Below are positions 1 to 60,542 of a stretch of 60,542 nt of DNA, piece by piece. Under the pieces are notes generated by a model. That model saw only the letters and a list, made by a program, of their open reading frames with translations, searched no databases and was not told the origin of the DNA. The DNA comes from Bacillota bacterium. Its GTDB lineage: Bacteria; Bacillota; Desulfotomaculia; Desulfotomaculales; JBFMEU01. Positions within the stretch are counted from its first letter, which is position 1; each line of letters starts with the position of its first letter. The position numbers were made by a program, and so were the translations under genes. Location of the stretch: NCBI GenBank assembly GCA_040753155.1, contig JBFMEU010000005.1, positions 1 to 60,542 on the forward strand, given 5' to 3'.

Positions 1-99
1 CGGTTTATCGTTTATCCATGGCGTTTCCGAAGTATGAGATATACGGTTATTCTGAATCCTGACTCCTGAATTCTGAATACCTGAATAAAACTAAATTAC

Positions 100-1794
100 T
101 CACATAAAGCAGCTGCTGCCGATAAATTCCCTGAGAATTGAATTCCTGGGCACCTCATACTCATCAATGGGCACAAAATAGCTCAGGAATTCCAACAGTC
201 GCCGGGCCTCGGCATACTCAGGCCGGTCAGGGGTGATTTCCGCCAGCAGGGGCTCGGCATAGGGCTTGAGCACCGCCAGCTCATAAATCTGGGATGAGTC
301 GAACATGATATCGGCAGTTTCCTGGAAGGGGAAAATATATTTTTCCTCCCCCCGCCGCACCGACGGCCACATCCGGATGGTTTCCAGGGCCGAGTAGCCC
401 CGGCTGCGGTTATCCCGGACAATTCGGCGCAAAATCCGCACGTCGGTGGTGGGTATCCGGTTATAGTTATCCAGGTTCAGCTGGGTAAGGGCGCTGACAT
501 AAATCTTATACTTCCGGCCTTTGGGAATGGAGCGGGTTAGCTTGTCATTCAGCCCGTGAATGCCCTCCACCACAATCAAATCCGACGGCCCCAGTTTCAT
601 CTTATGCCCGAGCCACTCCCTCTGGCCCGTCTTGAAATTAAAGGTGGGTATTTCCACCTCTTCCCCCTGGATTAATTTGGTCAGATGCTCGTTAAACAGG
701 GCATAGTCCAGGGCCTCCACGCTTTCAAAATCATAGTTGCCGTTCTCATCCAGGGGCGTCAGTTCCCGGTTGACGAAATAATTATCCATGGAAATGGGTA
801 CCGGGTGAATATCATTCACCCGCAGTTGGATAGAAAGTCGCCGGGTGAAGGTAGTTTTACCCGAAGAAGATGGCCCGGCTATCAGCACAATCCGGATTAA
901 ATCAATGTTATTGGCAATAATATCGGCCTTGCGGCTGATCTTTTTTTCGTGAAAAGCCTCGGCCACCCTGATAAACTCAATGGCCGACCCCGCGGCCAGC
1001 TTTTCGTTAAGCACAGTTACGTTGGGTATGTTAATGATCTTATTCCATTTTTTCGACTCAAAATATACGTTGGCCAACTTACCCTGCTCAAGGTACTCCG
1101 GCAGCGCCAGGGGTTCCTGCCGCCAGGGAAATTCCAGAATAAAGCCGGGTAAGTAAAACCGCAGCCGGAACACCTTTAAATACCCGGTGCTGGGAACCAT
1201 AGGGCCAAAGGCATAATCAATGAACCAGCCGCAGGTGTGGATGTCCACCAACTCCAGCTTGCGCTGCTTGACCAGGGCAATTTTATCCACCCGGCCCCGC
1301 TCGGCAAACAAGCGGATAAACTCCTCAGCCAGCACCTGCTGCTTGATTATGGGTTCATCGGCATCAACCGTCTCCCGCATCCGGTCTTCAATTTTGACTA
1401 TATCCGTCTCCTTGAGGGGGCGGTGATAAGTTATTTCCCCATAAAAACTATTGCCCAGGGAGTGCTGGACCAGGCATACGCTGCCGGGTAAAATTTCCCG
1501 CACCGACTTCACCAGCACTAAAATAAGGCTGCTGCGGTAAACCCGCATGCCTTCCTCGGTTTCCATGTCCAGGAACTCCACCGTACTGTTTTCCTCCAAC
1601 AACGTTTGCAAATCCCTGACCACGTTATTTACCTTGGCCGCCACCACCGGAGACTTGCGCTCAGCCTGATCATACTTAAGCAGGTCCTGCACACTAATGC
1701 CCCGGGACTTATGAAATTCACCACTGCCGGTTATATTAACGTAAATTATTTCCGGATCCGATGGGTGAACAATAAGGGGATTAAGTTTTTGCAT
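100..1794 (-). CDS. Uridine kinase-family P-loop protein with N-terminal ThrRS-like (TGS/SAD) domains
   Basis: Walker A GPSSSGKT, ISMDNYF, VEGIHGLN and RRIVRD motifs; N-terminal VAAKVNNVVRDL TGS-like segment. Confidence 0.85.
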   Translation of the reverse strand: MQKLNPLIVHPSDPEIIYVNITGSGEFHKSRGISVQDLLKYDQAERKSPVVAAKVNNVVRDLQTLLEENSTVEFLDMETEEGMRVYRSSLILVLVKSVREILPGSVCLVQHSLGNSFYGEITYHRPLKETDIVKIEDRMRETVDADEPIIKQQVLAEEFIRLFAERGRVDKIALVKQRKLELVDIHTCGWFIDYAFGPMVPSTGYLKVFRLRFYLPGFILEFPWRQEPLALPEYLEQGKLANVYFESKKWNKIINIPNVTVLNEKLAAGSAIEFIRVAEAFHEKKISRKADIIANNIDLIRIVLIAGPSSSGKTTFTRRLSIQLRVNDIHPVPISMDNYFVNRELTPLDENGNYDFESVEALDYALFNEHLTKLIQGEEVEIPTFNFKTGQREWLGHKMKLGPSDLIVVEGIHGLNDKLTRSIPKGRKYKIYVSALTQLNLDNYNRIPTTDVRILRRIVRDNRSRGYSALETIRMWPSVRRGEEKYIFPFQETADIMFDSSQIYELAVLKPYAEPLLAEITPDRPEYAEARRLLEFLSYFVPIDEYEVPRNSILREFIGSSCFM

Positions 1795-1975
1795 CAGTAA
1801 TCACCCCCGGCACTTACATGCTAGCAACAATTTCGCCGTAGCAGGCTAAAATCCTGCAACAACTCCATAGCTCCGATTTAATCTAAATTTTTCGTTAACA
1901 AAAAGGAATTATAAAAGCCGGCGCTGAAATAAGAACACTTGCAAATACCACAACTATCATAAAAGGAGGTTTTTT

Positions 1976-2632
1976 ATGTCAGATGTACCGCGGGGAGCAA
2001 TACTGCAGCGTGACAAGGAAACTTACGCCATAGTCCCCAAAACCTTGATGGGCCTGGTTACACCGGACATCCTTGAGAATATTGCCCATGTTGCCAGAAA
2101 GCATCAGATACCCATTATCAAGATTACCTCGGCCCAGAGGTTTGCCCTGGTGGGCATCAAGCCGGAGACCGTTGAAGATGTCTGGAACGATTTGAATATG
2201 GAGCAGGGCAAGGCGGTTGAGCTGTGCCTGCATTACGTTCAAGCCTGTCCAGGAACCGCCGTATGCCGCTTTGGAGTCCAGAACTCCCTGGGCCTGGGCC
2301 AAAAGCTCGACCAACTGCTGGGGCATATGGAAATGCCGGCCAAGGCCAAAATCGGGATCTCCGGGTGCCCCATGTGCTGTGGTGAAAGCTATGTCCGGGA
2401 CCTGGGTATTATGGGCAAGAAAAGCGGCTGGACCCTTATCTTCGGGGGCAACGCCGGCGCCAGGCCCCGGGTGGGCGATGTGATTGCCGAGGGCCTTACC
2501 GATGAGCAGGCCCTTGATCTGACCCAAAAGTGCTTTGACTACTACATTGCCGAAGGCAAGAAGAAGGAGCGCGCATCCAAGTTCATCGAACGCATCGGGC
2601 TGGAGGAATTCAAAAAAAATGTTCTCGGCTAA
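1976..2632 (+). CDS. Small nitrite/sulfite reductase-like 4Fe-4S (siroheme-type) protein
   Basis: ACPGTAVCRFG and KIGISGCPMCC motifs; AGGAGG RBS. Confidence 0.8.
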   Translation: MSDVPRGAILQRDKETYAIVPKTLMGLVTPDILENIAHVARKHQIPIIKITSAQRFALVGIKPETVEDVWNDLNMEQGKAVELCLHYVQACPGTAVCRFGVQNSLGLGQKLDQLLGHMEMPAKAKIGISGCPMCCGESYVRDLGIMGKKSGWTLIFGGNAGARPRVGDVIAEGLTDEQALDLTQKCFDYYIAEGKKKERASKFIERIGLEEFKKNVLG

Positions 2633-2648
2633 CGGCACAGGATTTACA

Positions 2649-2680
2649 ATGACCGCGGGAGTCTCTTCCTGCGGTCATTT
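2649..2680. terminator. Hairpin between convergent genes, probable intrinsic terminator
   Basis: ATGACCGCGGGA-gtctct-TCCTGCGGTCAT followed by T residues. Confidence 0.6.
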
Positions 2681-2749
2681 ATTGGGGCAGCAGTGCCTTA
2701 CCTTCAAACGTGTAATCAAATCCCACAACTTTAATACCATTATATGCCA

Positions 2750-4039
2750 TTACCTGCAAGTGGTACCTGAATTTCCCCTATCCTGGTCCCGGCCGGCCAT
2801 AATCAGCCCCCGGCCCAGCCAGGCAACCCCCACCAGCCCTATGGCGGCCCCCAGGGCCAGAGCCGCCGGTGAACCCCAGAGCCGGGAAACGGCGCCGCTT
2901 AAAAGGCTGCCGAAGGGCATCATCCCAACAAACAAGAGGAAATAGACACTCATAATCCTGCCCCGCAGATGGTCCGGCACCCGCAGCTGGATAGAAGAGT
3001 TCAAGGAGGCCGTAAAGGTAATCATCGCCCAGCCGGTAACCAAAAGCAGAAACAGGGACAGGGGAAACAGCCGCACCGGGGCCAGCATAATCTGGGAAAC
3101 ACACATCACCAGGGCGCCCGCTATAATCAGCGCCCGCTTGGGTTCCCAGCGACTGAAATAAGCCAGGCTGACGGACCCGATCAGCGCCCCGGCGCCCAGG
3201 GCCGACATCAACAGCCCAAAGCCCCGGGGTCCCTGGCCCAGCACTTCCCGGGCAAATACCGGAATCAGCACATGAAAATTCATGGCAAAAACGCTCATCA
3301 CACCCATCAAAGCCAGGCCATATTTAACAAAGGGCGTTTTCATTATATATTGCAGGCCTTCTTTTATTTCCCCCAGCATGCTGCCGCCGTTACCCTGTTT
3401 TTTTACAACCTCACCGTTAAGCCTGATCAACCACAGACCTGTCAGAACAGCCACAAAGCTGGCCGCGTTAAGCAGAAAACAGACCGCCAGGCCCACCATA
3501 CTGATAAGAATACCGGCCACCGCCGGCCCCACCACCCGGGCCCCGTTAAATACCATGGCATTAAGGGCTATGGCGTTCATCAGATCCTGGCGGCCCACCA
3601 GCTCAATGATCAAGGATTGGCGGGCGGGCATATCCAGGGCATGGGCAAGCCCCCCCAGGGAAGCCAGCACCAGCACATGCCAGTACTGCACCACCCCCGT
3701 CAGGGTAAGCAGCCCCAGGGCCAGGGCCAGCGCCATCATCACACTTTGGGTCACCAGCAGCAAACTGCGCTTGGGAAAGCGGTCGGCCAGCACCCCGGTA
3801 AACAGGGAGAACAATAGAATGGGGGCAAACTGCAGTGTGCCCACCAGCCCCAGCAAAAAGGCAGACCCGGTTAACTCCAGAATCAGCCAGGCCTGGGCCA
3901 CGGCTTGCATCCAACTGCCCACCAGAGAAAACAACTGGCCCAGCCAGAACAGGCGAAAATTCCGGTGGCGCAGGGCAGACCAGGCCCCGGACAGATTTTT
4001 TCCACTTTTCAGGGCCGCTTCCGCTTGTATTCCCTTCAC
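2750..4039 (-). CDS. MFS transporter
   Basis: About 12 hydrophobic segments; GVLADRFPKR motif A; ALRHRNFRLFW N-terminus. Confidence 0.9.
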   Translation of the reverse strand: MKGIQAEAALKSGKNLSGAWSALRHRNFRLFWLGQLFSLVGSWMQAVAQAWLILELTGSAFLLGLVGTLQFAPILLFSLFTGVLADRFPKRSLLLVTQSVMMALALALGLLTLTGVVQYWHVLVLASLGGLAHALDMPARQSLIIELVGRQDLMNAIALNAMVFNGARVVGPAVAGILISMVGLAVCFLLNAASFVAVLTGLWLIRLNGEVVKKQGNGGSMLGEIKEGLQYIMKTPFVKYGLALMGVMSVFAMNFHVLIPVFAREVLGQGPRGFGLLMSALGAGALIGSVSLAYFSRWEPKRALIIAGALVMCVSQIMLAPVRLFPLSLFLLLVTGWAMITFTASLNSSIQLRVPDHLRGRIMSVYFLLFVGMMPFGSLLSGAVSRLWGSPAALALGAAIGLVGVAWLGRGLIMAGRDQDRGNSGTTCR

Positions 4040-4263
4040 CTCCGGGATAATAGACCCTTGATATTTAAATAAAGGGAAAATCCACTATACCCTTGAAGTT
4101 ATTATACTATCAGGGATGGTGATTTTCAATGATTGCCACTTTTTTCTAAATTTACGGCTTGGAAGTGGGTATTTCACAACAGTGCGCAGCTTATGAACAA
4201 GCGGCAAGCATCCGTCCTCAAGCAAATGTATTTTCAAGACAGGGGTTAAATGGAGAGATCTGC

Positions 4264-6444
4264 GTGAGGGATATTCTTTTTGCCAAAAAAACTTCGGGCC
4301 ACCCCATTTATCAGACCCTGGAGGGGCACACCGAGGATTGTGTGGCCGCCCTGGGCTGCTATCTGCGCCACCACCGGCAGCAGGCGGCAAGGTTGGCCTG
4401 GGACATCGATTTAGCTTACCGGGATTTTTGCCACATCTTATACCTGGCAGTCTTTTTGCATGACCTGGGTAAGGCCACCGCAGAATTTCAGGAACACATG
4501 GCCAAAGAAACCCTGGAACGGCGCCTGGCGCACACTTTTTTCGGCCTTCCCCTGGTTAAAACCGACCTGCCCCCGGAGCACAACCTGCTGGTCAGGGCCC
4601 TGGTCCTGTCCCACCATACCCAGCCCTATGACGACATGTACTTCAGCCATGAGCTGGCACCGGAGGTAAATTACCAGTGGGACGGCATCAGGGAATTCAT
4701 GAGCCGTTACGAGGAGTTCCACGCCAGGTGGCTGGCCGAGGAATTCAGCCTGGCCTACCAGCCGCTGCTGGAAAACAACAACCCGGCTAAAGGCCCGCGC
4801 AGGGATCACATCCTGCCCGAGGTGCAGCGTTTAAGGCGGCAGATTCACCGCCTGGAACCCCTTTATCGCACCAAGGCCCTTTATTGCGCCACAATCACCA
4901 TCCTGAAGCAGTGCGATCAACTGTCCAGCAAAACCTTTAACCTGTATCCGGCCAGGCCGGGACAAATTTACGGCTCCCTGTGGAACCGTGTCCACCCGGG
5001 CCATCCGGCCGGCCAGGACAAAAAGTCCCACCCCGCCCCGGCGCCACAGCAGGCTGGCAGGGACACCAGCCAGATCACCGCCAGGGTGCTGGAGGTCGCC
5101 CGGAACCGGGGACGCCAGAAATTAATCTGGGTAACACCCGGCCAGTTGGCCTCTATCAGGCGCTGGCGGGACCTGACCGCTCTGTTTGGGGAAGACCGGG
5201 TGGGGCTATTACATGCCCTTTCCTATTTTCCAGTTCCCCGGGTATTCTTCAAGGAGCCGGACAACAACAAAGGCAGCCGGGGTAATACCGCCCACCTGAA
5301 GTACGGCGATCGCATCTTCTCCCGGCCGGTTACTGTAACCACCATCGACCATCTGATTTTCAGCCTGGCCCACGGCTGCAGGCAGGCGGACTACGCCCTG
5401 GGGAATGTCCTTGACGCGGCGGTCATCTTTGACGGCAGGCCGGAGGATTATCCCGGACTGAGCGGCTACTGGCAGGAAGCAGTCCAAATTTTTAACAACC
5501 TGAAAGTACCCTGCTACTATTATGACCATGTTTCAGACCTGCTCGAACCGGCCTGTAAAAACAAGACTGCCGCCGGCATTTTGCCCCGGGACACGTTTAC
5601 CGTCCAGGTAAAGGAAGTCGCCCGGGAAATTGATACCAGCCAGGTGGCAGCTTACGCTGCCGGCGAAGCCACCCAGGTTGTCATCGCCGGCAGCTTGACC
5701 CGGGCCCAGGGGCTGTACCTGGCCCTGCAAAAAAAGCTGCCCGGCGTACCGGTACTGCTTTATCACACCCTGTTCACCCGCCACGACAGGTACATTAAGC
5801 CCGGCAGTCTGGTCAGCCGGCTGGAGGCCTTTGGCCGGCAGTCCGGGCCGTGGGTTGTGGTGGCCACAGATGCCCTGCTGGACGCGGCAGCAATTAGCTG
5901 CGACATTTTACACCTGAGCCGGGCCCCGCTGCCGGCCCTGGCAAGAAGACTAACCCTGCTGGGCCAAAGCAGGCAGAGCCCCGGCCTGGTTTACCTGTAT
6001 GGCGATCCCGCCGGCAGCAGTCCGGGGGCCGGGCTTCCGGAGACCTTTATCTACCCCCCGCACATCCTGGCCCGGCTGCAAAAGCTGCGGGACCAAATAA
6101 AGCCCCGGCCCACCAACCTGGAAGAAGTAATGAACCACTGCACAGTGTTCGGTTACTCCCCCCCCGAGGTTAGATATGCCGGGGAAGCAAGCAAGATTAA
6201 TTTGTGGCCCTTCGAGGAGCGCCTGATGGACGTTATACCAGCCGTATTCTGGCGTCCCCAGCTTAAGGACGATCCGGTGGCCGCAGAGCAGGTGACCGTT
6301 AAGGTGCCACTGACCTGGCACGGCAGATTTCCCCACCTGTTCCGGGAAATTGAGCACCCCCTGGAGACAATTATTATTTGTCACCTGCCCTATCACCTCC
6401 GGCTGGGGCTGCTGCTCCGGGAGGGGCAGGATATAGAGTTCTAG
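4264..6444 (+). CDS. cas3: Stand-alone Cas3-like protein: HD nuclease plus degenerate SF2 helicase
   Basis: GTG start after GGAG; HD motifs HTED, LHDLGKA, AH, SHH, CD; Cas3 helicase remnants VGLLH, PVTVTTIDHL, LLYHTLFTRHDR, VVVATD; no Walker A and DExH replaced by DGRP. Confidence 0.8.
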   Translation: MRDILFAKKTSGHPIYQTLEGHTEDCVAALGCYLRHHRQQAARLAWDIDLAYRDFCHILYLAVFLHDLGKATAEFQEHMAKETLERRLAHTFFGLPLVKTDLPPEHNLLVRALVLSHHTQPYDDMYFSHELAPEVNYQWDGIREFMSRYEEFHARWLAEEFSLAYQPLLENNNPAKGPRRDHILPEVQRLRRQIHRLEPLYRTKALYCATITILKQCDQLSSKTFNLYPARPGQIYGSLWNRVHPGHPAGQDKKSHPAPAPQQAGRDTSQITARVLEVARNRGRQKLIWVTPGQLASIRRWRDLTALFGEDRVGLLHALSYFPVPRVFFKEPDNNKGSRGNTAHLKYGDRIFSRPVTVTTIDHLIFSLAHGCRQADYALGNVLDAAVIFDGRPEDYPGLSGYWQEAVQIFNNLKVPCYYYDHVSDLLEPACKNKTAAGILPRDTFTVQVKEVAREIDTSQVAAYAAGEATQVVIAGSLTRAQGLYLALQKKLPGVPVLLYHTLFTRHDRYIKPGSLVSRLEAFGRQSGPWVVVATDALLDAAAISCDILHLSRAPLPALARRLTLLGQSRQSPGLVYLYGDPAGSSPGAGLPETFIYPPHILARLQKLRDQIKPRPTNLEEVMNHCTVFGYSPPEVRYAGEASKINLWPFEERLMDVIPAVFWRPQLKDDPVAAEQVTVKVPLTWHGRFPHLFREIEHPLETIIICHLPYHLRLGLLLREGQDIEF

Positions 6445-6448
6445 CCAC

Positions 6449-6610
6449 TTAAACAACTTTTTTAATTAGCGCCTGCTCCAGCATTGCTTTAAGCTCACTA
6501 ATTGCCCGCTCTAGAAGCTCAATTTTCTTAACTGCCTGAGAGGGTGCGCAGTTAGCAAAATAGTCGCAGTTGTTACATTGATCCCTGTAGGCCATCGGAC
6601 AACCGGTCAT
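6449..6610 (-). CDS. Small Cys-rich protein with C-terminal coiled coil
   Basis: ATG at 6610 after G-rich RBS; MTGCPMAYRDQCNNCDYFANC...IELLERAISELKAMLEQ. Confidence 0.6.
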   Translation of the reverse strand: MTGCPMAYRDQCNNCDYFANCAPSQAVKKIELLERAISELKAMLEQALIKKVV

Positions 6611-6727
6611 TTTATACCCCCCTTCACCATTACTGATTACCGTCAACCCTGTACTCTGGCAAACATGGCGTATACCACTTAGCTTGCGCTAATCGCCCCC
6701 TCGTACCGGCTCAAGCAACCCTGCCTA

Positions 6728-6790
6728 TTGAACGAGACTTCATTCAGAGGGGGATTCAACCCCCTCTGAATGTTAGCCGAGTCCAGTGAT
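6728..6790 (+). repeat. Dispersed palindromic element family A, short 63 bp form
   Basis: TTGAACGAGACTTCATTCAGAGGGGGATTCAACCCCCTCTGAATGTTAGCCGAGTCCAGTGAT, recurring at 20366, 31874 and 34793. Confidence 0.9.
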
Positions 6791-6977
6791 GAACCCATGC
6801 TTGCAGGAGAATACTTAAACAAACACAAAAGGCCCGTACCGTTTCCCAACCGAAAACGCGCAGGCCTCATTGCCATTCACCGTCACCATTGACGTAATAT
6901 TCTTATAATACTATTATATTGCCCCGGAACATAATTGACAATAGCAATGGCTTGTTATTTTGCCATGTAAAAACATC

Positions 6978-7760
6978 TTACCGGCCCTTGAAATTTGGCT
7001 TTCTCTTTTCCACATAAGATAACACGGCCTCTTTTTTGTCCTCAGTGTTCAGGCAGTAGGAGGCCGAGAGCTCTTCAAACATCAGCCCGGCGGTAAGGCT
7101 CACCTCGCTGGACAGGTTAATGGCCCGCTTGGCAAATCTAACCGCCAGGGGGGCGTTGCCGGCAATTTTGGCAGCCAGCTTAAAGGACTCCTCCATCAAC
7201 TTGTCCCGGGGCACAACCAGGTCCACCATGCCCAGTTCCAGGGCCCGGGCGGCGCTGTAATTATCGCCGGTCAGAATGACCATCTTAGCCCGGGCCGGAC
7301 CAACCAACCGGGTCAGTCGCTGCGAGCCGCCCAGGTCCGGGGCCAGGCCCAGGCGCACCTCGGGAATGGACAGCACCGCGGTCTCGGCGGCCACCCGCAG
7401 ATCACAGGCCAGGGCCAGCTCCAGGCCGCCCCCGACGGCGGCGCCGTTAATGGCGGCGATAACCGGGCGGGAATGCCTCTCCCAGCGGTTGTTTATTTCA
7501 TGAAACCAGCCCAGGGAGCGCTGCGCAAAGCTGCCATCGGCCGCGCCCAGCACTGATAAATCCATGCCGGCACAAAAGGCCCTGTCCCCGGCCCCGGTTA
7601 AAATAATGACCTTGACGGTATCATCATGATGCAGCTCCTGCTGAACCTGCTCAAACTCCCGGTATAGCCCGGCATCCATGCAGTTGGCCTTCTTTGGCCT
7701 GTTGATGGTTATAACCGCAATGCCGTCCTGCCGGTCCAATAGAATCTCCTGATAACTCAT
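6978..7760 (-). CDS. Enoyl-CoA hydratase/isomerase family protein
   Basis: AFCAGMDL, IAAINGAAVGGGLELALACD and PEVRLG crotonase motifs. Confidence 0.95.
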   Translation of the reverse strand: MSYQEILLDRQDGIAVITINRPKKANCMDAGLYREFEQVQQELHHDDTVKVIILTGAGDRAFCAGMDLSVLGAADGSFAQRSLGWFHEINNRWERHSRPVIAAINGAAVGGGLELALACDLRVAAETAVLSIPEVRLGLAPDLGGSQRLTRLVGPARAKMVILTGDNYSAARALELGMVDLVVPRDKLMEESFKLAAKIAGNAPLAVRFAKRAINLSSEVSLTAGLMFEELSASYCLNTEDKKEAVLSYVEKRKPNFKGR

Positions 7761-7807
7761 GCTAATTACTCCTCTCCCGAATACAGGTTATTTTTTCTAC
7801 TCCCCTC

Positions 7808-7844
7808 ATATTATCACGCTTAGCAAAATGAATAAAGATTCATT
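7808..7844. repeat. 37 bp direct repeat A, copy 1, containing palindrome AATGAAT-N4-ATTCATT
   Basis: ATATTATCACGCTTAGCAAAATGAATAAAGATTCATT identical at 23652-23688. Confidence 0.9.
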
Positions 7845-8092
7845 TAAGGACCACAGAACTGGCCATACTACCGGGGCCGACCTACAAAACTTACCCTCAA
7901 AGCTGGCCCCGGTGGTGTGGCCGACATACACAGAATTGCCCCCCCACCAGGCCTGCATCCGGACAAGGTGCGACCGGCACTGACCCCAGAGCTCAGCCCC
8001 AGAGGCCGGGCGCACTTTAGATCCCGATACCTTTTCCCGCTTGCTCAAGCCAGCACCTTTGCCAGTGTCGCCACTTACTTTTTCCCATGCTC

Positions 8093-8311
8093 TCATAACA
8101 AATCAACCTCCTCATGCATTTCAAAGAAAAGGTATCCAATATCAAGATTACGGAAAAAAGTCTCTCTGATGGCAATTAGCTCACCCATTAAAAACTCAGT
8201 CCGGCCACTCATACGATTGCTAAAAGCCTTCTCAGAAATTCCGATGGCAACCGCGATCTGCTTACCGGTCAAACCCTGGCGAGCCATTTCTGCTTTGAGA
8301 TTTCTAAACAT
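8093..8311 (-). CDS. Small XRE/Cro-like HTH regulator
   Basis: LKAEMARQGLTGKQIAVAIGISEKAFSNRMSGRTEF; AGGAGG RBS. Confidence 0.85.
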   Translation of the reverse strand: MFRNLKAEMARQGLTGKQIAVAIGISEKAFSNRMSGRTEFLMGELIAIRETFFRNLDIGYLFFEMHEEVDLL

Positions 8312-8455
8312 TATAAGCCCTCCTGTCTCTCAAATTATTATTGACAATCTTCCAGGGAGGGTTTAGTATTTAAACTGTAAAAAGGCAATAGAAAACCCGC
8401 CCTTGGGGTAAGGGGTTTTGAGAAGCCGACAACTCTTGGCGGGGTAGCGGCTTCT

Positions 8456-8625
8456 TTAATTTTTACTATTCTTTTGTTCTAACCATTTTAGGACCTGTTG
8501 CTTATCAAACCTTACACTTTTGCCATGCTTTAAAAAGGCATCCCCTCTTTTCTCCAGCGAAGGGCCGTTGCCGGGCTAATCTTTAGCCATTGGCAAAGTT
8601 CCTGCTGAGTTAAAAATTACCCCAT
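8456..8625 (-). pseudogene. Excisionase-like HTH pseudogene
   Basis: Manual translation MG*FLTQQELCQWLKISPATALRWRKEGMPF, then a frameshift, then KHGKSVRFDKQQVLKWLEQKNSKN*. Confidence 0.7.
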
Positions 8626-8939
8626 ACTTCACCCTCTCATATACAATCATATCCTATCATTCATCATCATATATAAACATTAATTTACATTTATGTTTAT
8701 ATATGCTATATTATAACATATGCCTAAACCAAAAATAATCTAGCCATCATAATGCCGCCCTTGTCCCCGTTAACATCTCCAAAAATGCGGCCTTATTGCT
8801 TTCCGGCTATCCACTATTGGGATATAATAACTATAATTAAACTGCAAAGCAAAGCACATTGCCCATCATGGCACCGTTAAAGGAGGTTTGAAACAGCTAC
8901 AAAATAATTGGACATAATTATATAAAAATGATAAATCCA

Positions 8940-8969
8940 TTGACACCAAACATGTGTACATGTTAAACT
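8940..8969 (+). promoter_or_regulatory. Sigma-A-like promoter of tnpA with a palindrome in the spacer
   Basis: TTGACA-N18-TAAACT with extended TG; AACATGTGTACATGTT in the spacer. Confidence 0.55.
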
Positions 8970-8989
8970 GTTGGCAGGAGATGATGTCA

Positions 8990-9637
8990 ATGGAAAAATT
9001 ACTGACCACTAATCAGTTAGCTAAACTATTAAATGTTTGGCCTGAAACATTGCGCCGGTGGGAAAGAGAAGGAAAATTAAAACCTTTGCGCACACCCGGC
9101 GGCCATAGGCGCTATAAAGAATCACAAATAATGGCTTTAATTGGCGAAGAGATAACTGTGAATGAAACAAAACAATGCGCTATTTACGCCCGCGTATCTA
9201 CTGCCAAACAGGCTGAAGCCGGGAATCTCCAGCGGCAAAAAGAACGCTTAATAGCTTATGCGGTAGAAAAAGGTTATCAGGTTAAAGCAGTATATACCGA
9301 AATCGCATCCGGTCTGAACGAAAACAGGCGGGAGCTTGCTAAATTAGCCAAAACAGCCACAAAAGGCGAAATAGACGTAATTGTCATCGAATATAAAGAC
9401 CGGTTGACCCGTTTTGGCTATAAGTATTTGGAGCAGTATTATCGGTCATGCGGTGTTGAAATCGACATCATAGAATTGGACGAAGAAAAATCGCCCCAAG
9501 AAGAACTGGTAGAAGACATGATCGCCATTGTAACCAGGTTTTCCGCCAAGATATATGGCAAACGAGGCGGGCGTGTGGCAAAAAAGCTAACTGAATTTAT
9601 TGAGCAGGAGGTGGAGGCCTACGAAAACCACGGTTAG
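8990..9637 (+). CDS. tnpA: IS607-family transposase (MerR-like HTH plus serine recombinase)
   Basis: TLRRWEREG...RTPGGHRRY HTH; YARVST catalytic Ser; DRLTRFG; EELVEDM. Confidence 0.95.
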   Translation: MEKLLTTNQLAKLLNVWPETLRRWEREGKLKPLRTPGGHRRYKESQIMALIGEEITVNETKQCAIYARVSTAKQAEAGNLQRQKERLIAYAVEKGYQVKAVYTEIASGLNENRRELAKLAKTATKGEIDVIVIEYKDRLTRFGYKYLEQYYRSCGVEIDIIELDEEKSPQEELVEDMIAIVTRFSAKIYGKRGGRVAKKLTEFIEQEVEAYENHG

Positions 9638-11075
9638 AGGCATCATCCTCCAGTTAACGGACGTTCAGAAAGACTTCCTCGACAACCTGATGGACTGCTA
9701 TTGCGCTGCCGTAAGGTGGTCATTTAAAAGATTACTGGACGGTTGGAAAACCCAGGACATACGACTATCCGCCCAAAGCAAATTTAACCTAAATTCCCGC
9801 CAATCCAATGATGCGGTTCATGACGCCCGGGCAACAATAAAATCACAGATCGAGCTGGTTAAACTAAATCACGCAGGCGCCGCAAAGAAAGTGGAATTTA
9901 CCCAAAAGCGCCTGGCGAAAGCCAGGTCTCCCGGAAAAAAGGCCAAGTTAAAAAGACGCCTGGACAAAGAAGAAAGGAAATTGACATTTTGGCAGAAACA
10001 CCTTGATGCCGGCACATTTCCGCCAGTGGTGTTTGGCGGTAAAAAACTATTCCATGAACGCTGCAAGGGTAACATAACCCGTGAAGAATGGCGCCAAGCC
10101 CGGAGCAACCGCTACCTTTCCAGAGGTGACAAAACCAAGGGCGGCAACCTGAACACAAGGCTACACACCAAAGACGGCAACATCTACCTGGACATAGTCG
10201 CAGAACCGGTCGAGACTGAAAAGTCCGTCCGGTACAAACGTATCACAGTCCCGGTCTACCTGGCTCATAAACCTTCCAAGAAAACCGGGGAAATCAACGG
10301 GCGCAACTACCGGCAAATGGTTCTGGACCATCTCAAAACCGGCAGCGCCTATCAGATAGAGCTCCTTCGTGAAAACGGTCGTTATTACGTCCACGTTACC
10401 ATCGAAGAAGAAATCCCGATCCCGGTTATCGCCCATAATGGAGCAATCGGAGTTGACACCAACCCGGACGGACTGGGCCTAGCCCGCACAGATTACCTGG
10501 GACAATTCAAAGAAAGCCTTTGGTTGTCACAGGGCGAGTGGACATATGCCCGGAGCAACCGGCGGGACAACCTGATCGGCGAGGCCGCGTCACTGGTGGT
10601 GAAAATGGCGAAACAGCTGAATTGCGCCCTTGCTGTTGAGGATCTGGAGTTAAAAAACGACAAATCCGTCACAGCCAAGTTCAACCGGATGAGTCACGGC
10701 TTCGTTTGGTCGAAATTTTTGCAGGCCATAGAGCGCAGAGCCGCCCGCGAGGGAGTGCCCCTGGTAAAAGCGCCGCCGCCGTTTACCTCAGTCATCGGCA
10801 TATTGAAATATCAACAGCAGTACGGGATCTCAAACCACGAAGCAGCGGCGTATACCATAGCCCGGCGCGGCCTGGGATATGGAAATGAAAAGGTGCCTAA
10901 AAAGTTGGTGCAAAAGTACGTCAAGAAAAAAGAGGCCTTCGCGTTGTTAACCAACTGGAAGCAATGGAGTTCAGTTAAAAAAGCGGTGATTGCCGCAATA
11001 AAAAAACAAATCAAACGGGAGGTGAAAGGCCTGGTTTCCTGGCAGCACCACAGAAAACAACTGATAGCGGGTTAA
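9621..11075 (+). CDS. tnpB: TnpB-related RNA-guided nuclease, zinc-finger-less variant, with ACG at the expected start
   Basis: RuvC-I IGVDTN, RuvC-II AVEDL, C-terminal TSVIG..KY..SNHEAAAYTIARRG; GGAGG upstream of ACG 9621-9623; overlaps the tnpA end. Confidence 0.85.
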   Translation, partial: TKTTVRGIILQLTDVQKDFLDNLMDCYCAAVRWSFKRLLDGWKTQDIRLSAQSKFNLNSRQSNDAVHDARATIKSQIELVKLNHAGAAKKVEFTQKRLAKARSPGKKAKLKRRLDKEERKLTFWQKHLDAGTFPPVVFGGKKLFHERCKGNITREEWRQARSNRYLSRGDKTKGGNLNTRLHTKDGNIYLDIVAEPVETEKSVRYKRITVPVYLAHKPSKKTGEINGRNYRQMVLDHLKTGSAYQIELLRENGRYYVHVTIEEEIPIPVIAHNGAIGVDTNPDGLGLARTDYLGQFKESLWLSQGEWTYARSNRRDNLIGEAASLVVKMAKQLNCALAVEDLELKNDKSVTAKFNRMSHGFVWSKFLQAIERRAAREGVPLVKAPPPFTSVIGILKYQQQYGISNHEAAAYTIARRGLGYGNEKVPKKLVQKYVKKKEAFALLTNWKQWSSVKKAVIAAIKKQIKREVKGLVSWQHHRKQLIAG

Positions 11076-11459
11076 ACCCTTGGCCATAAAGTTTGCGGCG
11101 CGGCACAGTACACGCAGTGAAAGGCTGTTGTCGCGAGTAACGACCAGGCGGTGGGTAACACCCCCTTCCGGGCAGAACTGGACGTCAGACATCAGGCGTC
11201 AGACATCGGACCTTTGGGGTCAGGCTAACGGGGTCAAAAAACCCGAAAGACAAACCACAAAGAAATCCGACGGCCGACGCCCAACGACCGACGACTGTAA
11301 AGCCAGGCGGCGTTTGAAGCCACCCGGAATATGGACGAAAGTCCATAGCTCAGCAGTTGAATCCTGTGACACTGCCTCCCGTTAGTCGGCGGGAGAGAAA
11401 ACTAAATATATCTGGATTATCCTGTATAAATCAGATTTCTTTAGTTTTCAGAAACCAGG
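11017..11459 (+). ncRNA. Predicted TnpB omegaRNA/right-end RNA scaffold
   Basis: Lies between the tnpB 3' end and the IS right end; closing stem 11030-11038/11451-11459; hairpins TATGGAC-GAAA-GTCCATA, CTCCCG..CGGGAG and GAAAACTAAA..TTTAGTTTTC. Confidence 0.7.
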
Positions 11460-11468
11460 TCTCCGCCA

Positions 11469-11696
11469 ATGCCGCGCAAGTTTAAAGTTATCCTTTCCTG
11501 GGATAATGAAACGCAGGTCTATGTTGTAACCGTTCCCGCATTGCCGGGCTGCGTTACTCAGGGGAAAAACCGTAAGGATGCCCTGGAGCGGGTCCAGGAA
11601 GCTATAACGGGCCATATTGAAGCCCTGAAGCTGATCGGCCAACCGGTACCGCAGGGAGATGTTGAGTTTGCCGAAGTGCAGGTAAGCGTTTCATGA
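11469..11696 (+). CDS. hicB: HicB-family antitoxin, short form without DNA-binding domain
   Basis: YVVTVPALPGCVTQGKNRKDALERVQEAI. Confidence 0.9.
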   Translation: MPRKFKVILSWDNETQVYVVTVPALPGCVTQGKNRKDALERVQEAITGHIEALKLIGQPVPQGDVEFAEVQVSVS

Positions 11697-11971
11697 CCAG
11701 GATGCCCAGGGTCACCGGCAAGAAGGTTGTATCCGCCCTCAAAAGCGCCGGCTTTATCGTGGTAAAAGTAACCGGTAGCCATCACCACCTGCACAAGCCA
11801 GGCAGTAGACTGGTGACCGTACCTGTTCATTCAGGGGAGACTACTAAAGATGAAATCCCTGTATTACAAACCCTTTGTGAAGCTATTTTGGAATACGTAT
11901 ATCAGGCCCCCGCACTGGTTGAGCGGATGGCTCTTAGAATAGAAGAGTTAAAATTAAAGACAAAGGATTAA
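11693..11971 (+). pseudogene. hicA: HicA toxin N-terminus fused to an unrelated C-terminal fragment
   Basis: AGFIVVKVTGSHHHLHK..VTVPVH HicA core; after GET the sequence becomes AT-richer and non-HicA (LCEAILEYVYQAP). Confidence 0.7.
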
Positions 11972-12053
11972 CTCCATCCCGGCCACAACGCCGGGATTTG
12001 CTTTTCCTGGCCTTTTATGGAGCATTCAAGCCCCCCATTTACTTGCCGCCTAA

Positions 12054-12725
12054 TTACAGCCGCTCCAGCGGGCTTCTGCACGGCCAAATTCGCCACCGCT
12101 GGAGAATTTCAAACCCAACAACGTTGATATACTGAACCCCCTGCATCAGGAAATCCTTTACAACATTGGCCGTGGGATACCGCTCTTCATCGGGGGGTGA
12201 AGGACAAAGCCGGCTTGTCAAGGCCGAAGGTAAAGCTGTCTTGATACCCCCCCCATTCTCTCGTCGATAGAAGTCCGTCCCCTTGGAAGTCTTGCCCAGC
12301 AGCCGGCGTGGTGTTAGCTTGGGGCTAAATTCAAGATCTTTGCCTGCCGGCGCCCACTTCTTTAAAAACTCCTTGAGGATCTCATCATCTATGCGTACGC
12401 CCAATTGCTCATCTTCGGCCACAGCCAGGCGGTATAGCAATAGTTTGCCCTGCTGGGAATCTATAACGTTACCCATGTCCAGCCACAACTCAATTTCAAT
12501 GGGGTCACCCTGCTTCATAAATGTAAGGTCACGGAATTCAGGTGCCCGTTTCTCCACAGCTTTCCGGGGCCCGTGTTCAAGGCAGTCCTTAACAAACTGT
12601 AGGGCATCCAGAAAAGTGCTTTTACCGCTGGCATTTGGCCCGACCAGGACATGGAATCTGTTCAGCGACAGATTCTTCAGGAATTTTATAGCCTTATAGT
12701 TTTTGACAGTTATGCCGGCAATCAT
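12054..12725 (-). pseudogene. Truncated duplicate of the ATPase at 21504-22730
   Basis: 12126-12737 nearly identical to 22131-22742; compensating +2/-2 indels; lacks the signature/Walker B half; ATG overlaps the hsdR stop (ATGA). Confidence 0.9.
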
Positions 12726-15700
12726 AGATCCACCCCCCTGCTATCATTCTGACACATCAATTTAGTTTGCTCCATCACAACATCCACTGCTTTAGCCGTT
12801 TTATCAGGCGGGTAGCCGTATTTTTTAAGCAGCCGCTTAATGATCATTTTCATTTTTGCCTGGACGCTTTCCCGGATAGCCCAGTCAACGCTAATGTTAT
12901 TTTTAATGGCCATGGTTAGATCCCTGGCAATTTGCTTGAGGATTTCATCACCCATAACCTCCCTGGCCGATTCATTGTCCGCCAAGGCATCATAGAAAGC
13001 TAACTCGTCCGGGGTAAGCCCAGTTTTTTCACCCCGTTTTTCAGCTTCACTGATTTCCCTGGCAAGCTCAATCAGCTCTATGATGACCTGGGTTGTCTCC
13101 ACAGCCCGGTTTTGATACTTTCTGATGGCCGCCTCCAGCATTTCTGAAAATTTCCTGGACTGTACCAGGTTGCGCCTGGAGAAAGTTTTGATGCTGCCCT
13201 TTAACAACCTGTTTAACAGCTCAACAGCCAGGTTTTTCTGCTTCATGCCTTTAACTTCATTGAGGAACTCATCAGAAAGAATGGCTATATTAGGCTTGGA
13301 AAGGCCAACCGAACCCAGAATATCCACCACTTCATCGGAGGATATGGCTTTGGAAATCAGCTGGTTGAGCTCATTGTCCAGCTGGGAGGTGGTTTTCTTT
13401 TTACTGTCATCGCTAATCATTTTAACCAAACAGGCTTTGACTGCTTTATGGAAACCCACTTCAACATTGAGGCTTATGGCAATATCAGTTGTGGCGCACA
13501 GGGAATAGGCCCTGGCCATTTCGGTGACCAGCTTGATATAGTCGTTCTTCCTGTCCTCACGGAGCCCGATGATATAATCCATAGTCTCTGCAATCGCCTG
13601 CATTTTAACACTGGGCTTGCCGGTGAAGAATTTGCTGTAGTCGTGGCCGTGGAGCAGCTCTTTAATCAGGTCGTACTTCTCCAGGAGAACCTTAGACGCC
13701 ACTTCCGTATCCACACCGGTGGTCTTCCGGTCACTTTCCGTATACTGGGCCAGGGCTGCCTTCAGGTTTTCGGCAATGCCGATATAATCAACCACCAGGC
13801 CGCCCTGCTTATCCTTGAAGACCCGGTTCACCCTGGCAATGGCCTGCATCAGATTATGGCCGCCCATGGGCTTGTCGATGTACATGGTGTGCATGCTGGG
13901 CACATCAAAACCGGTGAGCCACATATCACGCACAATGACCAGCTTTAGTCCGTCATTCCGGTCTTTCATTCGCCTGGCCAGGGTCTCCCGGCTGGCCTTT
14001 GTCCCGATAAATGGCTGCCAGTCTGCGGGGTCAGATGAACTGCCGGTCATAACCACCTTGATCTTACCGGCCATTAATTCATCACTGTGCCAACCCGGGC
14101 GCAGGGCAACCATCTCTTTGTACAGGTCGACGGCAATCCTGCGGCTCATGGTTACGATCATGCCCTTACCGCCTTCGTTCTCCTGAGCCTGCTCCCGTTT
14201 TTCAAAATGCTCCACGATATCCCTGGCAATTTGTTTAACCCTTTGCTCGGCGCCGACGATGGCCTCCAGCCTGGCCCATTTGCTCTTGAGCTTTTCCTTT
14301 TGGCTTTGCTCCTGGTACTCGGTTATTTCCTCATACTCAGTGTCCACCCGGGGCTTCATTGCTTCCGGCAGCTCCAGTTTGGCCAGCCTGCTTTCGTAAA
14401 AGATCTTAACCGTTGTGCCATCTTCAACTGCCCTGGTCATGTCGTACACATCAATATAATCCCCGAATACGGCGCGGGTGTTTTTATCGGTAAGTTCAAC
14501 CGGCGTCCCGGTAAAACCAATGTAAGAGGCATTGGGCAGGCTGTCCCGCATGTACTTGGCATAACCGTATTTAACATCGGCCTCTGTTTTACCCCTGACC
14601 ACTTCCGCCCCAAAGCCGTACTGGCTGCGGTGGGCCTCGTCAGCAATGACAATGACATTTTTCCGGTCGGTGAGCACCATGTTCCGGGCATAGTCAGGGG
14701 ATTTTTCGGCAACCTTTAAAGCTTCATAAGGCTGTGTGCCCTCTTTGATTTCATTAGAAAACGGTGCGAACTTATGAATGGTTGTGAAGATGATGCCGCC
14801 GCTGGTCCGGCTGCTCAGCAGTTCCCTTAAATGCTCCCGGTCCCCGGCCTGCACCGGCGTGCTTCTTAATAAGTCCTTGCTTTTGAGGAAAGTGCTATAC
14901 AACTGGTCATCTAAATCATTGCGGTCCGTGATGATCACTATGGTTGGATTCTCCAGCTCTTCACTGATCACCAGTTTCCCCACGTAGAACACCATGGACA
15001 AGCTTTTGCCGCTGCCCTGGGTATGCCAGATGACACCGATCCGCCGGTCCCCACTCTCCATGGTGGCCCGCCGGGTACTGGCCACAGCTTTATTCACCGC
15101 ATGGTATTGATGATACCCGGCCAGAATTTTTATCGTATCTGTTCCATCGCTCTGGAAAAGGACAAAGTGCTTAATGATGTCCAGAAAGATGTCCCGCTGG
15201 AACATACCCTTGATTAACACTTCCAGCTGGGGAATGAACTGGGGTGCCACATCGTCACCGTCAATGGTGCGCCAGGCCATAAACCAGTCTTCATCGGCAG
15301 TCAGGGTGCCGGCCCGGGCATTAATCCCGTCACTGGTGACCATAAAGGAATTATAAGTGAACAGGGAGGGGATGGCCGTCTTATAGGTCTGCAGCTGGTT
15401 ATAAGCATCGGTGATGTCTACATTTTCATCACTGGCGCTTTTTAGCTCGATGACCACCAGGGGAATCCCATTAACCAAGACAATCACATCCGGGCGCTTT
15501 TCCACGCCATGCTCCACCACGGTGAACTGGTTGGCCACTACGAATTCATTATTCAGGTAGTTATCAAAGTCAAAAACATAAGCCTTGGCAGTCCGGTAGC
15601 CCCCGCCGGCCTGTTTCACCTGAACATCGATGCCGTCGGTGATCATCTTTTGGAAGGCCTTGTTGTTCATGATCAGGCTGGGGCTCTGGGGCATTATGAT

Positions 15701-15925
15701 TTGCCTGAAGGCCTCCTCAATGGCTTCATCCGGAAGCTTGGGGTTGATTCTCACCAGGGCTTCTTTTAACCTTTCGGCCAGAATAACATCGCCGTAATCT
15801 TCCCGTTCCGGATACTCTCCATCCGGTGCAATGTCCGGGGCAAAGATAACTTCATAGCCCAATTCCTCAAACCATTCCAGGGTTGCTTCTTCTAAATCAG
15901 ACTCGTAGAAGTTGCTTTTGGCCAT
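12722..15925 (-). CDS. hsdR: Type I restriction enzyme R subunit
   Basis: RPD..VIELK nuclease motif, [30 protein letters not shown]. Confidence 0.97.
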
Positions 15926-17158
15926 CTATTGCACCTCCTCAATGGGAACTCGGATTTCGCCAGACATTAGTTTTGGTAATAAGGAATTCCTAATCTCTTT
16001 TAGCGTTTTATTTTGCACACTAATTTCTATCATTTGTTTAAACAGGGGATTCATAATATTACTCAATATCTTCATATCAGCATCTTTCGGAATCAGCACC
16101 TTGGACTCAGTGAGATGACTTCTCTTTATATGTCCCATTGTTGTAGCTTTATCTTTAGCAATGGCTTTAAAGTTATCAAGATGTTTTAATGTCCATAAAT
16201 AAAAATACCACTTTTCATACTTCTCTGAGGTAACCTTAAATAAATGTTGGTTCAATCCTCCATGGCCACCTGTCCAAATTTTAACCATTAGTGTTCCCGA
16301 CCAGGAGAATATTACGTCTCCATCTTGAACAATATACTGTTCAGGTATATTAATACTTGCCTTATCACTATTACCATCTGTAAAACCTTGATTTAATTCT
16401 TTAATTTTAACCACCGGCAAAAACTCTTCTGTCTCAGGCCGATATTTTTGCATTGCAAGTCCATTAAGGTAGTCTGCAACACTATCTAAACTGTCTACTT
16501 TCCACCCTTTAGGTATCATTCCTAACTCGCTATCTTCAAACTCTCCATCCTGAAATGGCTCAAAATCCACAAACCAGCTTTTAAAAATAGCCTGGGCCAT
16601 TTCCTCAAGGGTTTTGTTGATACGGTTGTTGAGTTCAATTTTATTGTCAATAGCGGACAGAATTTTTACAATTTCTTGTTGATACCTTTTTGCAGGAACT
16701 TCAATTTCTAAATTTTTTATAGTATTAATATCAAACTTGCCAGCACCTATACTTGTGTGCTCAAGTTTATTAGAAAGAAATGTTTTATTTGTTTGAAACC
16801 AATAAAAAAGAAAATACGGCATGATAATATTAGAATCAACTTCAATGGCTTTAATATCTTGATTAAATGCTACTGGATGATCAACAATTCCTATTGGAAT
16901 ATTATTAAAAAGGCCGCTTCCACGAACCAATAAAAGGATGCTGTCTTTTTCAGCAATCCTCGAACCCCTATCAAGACCTTTCTTAGTTATTTTAATATCT
17001 GAATCGTATATTCTTCCATCTTTAAGGGTCTTAGCACTAATCCATGGTATAGATCCACCCCAGTATTCTTTAACAGACTTTGAAGGAGTGCCACCTGACC
17101 GCCAAACACTAATCTCTCCAATTCTATATATTGTTGATCTTTTAGATATCAAAACCAA
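15926..17158 (-). CDS. hsdS: Type I specificity subunit with two TRDs
   Basis: GGTPSKS..YWGG, central helix [29 protein letters not shown]-terminal [10 protein letters not shown]; low GC. Confidence 0.95.
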
Positions 17159-18623
17159 TCGCCCCCAATCGATGCTTAATTTCCTCCTCTAACTTACGAG
17201 ATTTAGCAAACAGCTCAGCCAGTTCTCCTGTCAGCCGGGTCATCTTTTCATCGAAGGGCTCCCCGTCATCTACGGCATCTTCAATTCCCACATATCTTCC
17301 CGGGGTCAGGATGTACTCATGATCTCTTATCTCTTCAATTGTTGCGGATTTACAAAAGCCCTGCACATCCTCATATTCCTCTTTACAGTCTCGCCAGCTA
17401 TGGTAAGCAGCACAAATTTTCTTAATCTCCTCATCGGAAAGCTCGCGGTGCTTGCGGGTCACCATGGCGCCCATCTTGCGGGCGTCAATAAAGAGGATTT
17501 TATCGTTCCGGTTATCTCTTTTTTTAGCAAGAAACCAGAGGCATACCGGAATGGTTACATTGTAAAAAAGGTTGGGCGGCATGGTGACGATGCAGTCCAC
17601 CAGCCCCGCCTCAATGATGTTTTTTCTGATCTCCGCCTCCGCCTTTGTAGAGGTGCTCATGGATCCATTGGCCAGGACAAAGCCGGCCACACCCTTGGGC
17701 GATAACTTGCTGATGATGTGCTCGATCCAGGCGTAGTTGGCATTATTAGCCGGCGGTATACCATACTTCCAGCGGGCATCATCCTGGATCAAGGTGTAAT
17801 CGCTGACGTTAAAGGGAGGGTTGGCCAGGATATAGTCGGCCCGCAAGTTTTTGTGCAGGTCATTGCCAAAGGTATCGGCATCCCTTCCCCCCAGATTGCC
17901 GTCAATGCCGCGGATGGCCAGGTTCATTTTGCAAAGACGCCAGGTGGCCGCGGTGTATTCCTGTCCATAGATATAAATATCATCTTTGCGGCCCTGGTGC
18001 TCCTCCACAAACCTGGCCGACTGGACAAACATGCCCCCTGACCCGCAGCAGGGGTCGTAGACCCTGCCCTTATAGGGCTCGATCATGCCCACCAGCAGCT
18101 TTACGATGGACGGCGGTGTGTAGAACTCCCCCTGGCTGGAACCAAACTTGCCCAGGAAGTATTCGTAGACCCGGCCCAGGATATCCTGGGCTCTGGCCTC
18201 TTTATTGCCCAGGTTAAAGGAAAACAAATCAATGAGTTCTCCCAGCTTGGTTTTGTCCAGTTCCGGCCTGGCGTAATTCTTGGGCAGTACCCCTTTCAGG
18301 CTTTTATTCTCCCGTTCTATGGCCATCATCGCTTCGTCGATAATTTGCCCGATGGTGCTTTGTTTAGCGTTTTTTTTGATAAATCCCCACCTGGCGCCGG
18401 GCGGCACAAAGAAAACATTTTCTGCCACATAGGCGTCCCGGTCTTCTTCAAACCCTTCGCCCTCGGCCACCAGTTCGTTGTATTTTTCCTCAAAGCTGTC
18501 GGAGATGTATTTCAGGAAGATCAGCCCCAGGACAACATCCTTATAATCGGATGGTTGAATGTTACCCCTTAGCTTGTCCGCCATTTCCCACAATTTGTTT
18601 TCAAACTCCAAGTTTACGGCCAT
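17142..18623 (-). CDS. hsdM: Type I methyltransferase subunit
   Basis: [31 protein letters not shown]. Confidence 0.97.
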
Positions 18624-20218
18624 TGCTTTCCCTCCTGGATTAACTGGTTATAAATATTGTCCTTTACCTGCGCCCACCGGCTTTCGGCCTGTTTAACGGT
18701 GTTTTTGTAAACCGCCAGTTCCTCGTTGTACTTATCGATCATTTCCTGTTGTTTGTTTGCCGGCAATACCGGGATTTCTATTTCCATAATATCAGCGTGG
18801 TTGATATTCATGATGGTGGTACCCCGCTGAAAGCTCTTAATAAGGGCCATTCCAACGGGACTTTCAAAAAAGATCTTGATATATTCACCCTTGACCTTTT
18901 CCTTGGGCCGGATCACAATCAGGTTGGCAGAGGCAATAATCGTTTGCTCCCGGGCTTCAAATACCGCAGTTTTTATGGCCGTTCCCCTGCACGACAGGAC
19001 CACATCGCCGGTATACAGCTCATACCGCTTGATTTTCCGCTCTTCTTCATTGATGCTGTCCATATCCCGGTAGTTAATCGCGCCATCCTCGATGTTGGAG
19101 ATGTTAAGGATAGCTATGCTGCCCAGGGAAGTGTCCTTTTTCAGGATGGACTTTCCGCGGAAAACCTCGGCCACATCTTTCAGCTTTACCTTTTGGAGGC
19201 TGGAGCTTTTGAACCGCTGCACGTTTTCATCGTCACCGGCCAGGAGCAGCTCAATGCGCCAGTCCTCCTGGGAAAGAAACTCCCCGGTGGGGATTGCTTT
19301 TTTGTCTCTTAGTTCAAAGTCTGTTTTTTTAAGTTCAAATGTTCCAATTTCAACCTTCGCCCTGGGTTTTGTTGTGATTGAGCACAAATAAGTTTTAATG
19401 GCTGTTGACGGTCTAAAGGTTCCTTCAGGTAACATATAAATGCTTTCCACATGGAAGTGTTTGGCCATATAGGCCCTTAGTTTTTCATAACCCATACCGG
19501 CAAAGGTGATCTTGGCGGGCACGATGATATCCAGCGTGCCCTTAATATCCAGATGTTCAAGCATATTTTCCATAGCGATGCCATCGCTGTCCCTGGTTAG
19601 AAACTTTTTGCTTATCTCATCCGGCTTATGTCCAAAGGCCGGCAGGGAGTAAATGTAATCATATTTTTCATCCTGCAGGCACCCCGTATAGATGGATTCA
19701 AAACGGATTTTAACATGTTCATACTCACCAAAAGCCATTTGCAACAAAATGTACATTGGCTTGAGCTGGGTCGTCAAGGTGATTTCGGATCCTGAAAAGC
19801 GGTTGACTATATCCTTGAGGCCGGACAGGTGCTTTTCTGCTTCCGTGATTAGTATCTTTTTCGGTTGAAGCTTCTTAATCCTGTCGCTGATGTAAGAGCT
19901 CAGGTAAACTGGCGAAATGACTGTGCCCAGGCGGTCGTTCTTATAGATACCAATGGTAAACTCAAGGAGATCAAGGTCTTTTAAAGCCTCAAAAATATTC
20001 CAAAAGTCATCCCTGTCTGCAGGGAAGAAGCCCAATTCATCTTCAGTGGTTTTTTTCATGAACTGAAACAGCTTTTCCTTGTCGCTAATCATATTCAAGT
20101 TGTCTTTTAGTTTCTTTAAGGTCATCTTGACGCGGAGCATTTCATTCAGTAGTTGCTCCCGGGAAGATATCTGCCGCTGGTACAGCATGTTTAAGGCTAA
20201 ATCTATACTGGTACTCAC
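18614..20218 (-). CDS. Degenerate N6-MTase-like domain fused to a single HsdS-like TRD
   Basis: GTG start after [18 protein letters not shown] at the NPPF position; [14 protein letters not shown]-terminal [33 protein letters not shown]. Confidence 0.7.
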
Positions 20219-20365
20219 GGTTATCCTCCTTTCTGCGGTTCTTTTTGACAACTTAACTATATATTAGACTATTTAGTATGTCAATACTAAATAGTCTTTA
20301 TGCCCTTATAGCCAGAAGCACCCCTATCAGGATGCTTCTTTATGCTTGCCTAAAGAAATCGGCCC

Positions 20366-20496
20366 TTGAACGAGACTTCATTCAGAGGGGGATTCAACCC
20401 CCTCTGAATGTTAGCCGAGTCCATACTGGACTTAACCGCCCTTTGAAACCCGCCGCCTACAGAGGCGGGGGTCTTAGGGCGGATTAGTTCAGTGAT
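20366..20496 (+). repeat. Family A element, long 131 bp form
   Basis: Short module plus an extra 68 bp fold-back TACTGGACTTAACCGCCCT...AGGGCGGATTAGTTCA. Confidence 0.9.
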
Positions 20497-20498
20497 AA

Positions 20499-20569
20499 AA
20501 ATAGGCATCTGGCAAACGGCAAAATTTTAGGTTCAGGCAGTCAATTCAGAAAGATTATTGACTGTCGTG
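20499..20569. repeat. 71 bp direct repeat B, a copy of the nadE 3' end and downstream sequence
   Basis: 69/71 identical to 24218-24288, which includes the last 5 codons of nadE. Confidence 0.9.
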
Positions 20570-20610
20570 ATATATGTGCAGTAGCAATTTATTAATAAAC
20601 CTCTGGTGAA

Positions 20611-20830
20611 TCAATCCTTTACGATATCAGCTAATTGAAAATAGTATTCTTCATTCCAATACCCACTGGCCGCACCGGAAGTGGAAGGTGCTACAAATAT
20701 TAGTGTTTTACCCACCTTCATATTCTGCAATCCGTAATTTACTTTTTTAGTATCCATAAATACTTGGGCTGCCGTCTTGCCGTTAAAGCACAGAACCTTT
20801 GGCCGGTACTTTAAAATCTTTTTCTTGAGA
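20611..20830 (-). pseudogene. C-terminal fragment of a mismatch-specific (MUG-like) uracil-DNA glycosylase
   Basis: Manual translation KILKYRPKVLCFNGKTAA..VNYGLQ..IFVAPSTSGAASGYW..; no N-terminal half. Confidence 0.7.
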
Positions 20831-20877
20831 ATAATAGCCAGGAAGAACAGGATACCCGATTGAGTAGAGAATAAGAA

Positions 20878-21507
20878 CTAGTAACTTGGGCCGGGGAACC
20901 ATGACTGCAGTAACGAGACAACAGCTCTAAAACTGTCACTATTTTGCCAGTCAACTAGACTGGCTACCCTGGCAATCTCCTCAAAGTCCTTGGGAGAGAT
21001 AGTTCTTCTGGCCTTCTCAATACACACATACTCAAAAAGTTCTTTTGGCTGCTCTTGCTTGACTCTAGCCACAGTTGTATTTTTCTTTTTGACATATTCT
21101 TCAACCCAAATTTGCAGGTCAGCAGTTGATATGCCTAAACGTTTGCAAAGGGAGGCCTCATTATGCCAGAGCCATTCCTCCAGTTCAGGTACCAGAACCA
21201 CTGCCCCCGAGTCTCCCTGCCAGGTAACCAGGTTCAGGCGTTCTTGCACGATCTCTATACACCGCCGGGGCTCAAGGCTATCAAATCCGCTTCCGTGATG
21301 GTCCCAGATCAGCAGTACCTTATGATATTTCCCTTTATACCTGCGGACAAATACATGTCCATCTTTGACCACCCCGGAATCACGCATTGTATGCCTGTAC
21401 ACATCAAAGGCAACCGGGCGGATGCCAATGAACATATGCCGTTTTAAAACAGACGTCATAGCTGCCATGGCGTCAGCATCGGCAGTTAGCACAAAAAGGT
21501 CTTTCAT
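20878..21507 (-). CDS. Mad4-like / TOPRIM-like partner of a defence ATPase
   Basis: MKDLFVLTAD, IGIRPVAFD, RDSG, WDHHGSG, PELEEWLW, PKE; overlaps the ATPase stop. Family recalled from the MADS Mad4 pattern, not searched. Confidence 0.6.
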   Translation of the reverse strand: MKDLFVLTADADAMAAMTSVLKRHMFIGIRPVAFDVYRHTMRDSGVVKDGHVFVRRYKGKYHKVLLIWDHHGSGFDSLEPRRCIEIVQERLNLVTWQGDSGAVVLVPELEEWLWHNEASLCKRLGISTADLQIWVEEYVKKKNTTVARVKQEQPKELFEYVCIEKARRTISPKDFEEIARVASLVDWQNSDSFRAVVSLLQSWFPGPSY

Positions 21508-22730
21508 CCAAGCACCCCCGAGGCAAAAACGGTGGCCAGATCAGGGTAGCCGTCCCAATCTTTTAGCTCGGGGTGTTTCTTCCCCGGGATTATATGGGTT
21601 CCGTTCTCGTCCCGGGCAAAAATAAGCAATACCTTTCCCTCCACCTGCTGCACCACCAGGGGAGAGTGGGTGGCCACCAGCATTTGCGCCCCCGGTATGG
21701 CGGAGAGGGAACGGATGATTATCTCAATGGCCCGGGGGTGTACGCCGTTTTCAGGTTCTTCCACCATGTAAATCCCCGGCTTTGGCGGCAGGAAGGCCAG
21801 CAGGGAAAGGGCAAGCATGCGCAGCGTTCCGTCACTGAGCAGCCAATTGGGACAACGAAAGCCGTTTTTATACCTGAGAACAATATATTCGGCATTGTCA
21901 GGCTCCCTTTTGGCCCAGCCAATCTCGTCAATATCCTCAATGGCAAAACGCAGGTGGTCTGTCCACCGCTCCAAAGCTTCGGTTCTATTGACCTTTTCCA
22001 CATTTCTGGACCTGCCGTTATGCTCTCCCCGCAGGTACCCTACAACCCTGGCCAGGTTTGTGCCATCCAGCTTAAGTTCCGTGGAACTGGTGGCGAGGCA
22101 GGGCTCACGCATGGCCCTGCTGTTCAGCTGGATATACTGAACCCCCTGCATCAGGAAATCCTTTACGACATTGGCCGTGGGATACCGCTCTTCGTCAGGA
22201 GGTGTGAAGGACAAAGCTGGCTTGTCAAGGCCGAAGGTAAAGCTGTCTTGATACCCCCCATTCTCGCGCCGATAAAAGTCCGTCCCCTTGGAAGTCTTGC
22301 CCAGCAGCCGGCGTGGTTTTAGCTTAGGGCTAAATTCAAGATTTTTACCCGCCGGCGCCCACTTCTTTAAAAACTCTTTGAGAATTTCATCATCTATGCG
22401 TACGCCCAATTGCTCATCTTCGGCCACAGCCAGGCGGTATAACAATAGTTTGCCCTGCTGGGAATCTATAACGTTACCCATGTCCAGCCACAACTCAATT
22501 TCTATCGGGCCGCCCTGCCTCATAAATGTAAGGTCACGGAATTCCGGGGCCCGTTTTTCCACAGCTTTCCGGGGCCCGTTTTCAAGGCAGTCCTTAACAA
22601 ACTGTAGGGCATCCAGAAAAGTGCTTTTACCGCTGGCATTTGGCCCGACCAGAACATGGAATCTGTTCAGCGACAGATTCTTCAGGGATTTTATAGCTTT
22701 ATAGTTTTTGACAGTTATGCCGGCAATCAT
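21504..22730 (-). CDS. ABC/AAA_21-type defence ATPase (Mad3-like)
   Basis: VGPNASGKST, LSDGT signature, MVEEPENGVHP, ATHSP. Confidence 0.85.
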   Translation of the reverse strand: MIAGITVKNYKAIKSLKNLSLNRFHVLVGPNASGKSTFLDALQFVKDCLENGPRKAVEKRAPEFRDLTFMRQGGPIEIELWLDMGNVIDSQQGKLLLYRLAVAEDEQLGVRIDDEILKEFLKKWAPAGKNLEFSPKLKPRRLLGKTSKGTDFYRRENGGYQDSFTFGLDKPALSFTPPDEERYPTANVVKDFLMQGVQYIQLNSRAMREPCLATSSTELKLDGTNLARVVGYLRGEHNGRSRNVEKVNRTEALERWTDHLRFAIEDIDEIGWAKREPDNAEYIVLRYKNGFRCPNWLLSDGTLRMLALSLLAFLPPKPGIYMVEEPENGVHPRAIEIIIRSLSAIPGAQMLVATHSPLVVQQVEGKVLLIFARDENGTHIIPGKKHPELKDWDGYPDLATVFASGVLG

Positions 22731-22874
22731 AGATCCACCCCCTATCACCACAGTCTTACTGCTTGCTTAAACTACCTGTTCCTCTGAAAATCCACATAAT
22801 ACTATCGTTATGCTTTAATTAAAATATCTGCTCTAAACATGGCCAAATTTTACCGCACCGGCCAGGAGCACCTC

Positions 22875-23096
22875 TTACAGATCCACCTCATTCAAAATTT
22901 TTTTCAGGACCAGCAATTCCTCCCTGGTCAAGGTGACACCCTTGCCCATCTTATTATGATCGGGTGACCACTCCCGGAGATCGAACTTCGGCTCTTTGTC
23001 GTTCCAGCTGACAAGGTTAAGCTCCTTGGTCCAGCCCCTTGCTGATTGAGACAGGATGCCTATGTTTTGCTTGATTTCAAATTTTATATCTGGCAT
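22875..23096 (-). CDS. YdbC/PC4-like ssDNA-binding protein
   Basis: GWTKELNLVSWN..PKFDLREW..KMGKGVTL. Confidence 0.9.
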   Translation of the reverse strand: MPDIKFEIKQNIGILSQSARGWTKELNLVSWNDKEPKFDLREWSPDHNKMGKGVTLTREELLVLKKILNEVDL

Positions 23097-23114
23097 GCTT
23101 GTGCCCCCCTATAG

Positions 23115-23348
23115 TTATATCTTAGAATTAACCTCATTCTGACACATCAATTTAGTTTGCTCCATCACAACATCCACTGCTTTAGCCGTTTTATCAGGCG
23201 GGTATAAAACTGAAATAAACTCCAGTCGGGCCAGGTCGGAAACATAAACAATGTTTTCTGGATCCGTTATCAGGTCTGTAACTATTTCAGAACCCTGCTC
23301 CTCATAAAAGAACTTGACTAGAGCGGAAGTGTCAAAGAAAAGGTTCAT
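23115..23348 (-). pseudogene. Chimera of a VapC/PIN N-terminus and the HsdR C-terminal tail
   Basis: FFDTSALVK..EEQGS PIN start; 23134-23204 identical to hsdR 12744-12814 ([23 protein letters not shown]). Confidence 0.85.
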
Positions 23349-23560
23349 ACGCGTTCATTTCTCTCTTCTGCGATGCTGTCACTAAGTGATCCTTGACAAT
23401 TCCTCAACGCATTGCGGGTACGCAAATAACCTTTACTTGTTTTTTTGGGCTCTGCCCTTTCTTCTTGCTTCTTGAGGGTTAGTACAAGATCATAAACTCG
23501 CAGAATGTTATGTGAGCCAAGGGATTCTATTTCCTTGATCAACCGCTTTTTAGCATGCAT
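23345..23560 (-). CDS. Putative antitoxin partner of the PIN gene
   Basis: Small ORF ending SLSDSIAEERNERV and overlapping the PIN start (ATGA). Confidence 0.6.
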   Translation of the reverse strand: MHAKKRLIKEIESLGSHNILRVYDLVLTLKKQEERAEPKKTSKGYLRTRNALRNCQGSLSDSIAEERNERV

Positions 23561-23651
23561 AAAACACACCACCTTAAAACCAATATATCACAGGGTAAAC
23601 CCAGCGACAAGGATTCGGCTTTCTTAATTGAAAGTCCAACTGTCCGCATTT

Positions 23652-23688
23652 ATATTATCACGCTTAGCAAAATGAATAAAGATTCATT
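23652..23688. repeat. 37 bp direct repeat A, copy 2
   Basis: Identical to 7808-7844. Confidence 0.9.
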
Positions 23689-23689
23689 A

Positions 23690-23794
23690 GCCTGGAGAGT
23701 TGGCGACTGGCATGTGACCTTCCGGTACCGTTTTGAAGACCATGAAGTTCACATTGCTGAAGTAGTACACCGGAGCAAAGCGTATCGCTGGTAA
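23690..23794 (+). pseudogene. RelE/ParE toxin C-terminal fragment
   Basis: WRVGDWHVTFRY...VHIAEVVHRSKAY*, starting right at repeat A. Confidence 0.65.
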
Positions 23795-23895
23795 AGGAAG
23801 AAATCAAAATGTGGCCCAAAAGGCCCAGAAAGAGGACGGAATTAAGGACAAATGAGAACGTATCTAGATACGTGTAAATGGTTAAAACTACCATA

Positions 23896-23952
23896 CAAAA
23901 GAGGACAGGCTGCTATTTTCGCTTTGCGAAAAAGCTGCCTGTCCTCTTTTTG
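23896..23952. terminator. Long hairpin, family B
   Basis: AAAAGAGGACAGGCTGCTATTTTCGC-ttt-GCGAAAAAGCTGCCTGTCCTCTTTT. Confidence 0.7.
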
Positions 23953-23991
23953 GTCTGGCTCAAAAAAACCAGGGCTTTCTGTGTGCTTGAC

Positions 23992-24147
23992 CTAAGCTTG
24001 TTTCTCGAAGGCGTCCTTGCCCACACCGCACACGGGACAAACCCAGTCCTCGGGCAGGTCTTCAAAAGCTGTGCCGGGGGCCACTCCGTCGGCGCCTTCC
24101 GCCGGGTCATAAACATAGCCGCAAACTGTGCATTCCCACTTATCCAT
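23992..24147 (-). CDS. Rubredoxin, 51 aa, not in the ORF track
   Basis: [41 protein letters not shown]. Confidence 0.97.
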
Positions 24148-24154
24148 GGCACTG

Positions 24155-24202
24155 CCTGGTTTCTAAAGCATACGCCTATAAACCAGGAATTTTCACCTCC
24201 TT
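24155..24202 (-). other. SD plus hairpin insert resembling a miniature TnpB RNA end, in the rubredoxin leader
   Basis: AAGGAGG-TGAAAATT-CCTGGTTT-ataggcgtatgcttt-AGAAACCAGG-cagtgcc-ATG. Confidence 0.65.
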
Positions 24203-24217
24203 CTTTGTAGATTTTTG

Positions 24218-24288
24218 AAATAGGCATCTGGCAAACGACAAAATTTTAGGTTCAGGCAGTTAATTCAGAAAGATTATTGACTGTCGTG
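24218..24288. repeat. 71 bp direct repeat B, native copy overlapping the nadE stop
   Basis: Matches 20499-20569. Confidence 0.9.
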
Positions 24289-25929
24289 CCAGCCCCGGGC
24301 CACGGGCATCCTGCGCCCCGGCCCGAAGGCCTTGGTGGTAACCCGCAGTCCGGGGGGCGCCTGCATCCGCTTGTATTCGGCCCGGTCAACCTTTTTTGCG
24401 ATTTCCCCGGCTATAGACGGGCTGCAGCCTGCAGCAACAATTTCCCCCGGACCCCGGCCCTCCTCAATGTACGCCTGGAGCACTTCATCCAGCAAGTCAT
24501 AGGGCGGCAGGGAATCACTGTCCTTCTGGCCGGGCCTGAGTTCCGCCGACGGGGCCTTGTCAATACTGCTGCGGGGAATTATTTCGCCGGACTGGTTAAT
24601 GTGGCGGGCCAGCTGGTACACACCGGTTTTGGACACGTCCGAGAGCACCGCCAGCCCGCCGCACATATCGCCATACAGGGTGCAGTAGCCCACCGCCAGT
24701 TCGGACTTGTTCCCGGTGGTTAAAACCAGGTGCCCCTCCCGGTTGGAGATAAACATCAGGATACTGCCCCGGATCCGGGCCTGGATATTTTCCTCGGCCA
24801 GGTCCTGCTGGGGCTGCCGGCTGCTGTTAAGGGTGCCCAAAAAGGCGGCAAACATACTTTCAATGGGCACTTCCCGGTACTCGATGCCCAGGTTTTGGGC
24901 CAGGTCCCGGGCATCGGCCAAGCTGCCGGGGGAGGAGTAGCGGGACGGCATGGCCACCCCCAGCACCCGGCCGGGGCCCAGCGCCTCCACGGCCAGGGCG
25001 CAGGTTACGGCAGAGTCAATACCCCCGCTCAGGCCCACCACGGCACTGCTAAAGCCGATCTTGCGCAGGTAGTCCCGGATCCCCAACACCAGGGCGCTGC
25101 GGAGCCAGCCCGCATCTTCCGGTCCCTCGACCCCGGCTGCCGCCAGGCCCGGCTCATGGCCCCCGGCCAGCACATCCGTATCCACCAGCACCAGGTCCTC
25201 CCTGAATGAAGCGGCCCGGGCTACTACCGCCCCTGAGGCGTCCAGAGCCAGGCTGGAGCCGTCGAAAACCAAATCATCGTTGGCCCCCACCTGATTCACA
25301 TACAAAATGCCCCGCCGGTGCTTCCGGGCCAGGCTGCCCAGCATGGCGGCCCGGACCGCATACTTGCCCAGGTGGTAAGGGGAGGCGGAGATATTAATGA
25401 TTAGTTCGGCGCCCCCGGCCACCAGTTCCTGCACCGGGTCAACCTCGTACCGCGCCCGGCTCCAAGAGTCCTTGTCATTCCAGATATCCTCGCAAATAGT
25501 CAGGCCCAGCCCAATGCCCCGCCAGGGAGTCACTTTTCTTGAACGGGCCGGCTTAAAATACCTGGCTTCATCAAACACGTCATACTCGGGAAGCAAACTC
25601 TTGCAGCCCCGGGCCCGGATCGCATCATCCTCCACCAGCAGGGCCGCATTATACAAGACGCCGTCATCCCCCCGCGCCGGCGCCCCCACCACCGCCGCCA
25701 CACCCCGGCAGGCCGGCAAAATCATGGACTGCAGCACAATCTCCGCCGCATCCAAAAAATCCTTGCGGCACAGCAGGTCCCGGGGCGGGTACCCGGTTAG
25801 AGCCAGCTCCGGAAACACGGCCAGGCCTGCGCCGGCAGCTTTGGCCTGCTCCAAGCAGCGCGTAATCAGGGCGGCATTTCCCCGCAGGTCACCCACCGTT
25901 GGATTAATTTGGGCCAGCGCAATTTTCAT
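24274..25929 (-). CDS. nadE: Glutamine-dependent NAD+ synthetase
   Basis: Nitrilase domain (FPEL, ICEDIW) plus SGGIDS, ENIQARIRG, TGNKSE, PSAEL. Confidence 0.97.
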   Translation of the reverse strand: MKIALAQINPTVGDLRGNAALITRCLEQAKAAGAGLAVFPELALTGYPPRDLLCRKDFLDAAEIVLQSMILPACRGVAAVVGAPARGDDGVLYNAALLVEDDAIRARGCKSLLPEYDVFDEARYFKPARSRKVTPWRGIGLGLTICEDIWNDKDSWSRARYEVDPVQELVAGGAELIINISASPYHLGKYAVRAAMLGSLARKHRRGILYVNQVGANDDLVFDGSSLALDASGAVVARAASFREDLVLVDTDVLAGGHEPGLAAAGVEGPEDAGWLRSALVLGIRDYLRKIGFSSAVVGLSGGIDSAVTCALAVEALGPGRVLGVAMPSRYSSPGSLADARDLAQNLGIEYREVPIESMFAAFLGTLNSSRQPQQDLAEENIQARIRGSILMFISNREGHLVLTTGNKSELAVGYCTLYGDMCGGLAVLSDVSKTGVYQLARHINQSGEIIPRSSIDKAPSAELRPGQKDSDSLPPYDLLDEVLQAYIEEGRGPGEIVAAGCSPSIAGEIAKKVDRAEYKRMQAPPGLRVTTKAFGPGRRMPVARGWHDSQ

Positions 25930-26032
25930 AGACAACCCCCCCCGTATTCTCGGGGCATTCTGACTCCTGACTCCTGAGTAGTACTATTCTCCAATTATTA
26001 TAAAGCAGACCCGCCCCAGTGGCAACAGTCCG

Positions 26033-26083
26033 AAAAAGGCTGCTGCCGGCGCCTTTCCACGGGGGCCAGGCGCCGGCAGCAGT
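26033..26083 (-). terminator. Intrinsic terminator after the second PII gene
   Basis: CTGCTGCCGGCGCC..GGCGCCGGCAGCAG followed by TTTTT on the minus strand. Confidence 0.65.
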
Positions 26084-26105
26084 AACCCTGCCTCAATTAT
26101 AGAAG

Positions 26106-26444
26106 TTAGATCGCAGCCTCGCCCCTTTCACCGGTGCGAATGCGCATGGCATCTTCCACCTTGCTCACAAAAACTTTTCCGTCCCCGATATCCCCGGTCA
26201 TGGCCGCGGAGCGGATCAACCGCAGCACATCTTCCGTGAGGTTATCACTGATTACAATCTCCAGCTTCACCTTGGGCAGCAGGTTAATGCTGTATTCCGT
26301 ACCCCGGTAAACCTCGGTGCGGCCCTTTTGCAGGCCGCAGCCGATCACCTGGAATACCGTCATGCCCTGGATACCGAACTTGCTCAGAGCATCCTTTACA
26401 TCTTCAAGCTTCCCCGGCCTGATAATACACTCAACCTTGGTCAT
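26106..26444 (-). CDS. glnK: PII nitrogen regulator
   Basis: G.G.QKG..YRG.EY..LLPKVK, TG.IGDGKVF. Confidence 0.95.
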   Translation of the reverse strand: MTKVECIIRPGKLEDVKDALSKFGIQGMTVFQVIGCGLQKGRTEVYRGTEYSINLLPKVKLEIVISDNLTEDVLRLIRSAAMTGDIGDGKVFVSKVEDAMRIRTGERGEAAI

Positions 26445-26488
26445 CTACCTCACTCCTTATAAAATCTTTTTTCAGGGGTTTATCTTCT

Positions 26489-27880
26489 TTATAATTCCGG
26501 CTTCCGGGCGGACAGGGAGGCCCCGGTCAGCACACTGCCATCCAGGTGGCCCAGGCCGGTGACGTTGGCCGGGCGCAGAATAAAGTCCCCGTAAGCCTCC
26601 ATACCGTGCTCCGCCAAGTCCAGGCCTTCCAACTCCTCCTCGGCCGGCGCCCGCAGCCCCACCACCAGGTCAATGGCCTTGAAGACAATGAAGCCAAGGG
26701 TAAGGGTCCAGACCAATACCGCTGCGATACCAATCAACTGCACCCCCAGCAGGCCCGCGCCGCCGCCGTAGAACAAGCCGCCGTCCACAGCCAGCAACCC
26801 AACCGCCGCCGTGCCCAGGACACCGCACACACCGTGCACCGAAATAGCGCCCACCGGGTCGTCAACTTTCAGCACCTTATCAAAGAACTCCACCGCCAGC
26901 GGCAGGATACAACCCGCAACCAGCCCCACCAGCAGTGCTCCAATGGGGGCCAGAGCCGCCGCGCCGGCGGTTATACCCACCAGGCCGGCCAGGGCGCCAT
27001 TGAGGGTGATGGCCATGTCCGGCTTGCCATAGCGCAGCCAGGTGAGGATCATGGTGGCCACAACACCGGCTGAGGCTGCCAGCATGGTGTTGGTTATGAT
27101 CAGGCCGGTGCTGAGGTTGGTGCCGGCCAGGGTGCTGCCCCCGTTAAACCCGAACCAGCCAAACCACAGGAGCAGCGTGCCCAGGGTGCCCATGGCAATG
27201 CTGTGGCCGGGCAGTGCCCGCACCTCACCGTTCTTACCGTACTTGCCCAGGCGCGCGCCCACCAGCCAGGCGCCCACCAGGGCTGACCAGGCGCCCACAC
27301 TGTGGACCACCGTGGAGCCGGCGAAGTCAATAAAGCCAAGGTTGAACAGCCAGCCATCACCGTTCCAGACCCAGTGCGCCACCACCGGATAGGTAAGGGC
27401 GGTGACAAATACCGTGAAGAGCAGGTAGGCCTGAAACTTGGTCCGCTCGGCCATGGCGCCGGACACGATGGTGGCGGCGGTGCAGGCGAATACAGCCTGG
27501 AAGAACCAGAAGGCATGGAGCGGAATACCGGTATCCCAATTCTCAATGCCGGCCAGGGCAAAGCCCCTGGTGCCGAAAAAGCCGGCAAAGCTGTCTCCGA
27601 AGGCGATGGCGAACCCCACCAGAAAAAACAGGATAGCGCCTAAGGAAATGGTGGATAAATTCTTCATCATAATGTTAACGGTGTTCTTGGCCCTGGAAAA
27701 ACCCGCCTCCAGCATAGTGAAGCCGGCGTGCATTAAAAATACCAGGCAGGCGCACAGGAGAACCCAGATTGTATCAATGGCCAGGGCGTTGGATTCGGCG
27801 GTGGGACCTTCGGCCAGGGCCGCCCCCGGAAAAATCATGGTCAGCCCCAAAGCCATAATAACTGTTAAAATTCTCAACAT
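26489..27880 (-). CDS. amtB: Ammonium transporter
   Basis: DFAGSTVVH, WFGWFGFNGGS, DDPVGAISVHG. Confidence 0.97.
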   Translation of the reverse strand: MLRILTVIMALGLTMIFPGAALAEGPTAESNALAIDTIWVLLCACLVFLMHAGFTMLEAGFSRAKNTVNIMMKNLSTISLGAILFFLVGFAIAFGDSFAGFFGTRGFALAGIENWDTGIPLHAFWFFQAVFACTAATIVSGAMAERTKFQAYLLFTVFVTALTYPVVAHWVWNGDGWLFNLGFIDFAGSTVVHSVGAWSALVGAWLVGARLGKYGKNGEVRALPGHSIAMGTLGTLLLWFGWFGFNGGSTLAGTNLSTGLIITNTMLAASAGVVATMILTWLRYGKPDMAITLNGALAGLVGITAGAAALAPIGALLVGLVAGCILPLAVEFFDKVLKVDDPVGAISVHGVCGVLGTAAVGLLAVDGGLFYGGGAGLLGVQLIGIAAVLVWTLTLGFIVFKAIDLVVGLRAPAEEELEGLDLAEHGMEAYGDFILRPANVTGLGHLDGSVLTGASLSARKPEL

Positions 27881-27990
27881 AATGGCAACTCCTTTCAATA
27901 TCCAAATCTGCTTATCTTTGTTTGACATCTATACTAAACACCTGGAGACCGGCCGGCACCATGCCGTTAACCAGGCGATTCCACTCCAAC

Positions 27991-28060
27991 AAATAAGGGC
28001 GCCGCGGAAGTTCAGAAACTTCCGGCGGCGCCCTCGCCCTTCAAGTACAGTCGTTGTACA
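27991..28060 (-). promoter_or_regulatory. Degenerate ANTAR-type dual hairpin and terminator upstream of amtB
   Basis: GTAC-AACGACT-GTAC and GGC-GAGGGC-GCC, the latter overlapping the AGGGCGCC..GGCGCCCTTATTT terminator. Confidence 0.45.
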
Positions 28061-28100
28061 ATTCATTTAACGGTATCCACCCGGGGTATTTCCGGGGAGG

Positions 28101-28439
28101 TTAAATAGCCTCGTCTCCGGACTCGCCGGTTCTTACCCGCACCGCGTTTTGCACATCGTACACAAAGATCTTGCCGTCTCCCACCTCACCGGTGCGGGCG
28201 GTGTCGGCAATGAGCTGCATTACCTCATCAACCAGGTTATCCCGGATGACCAGTTCCAGCTTCACCTTGGGCAACAGGTTGATATCATACTTGTGCCCCC
28301 GGTAGACCCCGGTTCTGCCCCGCTGCAATCCCGCGCCCATGACCTGGCTCACCGTCATCCCGTGAATCCCGAAACGCCCCAGGGCTTCCTTAACCACTTC
28401 AAATTTAGCCGGGCGGACAATGGCTTCAATTTTCTTCAT
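28101..28439 (-). CDS. glnK: PII nitrogen regulator
   Basis: MKKIEAIVRP..GMTVSQVMG..YRG..LLPKVK..GDGKIF. Confidence 0.95.
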   Translation of the reverse strand: MKKIEAIVRPAKFEVVKEALGRFGIHGMTVSQVMGAGLQRGRTGVYRGHKYDINLLPKVKLELVIRDNLVDEVMQLIADTARTGEVGDGKIFVYDVQNAVRVRTGESGDEAI

Positions 28440-28454
28440 TACTTTCCCTCCCAA

Positions 28455-28523
28455 AATATATAAAGCCCCACCCGCAAAGCGGAAGTGGGACTTCATTGCC
28501 CAAGTGACACATCCTTGTGTCAC
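28455..28523 (-). promoter_or_regulatory. ANTAR-type antitermination leader
   Basis: Hairpins ACAC-AAGGAT-GTGT and GGC-AATGAA-GTC (hexaloops with A1/G4); the second overlaps the 5' arm of a terminator ending GTGGGGCTTTATATTTT. Confidence 0.75.
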
Positions 28524-28613
28524 GTCTTTAATTACTGTACACTATACTCTATTAACTTCCATAAATCAATACCCTGGAAACTAATTTTTTACTAACGATA
28601 ACGCCGTGCCTCC

Positions 28614-28648
<35 letters not shown>

Positions 28649-28660
28649 TAGTTACATTTT

Positions 28661-29779
28661 TTATACATAAAGCCGGGGCACCCGGTAGCTTACCATACAC
28701 AGCACCTCATAATTAATAGTGCCCATCAGTCCGGCAATTTCGTCCGCCGAAATCTCTTCGCCGCCCTGCCGTCCCAGCAAAACCACCTCGTCCCCCGGGG
28801 CCACGCCGGCAATGTGCCCCACGTCAGCCATGCACTGGTCCATGCACACCCGGCCCACAATGGGGGCCCTTTGCCCCTGCACCAGTACACTGCCTCTTGA
28901 TGACAACAGCCGGCTGTACCCGTCGGCATACCCGGCCGGCACGGTGACAATAACCGTTGGCCCGGGGGCGGCATAGGTGCAGCCGTAACTGATCCTGGCC
29001 CCCTGCTCCACCGGCTTGATGTGGGCCACCCGGGCCTTCAGGCTCATGGCCGGCTGCAGGCTGACCCCGGCCAGGTTAACCTCCGGCGACGGCGGCAGGC
29101 CGTACAGGCTGATGCCCGCCCTTACCAGATCCAGGCGGGTTTCAGGGTGCTGGATCAAGGCGGCGCTGTTGGCGCAGTGGCGGACGGGAAACTCCAGCCC
29201 CCGGCGGGCCAACTGATCCAGGATCTCCAGAAAGGTGGCAAACTGATAGCGGGTGTAGGTGTCATCAGCTGCATCGGCCATGGCAAAATGGGTAAAAACC
29301 CCCTGGGGCTCCAGGTTGGGCAGGCGGGCGCAGCGCAAGATTTCATCCACCAGATTGTCCCCGGGCCGGAAACCCAGCCTGCCCATGCCGGTGTCAATTT
29401 TAATGTGCACCGCCACCCGCTTTCCGGCCAGGCCCGCCTGCCGGCTCAGTTCCTCAGCGCCGCCCGGGCTGTACACCGTCTGGGCCAGGCTGTAGTCAGC
29501 CACGTCCCGGAGGGCCTCGTCAGGTGTATAGCCCAGCACCAGCACCGGGCAGTCAAAGCCGGCCCGGCGCAGGCTGACCCCCTCATCCGCCCTGGCCACG
29601 CCCAGCCAGGTGGCTCCGGCGCCCAGGGCGGCCCGGCTGACCTCCAGCATGCCATGGCCGTAAGCATTGGCCTTAACCACCGCCATCAGGCCGGTTCCGG
29701 GCCGGCACAAGCGGCTAAGTTCAGCGGTATTGTGGGCAACCGCCCCCAGGTTTATCTCAGCCCAAACGGGATATTTCAT
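28661..29779 (-). CDS. alr: Alanine racemase
   Basis: [34 protein letters not shown]. Confidence 0.97.
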
Positions 29780-29914
29780 TGGAAGCACCCCTTGGTTTTC
29801 TCTTATGCACACCGGTTTCACTGAATGCATACTATTACAGGCAAGATTAATGGCGTCGTCAAGCCGGCAGCCGTCACAACTTCTGATATCCGACGCCCGA
29901 CGTCCGACGGCCAT

Positions 29915-31462
29915 TTACTCCAGTTCTTTTAGTACGCCCGGCAGGGCGTCCAGAATGTCTCCGGCAATCATACCCAGCAGGCCCTTGATCCGGGCCGCCT
30001 CGTCACCGGCCCGGCCGTGGATGTAAACTCCGCAGGCGGCAGCCTTGACCGGCTCCAGACCCTGGGCCAGCAGCCCGGCAATAATGCCGGTAAGGACATC
30101 GCCGCTGCCCCCCGAGGCCATGCCCGGGTTGCCGGTGGGATTGATATAAGTTTTACCCCCCGGCCCGGCAATAACCGTGCCCGCCCCTTTGAGCACCACC
30201 ACCTTGCGCCAGTGGGCCGCCGCGGCCTCGGCCTCTTGCAGGCGGTTGTCCTGGATCTCCGCCGGCTTTTTGCCCACCAGCCGGGCCATTTCACCAGGGT
30301 GGGGGGTAAGCACCAGGGAGGTTTTTATTTTCTTTATGCCCTCCGACTGGCCCGCCAGGGCATTCAGGCCGTCTGCGTCCACCACCACCGGCACAGTCAG
30401 CTCCGGCAGCAGCTCCCGCACCAGGGTCCTGGTTTCCGGGTGTGTTCCCAGGCCCGGGCCCAGGGCCACCACATCAGCTTCTTCAACCAGTTCTTTTACT
30501 TCCTTCTTGCCCAGCCTGGTCAGGGTGGCCCGGGAGGTTTCCGGCAGGGGTGCCGTCATAACCTCGGTCAGCTTGGCCTCACAAATATCATGTAATGATT
30601 CCGGCACCCCCAGGGTAACCAGGCCCGCCCCGGAGCGGGCCGCAGCCAGCGACGCCAGGCAGGCCGCCCCGGTCATGCCCCGCGACCCGGCCAGCACCAC
30701 AACCCGCCCGCAGTCACCCTTGTGGACACTGAGGCGCCGGCGAGGCAGCCACTCCCGCACCAGGCTGTCACTCAGAAGGCTTCGCTTCAGGTTCGGGTCC
30801 CGGGTCAGGTCGGCCGGGATGGAAATGTCGGCAACATACAGCCGTCCGGTGTAATAGGGGCCATCCCCCAGCACCAGGCCCAGCTTCGGCAGGGCAAAGG
30901 TAACTGTGTGATCGGCCCTGATGCAGGGGCCGTTCACCCGCCCGGTGTCAGCCTCCAGGCCCGAGGGGATATCCACCGCCACCACTGTCTTGCCGCTGCC
31001 GTTAACGGCGTCAATCACCGGCGCCAGATCATCCCGCACCGCCCCGCGAAACCCGGCGCCGTATATGGCATCAACAATCAGATCGGTATTGATTAACATC
31101 AGCCGCACAATGTTTATTTCATTACTCTGCTGCAAGGTGTACACCTTCTGGCCCATCTTCTGCCAAATCTCAAAGTTTACCCTGGCGTCACCCTCAATTT
31201 CCTGAGGATTGGCAATGAGCACAACCTTGACCTCGGCCCCCTGGTTAAGCAGGTGGCGGGCCACCACCAGGCCATCTCCGCCGTTATTACCCTTACCCGC
31301 CAGGATGGTAATGACACGCCCGCCAACATCCCCCAGCAGACCGGAAATAACCTCTACCACCCGGCGCCCGGCGTTCTCCATCAGTACCACACCGGGAATG
31401 CCAAATGTCTCCATGGCCCCCCGGTCGATTCTCCGCATCTCTGCAGAGCTTACAATACGCAT
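29915..31462 (-). CDS. nnr: Bifunctional NAD(P)H-hydrate epimerase/dehydratase
   Basis: GKGNNGGDG, DIPSG, TPHPGEM, GGSGDVL. Confidence 0.95.
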   Translation of the reverse strand: MRIVSSAEMRRIDRGAMETFGIPGVVLMENAGRRVVEVISGLLGDVGGRVITILAGKGNNGGDGLVVARHLLNQGAEVKVVLIANPQEIEGDARVNFEIWQKMGQKVYTLQQSNEINIVRLMLINTDLIVDAIYGAGFRGAVRDDLAPVIDAVNGSGKTVVAVDIPSGLEADTGRVNGPCIRADHTVTFALPKLGLVLGDGPYYTGRLYVADISIPADLTRDPNLKRSLLSDSLVREWLPRRRLSVHKGDCGRVVVLAGSRGMTGAACLASLAAARSGAGLVTLGVPESLHDICEAKLTEVMTAPLPETSRATLTRLGKKEVKELVEEADVVALGPGLGTHPETRTLVRELLPELTVPVVVDADGLNALAGQSEGIKKIKTSLVLTPHPGEMARLVGKKPAEIQDNRLQEAEAAAAHWRKVVVLKGAGTVIAGPGGKTYINPTGNPGMASGGSGDVLTGIIAGLLAQGLEPVKAAACGVYIHGRAGDEAARIKGLLGMIAGDILDALPGVLKELE

Positions 31463-31468
31463 GATAAT

Positions 31469-31849
31469 TCATTCCTCCCCGCCTATTGCTATGGCAAAGG
31501 CCACAGCCCTTCCCCGGTCATGGGATATTGAAATCAGCACCCGCCTTACCCCTAGCTGCCTGGCCACCTTCAAGGCCCCCCCGGACAAATGCGCCTGCGG
31601 GGCACTGCCCGGCCCGGGCAGCACCTCAACATCAGTCCAGCGACAGCCTGCCAGCCCCGTGCCCAGGGCCTTCAGAACAGCCTCCTTGGCGGCAAACCTG
31701 GCGGCATAACACCCCCAGGGATCCCTGCGGCTATGGCAGAACTCTATTTCGGACGGCGTGAACAGTCTTTCCAAAAAGCGCCGGCCATACTTTTCAGTGC
31801 CCTGTCTCAGGCGGTTGATTTCTATGATATCGGTTCCAATTCCCAGCAC
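31469..31849 (-). CDS. acpS: Holo-ACP synthase
   Basis: GIGTDIIE, ARFAAKEA..KA, ISISH. Confidence 0.97.
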   Translation of the reverse strand: MLGIGTDIIEINRLRQGTEKYGRRFLERLFTPSEIEFCHSRRDPWGCYAARFAAKEAVLKALGTGLAGCRWTDVEVLPGPGSAPQAHLSGGALKVARQLGVRRVLISISHDRGRAVAFAIAIGGEE

Positions 31850-31873
31850 AGCATTTATCTCCCGGTTAATCTA

Positions 31874-32004
31874 TTGAACGAAACTTCATTCAGAGGGGGA
31901 TTCAACCCCCTCTGAATGTTAGCCGAGTCCATACTGGACTTAACCGCCCTTTGAAACCCGCCGCCTACAGAGGCGGGGGTCTTAGGGCAGATTAGTTCAG
32001 TGAT
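31874..32004 (+). repeat. Family A element, long form
   Basis: Near-identical to 20366-20496. Confidence 0.9.
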
Positions 32005-32055
32005 AATCTGGATAGTTCAACAAAAAACTCCAAAAACCTCCCGGGGCCGGCAGTT

Positions 32056-32400
32056 TCAACAAAGGTCTTTGGAAAAGCTGCCACTTAGCTTGAAATTAAC
32101 CCACTCCGGAAAAGGAATGCCCGATCGGGCAAAAAACTCACTCTCCCTGGCCTTTTGCTCATCCTGCCAGGCCAAAAACTCCCGGACCGCCTTTTTGGCC
32201 TGCTGGAACAATTCCTCGTCAAGCGCCTCACTCTCCATCAGCAAAACCCTCAGGGCCAGGTTTTCTTCTTCCAGCACCTTCAAGCGGCTAAACAACTCAA
32301 TTAACATCAGCCGGTTCACGTCCTCATCCACCGGCCTGCTTACATCACCCAGCAAGTTCCAGATTTTACGGTCGCTGAGCATATCCCAGACAGCTTGCAA
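32056..32400 (-). CDS. Hypothetical protein
   Basis: TTG start after AAGGAG; helical composition. Confidence 0.65.
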   Translation of the reverse strand: MQAVWDMLSDRKIWNLLGDVSRPVDEDVNRLMLIELFSRLKVLEEENLALRVLLMESEALDEELFQQAKKAVREFLAWQDEQKARESEFFARSGIPFPEWVNFKLSGSFSKDLC

Positions 32401-32463
32401 TTAACACCACTCCTTACATTAATATGGTGTTATTGTAAACAAGTACCTGAACCGGCTATACAT

Positions 32464-32524
32464 GGTAAAAAGGGTCCAGGCTACTTTTTTGCATTGCGAA
32501 AAAGTAGCCTGGACCCTTTTTACC
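32464..32524. terminator. Long hairpin, family B
   Basis: GGTAAAAAGGGTCCAGGCTACTTTTT..AAAAAGTAGCCTGGACCCTTTTTACC. Confidence 0.75.
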
Positions 32525-32539
32525 TGTATCACTGATTGT

Positions 32540-33331
32540 CTAGAAACCAAGGATTTTTCTTAGTTTTTTGGCCTGGGCGCGACTTACCGGCACTTCACTG
32601 TTTTCTTTGTCCTCCACTACCAGATTGTAGGTGCCATTGAAAAAAGGAATAATTTCTCTAACTTTATGCAAGTTAACCAGGTAACACCGGTGGGTGCGGA
32701 AAAAGACGGAGGAATTAAGGCGGGCCTCCAGTTCCTTGAGGGTAAACCTGGTAAAAAGTTTGTCGTTGAAGGTTTTGACGTAAATATAGTCCTGTTCGGT
32801 GAAGGCGTAAAAGATGTCCGACTCGGCCACCAATACGGTTTTACCCTGTTTTTCAGCAGGTAGGCGGTCGATTTTGATCTGGCCCTGGCTGTTGGCGGCG
32901 GCCCTGACCTCGCCGTTGCCGTTGGTTCCCCTGGCGGTCGCCTCATCCGCAGCCGCAGCACTTTCCTGGCATGCCTTCACCACTTTGTCAATGGCCTTCT
33001 TCAGCCGCCCCGGCTCTACCGGTTTTAGCAGGTAGTCCACGACACTAACCTCAAAAGCCCGTACAGCATACTCATCATAGGCCGTAACGAAAATTATGTG
33101 GGGCTGGCGGGGCAGTTCCTGAATTACGGCGCCAAGATCCAAGCCGCTCATGCCGGGCATGGAAATGTCCACAAATAAAACATGGTAGTCCAAGGCCTTG
33201 ACCAGGGCCAGGGCTTCCTGGGCGTTGGTGGCCTCCCCCACAATTTCTATGTTATCAAAACCACTAAGAGCAAAGCGCAACTCCTGCCGGGCAGGATATT
33301 CATCATCCACAATCAGTGCCTTTAACTTCAC
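32540..33331 (-). CDS. LytTR-family response regulator
   Basis: Receiver domain (VDDE, DISMPG, DYLLKP) plus FFRTHRCYLVN..PVSR. Confidence 0.95.
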   Translation of the reverse strand: MKLKALIVDDEYPARQELRFALSGFDNIEIVGEATNAQEALALVKALDYHVLFVDISMPGMSGLDLGAVIQELPRQPHIIFVTAYDEYAVRAFEVSVVDYLLKPVEPGRLKKAIDKVVKACQESAAAADEATARGTNGNGEVRAAANSQGQIKIDRLPAEKQGKTVLVAESDIFYAFTEQDYIYVKTFNDKLFTRFTLKELEARLNSSVFFRTHRCYLVNLHKVREIIPFFNGTYNLVVEDKENSEVPVSRAQAKKLRKILGF

Positions 33332-34641
33332 CGGGCCACTACCTCCCTTGTCTCACTATTTTTCATCAGGGGTACCCTGACGTAAACCGAAGTCCCCTCC
33401 CCTGGAACACTCACAATACGCAGGCCGTACTCCTCGCCGAACAATCCCTTCAGGCGTTCATGAACATTGCTCAGACCAACCCCATTACCCGAACCGTGGC
33501 CAGGCTTAAGCACTTCCGGTATCTTGTTCCGGGGTATCCCCACCCCGTCGTCCCTGATGACAATCAGCATTTCCTCATCATTCGGCCGGGCTGCAATGTG
33601 GACGGTGCCCACCCCCGGTTTGGGCAGGATGCCATGCTTGATGGCATTTTCTACCAGGGGCTGTATAGTTAGCACAGGTACATGGTATTCCAGCAGGCTC
33701 TCATTTATTTCCCTGACCACCCGCAGCTTATCCCGAAACCTGGCCTTTTCCAGAATTACATAGGTGTTCAGATATTCTATTTCCTCCTTGAGGGTGTTAA
33801 AGTGACCGTGCCGCTTCAAGGCGTGCCGGAAAAAGGCAGCCAGCCGGATTAAAAGCCTGCGGGCCGTCTCCGGATTGGTACGGCTAAACATAATTATAGT
33901 ATTCAGGGTATTAAAAAGGAAGTGCGGATTTATCTGGGCCTGCAGGGCAGCAAGCTCAGCCTTGGTAACCAGCTGAACCTGGTGGTCCAACTCGGCCAAC
34001 TCCATTTGCATACCCAATAGCTGGGCCACGCCCACCGCCAGGTTGACCACCTGGGACGGGATCTCCCCCTTCACCGTCTGGTAAAGCTTAACTGCGCCAG
34101 CTATTTCCTCCTTGCACTTGAGGGGGGCAATAACCGCCGACTCCAGGGGGCAATCCTTTTCCAGGCAGTTGAGCCCGTAGCTGGACTCCACGATCTTCAG
34201 TTCCCCGGTGGCCAGCACCTCTCTGGTTGCGTTAGTCATGATAGGGCCGCCGGGTTTGTGGTGGTCGGACCCAACCCCTATGTAGGCCAGCACCCGCTCC
34301 CGGTCAGTAATGGCAACCGCCGAAACTCCGGTTAACTTTTGAATAATTTCTGCTGTTTTGGAGGCTGTTTCCTCGTTTAGCCCCCGCCGCAAGTAAGGGA
34401 GAGTCTCGTTGGCGATACGCAGCGTCGGCGTCAGGGAGTGCCCCTCCATTTCTATTTTTACTACCTTGTGCCGCCGCAGGTAGTCACTGACCAGGTATGC
34501 AGACAGGGCATTGATGGCCAGCATTACCAAAGCCAGTTTCCAAAGGCCGGGGTCCCAGGCAATGATAAAGATCAGGGCAAGGGCATGAATTAGAACCCAG
34601 CGCAAAGTTACATTGACAAGTAATTCCTTTTGGAATCTCAT
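33328..34641 (-). CDS. LytS-type sensor histidine kinase
   Basis: LQAQINPHFLFNTLN, QPLVENAIKHG, DDGVG, GVGLSNV. Confidence 0.95.
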   Translation of the reverse strand: MRFQKELLVNVTLRWVLIHALALIFIIAWDPGLWKLALVMLAINALSAYLVSDYLRRHKVVKIEMEGHSLTPTLRIANETLPYLRRGLNEETASKTAEIIQKLTGVSAVAITDRERVLAYIGVGSDHHKPGGPIMTNATREVLATGELKIVESSYGLNCLEKDCPLESAVIAPLKCKEEIAGAVKLYQTVKGEIPSQVVNLAVGVAQLLGMQMELAELDHQVQLVTKAELAALQAQINPHFLFNTLNTIIMFSRTNPETARRLLIRLAAFFRHALKRHGHFNTLKEEIEYLNTYVILEKARFRDKLRVVREINESLLEYHVPVLTIQPLVENAIKHGILPKPGVGTVHIAARPNDEEMLIVIRDDGVGIPRNKIPEVLKPGHGSGNGVGLSNVHERLKGLFGEEYGLRIVSVPGEGTSVYVRVPLMKNSETREVVAR

Positions 34642-34792
34642 AGCCTTCCCCCCGCCATGAAAATAACATAATTTTCGAAATAATTAATATAAACTACAAG
34701 TAATGCTACTTCGACAATTAATCTGCCAGATCCTTTTATTAAGCTGATAAAAATGCCAGATAGCTTTGGAAAAACCAAGGCTATCTGGCATT

Positions 34793-34855
34793 TTGAACGA
34801 GACTTCATTCAGAGAGGGATTCAACCCCCTCTGAATGTTAGCCGAGTCCAGTGAT
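34793..34855 (+). repeat. Family A element, short form
   Basis: Near-identical to 6728-6790. Confidence 0.9.
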
Positions 34856-34896
34856 AAAGCTCTACTCTGAAAACACATTTGCTTCGGGACGGATGC

Positions 34897-36879
34897 TTAC
34901 CGCTTGTTTCCACCATCATTTCGCAATTCCCAATCGGCCTCAAACATACTGGCTTTTAAGCTATTCACCACACCGGGGTCAGTCAGGGCGGTGGTGTCAC
35001 CCAGGGTTCTGCCCTCGGCAATGTCCCGCAGCAGCCGGCGCATGATTTTGCCGCTACGGGTCTTGGGCAGCTCTGAGATAAAGATAATGTCATCCGGTCT
35101 GGCCAAGTTGCCAATTTTCTTGGCCACGTAAGATTTCAGCTCCACCACTAGCTCCGGGGTTCCCTCATAACCCTCCTTAAGGGTGACAAAGGCGCTTACC
35201 GACTGACCCTTGATTTCATCAACCTTGCCAATTACAGCGGCCTCGGCCACCGCCCGGTGATCCACCAGGGCACTCTCAATCTCCGTTGTGCCCAACCGGT
35301 GGCCACTTACGTTAATAACATCATCCACCCGCCCCATAAACCAGAAGTAGCCATCCTCATCCCACCTGGCGCCGTCACCGGTAAAATAAATATTTTCGAA
35401 GCGGCTGAAATATTGGGCCACATAGCGCTCTGGATCCCCGTAAAGGGTACGCAGCATGGCCGGGCAGGGTGACTTCAAAACAAGATAGCCGCCTCCGCCG
35501 GGCTGCACCGGGTTGCCCATCGTATCCACGATCACAGCTTCCACTCCCGGGAAGGGCCTGGTTGCCGATCCGGGCTTGGTGGCGGTAATACCCGGCAGGG
35601 GGGAAATTAAAATCATGCCTGTCTCAGTCTGCCACCAAGTATCCACAATGGGGCAGCGTCCGCCCCCGATGTGCTGGTGATACCAGATCCAGGCCTCGGG
35701 GTTAATGGGCTCACCCACCGTGCCCAGCAAGCGCAGTGAGTTTATATCCCGGCGGGCCGGCCACTCCGGCCCCCATTTCATGAAAGCGCGGATGGCCGTG
35801 GGAGTAGTATACAAGATTGAGACGGCGTATTTTTCTATAATCGCCCAAATACGGTCCCTCTCCGGCCAGTCGAGGCCGCCCTCATACATGACGGTGGCGC
35901 ATCCATTGGCCAGGGGCCCGTAGACAGCATAGCTATGGCCGGTTACCCAGCCGATATCCGCAGTACACCAGAAAACATCATCATCCTTAATATCAAAAAC
36001 ATAGTAGTGGGTTGCCGCGACTCCTGTAAGGTAGCCTCCGGCGGTGTGCAGCAGGCCCTTGGGCTTGCCGGTGGAGCCGCTGGTATAGAGAATGAAAAAG
36101 GGATCCTCGGCATCCACCTCCACAGGTTCGCAGAAAGCAGCTGCATCAGCCATCAGTTCATGATACCAGTAATCCCTGCCCCCGACGAAATTCACTTCCT
36201 GACCGGTATATTTAACCAGAAGCACTTTTTCCACCAAGGGGCATTTTTTCAGCGCCTCATCGCAGTTATCCTTTAAAGGAATGATTTCTCCCCGGTGCCA
36301 GCCGCCGTCGGCAGTTACCACCACCTTGGACTGGCTGTCGTTAACCCGGTTAATAATGGAATCGGGGCTAAAGCCGCCGAAAATAACACTGTGGGGGGCG
36401 CCAATGCGGGCACAGGCCAGCATAACCACCGGAAGCTCGGGAATCATGCCCAGGTAAATGGTAACCCTGTCCCCCTTTTCTACCCCCATTTTTTTTAAGA
36501 CATTGGCTGTTTTGTTTACCTCACGGTACATGTCCTGGTAAGTCAGAACCCGGCTGTCTCCGCCCTCGCCTTCCCAGATTATAGCCGCCTTGGTTTTCCG
36601 CCAGGTTTTCACATGCCGGTCAACACAGTTATAAGCGACATTCAACTTGCCATTGACAAACCACTTACAGTAAGGCGGCGTCCCCTCCAGCACCTGGTCC
36701 CACTTCTTGAACCAGTCCAGCCGCTCAGCCATGCTGGCCCAAAACTCCTCCTTATTGGCCGCGGCTCGCTCATACAGGGAGTTATCCTTTATATTGGCCT
36801 GGGCGGTAAATTCCGGCGAAGGCGGAAATAATCTGTCCTCTTTCAATAAAACCTCCAAAGCCTTGTCACGCTCAGCCAT
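34897..36879 (-). CDS. acs: Acetyl-CoA synthetase, paralog 1
   Basis: [34 protein letters not shown] 36879 after GGAGG. Confidence 0.95.
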
Positions 36880-37158
36880 ATAACCAACCTCCATCTCAGG
36901 TTTGCCGGTACAGAAAAAACCATATTCAACAATGTCTTCTCCGCATCTCCCTCGCATGACAAGTATAACAAAAATGCTCATCATATTATCATAATACACT
37001 TTTGCTGAAATATTAAGAATTTTTACTTAAATGGCTCTATAAAAAATTTAAAACTAATTGCTGCAGGCTAAGCGGCAGGGCTAATTGGCAGTGTCAGAAA
37101 GCTGACATGCAGGTTCTGCCGCGGCATAACCTCCCCCCCCCGCGAGACACCAAACGCT

Positions 37159-37209
37159 ACCGCTTAAGCGCAAAAAAGCTCCATTCGGCAGCTCAACATA
37201 ACCATTCAC
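37159..37209. promoter_or_regulatory. Putative LytTR binding repeats
   Basis: ACCGCTTAA, TCCATTCGG and ACCATTCAC at 21 bp period (37159, 37180, 37201). Confidence 0.4.
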
Positions 37210-37686
37210 CCAGCAAACCAACATCTATACGAATAGTTGCCCGACCAATGCCGTTTCGAACAAACTCACTGATTATGTCAATACTAAGTCAAACAGGGAG
37301 CAAGCGCCATTTTCAAAAAAGAAAATTGGAAAAATGATTGTGAAATAGATATTAATATATAGCAGCCATTTCCAGAATTAATCTGTTAAACGGTTATATG
37401 TGACTCTAAGCGGTTATTTTTCAACTTGAACAGTTGAAGAATACTTTTTAGAAGAATGTTCACCTCTTAAAGCCGTGAATCCCTAATTTTCCGTAAGCTG
37501 CCGAAAACCTAACCATTTAGTTTTTCTGCATGGAACTTAAGGCCGGATTTATGGCCTTTAGGCTGAAAATTCTTAATTTTTTAGGCAGTATTGGATTATC
37601 ATATTATAGAATACATCGATCCTATCCAATATCGATCCTATCCAATCAGGAACAGCTTTAATAATAATTTTTAAGGAGGGGGAAAA

Positions 37687-39657
37687 ATGGCCGACGAAAA
37701 GGGCAGTGTGAAGAATTTGATGAGTGAGACCAGGGTTTTTTACCCGTCTCAGGACTTTGTGGAAAAGGCCTGGATTAACAGCAGGGAAATGCGGGACGAA
37801 ATGTACATAAAGTCCATTGAGCAGCCGGAAGAGTTCTGGGCTCAGATGGCCGAGGAGAATGTCGACTGGTTCAAGAAGTGGGATAAGGTGGAAGAATGTG
37901 ACTTCGTCAACGGAATAATAAAGTACTTTGATGGAGCAGAGCTTAATGTAACCTACAACTGCCTGGACCGGCACCTCAAAACCTGGCGCAGAAACAAGGC
38001 GGCCATCATCTGGCAGGGCGAACCGCAAGATGAAAGTCGCATTTATACCTACGACCAGCTGCACCGGGAAGTCAGCAAGTTTGCTAACGTGCTCAAAGGA
38101 TTGGGCGTGAAAAAAGGGGACCGGGTCTCCATTTACCTGCAAATGATTCCTGAACTCGCCATTGCCATGATGGCCTGCGCCCGGATTGGGGCCATCCACA
38201 GTATCGTTTTCGGCGGCTTCAGCGCCGACTCCCTGGCTGACAGGATCCTGGACTCCGACTGTCAGACACTGATCACCAGCAACTACGGTTACCGGGCGGG
38301 TAAATTGCTGCCCCAGAAAGACAATGCCGATGCTGCCATGGCCAAGTGCCCCAACGTAAAGAACTGTGTTGTTGTTAAAAGGGTCGACAAGGAGTGCGCC
38401 ATGGTCGAGGGCCGTGACCACTACTGGAATGACCTGATGGCCACCGCCTCCCAGGACTGCCCGCCGGAAAGCATGAAGGCCGAGGATCCCCTGTTCATCC
38501 TTTACACCAGCGGCTCCACCGGCAAGCCCAAGGGGGTTATGCACACCACCGGCGGCTACTTGACTTATGTAACCACAACATTTAAATATATCTTTGACTA
38601 CCGCGATAATGATGTTTTCTGGTGCACTGCGGACATCGGCTGGGTCACCGGTCACAGCTATATTGTGTACGGCCCTCTGTCCAATGGCGCCACCTCAATG
38701 ATGTTTGAAGGGGTACCCAACTACCCGAAGCCGGACAGGTTCTGGGAAAACGTTGAGAAATTCCGGGTCAATATTTTCTACACCGCACCCACCGCCATCC
38801 GGGCGATGATGCGGGACGGCGTGCAGTGGCCGGCAGGGCGGGATCTAAGCAGCCTGCGCCTTCTGGGCACCGTGGGCGAGCCCATCAATCCCGAGGCGTG
38901 GATGTGGTATCACACCAATATCGGCAAGGAAAGGTGCCCCATCGTGGACACCTGGTGGCAGACAGAAACCGGCGGCATCCTGATTACCCCGCTGCCCGGC
39001 GCCTATCCCACCAAGCCCGGTTCGGCCACCCTGCCCTTCTTTGGACTGAAGCCGAAGGTTATCCGCCAGGACGGCAGCGAGGCTGACATCAACGAGGGCG
39101 GCTACCTGGTTATTGAAAAGTCCTGGCCCGGCATCATGCGCACTGTGTACGGGGATCATGAGAGATTCCGGATGACCTATTTCAGCCAGTATCCCGGTTT
39201 ATACTTCACCGGTGACGGCGCCCGTAAGGACGAGGACGGCTACTTCTGGCTGATGGGCCGGGTCGATGACGTTATCAACATCTCCGGTCACCGCTTGGGA
39301 ACGGCTGAAGTGGAAAGCTCCCTGGTTTCCCACCCGAAGGTGGCGGAATCAGCGGTGGTAGGCTTCCCGCACGACATCAAGGGCGAGGGCATCTATGCCT
39401 ACGTTACCCTGAAAGAGGGATTCGAGGCCAGCGAAGAATTGAGAAAAGAGCTGGTGACTCACGTCCGCAAGGAGATTGGCCCCATTGCCACGCCGGATAA
39501 GATTCACTTCACCCCCGGCCTGCCCAAGACCCGCAGCGGTAAAATCATGCGGCGGATCCTGCGCAAGATTGCGGCCAATGAAGTTGACCAGTTGGGTGAC
39601 ACCAGCACCCTGGCCGACCCCACTGTGGTCGATTCCCTGGTGGCCAACAGGCTGTAA
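37687..39657 (+). CDS. acs: Acetyl-CoA synthetase, paralog 2
   Basis: Same signature motifs; AAGGAGG RBS. Confidence 0.97.
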
Positions 39658-39687
39658 TTTCTAAAGCAAGTTAATTAATGTATATTG

Positions 39688-39711
39688 TGAGCCAGGTTTA
39701 ACCTGGCTCAC
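39688..39711. terminator. Hairpin between convergent genes
   Basis: GTGAGCCAGG-ttta-ACCTGGCTCAC. Confidence 0.65.
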
Positions 39712-39721
39712 TCACTTTTAA

Positions 39722-41071
39722 TCAGACCGGGTTGAGGATGTTACCGGGGTCCAGGGCCTGCTTGATGGCCCTGGCCATTTTTTGTTGCACCGGGTCGGCG
39801 CCGCCGGGTAGTTCAGTTGTGCTCGTAAAAAGCTGCCCCCCCAGGGCCCGAACAGCAGAACCCAGTTCCTCCAGTAAGTGCTCCCGGCCCTGCCAGACTT
39901 CCTCCGGCAGACTCTCCCGCAGCAGCACGGCATGCAGGTGACCGTCCCCGGCATGGCCGCAGCAGGCTATTTTAATGCCATACTTTCCGGCCAGGCGGTC
40001 AATTTCCCGCAGCACTCCGGGTACCCGGGCCACCGGAGCCACTATGTTCTGAACGCAGCAAACCGGGCTCATAGCCTTTAGTGCCCGAATGTGGCAGTGC
40101 CGGGGCCGCCAGATCCGCTCCCGGGCACTGAGGCTGTCACCAACAAAAATCTCCACCGCTCCGTGCTCCTCACACAGCCGGCCCAGGGTCTCACATCCGC
40201 CGGCCGCCCGCTCCTCGTCAGTATCTTCAATGCCTACTATCAAGCAGGCCCCGGCCTCACCGTGAGGCAGGCGGCAGTTGAGGTATTGCCCCGCCGCCCG
40301 GAGAGTCAGTCCATCCATGTACTCCAGGCAAACCGGAACCGTCTCCCCGGACATAATCCGGGGCGCCAGCCTGGCGGCCGTCTCCCGGTCCGGGAAAACC
40401 ACCAGCAAATCAGCCTCGTACCCGGGCAGGGGCGTCAGCTGCAGGTGAATTTTGGTAATCACGCCCAGGGTATCCCGGCTTCCAGCCAGCAGGGCCAGCA
40501 GGTTATAACCCGCCGCGTCTTCCCCGCCCAGGGTGGTAACCTCACCTCCGGGGAGCACCACCTCCAAACCCAATAGATGACGTAAGGCGCAGCCATATTT
40601 GGCCGCTTTACGGCCCCTGGTGTTGCCGGCAATGCAGTTGCCGATGTACACAACCTCCGGGACTTCCGGGTCACCCGCGTAAAACAGTCCCGCCTCCCGG
40701 GCCTGGCGCTGGATCCGGGCCACGGTAACCGCCGGCTCCACCACCAGGCGGCGCCCCTCGGGGTCCAGTTCCAGAATTCTATTGAACCGCTCCAGGGAGA
40801 GCAGGATGCCCCCATGCACCGGCCTTGAACCGCCTGCGCCCACGGTGGTGACGGCTATCCTTTTCTCGGCTGCCAGCCGCATCAACCGGGACAGTTCGGC
40901 GGTATCAGCCGGCCGCACCAGCACCCCCGGGCGGCCTGTTTTTTCCCCGCCGGCGGTACAAGTCCCCGGCGCGCCAGCCTTCTCCCGGCCCGGCAGGCAG
41001 AGCACATTGTTTTCCCCAACAAAATCAGCCAACCGGCTGATGATGGCCGCGTCAACTTCCCTGTGCGTCAT
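39722..41071 (-). CDS. FAD-linked oxidoreductase, GlcD/LctD-like and divergent
   Basis: VRP....E, KYG, GLEVVLP.G, GHAGDGHLH, ALDPGNILNP. Confidence 0.85.
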   Translation of the reverse strand: MTHREVDAAIISRLADFVGENNVLCLPGREKAGAPGTCTAGGEKTGRPGVLVRPADTAELSRLMRLAAEKRIAVTTVGAGGSRPVHGGILLSLERFNRILELDPEGRRLVVEPAVTVARIQRQAREAGLFYAGDPEVPEVVYIGNCIAGNTRGRKAAKYGCALRHLLGLEVVLPGGEVTTLGGEDAAGYNLLALLAGSRDTLGVITKIHLQLTPLPGYEADLLVVFPDRETAARLAPRIMSGETVPVCLEYMDGLTLRAAGQYLNCRLPHGEAGACLIVGIEDTDEERAAGGCETLGRLCEEHGAVEIFVGDSLSARERIWRPRHCHIRALKAMSPVCCVQNIVAPVARVPGVLREIDRLAGKYGIKIACCGHAGDGHLHAVLLRESLPEEVWQGREHLLEELGSAVRALGGQLFTSTTELPGGADPVQQKMARAIKQALDPGNILNPV

Positions 41072-42090
41072 GACCGAACCTCCCCCCTGGCCGACTTGAT
41101 TTCCCTGACCGCCCTGATTAATTCGGGAACCACTTCCAGGACATCGCCCACAATGCCAAAATCGGCCACCCGGAAAATCTGGGCCTCGGGATCTTCGTTA
41201 ACGGCAACCACCACCCCGGAGGTCTGCATGCCGGCCAGGTGCTGGATTTGGCCCGCCACCCCCAGGGCAATGTACAGCTTGGGTGCCACCACCTTGCCGC
41301 TAAGGCCGATCTGGTGCGGGTAGGTGGCCCAGCCCAGTTCCACGGCGGCCCGGGTTGCCCCTACGGCAGCCCCCAGTTCCCGGGCCAGTTCCTCCACCAG
41401 GCCAAACCCCTCGGGGCTTTTCATGCCGCTGCCGCCGGTGACGATAATGTCCGCTTCCTGGATGTTGACCTCCTGGGTTAAGTCCGGAATGAACGCCAAG
41501 AATTTTTCCATTAAGTTGAAGGTATCTTCAGCGGGCTGCACTTCCACCACTTCCCCCCCGCCATCCTGGCGGGACTGAGCCGGCGCAAAGGCCCGGGGCC
41601 GCACCGTGGCCATTTGGGGCCTGGTGTCGGGAGTTTTAATGGTGGCCATGATATTGCCGCCAATGGCCGGCCTGGTTTGCAGCAGCAGCCCCGTCTCCGG
41701 ATCAATGTCCAGCTCTGTGCAGTCAGCCGTCAGGCCTGTGGCCACCCCAGCCGCCACCAGAGGCATTACGGTGCGCCCGGTGGTGGTGGCCGCAGCCACC
41801 ATGATTTCCGGCCTGGTTTCCTGTATCAGCCGGATCAGTGCCCGGGCGTAGGGACCGGGCAAAAACTGGGCCAGGGATTTATGCCTGAGATAATACACCC
41901 GGTGGGCGCCCCTGGCTAGAATTTCCTCCAGGCTCACTATATTGTCACCCAGAACGGCGCAGGAAAGCTCCACCCCCAATTTATCAGCCAGCTGCCGGCC
42001 AATGTTCAGCAGCTCGAAGGTCACCTGCCTCAACCGGCCGTCCCGCTGCTCGCCCAGTACCAGTACGCCTTGATGCCTGATCTCGCTCAC
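41068..42090 (-). CDS. etfA: Electron transfer flavoprotein alpha subunit
   Basis: GLTADC, QMATVRP, QIGLSGK.V.PKLY, QHLAGM. Confidence 0.95.
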   Translation of the reverse strand: MSEIRHQGVLVLGEQRDGRLRQVTFELLNIGRQLADKLGVELSCAVLGDNIVSLEEILARGAHRVYYLRHKSLAQFLPGPYARALIRLIQETRPEIMVAAATTTGRTVMPLVAAGVATGLTADCTELDIDPETGLLLQTRPAIGGNIMATIKTPDTRPQMATVRPRAFAPAQSRQDGGGEVVEVQPAEDTFNLMEKFLAFIPDLTQEVNIQEADIIVTGGSGMKSPEGFGLVEELARELGAAVGATRAAVELGWATYPHQIGLSGKVVAPKLYIALGVAGQIQHLAGMQTSGVVVAVNEDPEAQIFRVADFGIVGDVLEVVPELIRAVREIKSARGEVRS

Positions 42091-42192
42091 CTTTACACCT
42101 CTTTCAAGCAAGCCACGCTTTATCTATTCTCATAACGCGCGCCTTTCAGTACTTTAATCCTTAGCTCCGGACATACATATGGCCAGATATTA

Positions 42193-42984
42193 TTAAAGCG
42201 AAATAAAGTCCCTTTGGGTCAGAAAATCCGTCAGCCGCCGCACCGTGACGCCGGGTACATAATAGTGCAACTCGGTATCCCGGGACAGACTGGGGCTGAA
42301 AACTTTGGTCACCCTGGTGGGGGAGGCCTTCAGACCCAGATCTTCCGGCTGCAGGCTGATTTCTGCGGGGCCCCAGACAGGCACCTCCGCCTTCCGGGCC
42401 AAAAGTTTGCTGCGCAGGGTGGGGAGCCGGGGCTGGTTCAGGTCCTTGACCACTGTAATTACCAGAGGACCCTCCACCCTGACCCGTTCAAAACCCTCCT
42501 CCACAATCCGCTCTATGGATACGGCGTTTTCTTCCAGCTCAATTTTACGCACGTAGGTCTGTACCGGCAGACCCAGCATCATAGCCACCATAGGACCCAC
42601 CTGGCCCGTTTCGCCGTCGGTGGCCCGCTCCCCGCACAATATCAGGTCTGCCGGCCCCAGTTTTGTTATGGCGGCAGCCAGGGTGCGGGCCGTGACTATG
42701 GTATCGGCCCCGCCGAAGGCCCGGTGGGACAGCAGCACAACATCGTCAACCCCCATGGCCAGGGCATCCCGCAGGGCCTTTTCCGCCGCCGGGGGGCCCA
42801 TGGAAATAGCGGTGACCCGGACGCCCTTGAACCGGGACTTGATGGCCACGGCCTCCTCCAGGGCGTGCTCGTCCAAAGGATTCACTACAGTATCCTTGCC
42901 GGTGCGGATCATGACCCCGGTTTCGGGGTTCATCTTTACATTATCAGTACCGGGCACCTGCTTTACCAGAACTACTATTCTCAC
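42193..42984 (-). CDS. etfB: Electron transfer flavoprotein beta subunit
   Basis: VKQVP, NPLD..ALE.A, SMGP, DGETGQVG. Confidence 0.95.
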   Translation of the reverse strand: MRIVVLVKQVPGTDNVKMNPETGVMIRTGKDTVVNPLDEHALEEAVAIKSRFKGVRVTAISMGPPAAEKALRDALAMGVDDVVLLSHRAFGGADTIVTARTLAAAITKLGPADLILCGERATDGETGQVGPMVAMMLGLPVQTYVRKIELEENAVSIERIVEEGFERVRVEGPLVITVVKDLNQPRLPTLRSKLLARKAEVPVWGPAEISLQPEDLGLKASPTRVTKVFSPSLSRDTELHYYVPGVTVRRLTDFLTQRDFISL

Positions 42985-43082
42985 TCTTACACCTCCGTTT
43001 GAAGCAAGTAAAATGTATAAGGCAACTCAATTTAAACAAGTTTGTTTTGGGTCGTGGGTTAAAAAGTATCTAGTTATGTTGA

Positions 43083-43345
43083 CACTGCAGCAAGTGATAT
43101 CCCTGGGGCTCATAAGCTGCGCGCCGAAAAGACCAGGGCTCGTCGTTAAGCGGGGCTAAAGGCCCTGCAAATTGTGCGCGGCAGGCTTGCTGCTTAAAAA
43201 AACCGACCTATTGGGCAGTTCTTTTTGGCGTCTCACCTGGTGATACCGGCACGTTTCGGCCTTAAGCCCCGCTATACTCCCACGCCGGGTCTTTTTAGCG
43301 GCGCTCCGCTAAATCGCCTTACGGGATATGCACCTGCTGCTGTGC
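43083..43345. repeat. About 260 bp imperfect fold-back, MITE-like or structured RNA
   Basis: Nested arms GCAGCA/TGCTGC, ATATCCC/GGGATAT, AAAAGACC/GGTCTTTT, AGCGGGGCT/AGCCCCGCT, AAGGCC/GGCCTT. Confidence 0.7.
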
Positions 43346-43541
43346 ATTATTTTGTACGGATCTTGATTACAACAGAACCTTGGTTTTCTCATTCTGACTC
43401 CTGACTCCTGACTCCTGAATTCTGAATACCTGAAAACATTGCACATGTGATTAATATACACCGCAATAACTTCCTTGACAACCGTCTGGCTAATGATTAC
43501 ACGTCAGGCGCCTTTTACCGGAGTCTGCCGACCCGGAAGTA

Positions 43542-43559
43542 AATGATTGAACATTCATT
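43542..43559. promoter_or_regulatory. Putative TetR-type operator
   Basis: AATGATT-gaac-ATTCATT, one arm mismatch from the palindrome at 7827-7844. Confidence 0.5.
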
Positions 43560-43598
43560 AGCGGAAGATTATAATGGTAATCAGCAACCTGTAAGAAG

Positions 43599-44429
43599 GT
43601 GGTAAGTATTTTTACGATAAAAAACCACGGCCCCATAACCGTGTTCAAAATGGGCCGCAGCATCCTGGGCAGAACCCTTTACCCGGTACATAGCTACCTT
43701 ATCGGCAGCCTGCTGGTGGACACCGGCGCCCGGGTGGCCGGCCGGGCACTGGCGGGCGCCTTGAATGATTATTGCCTGGACACCATTGTGAACACCCATT
43801 ACCATGAGGACCATACCGGCAATAACTGGCTCTTCACCACCCGTCCCGGGATCAAAATCTTGGTCCACCCGGGGTCTCTGCCCTACCTGGCCGATCCCCG
43901 GCTCATCGGTATGCAGCTTTACCGCCGGATTACCTGGGGCGTGCCCGGGCCTTCCCTGGGCACGCCCATCGGGCGCGAGCTGAAAACAGAAAGCCACACC
44001 TTCCAGGTTATCCACACCCCGGGGCACACCCGGGACCACATCTGCCTTTATGAGCCCTCGAAGGGCTGGCTGTTCACCGGGGATCTGTTCTGCAGTGAAA
44101 AAGTAACCCACTTTACCCCGGAGGAGGACTTTGCCGCCACCATGAGCAGCCTGGCCAAGGTGGCCGCCCTGAACGTGGACACAGTTTTCTGCAGCCTGCG
44201 GGGAATTATTCCCGGCGGCCGCAGGGCCCTGGAAAGGAAAATGGAATACTGGGACAACCTTAGGGAACAGGTCCTGGAACTCCGCCGGCGGGGATTCCGG
44301 CCGGATCAGATTAGAAAAGAGCTGCTGGGCTCCGAGGGAACGCTGAATTTTGTCAGCCGGGGCCACTTCTCCAAACAGCGCCTGATTGATTCCATCCTTA
44401 AAACAACCAGTGCAGAAAACACCCTGTAA
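43599..44429 (+). CDS. Metallo-beta-lactamase-fold hydrolase
   Basis: THYHEDHTG, TPGHT, FTGD. Confidence 0.9.
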   Translation: MVSIFTIKNHGPITVFKMGRSILGRTLYPVHSYLIGSLLVDTGARVAGRALAGALNDYCLDTIVNTHYHEDHTGNNWLFTTRPGIKILVHPGSLPYLADPRLIGMQLYRRITWGVPGPSLGTPIGRELKTESHTFQVIHTPGHTRDHICLYEPSKGWLFTGDLFCSEKVTHFTPEEDFAATMSSLAKVAALNVDTVFCSLRGIIPGGRRALERKMEYWDNLREQVLELRRRGFRPDQIRKELLGSEGTLNFVSRGHFSKQRLIDSILKTTSAENTL

Positions 44430-44552
44430 GCCGGACGGTCACCAGGCGCCTATTAACGCCTTGCCCATTGCAGATTCCTTAGTGGCCTCTTCAACCCTAA
44501 CGAGCTATTTGGTATAATCAGGTGAAAAATCTGATAAGGAGGTTTTCTGGCT

Positions 44553-45152
44553 ATGGGAAAGGACAAAACCACAAAGCCGGATTACTTGATCAGAGAACAA
44601 CCCGTAACATACGAGGATTACGCAAATCTGCCGGATGACGGAATTCGCTACGAAATAAACGATGGACGACTGGAAGTCATGACACCGAGCCCGAATCCGC
44701 TGCACCAGTTTGTAGTGCAGCAGATAGAGCACCGTATGATGCAGAATTGTTCACGGGAATATGTTGTTCTTTTGGCTCCAATTGATTTGATCTTGTCGGA
44801 AACGGAGGTGCGCCAGCCGGATATAGTCATGATCCACCGCGACAGACTGTCCATCATCACAAAACGGGGCATTGAAGGACCTCCTGACCTGGTCGTCGAG
44901 GTACTGTCGCCCTACTCGGCCAAACGCGACCGACAGCAAAAATTACATGCCTATGCCAAATATCTCATTCCGGAATACTGGATCGTGGATATCAATAATG
45001 AGCTGCTTGAACAATATGTCCTGACGGAACAACAATATGCGTTATTGGAAGTCTTTCAGGAAGACGAACCTGTTCATTCCGGGAAATTTCCCTGCATCTC
45101 CTTTACAATGCGCGATATTATGGACAATATCCCCGATTTGCCCAATTTCTAA
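44553..45152 (+). CDS. Uma2-family endonuclease
   Basis: QPD, PDLVVEVLSP..DR..K..Y, EYWIVD. Confidence 0.92.
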   Translation: MGKDKTTKPDYLIREQPVTYEDYANLPDDGIRYEINDGRLEVMTPSPNPLHQFVVQQIEHRMMQNCSREYVVLLAPIDLILSETEVRQPDIVMIHRDRLSIITKRGIEGPPDLVVEVLSPYSAKRDRQQKLHAYAKYLIPEYWIVDINNELLEQYVLTEQQYALLEVFQEDEPVHSGKFPCISFTMRDIMDNIPDLPNF

Positions 45153-45230
45153 TAATTAATCGACATAAGGTGTCCCCTCGTACCGGCAATATTCGAAACT
45201 ATAGAGACGGCGGCACAAAATCATCCGGAA

Positions 45231-45314
45231 AGCCGAGTTCATACTGGACTTAACCGCCTTTTGAAACCCGCCGCCTACAGAGGCAGGGGTCTTAGGGCGG
45301 ATTAGTTCAGTGAT
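45231..45314 (+). repeat. Family A element, second module only
   Basis: AGCCGAGTTCATACTGGACTTAACCGCC...GGCGGATTAGTTCAGTGAT. Confidence 0.85.
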
Positions 45315-45379
45315 GAAGGCATCCGGGAATTCTGACGGCGCATGTATAGTAAACAGAATAACCGGCCATACTGTAATCA

Positions 45380-45598
45380 AGGTAAGGTCAGGTAAGCTCC
45401 ATAAATTGTTTTGGCTCACAGCAGCCTCGCATTTTTGGAGATACCGGCCTTGCCTGTTTTTTTAGCTTTTTTTCAGCAACCGGGTATAGCTGGCGGGGAA
45501 ACCGGTCATACTTATTCTTGGTAAGGTCAGGTACTCCATTGTTGTTCACGGCTCCCTGCGAGCCACGCGGTTTTGGAGGCGCCTGGCCTTACCTGTTT
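45380..45598 (+). repeat. Two tandem related long hairpins
   Basis: GGTAAGGTCAGGTA(AG)CTCCA...TGGAG..GGCCTT(G/A)CCTGTTTT at 45381-45460 and 45520-45599. Confidence 0.7.
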
Positions 45599-45672
45599 TA
45601 TCCGGGACAAGAGCCCGGTTTTCGTGTTATATTGAGGGTAACAGGCTTTAATGGCAAAACGGAGGTGTGGTC

Positions 45673-47625
45673 ATGAACCGGACAGTGCGCACGGTATGTC
45701 CCCTGGATTGCCCGGACAGCTGCAGCCTGCTGGTGGAAGTGTCCGCCGGACGGGCGGTTAAGCTTAGAGGCGACCCCGGCCACCCCGTGACCAGAGGCTT
45801 TATCTGCAGCAAGGGGCAAAAACATTTGCGCCGGCTTTATGACCCCTACCGGCTGCAGACCCCGCTGCTGCGCCGTGGAGATGACTGGCAGCCGGTATCC
45901 TGGGACACCGCTTACCAGGTTATGGCCCGGCGCCTGGGCGACATTGCCGCCCGGGACGGGTCCCGGGCTATTTTGCACCATGACACCAGCGGCCACAACG
46001 GCCTGCTCAGGGGCCTGGCCGCCCGGTTTTTCAACGCCCTGGGCGGCGCCACCGTCCCCTGGGGCAGCCTGTGCTGGGGCAGCGGCTACGCCGCCCAGCA
46101 GCTGGACTTCGGCGCCCTGTACGCCCACAGCTGGGAAGACCTCAGAAATGCCGGAACCATAGTCCTCTGGGGCCGCGACCCCTCCCGCACCAATTTGCAC
46201 CTGCTGCCTTTCCTCAGGGAGGCCACGCAGCAGGGGGCCGTGCTTATGGTGATAAACCCGGCCTATGTTGAACTGCCGGCGCCCGTCCGCCTGCAGGCCT
46301 CACCCCGGCCCGGAACTGACGGGGCCCTGGCCCTGGGGATGGCCGCCGTTATAATCCGGGATAACCTGGTTAACCCTTATTTCATAGCCAACCACACCAC
46401 TGGCTTTGACAGGTTCAAAGAACTGGCCGGCGAGTTTACCCCGGACCGGGTTGAGGCCCTTACCGGGGTTCCGGCCCGGGTAGTTGAAAGCCTGGCCCAT
46501 ACCTACGCCGGCAATGGGCCGTCGGCCATCTTGCTGGGCTACGGCCTGCAGCGCTACGTCAACGGGGGGACCACGGTGCGGGCCATCGACGCCCTGGCCG
46601 CCCTCACCGGCAACATCGGCGTCCCCGGTGGCGGCGCCAACTATGTGAGCCAGCACTGGCGCGGCTTCTTCAATGATGTGACGGGGGCGGAAATGGGCAG
46701 CCGGCGCCGGCTCTCCTGGCCCCGGCTGGGCCGGGCCATCTTAGAGGCGGACAGCCCGCCGGTGCGCAGCATTGTGGTGACCAGGTCCAACCCGGTTACC
46801 CAGTTGCCGGACACCAATGCGGTGCTGGAGGCTTTCCGCCGGGCCGAGTTTGTAGTAGTGGTGGACCAGTTCATGACCGACACCGCCGGCCTGGCCCACC
46901 TGGTGCTGCCCTGCACCCATTTCCTGGAGGATGACGACCTGGTTTACTCCTCCTGGTCCAACTATCTTTTCCTGGCCAATCAGGCTGTGCCGCCCCCGGG
47001 CCAGTGCAAGCCGGACTACCGGATTTTCAGCGAGCTGGCGGAGATCATGGAACTGCCCGGATTTCCCCGGCTTACCCCGTACCAGTGGCTGGCCTGGGCC
47101 CTGGAGCCGGCCACTGCAAAATACGGAATCACTTTGGAACAGCTGCGGCAGGGTCCGGTGCGCCACCCGGAGATGGGGCCGGTGGCCTGGGCGGATAAAA
47201 AGTTTAAAACACCCTCCGGCAAGTTTGAATTTTATGATGGCAGCTATGTAAGCCCCGGGTATCTGACCACGCCGGGCTACCCCCTGTGCCTGATTACACC
47301 GCACCACCGGGACTACCTGCACTCCCAGTATTACAACCTGGACCGGGAGCAGTGGTCATCCCTGCCGGAGGTGGACCTCCACCCCGCCACAGCGGGGGCT
47401 TTGGGAATTAACCACGGGGACACGGTGGCGGTTGTTTCCCCCGCCGGCCGCATCAGGGCGGCGGCCCGGGTCACCGGTGCCGTAAGCCCCTATATGGCCC
47501 GCATTTTTCAGGGCAAGTGGATTCAGCAGCAGGGGGGCGTGAACTTCCTCACCCTCGGGCAGGAGCCCGACCTGGGCCTGGGCACACCGTATTACGACTG
47601 TCCCTGCCGGGTTGAAAGGATCTGA
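45673..47625 (+). CDS. Molybdopterin-dependent oxidoreductase
   Basis: CPLDCPDSC..C.KG Fe-S motif, PRPGTDGAL, DQFMTDTA. Confidence 0.93.
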   Translation: MNRTVRTVCPLDCPDSCSLLVEVSAGRAVKLRGDPGHPVTRGFICSKGQKHLRRLYDPYRLQTPLLRRGDDWQPVSWDTAYQVMARRLGDIAARDGSRAILHHDTSGHNGLLRGLAARFFNALGGATVPWGSLCWGSGYAAQQLDFGALYAHSWEDLRNAGTIVLWGRDPSRTNLHLLPFLREATQQGAVLMVINPAYVELPAPVRLQASPRPGTDGALALGMAAVIIRDNLVNPYFIANHTTGFDRFKELAGEFTPDRVEALTGVPARVVESLAHTYAGNGPSAILLGYGLQRYVNGGTTVRAIDALAALTGNIGVPGGGANYVSQHWRGFFNDVTGAEMGSRRRLSWPRLGRAILEADSPPVRSIVVTRSNPVTQLPDTNAVLEAFRRAEFVVVVDQFMTDTAGLAHLVLPCTHFLEDDDLVYSSWSNYLFLANQAVPPPGQCKPDYRIFSELAEIMELPGFPRLTPYQWLAWALEPATAKYGITLEQLRQGPVRHPEMGPVAWADKKFKTPSGKFEFYDGSYVSPGYLTTPGYPLCLITPHHRDYLHSQYYNLDREQWSSLPEVDLHPATAGALGINHGDTVAVVSPAGRIRAAARVTGAVSPYMARIFQGKWIQQQGGVNFLTLGQEPDLGLGTPYYDCPCRVERI

Positions 47626-47698
47626 ACTAAAAAATATATTGGGGATCCGCTAAACACAACAACCCAACACTAATATTCACTATCAGGGGAGAATCGTT

Positions 47699-48616
47699 AT
47701 GAACGTTATCGTGGCTGAAAACCTCTATAAAAACTACAACGGCCTGCAGGCCGTGGCGGGCATCAGTTTCAGCGTGCGGGCAAGGGAGAGCTTCGGCATC
47801 CTGGGCCCCAACGGGGCCGGCAAAAGCAGCACCGTGAGCATGATTTACGGCTTTTCCCCGCTGTCGGCGGGACGTCTGACGGTGCTGGGTCTGGATATCA
47901 CCCGGCAGGCCAGGACCGTCAAGGCCCGGCTGGGGGTGGTGCCCCAGGAAAATAATCTTGACGTTGACCTGACGGTACTGCAAAACCTGCTGGTTTACGC
48001 CAGCTATTTCAGCATCCCCGGGCCGGCGGCCCGCGCCAGGGCCCTGGAACTGCTGAAATTCTTCAGCCTGGAAGAAAAGGCCGGGGAGAAAGTGGAAAAG
48101 CTTTCCGGCGGCATGAAGCGGCGCCTGACCATCGCCCGGGCCCTGGTTAACAACCCCGAAATTATTATCCTGGATGAACCCACCACCGGCCTGGACCCCC
48201 ACGCCCGGCACCTGGTCTGGCAGCAAATGCGGGCCTTAAAGGAGCAGGGGGTGACCATCGTCCTGACCACCCACTACCTGGAGGAGGCCCACCAGCTGTG
48301 TGACCGCCTGCTGATCATGGACCGGGGAGTAATCCTGGACGAGGGGCGCCCGGATGATCTGGTGGACCGGCATACCGGCCCCGAGGTGCTGGAGGCGGGC
48401 GGCGGGGCGGCCCTGAAGGAGGAAATACTGCCCCGGATAGCCGGGCTGGCCCGGGACCACCTGGCCATGGGCGACACCCTGTACCTTTACCCCCGGGACG
48501 GGCAGGCGCTGCTGGCAGTCTTGCAGGGGTTGCCCCACCGGTTCAGCCGCCTGGTACTGCGGCAGGCCACCCTGGAGGACGTTTTTTTCAAACTCACCGG
48601 AAGGGGGCTGCAGTAA
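47699..48616 (+). CDS. ABC exporter ATP-binding protein (NodI/DrrA-like)
   Basis: GPNGAGKS, LSGGM, LDEPTTGLD. Confidence 0.95.
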   Translation: MNVIVAENLYKNYNGLQAVAGISFSVRARESFGILGPNGAGKSSTVSMIYGFSPLSAGRLTVLGLDITRQARTVKARLGVVPQENNLDVDLTVLQNLLVYASYFSIPGPAARARALELLKFFSLEEKAGEKVEKLSGGMKRRLTIARALVNNPEIIILDEPTTGLDPHARHLVWQQMRALKEQGVTIVLTTHYLEEAHQLCDRLLIMDRGVILDEGRPDDLVDRHTGPEVLEAGGGAALKEEILPRIAGLARDHLAMGDTLYLYPRDGQALLAVLQGLPHRFSRLVLRQATLEDVFFKLTGRGLQ

Positions 48617-49395
48617 TGCTTGGACGGCTTAAAATGGACCTGTCTCCCCTGGTGTTCCGGGTACTGCAAAGACACCTGACGGTGTACGCCAGGAACTGGC
48701 GGGTCAGCGTGTCCCTGAATTTCATCGAGCCACTGCTGTTCATCACCGCCCTGGGCATCGGCCTGGGGGCCTATGTCCAGCCTATGGAGGGACTGCCCTA
48801 TCTGAACTACCTGGCCCCGGGGATTATCGCCTCCTCGGCCATGTACGCCACCTGCTACGAGTGTACCTACGGCACCTTCATCCGGCTGGAATACCAGAAA
48901 ACCTTTCAGGCCATGGTGGCCACGCCCTTGAGCATGGACGACGTAATCCTGGGAGAAATGCTGTGGGGAACCTTTAAAAGTATGCTGTACGCCACCATCA
49001 TATTGCTGGTGATTACGGTCCTGGGGCTGGTGGCCTCCCCCTGGGCGCTGCTGATCCCCTTGGTGGCGGCCGCGGCGGGGATGCAATTTGCCGTGCTGTC
49101 CATGCTGTGGATCGGCCTGGTACCCAACATTGACAGCTTCAACCACTTTTTCACCCTGTTTTTGACCCCGCTGTTTCTGTTTTCCGGCGTGTTCTTCCCC
49201 CTCAGCGGGCTGCACCCGGTGGCCCAGTCCCTGGCCTGGCTCAGCCCCCTGTACCATGTGGTCACTCTTACCCGCAGCCTGGTGCTGGGCGATGTCGGCC
49301 CGGCCCTGCTGATTCACTTCCTCTGGCTGGTGACGCTCACCGCCCTGCTCTTACCCTTCACCATGTACCTGATGCGCAGGCTGGTAATCAAATAA
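48616..49395 (+). CDS. ABC-2 permease (NodJ-like)
   Basis: Six TM segments, FSGVFFPL, coupled to the ATPase. Confidence 0.92.
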   Translation: MLGRLKMDLSPLVFRVLQRHLTVYARNWRVSVSLNFIEPLLFITALGIGLGAYVQPMEGLPYLNYLAPGIIASSAMYATCYECTYGTFIRLEYQKTFQAMVATPLSMDDVILGEMLWGTFKSMLYATIILLVITVLGLVASPWALLIPLVAAAAGMQFAVLSMLWIGLVPNIDSFNHFFTLFLTPLFLFSGVFFPLSGLHPVAQSLAWLSPLYHVVTLTRSLVLGDVGPALLIHFLWLVTLTALLLPFTMYLMRRLVIK

Positions 49396-49469
49396 AGCCA
49401 AAAACCCTTTCCGATAATTTCCATAATGAATACCCCCCTATCAAGGGGGGTATTCGCTTCAATTACATT

Positions 49470-50618
49470 CTACAGGCTTTCCGCCAGGATTTCACTAATG
49501 TCCTTAACGGTGATTTCCTCGTCCTTGTTCAGGGTTTTACAGCTGTCTTCCAGCATGACAATGCAGTAGGGGCAGGCTGTTACCAGCAACTGAGCTTCCC
49601 TGGCCGAGGCCTCCTTAACCTTTTCATCGGAGAAGCGCAGGCCCGGGGCGGTTTCCATCCAGATGCGGGCGCCGCCGCCGCCGCAGCACATGCTGTCCTG
49701 CTTGTTGCGGGTGAATTCCAGGGTTTGCAGCTCAGGCACCGCGGCCATCAGATCCCGGGGGGCCTCGTAGGCTGCGTTATGCCGGCCCAGGTAGCAGGGC
49801 TCATGGTAAATGGCCTTTTTTGCTAAGGGTTTGCTGAAGCTCAACTTGCCATCCTTAACTAACTGGTCCAGGAACATGGTGTAGTGAACAACCTCGTACT
49901 CCCCGCCAAATTCGGGATACTCCTTCTTGAAGGTGTTGAAGCAGTGGGGAGAGGTAGTGATGATCTTTTTGACGCCTTTGTCATCGAACAGCTTGATGTT
50001 GCTTTCGGCCAGGCCGGTAAAGGCATCTTCCGCCCCGATTTTGCGGGTTGACTCGCCGCAGCACTGCTCGTCGTTGCCGATAATACCGAAACTGATCCCG
50101 GCCTTTTGCAGCAGATGCACAATGGCCCGGGCAATTTTCTGGCTCCGGCCGTCATAGGCCGAGGTGCAGCAAACAAATAAAAGGTATTCCTGCTCACCGT
50201 TGAACACCGGCACGTCCAGTCCTTCCATCCACTTGGCCCGCTCGTCCCGCTCCTGGGACCAGGGGTTGCCCTGGCTGTTGATGCTGCCCAGAACGGCCTT
50301 AAGGTTTTTGGGGATGCCGCCGGTTTCGCAAATCACGGTGCGCATGGCCCTTACCACATCGATAATCTCAACTTTGCGGGGGCAGCGTGACACGCAGTGG
50401 CTGCAGCTGGTACAGGCGAAAAGAAAATCGTCTGACTCAAAACCCTCGTAGCCAAGCCTGCCCATATGCAGCATATGGCGAATGTTGAACTCCGATTGCC
50501 CGGGCATCTTGCCCCAGGGGCAGGTGCCTGAGCATAGGCCGCACTGTTGGCACAAGGTAATTGTTTCGCCGCCGCTCCCCATAATGGCTTCTCTTACTTC
50601 ATCAAAAATCATTGCCAT
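49470..50618 (-). CDS. Fe-S protein with CCG domains (HdrD/GlpC-like)
   Basis: CQQCGLCSGTCP, CTSCSHCVSRCP, CCGE, CCGGGG. Confidence 0.9.
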   Translation of the reverse strand: MAMIFDEVREAIMGSGGETITLCQQCGLCSGTCPWGKMPGQSEFNIRHMLHMGRLGYEGFESDDFLFACTSCSHCVSRCPRKVEIIDVVRAMRTVICETGGIPKNLKAVLGSINSQGNPWSQERDERAKWMEGLDVPVFNGEQEYLLFVCCTSAYDGRSQKIARAIVHLLQKAGISFGIIGNDEQCCGESTRKIGAEDAFTGLAESNIKLFDDKGVKKIITTSPHCFNTFKKEYPEFGGEYEVVHYTMFLDQLVKDGKLSFSKPLAKKAIYHEPCYLGRHNAAYEAPRDLMAAVPELQTLEFTRNKQDSMCCGGGGARIWMETAPGLRFSDEKVKEASAREAQLLVTACPYCIVMLEDSCKTLNKDEEITVKDISEILAESL

Positions 50619-50811
50619 GTGAATGCACTCCTCTCCCAATGCAAAAAAAAATTATTGCCCCGTTGAAAGCAAGAAACCCTGGAACTGATCCTGTGCCGGG
50701 GACTTAATTTATATAAATTATTTTCCGCCTTTTAAAGCAAATTCCTGCTGGTCCTTTAAAATTATTCAAATTATTTGAAGCCTTATCCCGGGGTGTCTTT
50801 CCGGAAAAAGA

Positions 50812-50837
50812 AGGATTATTCTTCAATACCGAAGAAT
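50812..50837 (+). promoter_or_regulatory. SigH-like promoter
   Basis: AGGA-N18-GAAT. Confidence 0.5.
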
Positions 50838-50879
50838 AATGTTAAAATCCGTAAAATGATGACTTGGAGGTGCAGCTGA

Positions 50880-51494
50880 ATGACTTTAGTGACTTGCGAT
50901 GTCAAGCCTCTTAAGGTTGCTATTCTGGGTGGCCCGGGCACAGGCAAAACGACCCTGTGCAAGCAGCTGGACGTTGATTTCAGTCTGGCCGGCTACATTA
51001 CCGACGTGTGCATGGAATTTGCCCGCTCGTACATTTCCTGGTACGGGGTGCCAAACAGCATCTTTGAGCAGTTTTTGCTGTATGAGGGGCAAAAGAGGCG
51101 GGAGCAGGAATTAAAGTACTGTGACATCGTTTTTGCCGATAATGCCACCATCCTGAACTATGTGTACGGCCTGATGGTGTGTGACTTCAAAAATCCCAAG
51201 GAAATGTATGCCCTGATGAAGCTCTACGAGTGGGCCATGAAGGACCTGCCCTGCTATGAAATTTTCTATATTCCCCGGGAGTTTGCCATGGAAAAGGACG
51301 GCATTCGCTACCAGGATGAAGATTTTGCCGTTATGGTGGACAATAAGATTAAAAACTTCCTGGATATTATGAATGTGCCGTATACAATTGTAACCGGCGA
51401 TGTAGATACCCGGGTGCAAACAGTGAAGGATAAGCTCGGCTTTGAAAACCGCCGCAGCCTTCCGGTGAAAAAAGAGCCTGAGCAGGTCGAGTAA
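50880..51494 (+). CDS. NadR-like AAA_28 P-loop protein
   Basis: GGPGTGKTT, EFARSY, DGIR. Confidence 0.8.
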   Translation: MTLVTCDVKPLKVAILGGPGTGKTTLCKQLDVDFSLAGYITDVCMEFARSYISWYGVPNSIFEQFLLYEGQKRREQELKYCDIVFADNATILNYVYGLMVCDFKNPKEMYALMKLYEWAMKDLPCYEIFYIPREFAMEKDGIRYQDEDFAVMVDNKIKNFLDIMNVPYTIVTGDVDTRVQTVKDKLGFENRRSLPVKKEPEQVE

Positions 51495-51525
51495 AAAAGA
51501 GAGCGGGTAAAAGGGGGAGCAGTTT

Positions 51526-53517
51526 ATGGACATTCTATTTCAGCCGGTAAAAATCGGCAAGTTGGAGCTGAAAAACCGCCTGGTGATGCCGGCCATGCAT
51601 TTGGGTTACTGTGATAACGGCTTTGTCACCGACCGCCTGGTGGACTTTTACCGGGAGCGGGCCGAGGGCGGGGCCGGGCTGATCATAGTGGGCGGGTGCG
51701 CCATTGACGACCACGGCTACAATTCCATGATTAAAATCGGGCAGGATGATTACATTCCCGGCCTGACCAAGCTGGTTGCAGGGGTGCATAGCGGGGGCGC
51801 GTCCATTGCCGCCCAGCTGTTCCAGCCGGGGCGGTATTCGTACTCCTTCTTTTTCGGCGTGCAGCCGGTGGCTCCGTCGGCCATTCCCTCCAAGCTCACC
51901 GGCCAGATGCCCCGGGAGCTGGCCCTGGAGGAGATTTGCGCCGTCATTGACGCCTTTGCCGCAGCGGCCAAAAGGGCCAAAGATGCCGGTTTTGACGCGG
52001 TGGAGGTAATCGGCAGCGCCGGCTATCTGATTTCCCAGTTCTTATCCCCGCTGACCAACCAGCGGGATGATGAGTTTGGCGGCGATTTCGAGCGCCGGAT
52101 GCGCTTTGGCCTGGCGGTGGCGGCCAGAATCAAGGAGGTTGCCGGCCAGGATTACCCCCTGATGTACCGCATAACCGGGAACGAGTTCATGCCCGGCGGC
52201 AACACCAACGATGAGATGCGGGTGTTTTGCCGGGAACTGGAAAAGGCCGGGGTGGACGCTATTAATGTCACCGGCGGGTGGCACGAGACCAGGGTGCCCC
52301 AAATTACCATGGGTGTTCCCCGGGGCGCCTTCGCCTATCTGGCCAGGGGGATTAAAGAAGCTGTGCATATACCCGTGGTGGCCTGCAACCGTATTAACGA
52401 TCCGGTGCTGGCCGCAGAACTGCTTCACGACGGAGTGGCTGACCTGGTGGGGGTGGCCCGGGGCATGATTGCCGATCCTGATTTTGCCAACAAGGTTCTG
52501 AACGGGTTCCTGGAGGACATTCGCCCCTGCATCGGGTGCAACCAGGGCTGTCTGGACGCCATTTTCTCCGGCGGCAGCGTTTCCTGTCTGGTGAACGCCC
52601 GGGCCGGCCTGGAGGCCAAACACCGCCTGGTTCCGGCGGCCCAGCCCAAAAAGGTGCTGGTGGTGGGGGGCGGCCCGGCCGGCCTGGAGGCGGCCCGGGT
52701 TTGCGCCGAGCGGGGCCATAAAGTTACCCTGTGGGAAAGGGAATTGGACCTGGGCGGTCAGCTCAACCTGGCGGCCGTTCCGCCGGGCAGAGATGAGTTC
52801 TATGCCTTTATTGACTATTTGATTGCCCGGCTGGCGGCTCTGGACGTGGACCTGGAGGTGGGCCGCGAGGCCACGGCCCGGGATATCCTGGACTTTGGCG
52901 CCGACGCTGTAATCATGGCCACCGGCGCCCAGCCCATTACGCCGCCCATACCGGGGACTGACGGGGATAATGTGGTGCAGGCCTGGGATGTGCTCAGTCA
53001 AACCGTTCCCGTGGGCAAAAAGGTGGTTATCATCGGCGGCGGGGCTGTGGGCTGTGAAACCGCCCTGCACCTGGCCCGCAAGGGCACCATAGATGCTGAA
53101 ACCATGCACTTCCTGGCCCTGAACGGGGCGGAAACCTGGGAGAAGCTGATGCAGCTGGCCACCAGGGGTACCAAGGAAGTAACCGTGGTGGAAATGCAAA
53201 AGTCCCTGGGCACTGACATTGGCATGTCCACCCGCTGGACCATACTACAAGACTTGCACCGCTTTGGCGTTAAAACGGTTACCAAAGCCACGGCGGTAAA
53301 ATTTGACGGGCAGGGTGTGCTGATTAGGCGCGGGGACCAGGAAGAGCTGCTCCCGGCGGACACCATTGTTCTGGCGGCCGGTTCCCGTTCTGACAGCGAG
53401 CTATGTGATGAGATCAAGGAGCAAGTCAAAGAGATTTATCTCCTCGGCGATGCCGTAAGCCCGCGCAAGGCGCTGGATGCGGTGCGCCAGGGCTACCTGG
53501 CCGGCGCCTTGCTCTAA
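51526..53517 (+). CDS. fadH: 2,4-dienoyl-CoA reductase-like NADH:flavin oxidoreductase
   Basis: OYE barrel, GYLISQFLSP.TN.R.D, CIGCNQGC, two GxGxxG motifs. Confidence 0.85.
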   Translation: MDILFQPVKIGKLELKNRLVMPAMHLGYCDNGFVTDRLVDFYRERAEGGAGLIIVGGCAIDDHGYNSMIKIGQDDYIPGLTKLVAGVHSGGASIAAQLFQPGRYSYSFFFGVQPVAPSAIPSKLTGQMPRELALEEICAVIDAFAAAAKRAKDAGFDAVEVIGSAGYLISQFLSPLTNQRDDEFGGDFERRMRFGLAVAARIKEVAGQDYPLMYRITGNEFMPGGNTNDEMRVFCRELEKAGVDAINVTGGWHETRVPQITMGVPRGAFAYLARGIKEAVHIPVVACNRINDPVLAAELLHDGVADLVGVARGMIADPDFANKVLNGFLEDIRPCIGCNQGCLDAIFSGGSVSCLVNARAGLEAKHRLVPAAQPKKVLVVGGGPAGLEAARVCAERGHKVTLWERELDLGGQLNLAAVPPGRDEFYAFIDYLIARLAALDVDLEVGREATARDILDFGADAVIMATGAQPITPPIPGTDGDNVVQAWDVLSQTVPVGKKVVIIGGGAVGCETALHLARKGTIDAETMHFLALNGAETWEKLMQLATRGTKEVTVVEMQKSLGTDIGMSTRWTILQDLHRFGVKTVTKATAVKFDGQGVLIRRGDQEELLPADTIVLAAGSRSDSELCDEIKEQVKEIYLLGDAVSPRKALDAVRQGYLAGALL

Positions 53518-53524
53518 GAAGAAC

Positions 53525-53581
53525 AAAAAAGGGGCAGGCTATTATTTTCGCCAAGCGAAAACAATAGCCTGCCCTTTTTTT
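53525..53581. terminator. Long hairpin, family B, between convergent genes
   Basis: AAAAAAGGGGCAGGCTATT.TTTTCGC-caa-GCGAAAA.AATAGCCTGCCCTTTTTT. Confidence 0.75.
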
Positions 53582-53585
53582 CTTT

Positions 53586-54197
53586 TTAGTCCAGAATTGA
53601 TTTTTGGTAGGTGAGTTCTTCAAAGGCCTTGATATAAGCCGGGCTGACATTTTTGCCAATGCGAACCATGAGCATGTTGGCCTGGTGTTCCAGTATTTCG
53701 GGGTCATCTGTACGACGGCGCTTAAAGCCCACCGAGCCAAAGAGTTTGGCCAGCATCTTCTGATAGCCCCAAACATTGAGGCCGGCCCCCTTTAAGTCCC
53801 AGTGCCAGTAAAATTCGGTGGTAATAACTACGTACTCATCCAGTACAGGGTTGTCAAATGCCTCGGCCAGCAGGGCCTTGGCGATCCCCAGCTTTTTCCA
53901 GGCACTACTGATCTCAATAGCGCCCAGTTCCAGCATGCGGGGGTGCCGGCTCCAGCGGCTATACTGGTTGGGGAAATGAAACATAACATATCCGATAATA
54001 GCTTCATTAGCCCGGGCAATGTACACCATACCTTCGGTTGATTCGGCCACCAGCGCCAGGGCCTCTTGCTGCCTGGAAGGGTGACGGAAATTATTTAAAT
54101 CATTATCCATAGTCAGGGATTTTATGTAATCTTTTGTGACAGGGCCTTCACTTACGATAATGCCTTTTGGGCTTTCCAACTGTCTTGTCATAGTCAC
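53586..54197 (-). CDS. acuA: AcuA-like protein lysine acetyltransferase
   Basis: LELGAIEIS, TTEFYWHWD, TDDPEI..H.AN. Confidence 0.9.
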   Translation of the reverse strand: MTMTRQLESPKGIIVSEGPVTKDYIKSLTMDNDLNNFRHPSRQQEALALVAESTEGMVYIARANEAIIGYVMFHFPNQYSRWSRHPRMLELGAIEISSAWKKLGIAKALLAEAFDNPVLDEYVVITTEFYWHWDLKGAGLNVWGYQKMLAKLFGSVGFKRRRTDDPEILEHQANMLMVRIGKNVSPAYIKAFEELTYQKSILD

Positions 54198-54233
54198 CCA
54201 CCATTTTCAGATCTAATCAATTAAGTTTTAAAT

Positions 54234-54260
54234 ATTCTGATAAAATTAGATAATTCCTGC
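54234..54260 (-). promoter_or_regulatory. SigH-like promoter of acuA
   Basis: GCAGGAATT with AGGA-N17-GAAT on the minus strand. Confidence 0.65.
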
Positions 54261-54380
54261 TGCATAGTATTAATTTTATTTTTTAAAAAAATATTTTCGT
54301 TAGTTAATTATATCATAGTTTACCTAATACATAAAAGCACCTAAAACATAAAACAAGGACCGGTAACCCGGTCCTTGTTA

Positions 54381-54527
54381 TTACTTCTGTTTGAAGGTTT
54401 CGCACTTTGTTTCGTCCGACATGTGGGCGCTGCTTACCTGTTTTCGGGAGACCTCAATCATCGGAGCACGACAGGCAACGTTTTGGTTATAATTGCATTC
54501 TGTTACGGAGCATTTAATATTAGGCAT
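54381..54527 (-). CDS. DUF1540-like small Cys protein, 48 aa, not in the ORF track
   Basis: MPNIKCSVTECNYNQNVACRAPMIEV...ETKCETFKQK; GGAGG RBS; terminator at 54352-54379. Confidence 0.85.
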   Translation of the reverse strand: MPNIKCSVTECNYNQNVACRAPMIEVSRKQVSSAHMSDETKCETFKQK

Positions 54528-54880
54528 ATTTAATTAACCTCCCCTTTTGTTTAAACTATGTTTGTATACATTCAGTGAAACCGGTGTTAAGGCACTGCGT
54601 TATCACCCCTCACTCCAGTACTTCGCGCAGAGGGTACTCAGGAGTCAGAAGTCAGAAGTCAGAATGAGAAAACCAGCGAAAACATTCCATATTCTCGGGG
54701 CATTCTGAATCCTGACTCCTGAATTCTGAATACCTGAATGGGTGCTGTTACCGGCTATGCTGCGTCGCTCGCTAACGATAACGCCGTACCTCTACCGGGT
54801 TTACTGGATACTAAACTATGTTTTAATATTGCCCGGAAAAATCTGTTTTTAATCATGTTTCCTTTAAATTTTGCCCGGAA

Positions 54881-55882
54881 TTAAACAGGCTCCGGCGCCG
54901 GGGGCCCGGGCTTGCCGTATCTTTCCCTTTTCCTGCCCGCAGGCGCCAGCAGGTCGGCCGCCTTAACCGGGCGGGTAATAATACCCTCCCGCAGCAAAAA
55001 GTCCGCCTGCTCCTGGATGTGGGCCATGACCCGGTCGTCCAGCTCCAGGCCGTAATTGAATTTATTTAATATTCCGGTAACAAGTTCCGGGGACATGTTG
55101 GTCTCCTCGGCGGCCATGACCACAGCATCGCTATAGTTGTCCCGGATATATTCAAGGCTTTCCCGGTGGGCCGCCAGGTAGGCCTCACCCAGCCCGCGCC
55201 GGTATTTCAAAAAGCGCGCCCGCCCGGCAATGACCGTGAGCCCGTCCATCAGGCCCTCGCCGTTGCGCAGGACCCGGATTTTGTTATCTGCCTCCAGGCG
55301 GGTGAGCAGGGGCTCCACTATTACGGCGGCATCCACCCGGCATTGCTCCAGGGCGTCTGCCGCATCCGGCACCAGCAGGTTTACCAGCTGCACATGGGCC
55401 AGGGTAAGGTTAACCTCCCCCAGGGCTTTGGCCAGCAGGTAATGGGCCTCGGTGCCCAGGGTAACCGCGATTTTTTTGCCGGCCAGGTTGTTAAGATCCA
55501 GGCTGGAATCAGCCTGGGTAACCACGGCAAAGGCAGACGGGGCCTGACTGCAGGCAGCCATGATGCGCAAATCCCGGCCCCGGTCCCGGGAGGTGATCAG
55601 TGAGGTCACCCCCATCATGGAGGCAATTTCCAGCTTGCCGGCCTCCATGGCCCCGGTCATTTCGTTGCCCACGATGAAGTGGTGGAACTCCGGCGTTACC
55701 TTGTGCTGCTCCAGCTGGCGGGCCAGGATGCCCCGGCGCCGGGTCACCAGCACCGGCAGGTTCAGGGGAATTGAGTTGTAGCTGACTCTGAGGATTTTCA
55801 GGTTAAGGTACTTGCGCCAGCCCAGGAACAGGCCGCCCAGGGCCAGGATGATGCCGCCGGCGATGCTGTAAGGTCTTTTCAT
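54881..55882 (-). CDS. SsuA/NMT1-like substrate-binding protein
   Basis: N-terminal TM anchor, LAGKKIAV..GT, VDAA..EP. Confidence 0.85.
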   Translation of the reverse strand: MKRPYSIAGGIILALGGLFLGWRKYLNLKILRVSYNSIPLNLPVLVTRRRGILARQLEQHKVTPEFHHFIVGNEMTGAMEAGKLEIASMMGVTSLITSRDRGRDLRIMAACSQAPSAFAVVTQADSSLDLNNLAGKKIAVTLGTEAHYLLAKALGEVNLTLAHVQLVNLLVPDAADALEQCRVDAAVIVEPLLTRLEADNKIRVLRNGEGLMDGLTVIAGRARFLKYRRGLGEAYLAAHRESLEYIRDNYSDAVVMAAEETNMSPELVTGILNKFNYGLELDDRVMAHIQEQADFLLREGIITRPVKAADLLAPAGRKRERYGKPGPPAPEPV

Positions 55883-55935
55883 CACACAACCTCCTTATCC
55901 TTATAATATAGTAGTGCTTTTTAAGCGCAAATTTT

Positions 55936-57774
55936 TTAATGCAGTAGTCTTTTGACAGCCCGGCCCCGGGGGGTGTAGCGGGTGTGCAGAATCTCCCTGG
56001 CCTTCTCACTTAAAGGATATCCCAGATACTCGGCGTAAATTGACTGCACGGCAGGGTTTTCGTGGGCCCGGCGTTTGGCTTTGCCCAGGTCGATGCCGTA
56101 CAGGGCCCGGGCCCGCTTCTTGTACACCTCGGCGGCCCTGGCCGGGTCCCGGTGGCCGGGGAAAATGGGCTGGCCGCCGCCGCCTACGCAACCGCCGGGG
56201 CAGCCCATGATTTCAATAAAGTCAAACTTTTCTCCGGCCTTGAGCCTTTCCATCAGCTGCCGGGCGTTGCGGGTGCCGTGGGCCACCGCCAGGCGGATTT
56301 TTTTGCCTTTGAGCTCAATGGTGGCCTCCTTGACCCCCCGCAGGCCGCGAAATTCCTTGAAGTCCAGTTTGGACGGCGCGTTCTCATCACCGGCCAGGGC
56401 ATAGGCCGTCCGGATGGCCGCCTCCATCACCCCGCCGGTGGCGGCAAAGATGTTGCCGGCCCCGGTGGACAGCCCCAGGGGCAGGTCAAATTCCTCGTCC
56501 GGCAGGTTGACAAACTCAATCCCGGCTTCCCGGATCATCCGGCCCAACTCCCGGGTGGTCAGGACAAAGTCAACATCCCGGGTCCCCCTGGTCACCAGCT
56601 CCGGGCGGGCCGCCTCAAATTTCTTGGCGGTGCAGGGCATCACCGCCACCACCACCATTTTCCCGGGGTCAAGCCCCTCCTTGTCGGCATAGTAGGTCTT
56701 GGCCAGGGCCCCCAGCATTTCCTGGGGGGACTTGCAGGTGGACAGGTTTGGTACAAACTGGGGATAGAAATGCTCGCAGTACTTAACCCAGCCCGGGCTG
56801 CAGGACGAGATCAAGGGCAGCTTGCCCTTGCCCGCCAGCCGTTCCAGCAGCTCGTGGGCCTCCTCGATAATAGTCAGGTCGGCCGCCAGCACCGTGGAGA
56901 AGACCCGGTCAAAGCCCAGCCGCCTTAAGGCCGCCACCATTTTCCCGGTTACCACCGTGCCCGGCTCCAGGCCAAAGGCCTCCCCCAGGCTGACCTGGGT
57001 GGCCGGGGCTGTTTGCGCCACCACCATCTTGTCAGGATCCTCAATGGCCTGCCAGACCTGGTCAATATATTCCTTTTCCGCCAGGGCGGCGGTGGGGCAG
57101 GCCATGACGCACTGGCCGCAGGCAATGCAGTCGGCCTCGGACAGGTCTTTCATGAAGGCCGGCCCGATCACCGTATCAAACCCCCTGTTCCTGGCCGCCA
57201 AAACATTAACACCCTGGACGTTCTTGCAAACTGCTTCGCAGCGGCGGCACTTGATGCACTTGTTATAGTCTCTGGTAATATAGGGATTCTTATCCGCCAG
57301 CTTGTACTGGCGCCGCTCCCCGGTGAGCCTGATGCGCCTGATGCCCAGGTCGCCGGCCACGTTCTTCAGTTCGCAGTCCCGGGTGCGCACGCAGTTAATG
57401 CAGTCCAGGTCATGCTCTGAAAGCAGCAGCTCCACCACCCGCTTGCGGGCCCGCCGCACCCGGGGGGAGTTGGTGTTGACCTTCAGGCCGCCTGAAACCG
57501 GATAAACGCAGGAGGCCTGCAAGGTCTTGTTGCCGTTATGATCTATTTCCACCAGGCACACCCGGCACGACCCGGCCTGGTTAATGTCCCGCAGGTAACA
57601 CAGACTGGGTATATGGATCCCGGCCAGCCGGGCCGCCTCCAGCAGGTTTGGTGTGTTGGCGGGAACGGTAAACTCGCGGCCGTTAAAACTAAGGGTAACA
57701 GTTTCAGTGTCTTCTGCCGGCGGTGGTACTTTCTCCGGGGACTGCAGGCCGGGCTGTTCTTGTATAACTGCCAA
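55936..57774 (-). CDS. hydA: [FeFe] hydrogenase group A with 2Fe-2S and 4Fe-4S accessory domains
   Basis: H-cluster motifs SSCSPGW, MPCTAKKFE, EIMGCPGGCVGGGGQP. Confidence 0.95.
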   Translation of the reverse strand: MAVIQEQPGLQSPEKVPPPAEDTETVTLSFNGREFTVPANTPNLLEAARLAGIHIPSLCYLRDINQAGSCRVCLVEIDHNGNKTLQASCVYPVSGGLKVNTNSPRVRRARKRVVELLLSEHDLDCINCVRTRDCELKNVAGDLGIRRIRLTGERRQYKLADKNPYITRDYNKCIKCRRCEAVCKNVQGVNVLAARNRGFDTVIGPAFMKDLSEADCIACGQCVMACPTAALAEKEYIDQVWQAIEDPDKMVVAQTAPATQVSLGEAFGLEPGTVVTGKMVAALRRLGFDRVFSTVLAADLTIIEEAHELLERLAGKGKLPLISSCSPGWVKYCEHFYPQFVPNLSTCKSPQEMLGALAKTYYADKEGLDPGKMVVVAVMPCTAKKFEAARPELVTRGTRDVDFVLTTRELGRMIREAGIEFVNLPDEEFDLPLGLSTGAGNIFAATGGVMEAAIRTAYALAGDENAPSKLDFKEFRGLRGVKEATIELKGKKIRLAVAHGTRNARQLMERLKAGEKFDFIEIMGCPGGCVGGGGQPIFPGHRDPARAAEVYKKRARALYGIDLGKAKRRAHENPAVQSIYAEYLGYPLSEKAREILHTRYTPRGRAVKRLLH

Positions 57775-57910
57775 TTTTTTGTCACCTCCCTGTTGTATGG
57801 CTGCGCCTTTCCTGTATTGTTTACCTTTTGTAATTTTTAATACAAACTAGTACAACTGGTGCGACACTGCGACTGCGACAGGGGATGTTTCTCTGCCGCA
57901 ATCAGAGAAA

Positions 57911-58099
57911 TTGGGCGGGTATCCGTTTATGCGTACGCACAAGGGCTTCATCGTTAACCTGAAAATGGTGCGGGAGATTATCCCGGTCAACCGCTGGACC
58001 TATGAACTTGTAATGGCCCATACCACCAAAAGACCGTTAATGATGTGGGACAAACTCCGGCAATTGGAGCAAGCTTTGGGTAATAGGAAGCGAACCTGA
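57911..58099 (+). pseudogene. LytTR DNA-binding domain fragment
   Basis: FMRTHKGFIVNL..VREI; no receiver domain. Confidence 0.7.
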
Positions 58100-58322
58100 T
58101 CTCTTTTGGGAATCAGTTTTCCGTAACTACCCATTGACCCACTGCAATCCTATAATAATTGTAAAAGAGCACAGGCATTATACCATGAGAACTGGTGTAT
58201 GCGAAGTATTAATCTTCTTTTCGACTACAGTCTTGTGTCAAGTTATCAGAGAAGGATTTTTATAAAATTTACCGTATTTCTTGGTTAAAGCCTTGCTGAC
58301 AATTAGGATGTGGATAATAATT

Positions 58323-58859
58323 ATGTCTCGTATGAATACTCTCTTAGGACAGATAAGAAAATTTAAAAAAGGATTTCTTTATTTGCTGCTGGTACTTTTT
58401 ATTGGTTTAATATACCCGTTATGGCCAAAATATGGGTTTATTATCAGTGTTTTGTTTATTTGTCTTATTTCTGGATATGCGGTATATAGATTATTGTTTA
58501 TACCGTTTTTTTTCAAGCTATCCTTAATAGGAAAAGTGTTTTTATTAGTTATAAGTATTGCAATATGGCTATTTCTTGCTGGGAATTTAGTAGAAATAAT
58601 TATTAGTAAAAGAACATATGGTTGGTTGATGAGTTACGGTATTAATCCGTACGATGGGTTATTTATCAGTGTTTTGTTTATTTGTCTTATTTCTGGATAT
58701 GCGGTATATAGATTATTGTTTATACCGTTTTTTTTCAAGCTATCCTTAATAGGAAAAGTGTTTTTATTAGTTATAAGTATTGCAATATGGCTATTTCTTG
58801 CTGGGAATTTAGTAGAAATAATTATTAGTAAAAGAACATATGATTGGTTGATGAGTTAA
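58323..58859 (+). CDS. Low-GC membrane protein with internal tandem duplication
   Basis: Very hydrophobic; 58441-58636 repeated at 58663-58858 (222 bp period). Confidence 0.65.
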   Translation: MSRMNTLLGQIRKFKKGFLYLLLVLFIGLIYPLWPKYGFIISVLFICLISGYAVYRLLFIPFFFKLSLIGKVFLLVISIAIWLFLAGNLVEIIISKRTYGWLMSYGINPYDGLFISVLFICLISGYAVYRLLFIPFFFKLSLIGKVFLLVISIAIWLFLAGNLVEIIISKRTYDWLMS

Positions 58860-58891
58860 CATATTTATAAGTACGAACTATAATCCCTGAG

Positions 58892-59171
<280 letters not shown>

Positions 59172-59244
59172 TAAACATCCGGCGGGCAAAAACATTATGG
59201 CACCCGGGCGGGTACTGGAATTGCTGCGTGAGATCGAAGCGTAG

Positions 59245-59523
59245 CTATCTGATCCAGAAGGGATAACACCTTCGCAACCAACCGAGCGCTTTGCAAGTTA
59301 ATTGACACATCGTGGCCAAAGAGTCAAAATAAACTTGGATCTGCTGATTGCGGCAGCGGAACCGACAATCGGCGTTGAAAAAGTACCCGATCACTTCGCA
59401 TAGGGAGAGGGCTTGTTCAACGCCTTCTTTATTGAACTCCCAAGTAGCATAACAAAGAAGGGTATTCGCTGTGAACAAAAGCTCTACATGTGCAAAATGA
59501 GTTGTTTCAGACTGGCATAGCAA
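59245..59523 (-). pseudogene. Possible transposase C-terminal fragment
   Basis: CQSETTHFAHVELLFTA resembles the post-catalytic helix of IS4-like DDE enzymes; weak. Confidence 0.3.
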
Positions 59524-60249
59524 ACGATTCAGTGAACCCGGTCAAAATTTGGACTTCCAGGCAGCCAAATTTAGGATTGGCACAGCTTGTGCTGATATAC
59601 CTGTGTTGGTAAACCCGGTAAATCACCGGGTTTACTGAATGCTTACTTGGATTGTGATATTCTTCACTATAGAAAGTGATTTTTTAGACATTATATATTG
59701 CCATTCAGCACCTATATTAAGTAATACAAGTAATTGCTATTTCCAAAACAAAAAAATATCAATATACTTACAATATCAAATAACAAGGAGGTTGCACCAT
59801 GAAGAGCATTGTTGACGGGTTGCTTAAAATATTAGATCATAGATTGGAAAATTACACAAAGACTTATTAAGGATGCAGCAGCATACAGAGCATTATAGGC
59901 GAACTATTTAAAATGTTTCGGAACAGGTTTTTAATAATTCATAGGAGTGTGGAGTGCATAGATGGTAACAGCAATCAGTTAAGGCCCTCACTATAAGCGG
60001 TGAGGGCCTTAACTATTTCCAGCTGGGATCAGTCTTCCACATGGCGCCAGTCGCGGACACCGGGACCCCGTAGAACGCGAGCAAGGCGCGAAAACGGCTC
60101 CGTGAAGGTGAGGCTTTCCTATGAGGCGACCTACCCGCAAGGTATCTGGCTTGCTCTCGAAGATGCTGATAAGTATGGTTAGAATCATTCAAGCCATACT
60201 TATCAGCAGGGGCTGCGGAATCCGGGGGTGTCCACAATGTTAAGCTTAT

Positions 60250-60420
60250 AGGTGCCATAACGGGGTTATCCGGGCCAAGGAAGAAGTGGCCGTAATTGAG
60301 CCCGGCGGATCTGTCAAGCGTCGCCGCCCGGCGGGTATTTACGTATTTAGCGGCCTGAAAAAGGCGCCGGTGGAGGAGGCTGCCGCCGGGGAAATTGTGG
60401 TGGTATCCGGGCTGGAGGGA
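60250..60420 (+). pseudogene. Internal fragment of TypA/BipA GTPase domain II
   Basis: HNGVIRAKEEVAVI..IYVFSGLKKAPVEEAAAGEIVVVSGLE; no start; cut by an IS end. Confidence 0.65.
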
Positions 60421-60542
60421 GTGTAAATAAATCCGTGTAAACGGTTTGATCCCGCTATAACCGGTTAAGCTATTAATGGCTCTTACCCGTCAGGAGGATA
60501 GGGCTCTGGTGGAGACCAACCTGAGCGCCTGACGGGATTCTG
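60417..60542. mobile_element. Probable IS256-family terminal inverted repeat; the element runs off the window
   Basis: GGGAGTGTAAATAAATCCGTGTAAA resembles IS256-type ends and truncates the typA fragment. Confidence 0.55.

Follow-up and report, generated by a model that had tools for sequence, protein, structure and literature searches.

Does a cas3 gene that stands apart from other CRISPR-Cas genes, with its nuclease site whole and its ATP motor dismantled, still serve CRISPR interference, or has it been taken into other work of the cell? The question is raised by a gene at positions 4264 to 6444, on the forward strand, of a 60,542-nucleotide stretch from a Bacillota bacterium of the order Desulfotomaculales (GenBank assembly GCA_040753155.1, contig JBFMEU010000005.1, positions 1 to 60,542). 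The whole stretch is called the window here, and the assembly G000. An earlier note, made from the sequence alone, had proposed three roles for the product: a nickase acting with a remote Cascade, a dominant-negative CRISPR regulator, or a CRISPR-independent ssDNA nuclease.

Domain architecture of the Cas3 derivative

The frame at 4264-6444 (+) is open throughout and encodes 726 amino acids, in line with the uninterrupted frame of about that length reported before. It starts with GTG, with GGAG about 8 nt upstream, and the close homologues P0003 to P0005 begin no more than 2 residues from this start in the alignment. The product (P0001) passes the NCBIfam model of the Cas3'' HD nuclease (TIGR01596; 59.7 bits against a cut-off of 43.45) and scores above the cut-off of the Pfam model PF18019, and it fails the NCBIfam model of the Cas3' helicase (TIGR01587; 62.8 bits against a cut-off of 102.45). 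Its AlphaFold2 model (pLDDT, 79.9; pTM, 0.84) shows a complete Cas3 fold, HD-RecA1-RecA2-CTD, and falls below a pLDDT of 50 at residues 247 to 264, the expected place of Walker A. All top Foldseek matches of the model are Cas3 proteins, a VIA comparison with 8zns gave a Z of 20.4 and an rmsd of 4.8 (570 aligned), and a search of the ESM Atlas returned ordinary Cas3 clusters only. By its HD ligands and by its fold, the protein is a member of the Cas3 family by descent.

Eighteen helicase-dead family members were compared column by column with 43 intact Cas3s. The HD nuclease domain (residues 1-228; 4264-4947, +) retains all the metal ligands that the earlier note had listed: H22, H66, D67, H90, H117, H118, and D218 align to those of the intact Cas3s and, together with K70, Q76, S222, and F225, are present in 18/18 helicase-dead members. 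S222 was matched by pattern as the essential serine of DxxxS, after the available part of PMC11417383.

The ATP motor is lost throughout the family. Between the HD and RecA1 domains lies a variable, near-neutral, and poorly modelled linker (residues 229-265; 4948-5058, +), which in the G000 lineage takes the place of the Q motif and of Walker A; at about residues 247 to 266 it is rich in Pro, His, and Gln, much as the replacement of Walker A had been described. Members from family f10 retain a P-loop-like GSGR, with which they may still bind nucleotide, and the segment is lost in the G000 lineage. The Q-motif Gln occurs in 2/18 members and the Walker A Lys in 1/18, in a row that is poorly aligned, with Arg in the Lys column in 13/18. 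The RecA1-like domain (residues 266-425; 5059-5538, +) carries DG at Walker B. Here DExH is replaced by DGRP in P0001, as the alignment confirms, the Glu has become Gly in 18/18 members, and the His is found in 0/18. Motif III (SAT), correctly called absent, is deleted, its Thr occurring in 0/18 members, as does the motif Ia Thr. Motifs IV to VI are eroded in the RecA2-like domain (residues 426-580; 5539-6003, +), with the motif V Thr in 6/18 and the Gln, Gly, and Arg of motif VI in 0/18. The loss of motif VI had been recognized, but its register, ARRLTLLG, was one residue off: RRLTLLGQ is the segment that aligns with QRGGRLNR. Motif names, and the ATP and nucleic acid binding roles that go with them, are assumed from general knowledge of SF2 helicases. 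Motifs Q, I, II, III, and VI are intact in 43/43 rows of intact Cas3, and by its SF2 ATPase motifs the protein is not a canonical type I Cas3 helicase-nuclease.

Outside the nuclease domain, the non-catalytic Cas3 motifs and the C-terminal domain persist, as had been noticed. In RecA1, P292, Q294, TxDH (360-363), H370, G371, D376, and G380 are present in 18/18 members, and the linker helix and C-terminal domain (residues 581-726; 6004-6441, +) hold a conserved block, TNL...C.L.G.SP.EVR...W...DV.P...W. Four invariant residues, G391, W648, A296, and P133, are specific to the family. In one subclade (G039, P0008) RecA2 is largely deleted, and the HD domain, RecA1, and the C-terminal block are retained. 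The residue roles that we ascribe to P0001 are presumed, in part from PMC11417383.

Distribution, descent, and selection

A homologue search with P0001 found 16 proteins, and 8 besides the query share the dead motor. A profile of 15 helicase-dead sequences (E ≤ 1e-40) located the gene in 13 of the 162 genomes of the class, that is, in 10/10 genomes of family f10, 2/2 of f14, and 1/1 of f1 (G000 being its sole genome), and in 0/149 genomes of the 17 other families. In a sample of 401 genomes from across the phylum, the sole other match was an intact Cas3. In a search of 1.84 billion representatives the top four matches belong to the helicase-dead family and an intact Cas3 ranks fifth; beyond the top four, motifs were checked in 37 long and 15 mostly partial rows among the 150 matches listed, among them P0109, a family member present as a C-terminal fragment. 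A scan of a genome collection with P0001 alone gave no match, and a metagenome scan gave at least 4 distant loci at 25-32% identity. Named carriers are Desulfofundulus australicus, D. thermosubterraneus, D. thermobenzoicus, Desulfovirgula thermocuniculi, Desulfotomaculum copahuensis, and Desulfolucanica intricata. The gene is a stand-alone chromosomal one, away from CRISPR loci, in several families of spore-forming anaerobes. A phage-borne decoy of the anti-CRISPR kind was considered, but neither 50,697 phage records nor a pattern scan of IMG/VR gave a match; the fixed chromosomal position of the gene speaks against a decoy borne by a mobile element.

The helicase-dead proteins form one clade with full support (SH 100 in a FastTree tree of 61 rows; 100/100 in an IQ-TREE tree of 25 rows). 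Nearest to it among intact proteins are the type I-B Cas3s of Cas7/Cst2/DevR operons (SH 93 in the FastTree tree), a grouping that is less sure in the 25-row IQ-TREE tree. These relatives (L075; P0011-P0015 and P0020; PADLOC Cas3b PDLC01762) are 27-30% identical to P0001 over the full length and share its HD-RecA1-RecA2-CTD layout and signature blocks. They have intact ATP motifs and, where the DNA was seen, belong to cas8-cas7-cas5-cas3 operons with a Cas7 that scores above the type I-B Cst2/DevR cut-off, whereas the helicase-dead family has no ATP motifs and stands alone. The excerpts of PMC10333696 warn of a non-Cas helicase misannotated as an orphan Cas3, an error that the HD domain and the tree rule out for P0001. 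The large subunit of the sister type I-B operons is apparently split into ORFs of 380 and 107 aa without an NCBIfam match (L075:4749-6211), and archaeal relatives (L078, L079, L081, L083, and L086) have an extra unannotated ORF of 205-242 aa between cas5 and cas3.

In an RpoB tree of 29 genomes the three families that carry the gene do not group as sisters, and either transfer or an old origin followed by losses is therefore required. The gene tree has the same order as the RpoB tree, (f14, (f1, f10)), with RpoB support for that split of only 83. Each of the three families has the gene on the downstream side of a lytS-lytR-nnr-(alr)-(amt)-(nadE) block, in convergent orientation to it. This ancestral landmark, nadE-amt-alr-nnr, is at 24274-31462 (-) in the window, where nadE is 18 kb and nnr 23 kb from the gene. 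Elsewhere alr adjoins the gene (G028 and G013), nadE is 0.2-2.5 kb away (G039 and G117), and nnr is adjacent (L071) or at a distance of 6 kb (L072), 9.5 kb (G009), 38 kb (G058), or 51 kb (G049); these distances do not cover G025, G114, and G116, owing to contig ends or fetched stretches that were too short. The shared facing of the block points to old vertical inheritance, and gene order favours such inheritance with losses over transfer. No remnant of the gene was found downstream of nnr in 10-20 kb stretches of 7 non-carrier loci (best E, 0.27). The window's order lytS-lytR-acpS-nnr-alr, in which we take the third gene to be acpS, is conserved in f14 (L041:3502-8812 and L036:11283-16517). 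The 735-aa nadE ORF of G039 (L042:11202-13409) aligns to the window nadE in three pieces and the 605-aa nnr ORF at G052:C1:1731556-1733295 aligns in two, which implies in-frame insertions.

Ratios of dN/dS were calculated by the Nei-Gojobori method for 13 pairs, of which six, all from f10, are unsaturated. In these six the ratio is 0.16-0.22 for the HD domain, 0.14-0.26 for RecA1, 0.28-0.58 for RecA2, 0.28-0.46 for the C-terminal part, and 0.35-1.13 for the linker. The two closest pairs have whole-gene ratios of 0.37 and 0.45, based on few changes; the deepest pairs, including the one with G000, are saturated, and values for its own lineage, whose closest homologues (P0003-P0005 and P0167) entered the analysis as protein only, are unreliable. 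Over the whole length, the gene has ratios of 0.29-0.39 in three f10 genomes, against 0.03-0.22 for its neighbours, 0.03 for rpoB, and 0.18-0.30 for five pairs of intact cas3, which places the relaxed constraint outside the HD domain. The nuclease domain is constrained as tightly as that of a working Cas3, and the remainder is relaxed but not neutral. Because the orthologues share the same dead motor (18/18) and an invariant HD site and evolve under purifying selection, the view of a repurposed rather than a decaying protein stands.

Genomic surroundings and CRISPR-Cas loci

The neighbours had been called housekeeping genes, and this holds for the immediate ones (MFS and enoyl-CoA hydratase) but not from 2.5 kb downstream, where an IS607-like element and then a type I restriction-modification cluster follow. 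The element (8954-11075, +) encodes a MerR-HTH serine resolvase of 227 aa and then a TnpB-like ORF of 491 aa with a weak Cas12f1-like TNB match (E, 0.027); its flank, 11076-11500, recurs on many contigs. The restriction-modification cluster (12054-22751, -) comprises hsdR, hsdS, hsdM, and a second HsdS-domain protein of 545 aa, is flanked by two AAA_21/AAA_15 ATPase genes, and sits between the Cas3 derivative and nadE. Both the element and the cluster are likely later insertions between the two genes.

Two dispersed repeats of about 60 bp border the gene. One, a palindromic intergenic repeat at 6728-6790, has about 190 blastn matches in the assembly, several more of them within the window, and its bin has very high contig depth in the metatranscriptome run X1. 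The other, at 4182-4242, has 16 other blastn matches and lies directly upstream of the start codon, where it may affect the promoter. Rfam has no match in the window. A sigma-A-like promoter (TTGxxx, 17-18 nt, TAxxxT) was seen by eye upstream of 10/10 f10 copies, and no plus-strand sigma-70-like site was found upstream of the window gene. SOS control is ruled against by the lack of LexA-like boxes upstream in 13/13 carriers. On the opposite strand, a conserved motif AGGAATT...GAAAA precedes a divergent HIT-like gene in most f10 loci (L037-L040, L042, and L073) and resembles a sigma-H-type promoter. The gene is present in run X1, whose contigs, however, span the whole of window positions 1-19000 (30/30 bins); this makes DNA carry-over possible, so that presence does not equal expression.

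As had been stated, the window holds no cas5, cas7, or cas8 and no array: no cas family besides P0001 was found by Pfam among its 35 proteins. In the whole G000 assembly (2.75 Mb; 91.6% complete, so that CRISPR loci can be missing) there was no array in a simple exact-repeat scan, no cas1, no second cas3, and no match to the Cas5, DevR, Cas7, or RAMP families, and tblastn with 13 Cas proteins from related operons gave no match. No type I locus with its own cas3 was found in this assembly; an intact cas3 is present in 12/12 other carriers, which often hold several type I systems. Such co-occurrence says little, since intact cas3 is found in 124/162 genomes of the class. Among the 13 carriers, DevR-type Cas7 occurs in 8, PF05107-type Cas7 in 9, and a match to the Cas7 of the sister operon in 4 (28-38% identity); no Cas7 family is common to all, and hence no single Cascade family tracks the gene. 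Genomes retain the gene whatever Cascade they carry.

ORF lists around 11 orthologous loci, inspected by eye, show no cas genes, and the Cas5 and Cas7 matches of other carriers lie on different contigs or at least 33 kb off; in G039 a Cst2/DevR-type operon is 34 kb away on the same contig. A complex prediction for the G039 protein (1-660) with the G039 Cas8 (1-335) scored 0.00 against a mark of 0.32, a result that counts neither for nor against an interaction. With no cas8b, cas7, cas5, cas6, or array linked to it, the gene is not part of a type I-B CRISPR-Cas system. That the gene stays fixed while its possible partners change is understood more easily if no Cascade is obligatory; a promiscuous role in trans is the less likely alternative.

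Candidate functions

Across the family, the HD site is intact and the ATP motifs are gone, in a gene under purifying selection at a fixed chromosomal position. Of the three proposed roles, the CRISPR-independent ssDNA nuclease appears to fit best. What has been retained is the catalytic site with the domains that surround its entrance, which suggests a domesticated ssDNA nickase, independent of ATP and Cascade and with a role in the host; we put the chance of this at about one half. A descendant of a type I-B Cas3 would have lost its ATP motor, left the CRISPR operon, and been retained under selection. Its HD domain, judging by residue conservation, would still cut ssDNA in a metal-dependent and ATP-independent manner, and the dead RecA1 and C-terminal domain could form a passive gate that lets ssDNA in and restrains stray cutting. 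Candidate substrates are gaps, flaps, displaced R-loop strands, and incoming ssDNA, and the lack of translocation would give local nicks instead of shredding. The available text of PMC11417383 reports that isolated Cas3 cuts ssDNA efficiently without ATP and that this requires the DxxxS serine, and that of PMC8001533 describes an active site gated by loops of HD and RecA1. The most likely job in the cell would be maintenance of the host's own nucleic acid or removal of foreign ssDNA without a guide. A substitute for a missing host nuclease was considered, but RNase HI and exonuclease VII (XseA) are each present in 13/13 carriers and no obvious gap is filled. Against a lone nickase stand the weaker ssDNA cutting of a helicase-motif mutant of NlaCas3 (in the same part of PMC11417383), the lost motif Ia and largely lost motif V contacts with nucleic acid, the intact type I systems of 12/12 other carriers with G000 only 91.6% complete, the loss of the gene from most families of the class, and the relaxed constraint outside the HD domain.

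Cas3-Cas8 pairing is subtype-specific, and this counts against an accessory that any resident type I Cascade recruits in trans to nick the displaced strand, so as to back up interference or supply priming with no shredding. We consider such an accessory unlikely: the gene keeps one chromosomal site while cas loci vary between genomes, no Cas7 family is common to all carriers, and G000 has none of the cas genes sought. In its favour are the intact cas3 systems elsewhere in the other carriers, the operon 34 kb away in G039, the conserved C-terminal domain, for which PMC11417383 cites a link with affinity for Cascade in type I-E, and an engineered helicase-dead Cas3 that, in PMC8753164, nicks in a Cascade-dependent assay. 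The dead helicase could also be a scaffold for an HD site that acts on RNA or, as a phosphohydrolase, on a small nucleotide. HD domains are general phosphohydrolases, and the family has invariant residues of its own; in f10 the gene and a HIT-like gene are divergently oriented, and in several genomes it adjoins an NAD-dependent epimerase-like gene, both labels being presumed from sequence. An ATPase-independent, RNA-related activity of Cas3 is on record in the excerpts of PMC7074321. A changed substrate is nonetheless improbable, as those neighbours are not common to f1 or f14, and K70, Q76, S222, and the RecA1 motifs are as in DNA-cutting Cas3.

It is very unlikely that the protein is a brake that binds Cascade or an R-loop and competes with the real Cas3 to limit self-targeting damage. 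A full fold without a motor would suit a brake, as would the several type I systems of many carriers, but a decoy needs no catalytic site and HD is the most constrained part, so that the dominant-negative regulator fits worst of the three roles; a constant Cascade partner is also missing, and G000 has none that was found. Decay of an orphan from a lost CRISPR locus is largely refuted. Long branches, linker ratios of up to about 1.1, a subclade with RecA2 deleted, and the loss of the gene from most families might suggest it, but the frames are open in 13/13 genomic copies (672-823 codons), the HD ligands are invariant at 33-63% identity, dN/dS is well below 1 in each folded domain, and the gene is kept in every genome of three families.

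Known proteins offer partial likenesses to the proposed host nickase. The type I-A stand-alone Cas3'' (PDB 3s4l and 7tra_Q) is likewise an HD nuclease without a working motor of its own. That subunit is separate and has an active Cas3' as its partner within a CRISPR locus, whereas in P0001 the dead helicase is still fused and there is no locus. The engineered nCas3 of Zymomonas type I-F (K458A, D608A, and R887A in motifs I, II, and VI), with HD intact, nicks without shredding (available text of PMC8753164), but it consists of artificial point mutants working with their own Cascade, whereas motif loss here is natural and without a linked partner Cascade. Staphylococcus aureus DinG, eukaryotic XPF, and AddB, as treated in the excerpts of PMC3270479, combine a nuclease with an inactive helicase module. 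They share with P0001 the design of a nuclease steered by a non-unwinding helicase-like module; the nucleases are unrelated, and S. aureus DinG still hydrolyses ATP, whereas P0001 has no ATP site.

This is a real, conserved family of Cas3 derivatives that is apparently undescribed. A search of open-access PMC and bioRxiv full text found no description of it, although large supplementary tables of cas genes, which like subscription papers lay outside the search, could list it. The available parts of a 2025 classification (PMC12669027), a 2022 exaptation review (PMC8730458), and PMC10910872 mention cas3 loss and HD-active CAST variants, and no stand-alone helicase-dead Cas3 appears in them. Databases label the members CRISPR-associated Cas3, so that CRISPR counts for this group would come out too high. 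The family shows which Cas3 parts matter without the motor, namely HD, RecA1, and a C-terminal block, and offers natural nickase-like scaffolds, one without RecA2. Non-CRISPR jobs of Cas3 have long been suspected from in vitro and over-expression work (available text of PMC7074321). Such roles can be put to a natural test in a conserved family that would not translocate, lies off-operon, and still has its nuclease site; the gene is found in cultured strains. There is, in our estimate, an even chance that Cas3 was domesticated once, early in this order, as a guide-free and ATP-free host nuclease, a core gene of three families and largely thermophile-encoded; on that same reading its work would be genome maintenance or innate clearing of ssDNA, with no CRISPR involvement.

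Follow-up and report, generated by a model that had tools for sequence, protein, structure and literature searches.

A rubredoxin leader that probably derives from an IS607-family element inserting between Shine-Dalgarno sequence and start codon

How is a rubredoxin gene translated when the GGAGG in its leader lies 48 nt from the AUG, and where does the sequence in between come from? The gene is found in a stretch of 60,542 nt from a Bacillota bacterium of the Desulfotomaculales (the window, i.e. the whole of the DNA that was analysed), and on the minus strand its leader reads AAGGAGG (24202-24196), TGAAAATT, CCTGGTTT (24187-24180), a loop of 17 nt, AAACCAGG (24162-24155), CAGTGCC and ATG (24147-24145). 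A first-pass annotation of this DNA had described a likeness between the leader and the 3' region of an IS607 element in the same window, and had offered three readings, namely a collapsed relic of such an element, a device that keeps the interrupted gene translated, and a crRNA-like unit. The likeness was found as described, with both sequences present at the places given for them. We consider here the element and its insertion sites, the descent of the leader, and the ways in which rubredoxin may be translated from it.

The parent element and its site of insertion

The full-length element stands in front of hicB and has the following features; the ends LE and RE of the family were defined by comparing copies.

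8882-8886, plus strand: host Shine-Dalgarno (SD) sequence GGAGG of hicB, now 2.6 kb from the start codon
8887-11459, plus strand: full IS607-family element, 2573 bp; ends ambiguous by at most 4 nt, with AGGT on both sides
8954-9637, plus strand: tnpA, serine recombinase with MerR-type HTH (NCBIfam NF033518, 207.9 bits, cut-off 110; Pfam Resolvase and MerR)
9600-11075, plus strand: divergent tnpB-like gene, 491 codons (TIGR01766, 38.5 bits, cut-off 32)
11016-11459, plus strand: 3' structured RNA region, omega-RNA-like (RNAalifold on 16 copies)
11469-11696, plus strand: hicB, with the SD-to-start gap occupied by the full element (Pfam HicB_lk_antitox, residues 6-62 on profile positions 2-57)

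The serine-recombinase TnpA with an N-terminal MerR-type HTH, the GG at both junctions and the precise empty site are all typical of IS607, and neither terminal inverted repeats nor a target-site duplication were found at this element. The tnpB-like protein (about 480 aa) scored 69 bits with the guided_TnpB model, below its cut-off of 100, and showed no Pfam match and no zinc-finger cysteines. Its RuvC-I D and RuvC-II E motifs align weakly to Cas12f/TnpB chains (E 0.003), and throughout the clade an invariant His takes the position of the expected third RuvC Asp. The gene probably starts at the GTG at 9633; in other copies a TGA stands in frame at codon 5, where tnpB has its own SD, and the N-terminal extension is for this reason regarded as unreal. 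The TGA flagged in many tnpB copies was set aside, as it falls in this extension.

Two empty sites show what the element interrupts. In X3 and X5, both sediment DNA from one study, one contig each joins position 8883 to 11457 and skips 2573 nt, with four letters at the joint ambiguous. It follows from these joints that GGAGG is the host SD, that the element is 8887-11459 and that nothing was duplicated, and hicB would before the insertion have read AAAGGAGG, 9 nt, ATG. The other site is in genome G141, which reads ..CTTGAGGAGG joined to ATGAAAGAA-ATG, with GAGGAGG at the junction, where its congener G143 holds an element that stands between GGAGG and the 9-nt spacer. A metagenome scan with PdxT for an empty pdxT site gave a sole near-identical contig (L067), which is filled and breaks inside the repeat, and the flank of the G101 copy yielded no usable empty site in five congeners. 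Insertion after GGAGG agrees with the AGGAG and GAGGG target-adjacent motifs (TAMs) already published for IS607 TnpBs, as given in the accessible text of PMC11061315 and the review PMC13565253, and with the strict requirement of TnpA(S) for GG stated in the accessible part of bioRxiv 10.1101/2023.11.20.567912.

By blastn and nhmmer this genome holds two full copies of the family (C5 and C29), partial copies at contig ends (C18 and C87), along with about 18 derivatives shortened to 170-420 nt. The RE is present in 20 copies, all of which terminate in ...AGAAACCAGG or a near variant. The first-pass annotation had proposed enrichment before start codons as a check of its idea, and this was indeed obtained: an ORF start (at least 40 aa) lies at +5 to +12 of the RE in 17/20 copies vs 13% of 20,000 random positions (binomial p 8e-13), and 13.9% of 17,296 other CCAGG sites are placed in this way. 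The RE copies without such an ORF start are C4, C44 and C16+, the latter at a Fic fragment. On the other side, GGAGG precedes 11 of the 15 LE regex matches in the genome (G000), and the remaining four carry 3-4 mismatches. The Pfam matches of the proteins behind the insertions begin at profile positions 1-2 for FabZ, AccC, PdxT, isocitrate/isopropylmalate dehydrogenase, the ACS beta subunit, an MqnA-type protein, CGGC, DUF433, a biotin-lipoyl protein and HicB, and FabZ, PdxT, the Mqn protein and rubredoxin are each encoded once in the assembly (91.6% complete). Elsewhere in the order, in genomes whose TnpB is 66-84% identical, 13/16 family copies have an ORF start at the same distance, and all nine LE matches follow (G)GAGG. 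The IS607-family element inserts exactly behind a host GGAGG SD, on its 3' side, which leaves 5-12 nt from the RE to the start codon. The SD-targeting IS607/TnpB family suggested by the first-pass annotation is thereby upheld as to the SD-to-start niche, the small derivatives and the two empty sites. No description of this niche for IS607/TnpB was found among the titles and listings of open-access PMC and bioRxiv papers, and the supplements of the papers cited here may list insertion contexts; "Shine" does not occur in the accessible text of PMC11061315 and the 2026 review PMC13565253, nor "start codon" in that of the former.

The 3' part of the element has the make-up of a guide locus, as a conserved structured RNA overlaps the tnpB 3' end and terminates at the RE. 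The RNAalifold consensus of 16 copies has 45 pairs, and compensatory changes are seen at 13 of them, each within an internal helix. Between CCUGGUUUC.UGG in the last tnpB codons and UCA-GAAACCAGG at the RE terminus a closing stem of 12 bp is predicted; it shows no covariation among these 16 copies because both strands are nearly invariant. In the window, 11017-11038 reads GGGAGGTGAAAGG-CCTGGTTTC (written without a break, GGGAGGTGAAAGGCCTGGTTTC), with the 5' arm CCTGGTTTC at 11030-11038, and the RE terminus AGAAACCAGG occupies 11450-11459 and is separated by 9 nt from the hicB ATG at 11469; from arm to RE there are about 340 nt in most full copies. The stretch 11017-11043, which had been set beside the rubredoxin leader as its counterpart, is itself not in a leader and sits inside the tnpB-like ORF (9600-11075). 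An Rfam scan of 8700-11600 (E<=1) found no family, RAGATH-18 included, and gave only two chance-level miRNA matches; a reading as group I intron or IStron was rejected, since the same scan contained no group I ribozyme core. The RE terminus is an extended SD complement with GG changed to CC (AGAAACCAGG vs AGAAAGGAGG), and this SD-like end may, by analogy with the TGGG/TCGG pair of CboIStron, most simply be a TAM look-alike, altered so that TnpB spares its own donor site.

Descent of the rubredoxin leader

The features of the rubredoxin locus, with the parts of the relic named after their counterparts in the element, are as follows.

23992-24147, minus strand: rubredoxin gene, 51 aa (Pfam PF00301, 79 bits; residues 3-47 on profile positions 1-47 of 47)
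24148-24154, minus strand: 7-nt spacer CAGTGCC from relic to start codon (family RE-to-start range 5-12 nt)
24155-24217, minus strand: whole unit, 63-nt micro-relic of the IS607-family element, with homology to a micro-copy on C3, the C107 mini-element and tnpB 3' ends
24155-24164, minus strand: 3' part of the relic, equivalent to the RE terminus AGAAACCAGG; 3' stem arm AAACCAGG at 24162-24155
24163-24179, minus strand: 17-nt loop, apparently left where an RNA core of about 300 nt was deleted
24180-24217, minus strand: 5' part of the relic, homologous to the last tnpB codons and the start of the 3' structured RNA
24218-24288, minus strand: 71-nt stretch (nadE end and intergenic DNA) adjoining the relic, duplicated at 20499-20569 with 97% identity

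Single words of the leader carry little weight. The 8-mer CCTGGTTT occurs 352 times in the genome vs a Markov expectation of 363, with about 33 of these copies in an unrelated repeat, and is by itself no evidence, and GGAGGTGAAA is a generic strong SD with 27 genome copies. Such common words are what an ordinary leader hairpin resembling IS ends by chance would be made of. The composite pattern GGAGGTGAAA..CCTGGTTT..AAACCAGG, however, is confined to family members: it was found four times in the 2.75-Mb assembly, in three IS copies and the rubredoxin leader. In its strict short form the pattern was counted twice in the assembly, at rubredoxin and at C3:11192-11235, and in 0/161 other genomes of the order, with a backwards control of 0 as well. 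The identity also continues past the SD, in that the 5' part of the relic, with AAGGAGG (24202-24196) as its SD-like motif and CCTGGTTT (24187-24180) as 5' stem arm, is identical by hand count at about 32 of 35 positions to the 3' end of a tnpB-like ORF in G026 (L013 248-282), there coding for ..EITKKEVKSLVFW... The same part can be aligned with internal sequence of the C107 mini-element and with the C3 micro-copy, and family homology begins about 17 nt upstream of GGAGG, at 24217. The 3' part agrees in every letter with the final 10 nt of the RE in 17 of the genome's 20 copies, and the relic's TTTAGAAACCAGG is also found in the RE of the C107, C18 and C30 copies. Both parts have kept the order and orientation of the element and stand where the family is usually found, ahead of a start codon, with family-typical spacing from RE to start, and the C3 copy has the same borders. 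These comparisons confirm that the likeness is not one of chance, and a coincidental hairpin is to our judgement hardly credible.

The C3 micro-copy (11192 to about 11250) stands in front of a DUF3243 gene, 7 nt from its ATG; the 3' part of this copy, TGTGTTTTAGAAACCAGG, is letter-identical to the RE of C107, and the 5' part matches inner sequence of that mini-element. All that the rubredoxin and DUF3243 leaders retain is the two stem strands, about 22 nt of tnpB 3' sequence reading AAGGAGGTGA, and a short loop. Thus the collapsed relic, the first of the three readings proposed earlier, has gained by the homology of both leader parts to a C107-type mini-element and by the existence of a second micro-relic; it is supported by the alignments and fits the leader best. 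The relic's two parts correspond to the strands of the closing stem of the RNA, which is why the leader can form a hairpin, and the earlier claim that the matching parts pair in one stem agrees with the predicted folds. The distances given for the two ends, 7 nt before the start codon in rubredoxin and 9 nt in hicB, were also confirmed.

The origin of the SD has to be read differently. The GGAGG before rubredoxin had been taken as host sequence, but together with about 17 nt upstream of it the motif derives from the tnpB 3' end, so that the relic unit as delimited by homology is 24155-24217 and its GGAGG is element-derived. The same applies to the 41-bp unit between two GG dinucleotides that the first-pass annotation had delimited: removal of 24155-24195 does leave AAGGAGG-7 nt-ATG, but this is not a natural boundary. 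As an active miniature, a mobile unit for TnpA, the 41 bp would have in their favour the GG at both borders and the site with a 7-nt spacing that excision would restore. Yet the LE sequence TTTGAAGCAGCTACA... is absent, family homology runs on for about 17 nt beyond GGAGG, only two such copies exist and their loops differ, and the relic is fixed in populations where the hicB element is absent. A TnpA-excisable mini-element of SD and stem is unlikely because there is no left end, and we regard it as very improbable altogether.

Related populations sampled in three other studies also have the relic in intact form. It is present in contigs of X3 and X5 (DNA) and X6 (RNA library) with a single change, at 24207, which restores the base found in C3 and C107, and an X7 contig covers part of it unchanged. 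The relic is older than the hicB insertion, since X3 and X5 have the relic and lack the hicB element. An empty rubredoxin allele, which the first-pass annotation had hoped to compare, was not among the contigs of X3, X5, X6 and X7, where no leader is free of the relic and no joint skips it; in order-level relatives only the coding parts of orthologous rubredoxin loci align, and their leaders are canonical and not syntenic. As no relic-free allele of this locus was found, its insertion and deletion history is inferred only.

Upstream of 24217 the sequence is unrelated to the family and varies between strains, and neither an LE motif, nor a host GGAGG, nor any other SD was found there. The related populations depart from the window exactly at 24217/24218, where the 71-nt duplicate ends too, and the duplicate at 24218-24288 marks a rearrangement breakpoint at the upstream edge of the relic. 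The likely history is that an element once stood between the original rubredoxin SD and the AUG, and that later deletions, by a route we can only propose, took that SD along with the LE, the genes and the RNA core. A relic without LE and host SD calls for two deletions or more, or for one deletion combined with a rearrangement next to it, at each of the two loci.

Translation of rubredoxin from the relic

The layout of the leader is that of a split ribosome-binding site, with a distant SD, a stable stem in between and a functional spacing once folded, as far as the predicted fold goes. The local hairpin of 48 nt has a dG of -14.8 kcal/mol (z -2.7; 1 of 200 shuffles as good), and in longer contexts z is weak (-0.86 to -1.7). 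With 71 nt of context the stem grows to 11 bp; GGAGG is left free and is separated from the stem by 5 nt, and the AUG follows 3 nt after the stem. The unpaired distance from GGAGG to AUG would then be about 8 nt (5+3) compared with 15 nt (8+7) for the 8-bp core, so that the caveat of the first-pass annotation, that about 15 unpaired nt are left when the stem is looped out, applies to the core and not to the 11-bp fold. For the C3 copy a competing fold wins in a context of 76 nt. Pairing with the assumed anti-SD, the organism's own 16S 3' end being absent from the assembly, gave -16.9 kcal/mol for GGAGG and -5.3 kcal/mol for the RE terminus. In relatives an SD-like purine run lies 4-10 nt before the start in 8/8 full-length rubredoxin genes (hand count), without a hairpin, and the present arrangement is unusual in this respect. 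An X6 contig from the RNA library runs uninterrupted through leader and rubredoxin; contigs cannot show transcript ends.

The element-derived GGAGG, 48 nt from the AUG, may act as the SD of rubredoxin, with the hairpin leaving about 8 unpaired nt in the 11-bp fold, or 15 in the 8-bp core, in the manner of phage T4 genes 25 and 38. A hairpin-bridged split ribosome-binding site is plausible on the predicted fold, and a transposon-derived site of this kind is favoured because the T4 genes show that split sites work, with the distance reduced from 22 nt to 5 in gene 38 and from 27 to 11 in gene 25 (PMC3014915, accessible text). A device that keeps the interrupted gene translated, the second of the earlier readings, is similarly plausible as a model for the family and the relic.

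The main competitor is a neutral scar, in which the hairpin is without function or slightly inhibits translation, and initiation would proceed from the weak SD-like AGAAACCAGG or with little help from an SD. The RE terminus is at canonical spacing in all family insertions, including those before single-copy fabZ and pdxT, and starts next to an RE must therefore be usable; the terminus before rubredoxin, 7 nt from the AUG, has the weak anti-SD pairing given above, and the 420-nt mini-elements have no strong internal SD (AAAGGAAAAAGG), yet their genes persist. On the other hand, the predicted fold pairs the RE terminus fully in the stem and leaves the much stronger GGAGG free, and two independent micro-relics have kept exactly the SD-like motif, both stem strands and the spacer. 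We hold the scar to be the less likely explanation, though one to be reckoned with.

The crRNA-like unit of the first-pass annotation fares less well. According to it, AGAAACCAGG and a downstream "guide" would pair in trans with CCUGGUUUC, or the unit would recruit TnpB to the rubredoxin start as a regulatory device. In TnpB RNAs an RE terminus followed by the flank is the normal junction of scaffold and guide, and a role in binding only is conceivable for the tnpB-like clade, as it lacks the zinc-finger cysteines and has His at the third RuvC Asp. However, the relic has none of the internal helices of the RNA of about 340 nt, where the covariation sits, and the complementarity of 8-9 nt is already satisfied in cis. 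The leader has the closing stem alone, with none of the internal helices of alignment A2, and not an effector-binding scaffold with a guide, and we think a guide-like function improbable.

Taken together, we think it fairly probable that the rubredoxin hairpin is an internally deleted, 63-nt remnant of an IS607 element, and that the gene is now translated from the remnant's GGAGG, brought near the AUG by the stem.

Implications and known systems

It is tempting to go one step further and to regard the whole IS607 lineage as compatible with translation: it would home to the gap between SD and start, even in fabZ and pdxT, and keep genes translated by a built-in module, which in the rubredoxin and DUF3243 leaders would be minimised and domesticated as the only ribosome-binding site. 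Such a module could consist of the SD-like motif in the last tnpB codons, set beside the start codon by the closing stem of the guide RNA, and/or of the SD-mimicking RE. This extension is speculative, and we would put it slightly behind the neutral scar in likelihood. In a more modest form, the rubredoxin piece can be seen as debris of a known kind of element that shows a habit of the family, and possibly a translation-preserving module.

For IS607 elements with SD-like TAMs, the actual habitat is the 5-12 nt between SD and start codon, and this raises the question of how genes stay expressed with 0.2-2.6 kb inside their ribosome-binding site. An odd 5' leader would be explained as transposon debris, and the only strong ribosome-binding site of a gene could be transposon-derived. 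For annotation, a start codon that follows ...AGAAACCAGG and has no SD close by is genuine in genomes of this group, and for genome editing the TnpB-like clade, with its likely GGAGG target-adjacent motif and unusual RuvC-III region, may be of interest.

The closest relatives among described elements are those of the ISFba1 group, with RAGATH-18-derived guide RNAs. As far as the accessible text of PMC11061315 describes them, they share with the present family a serine-recombinase TnpA with MerR-type HTH next to tnpB (in the present family a divergent tnpB-like gene), GG at both junctions without target duplication, a purine-rich SD-like motif abutting the LE, and a guide-type RNA that begins in the tnpB 3' end and finishes at the RE. 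The present RNA differs in having no Rfam match, and the TnpB-like protein of about 480 aa in having neither a Pfam match nor zinc-finger cysteines. CboIStron, an IS607-type element with a group I intron, is likewise a TnpA(S)/TnpB element that can be tolerated inside an expressed host sequence, and according to the accessible part of bioRxiv 10.1101/2023.11.20.567912 its RE carries a TAM look-alike for self-avoidance (TGGG TAM, TCGG RE), a mutated motif comparable to GGAGG and CCAGG here. In contrast to CboIStron as described there, no group I intron was detected here and no spliced or joined form was found in the RNA-library contigs, and any harmlessness of the present element would act at translation initiation and not at splicing.

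MITEs, the PATEs of IS200/IS605 and solo IS remnants are, like the pieces described here, short dispersed copies that arise by internal deletion of a parent IS. A MITE has both LE and RE, whereas the rubredoxin and C3 pieces have no left end, are only about 60 nt long and consist of little but the two strands of the closing stem.

The split ribosome-binding sites of T4 genes 38 and 25 were reportedly described by Nivinskas in 1999 and Malys in 2009. As in the rubredoxin leader, a strong SD lies far from the AUG (22 and 27 nt in the T4 genes, 48 nt here) with a stable hairpin in between, and the unpaired spacing after folding, about 8-15 nt here, compares with 5 nt in gene 38 and 11 nt in gene 25 in the accessible text of PMC3014915. 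The function of the T4 hairpins was shown by mutation, whereas ours is a predicted fold, and in the rubredoxin leader hairpin and SD are both derived from a transposon.

Empty sites and the DNA around the elements

In related populations (DNA runs X3 and X5) the full element at hicB is missing by a precise skip of 2573 nt (window 8883/11457), yet the rubredoxin relic is present. A second pair of occupied and empty sites is provided by two congeneric genomes, G143 and G141. In G143, CTGAAAG opens both the left end (LE) of the element and the flank that follows its right end (RE), while the empty site of G141 opens with ATGAAAG (extracts L019, at about 3576 and 1210, and L149, at about 1500), a single-base difference that falls exactly at the crossover. 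The LE start CTGAAAG in G143 departs from the TTTGAAG of this element family.

The part of the window between the IS element and rubredoxin is rearranged and holds many toxin-antitoxin genes (hicAB, a PIN-domain ORF). Duplications in and beside it are the following:

Duplicated segments in and beside the region between the IS element and rubredoxin
12054-12725: truncated second copy of the 415-aa ATPase-like ORF at 21504-22751
20499-20569 and 24218-24288: 71-nt duplicate (97% identity) of the final nadE codons and intergenic DNA

The copy of the nadE-end duplicate at 20499 adjoins a further repeat (TTATCACTGAACTAATCCGCCCTAAG...), which is found again, reversed, at the start of contig C17.

A degenerate end copy and an unrelated repeat

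The gene for the acetyl-CoA synthase beta subunit, CdhC, a core enzyme of the Wood-Ljungdahl pathway, starts 5 nt downstream of a degenerate RE copy, ..CGGAAGCCAGA (L064, C16:31952-33351); this CdhC gene has a paralog, 41% identical, 6 kb away.

Dispersed throughout the same genome (G000) is also a repeat with no kinship to this element family, which has the terminus GTAAGCATTCAGTAAACCAGGTGGAGGCACGGCGTTATCGTTA (e.g. C1:32476-32530 and C13:23225-23280) and probably represents the end of some other IS or MITE. Its 26-nt core is identical in 21 copies, and about 33 are present when variants are included; since these copies add to it, the genome-wide count of AAACCAGG is raised.

A putative promoter and the depth over the RNA region

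By eye, a promoter-like TTACTC-17 nt-TATAAT site with TG directly before the -10 box was recognised in the mini-element on contig C24 (L051, 150-175), and the same site in other 420-nt mini-elements. Transcription from this putative promoter would cross the RNA region and run on into the host gene. The contigs of an RNA library from a related population (X6; window 11276-11523) sum to a depth of 2146-4230 for the RE-proximal part of the RNA region and of 32 for hicAB; in the DNA runs the corresponding values are about 300-400 and 6-12. Neither comparison is interpretable, being contig-based and spread over about 20 copies.

Active site of the TnpB-like protein

The nuclease activity of the TnpB-like clade (window 9600-11075 and homologs, alignment A3) is uncertain, because in the alignments, from which all of this is read, the zinc-finger cysteines are absent after ..FTS and the expected place of the third RuvC Asp is occupied by an invariant His (H402 of A3), followed by E, Q or H. 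Retained in the clade are the RuvC-I Asp (GxDTNPDG) and the RuvC-II Glu (VEDL).
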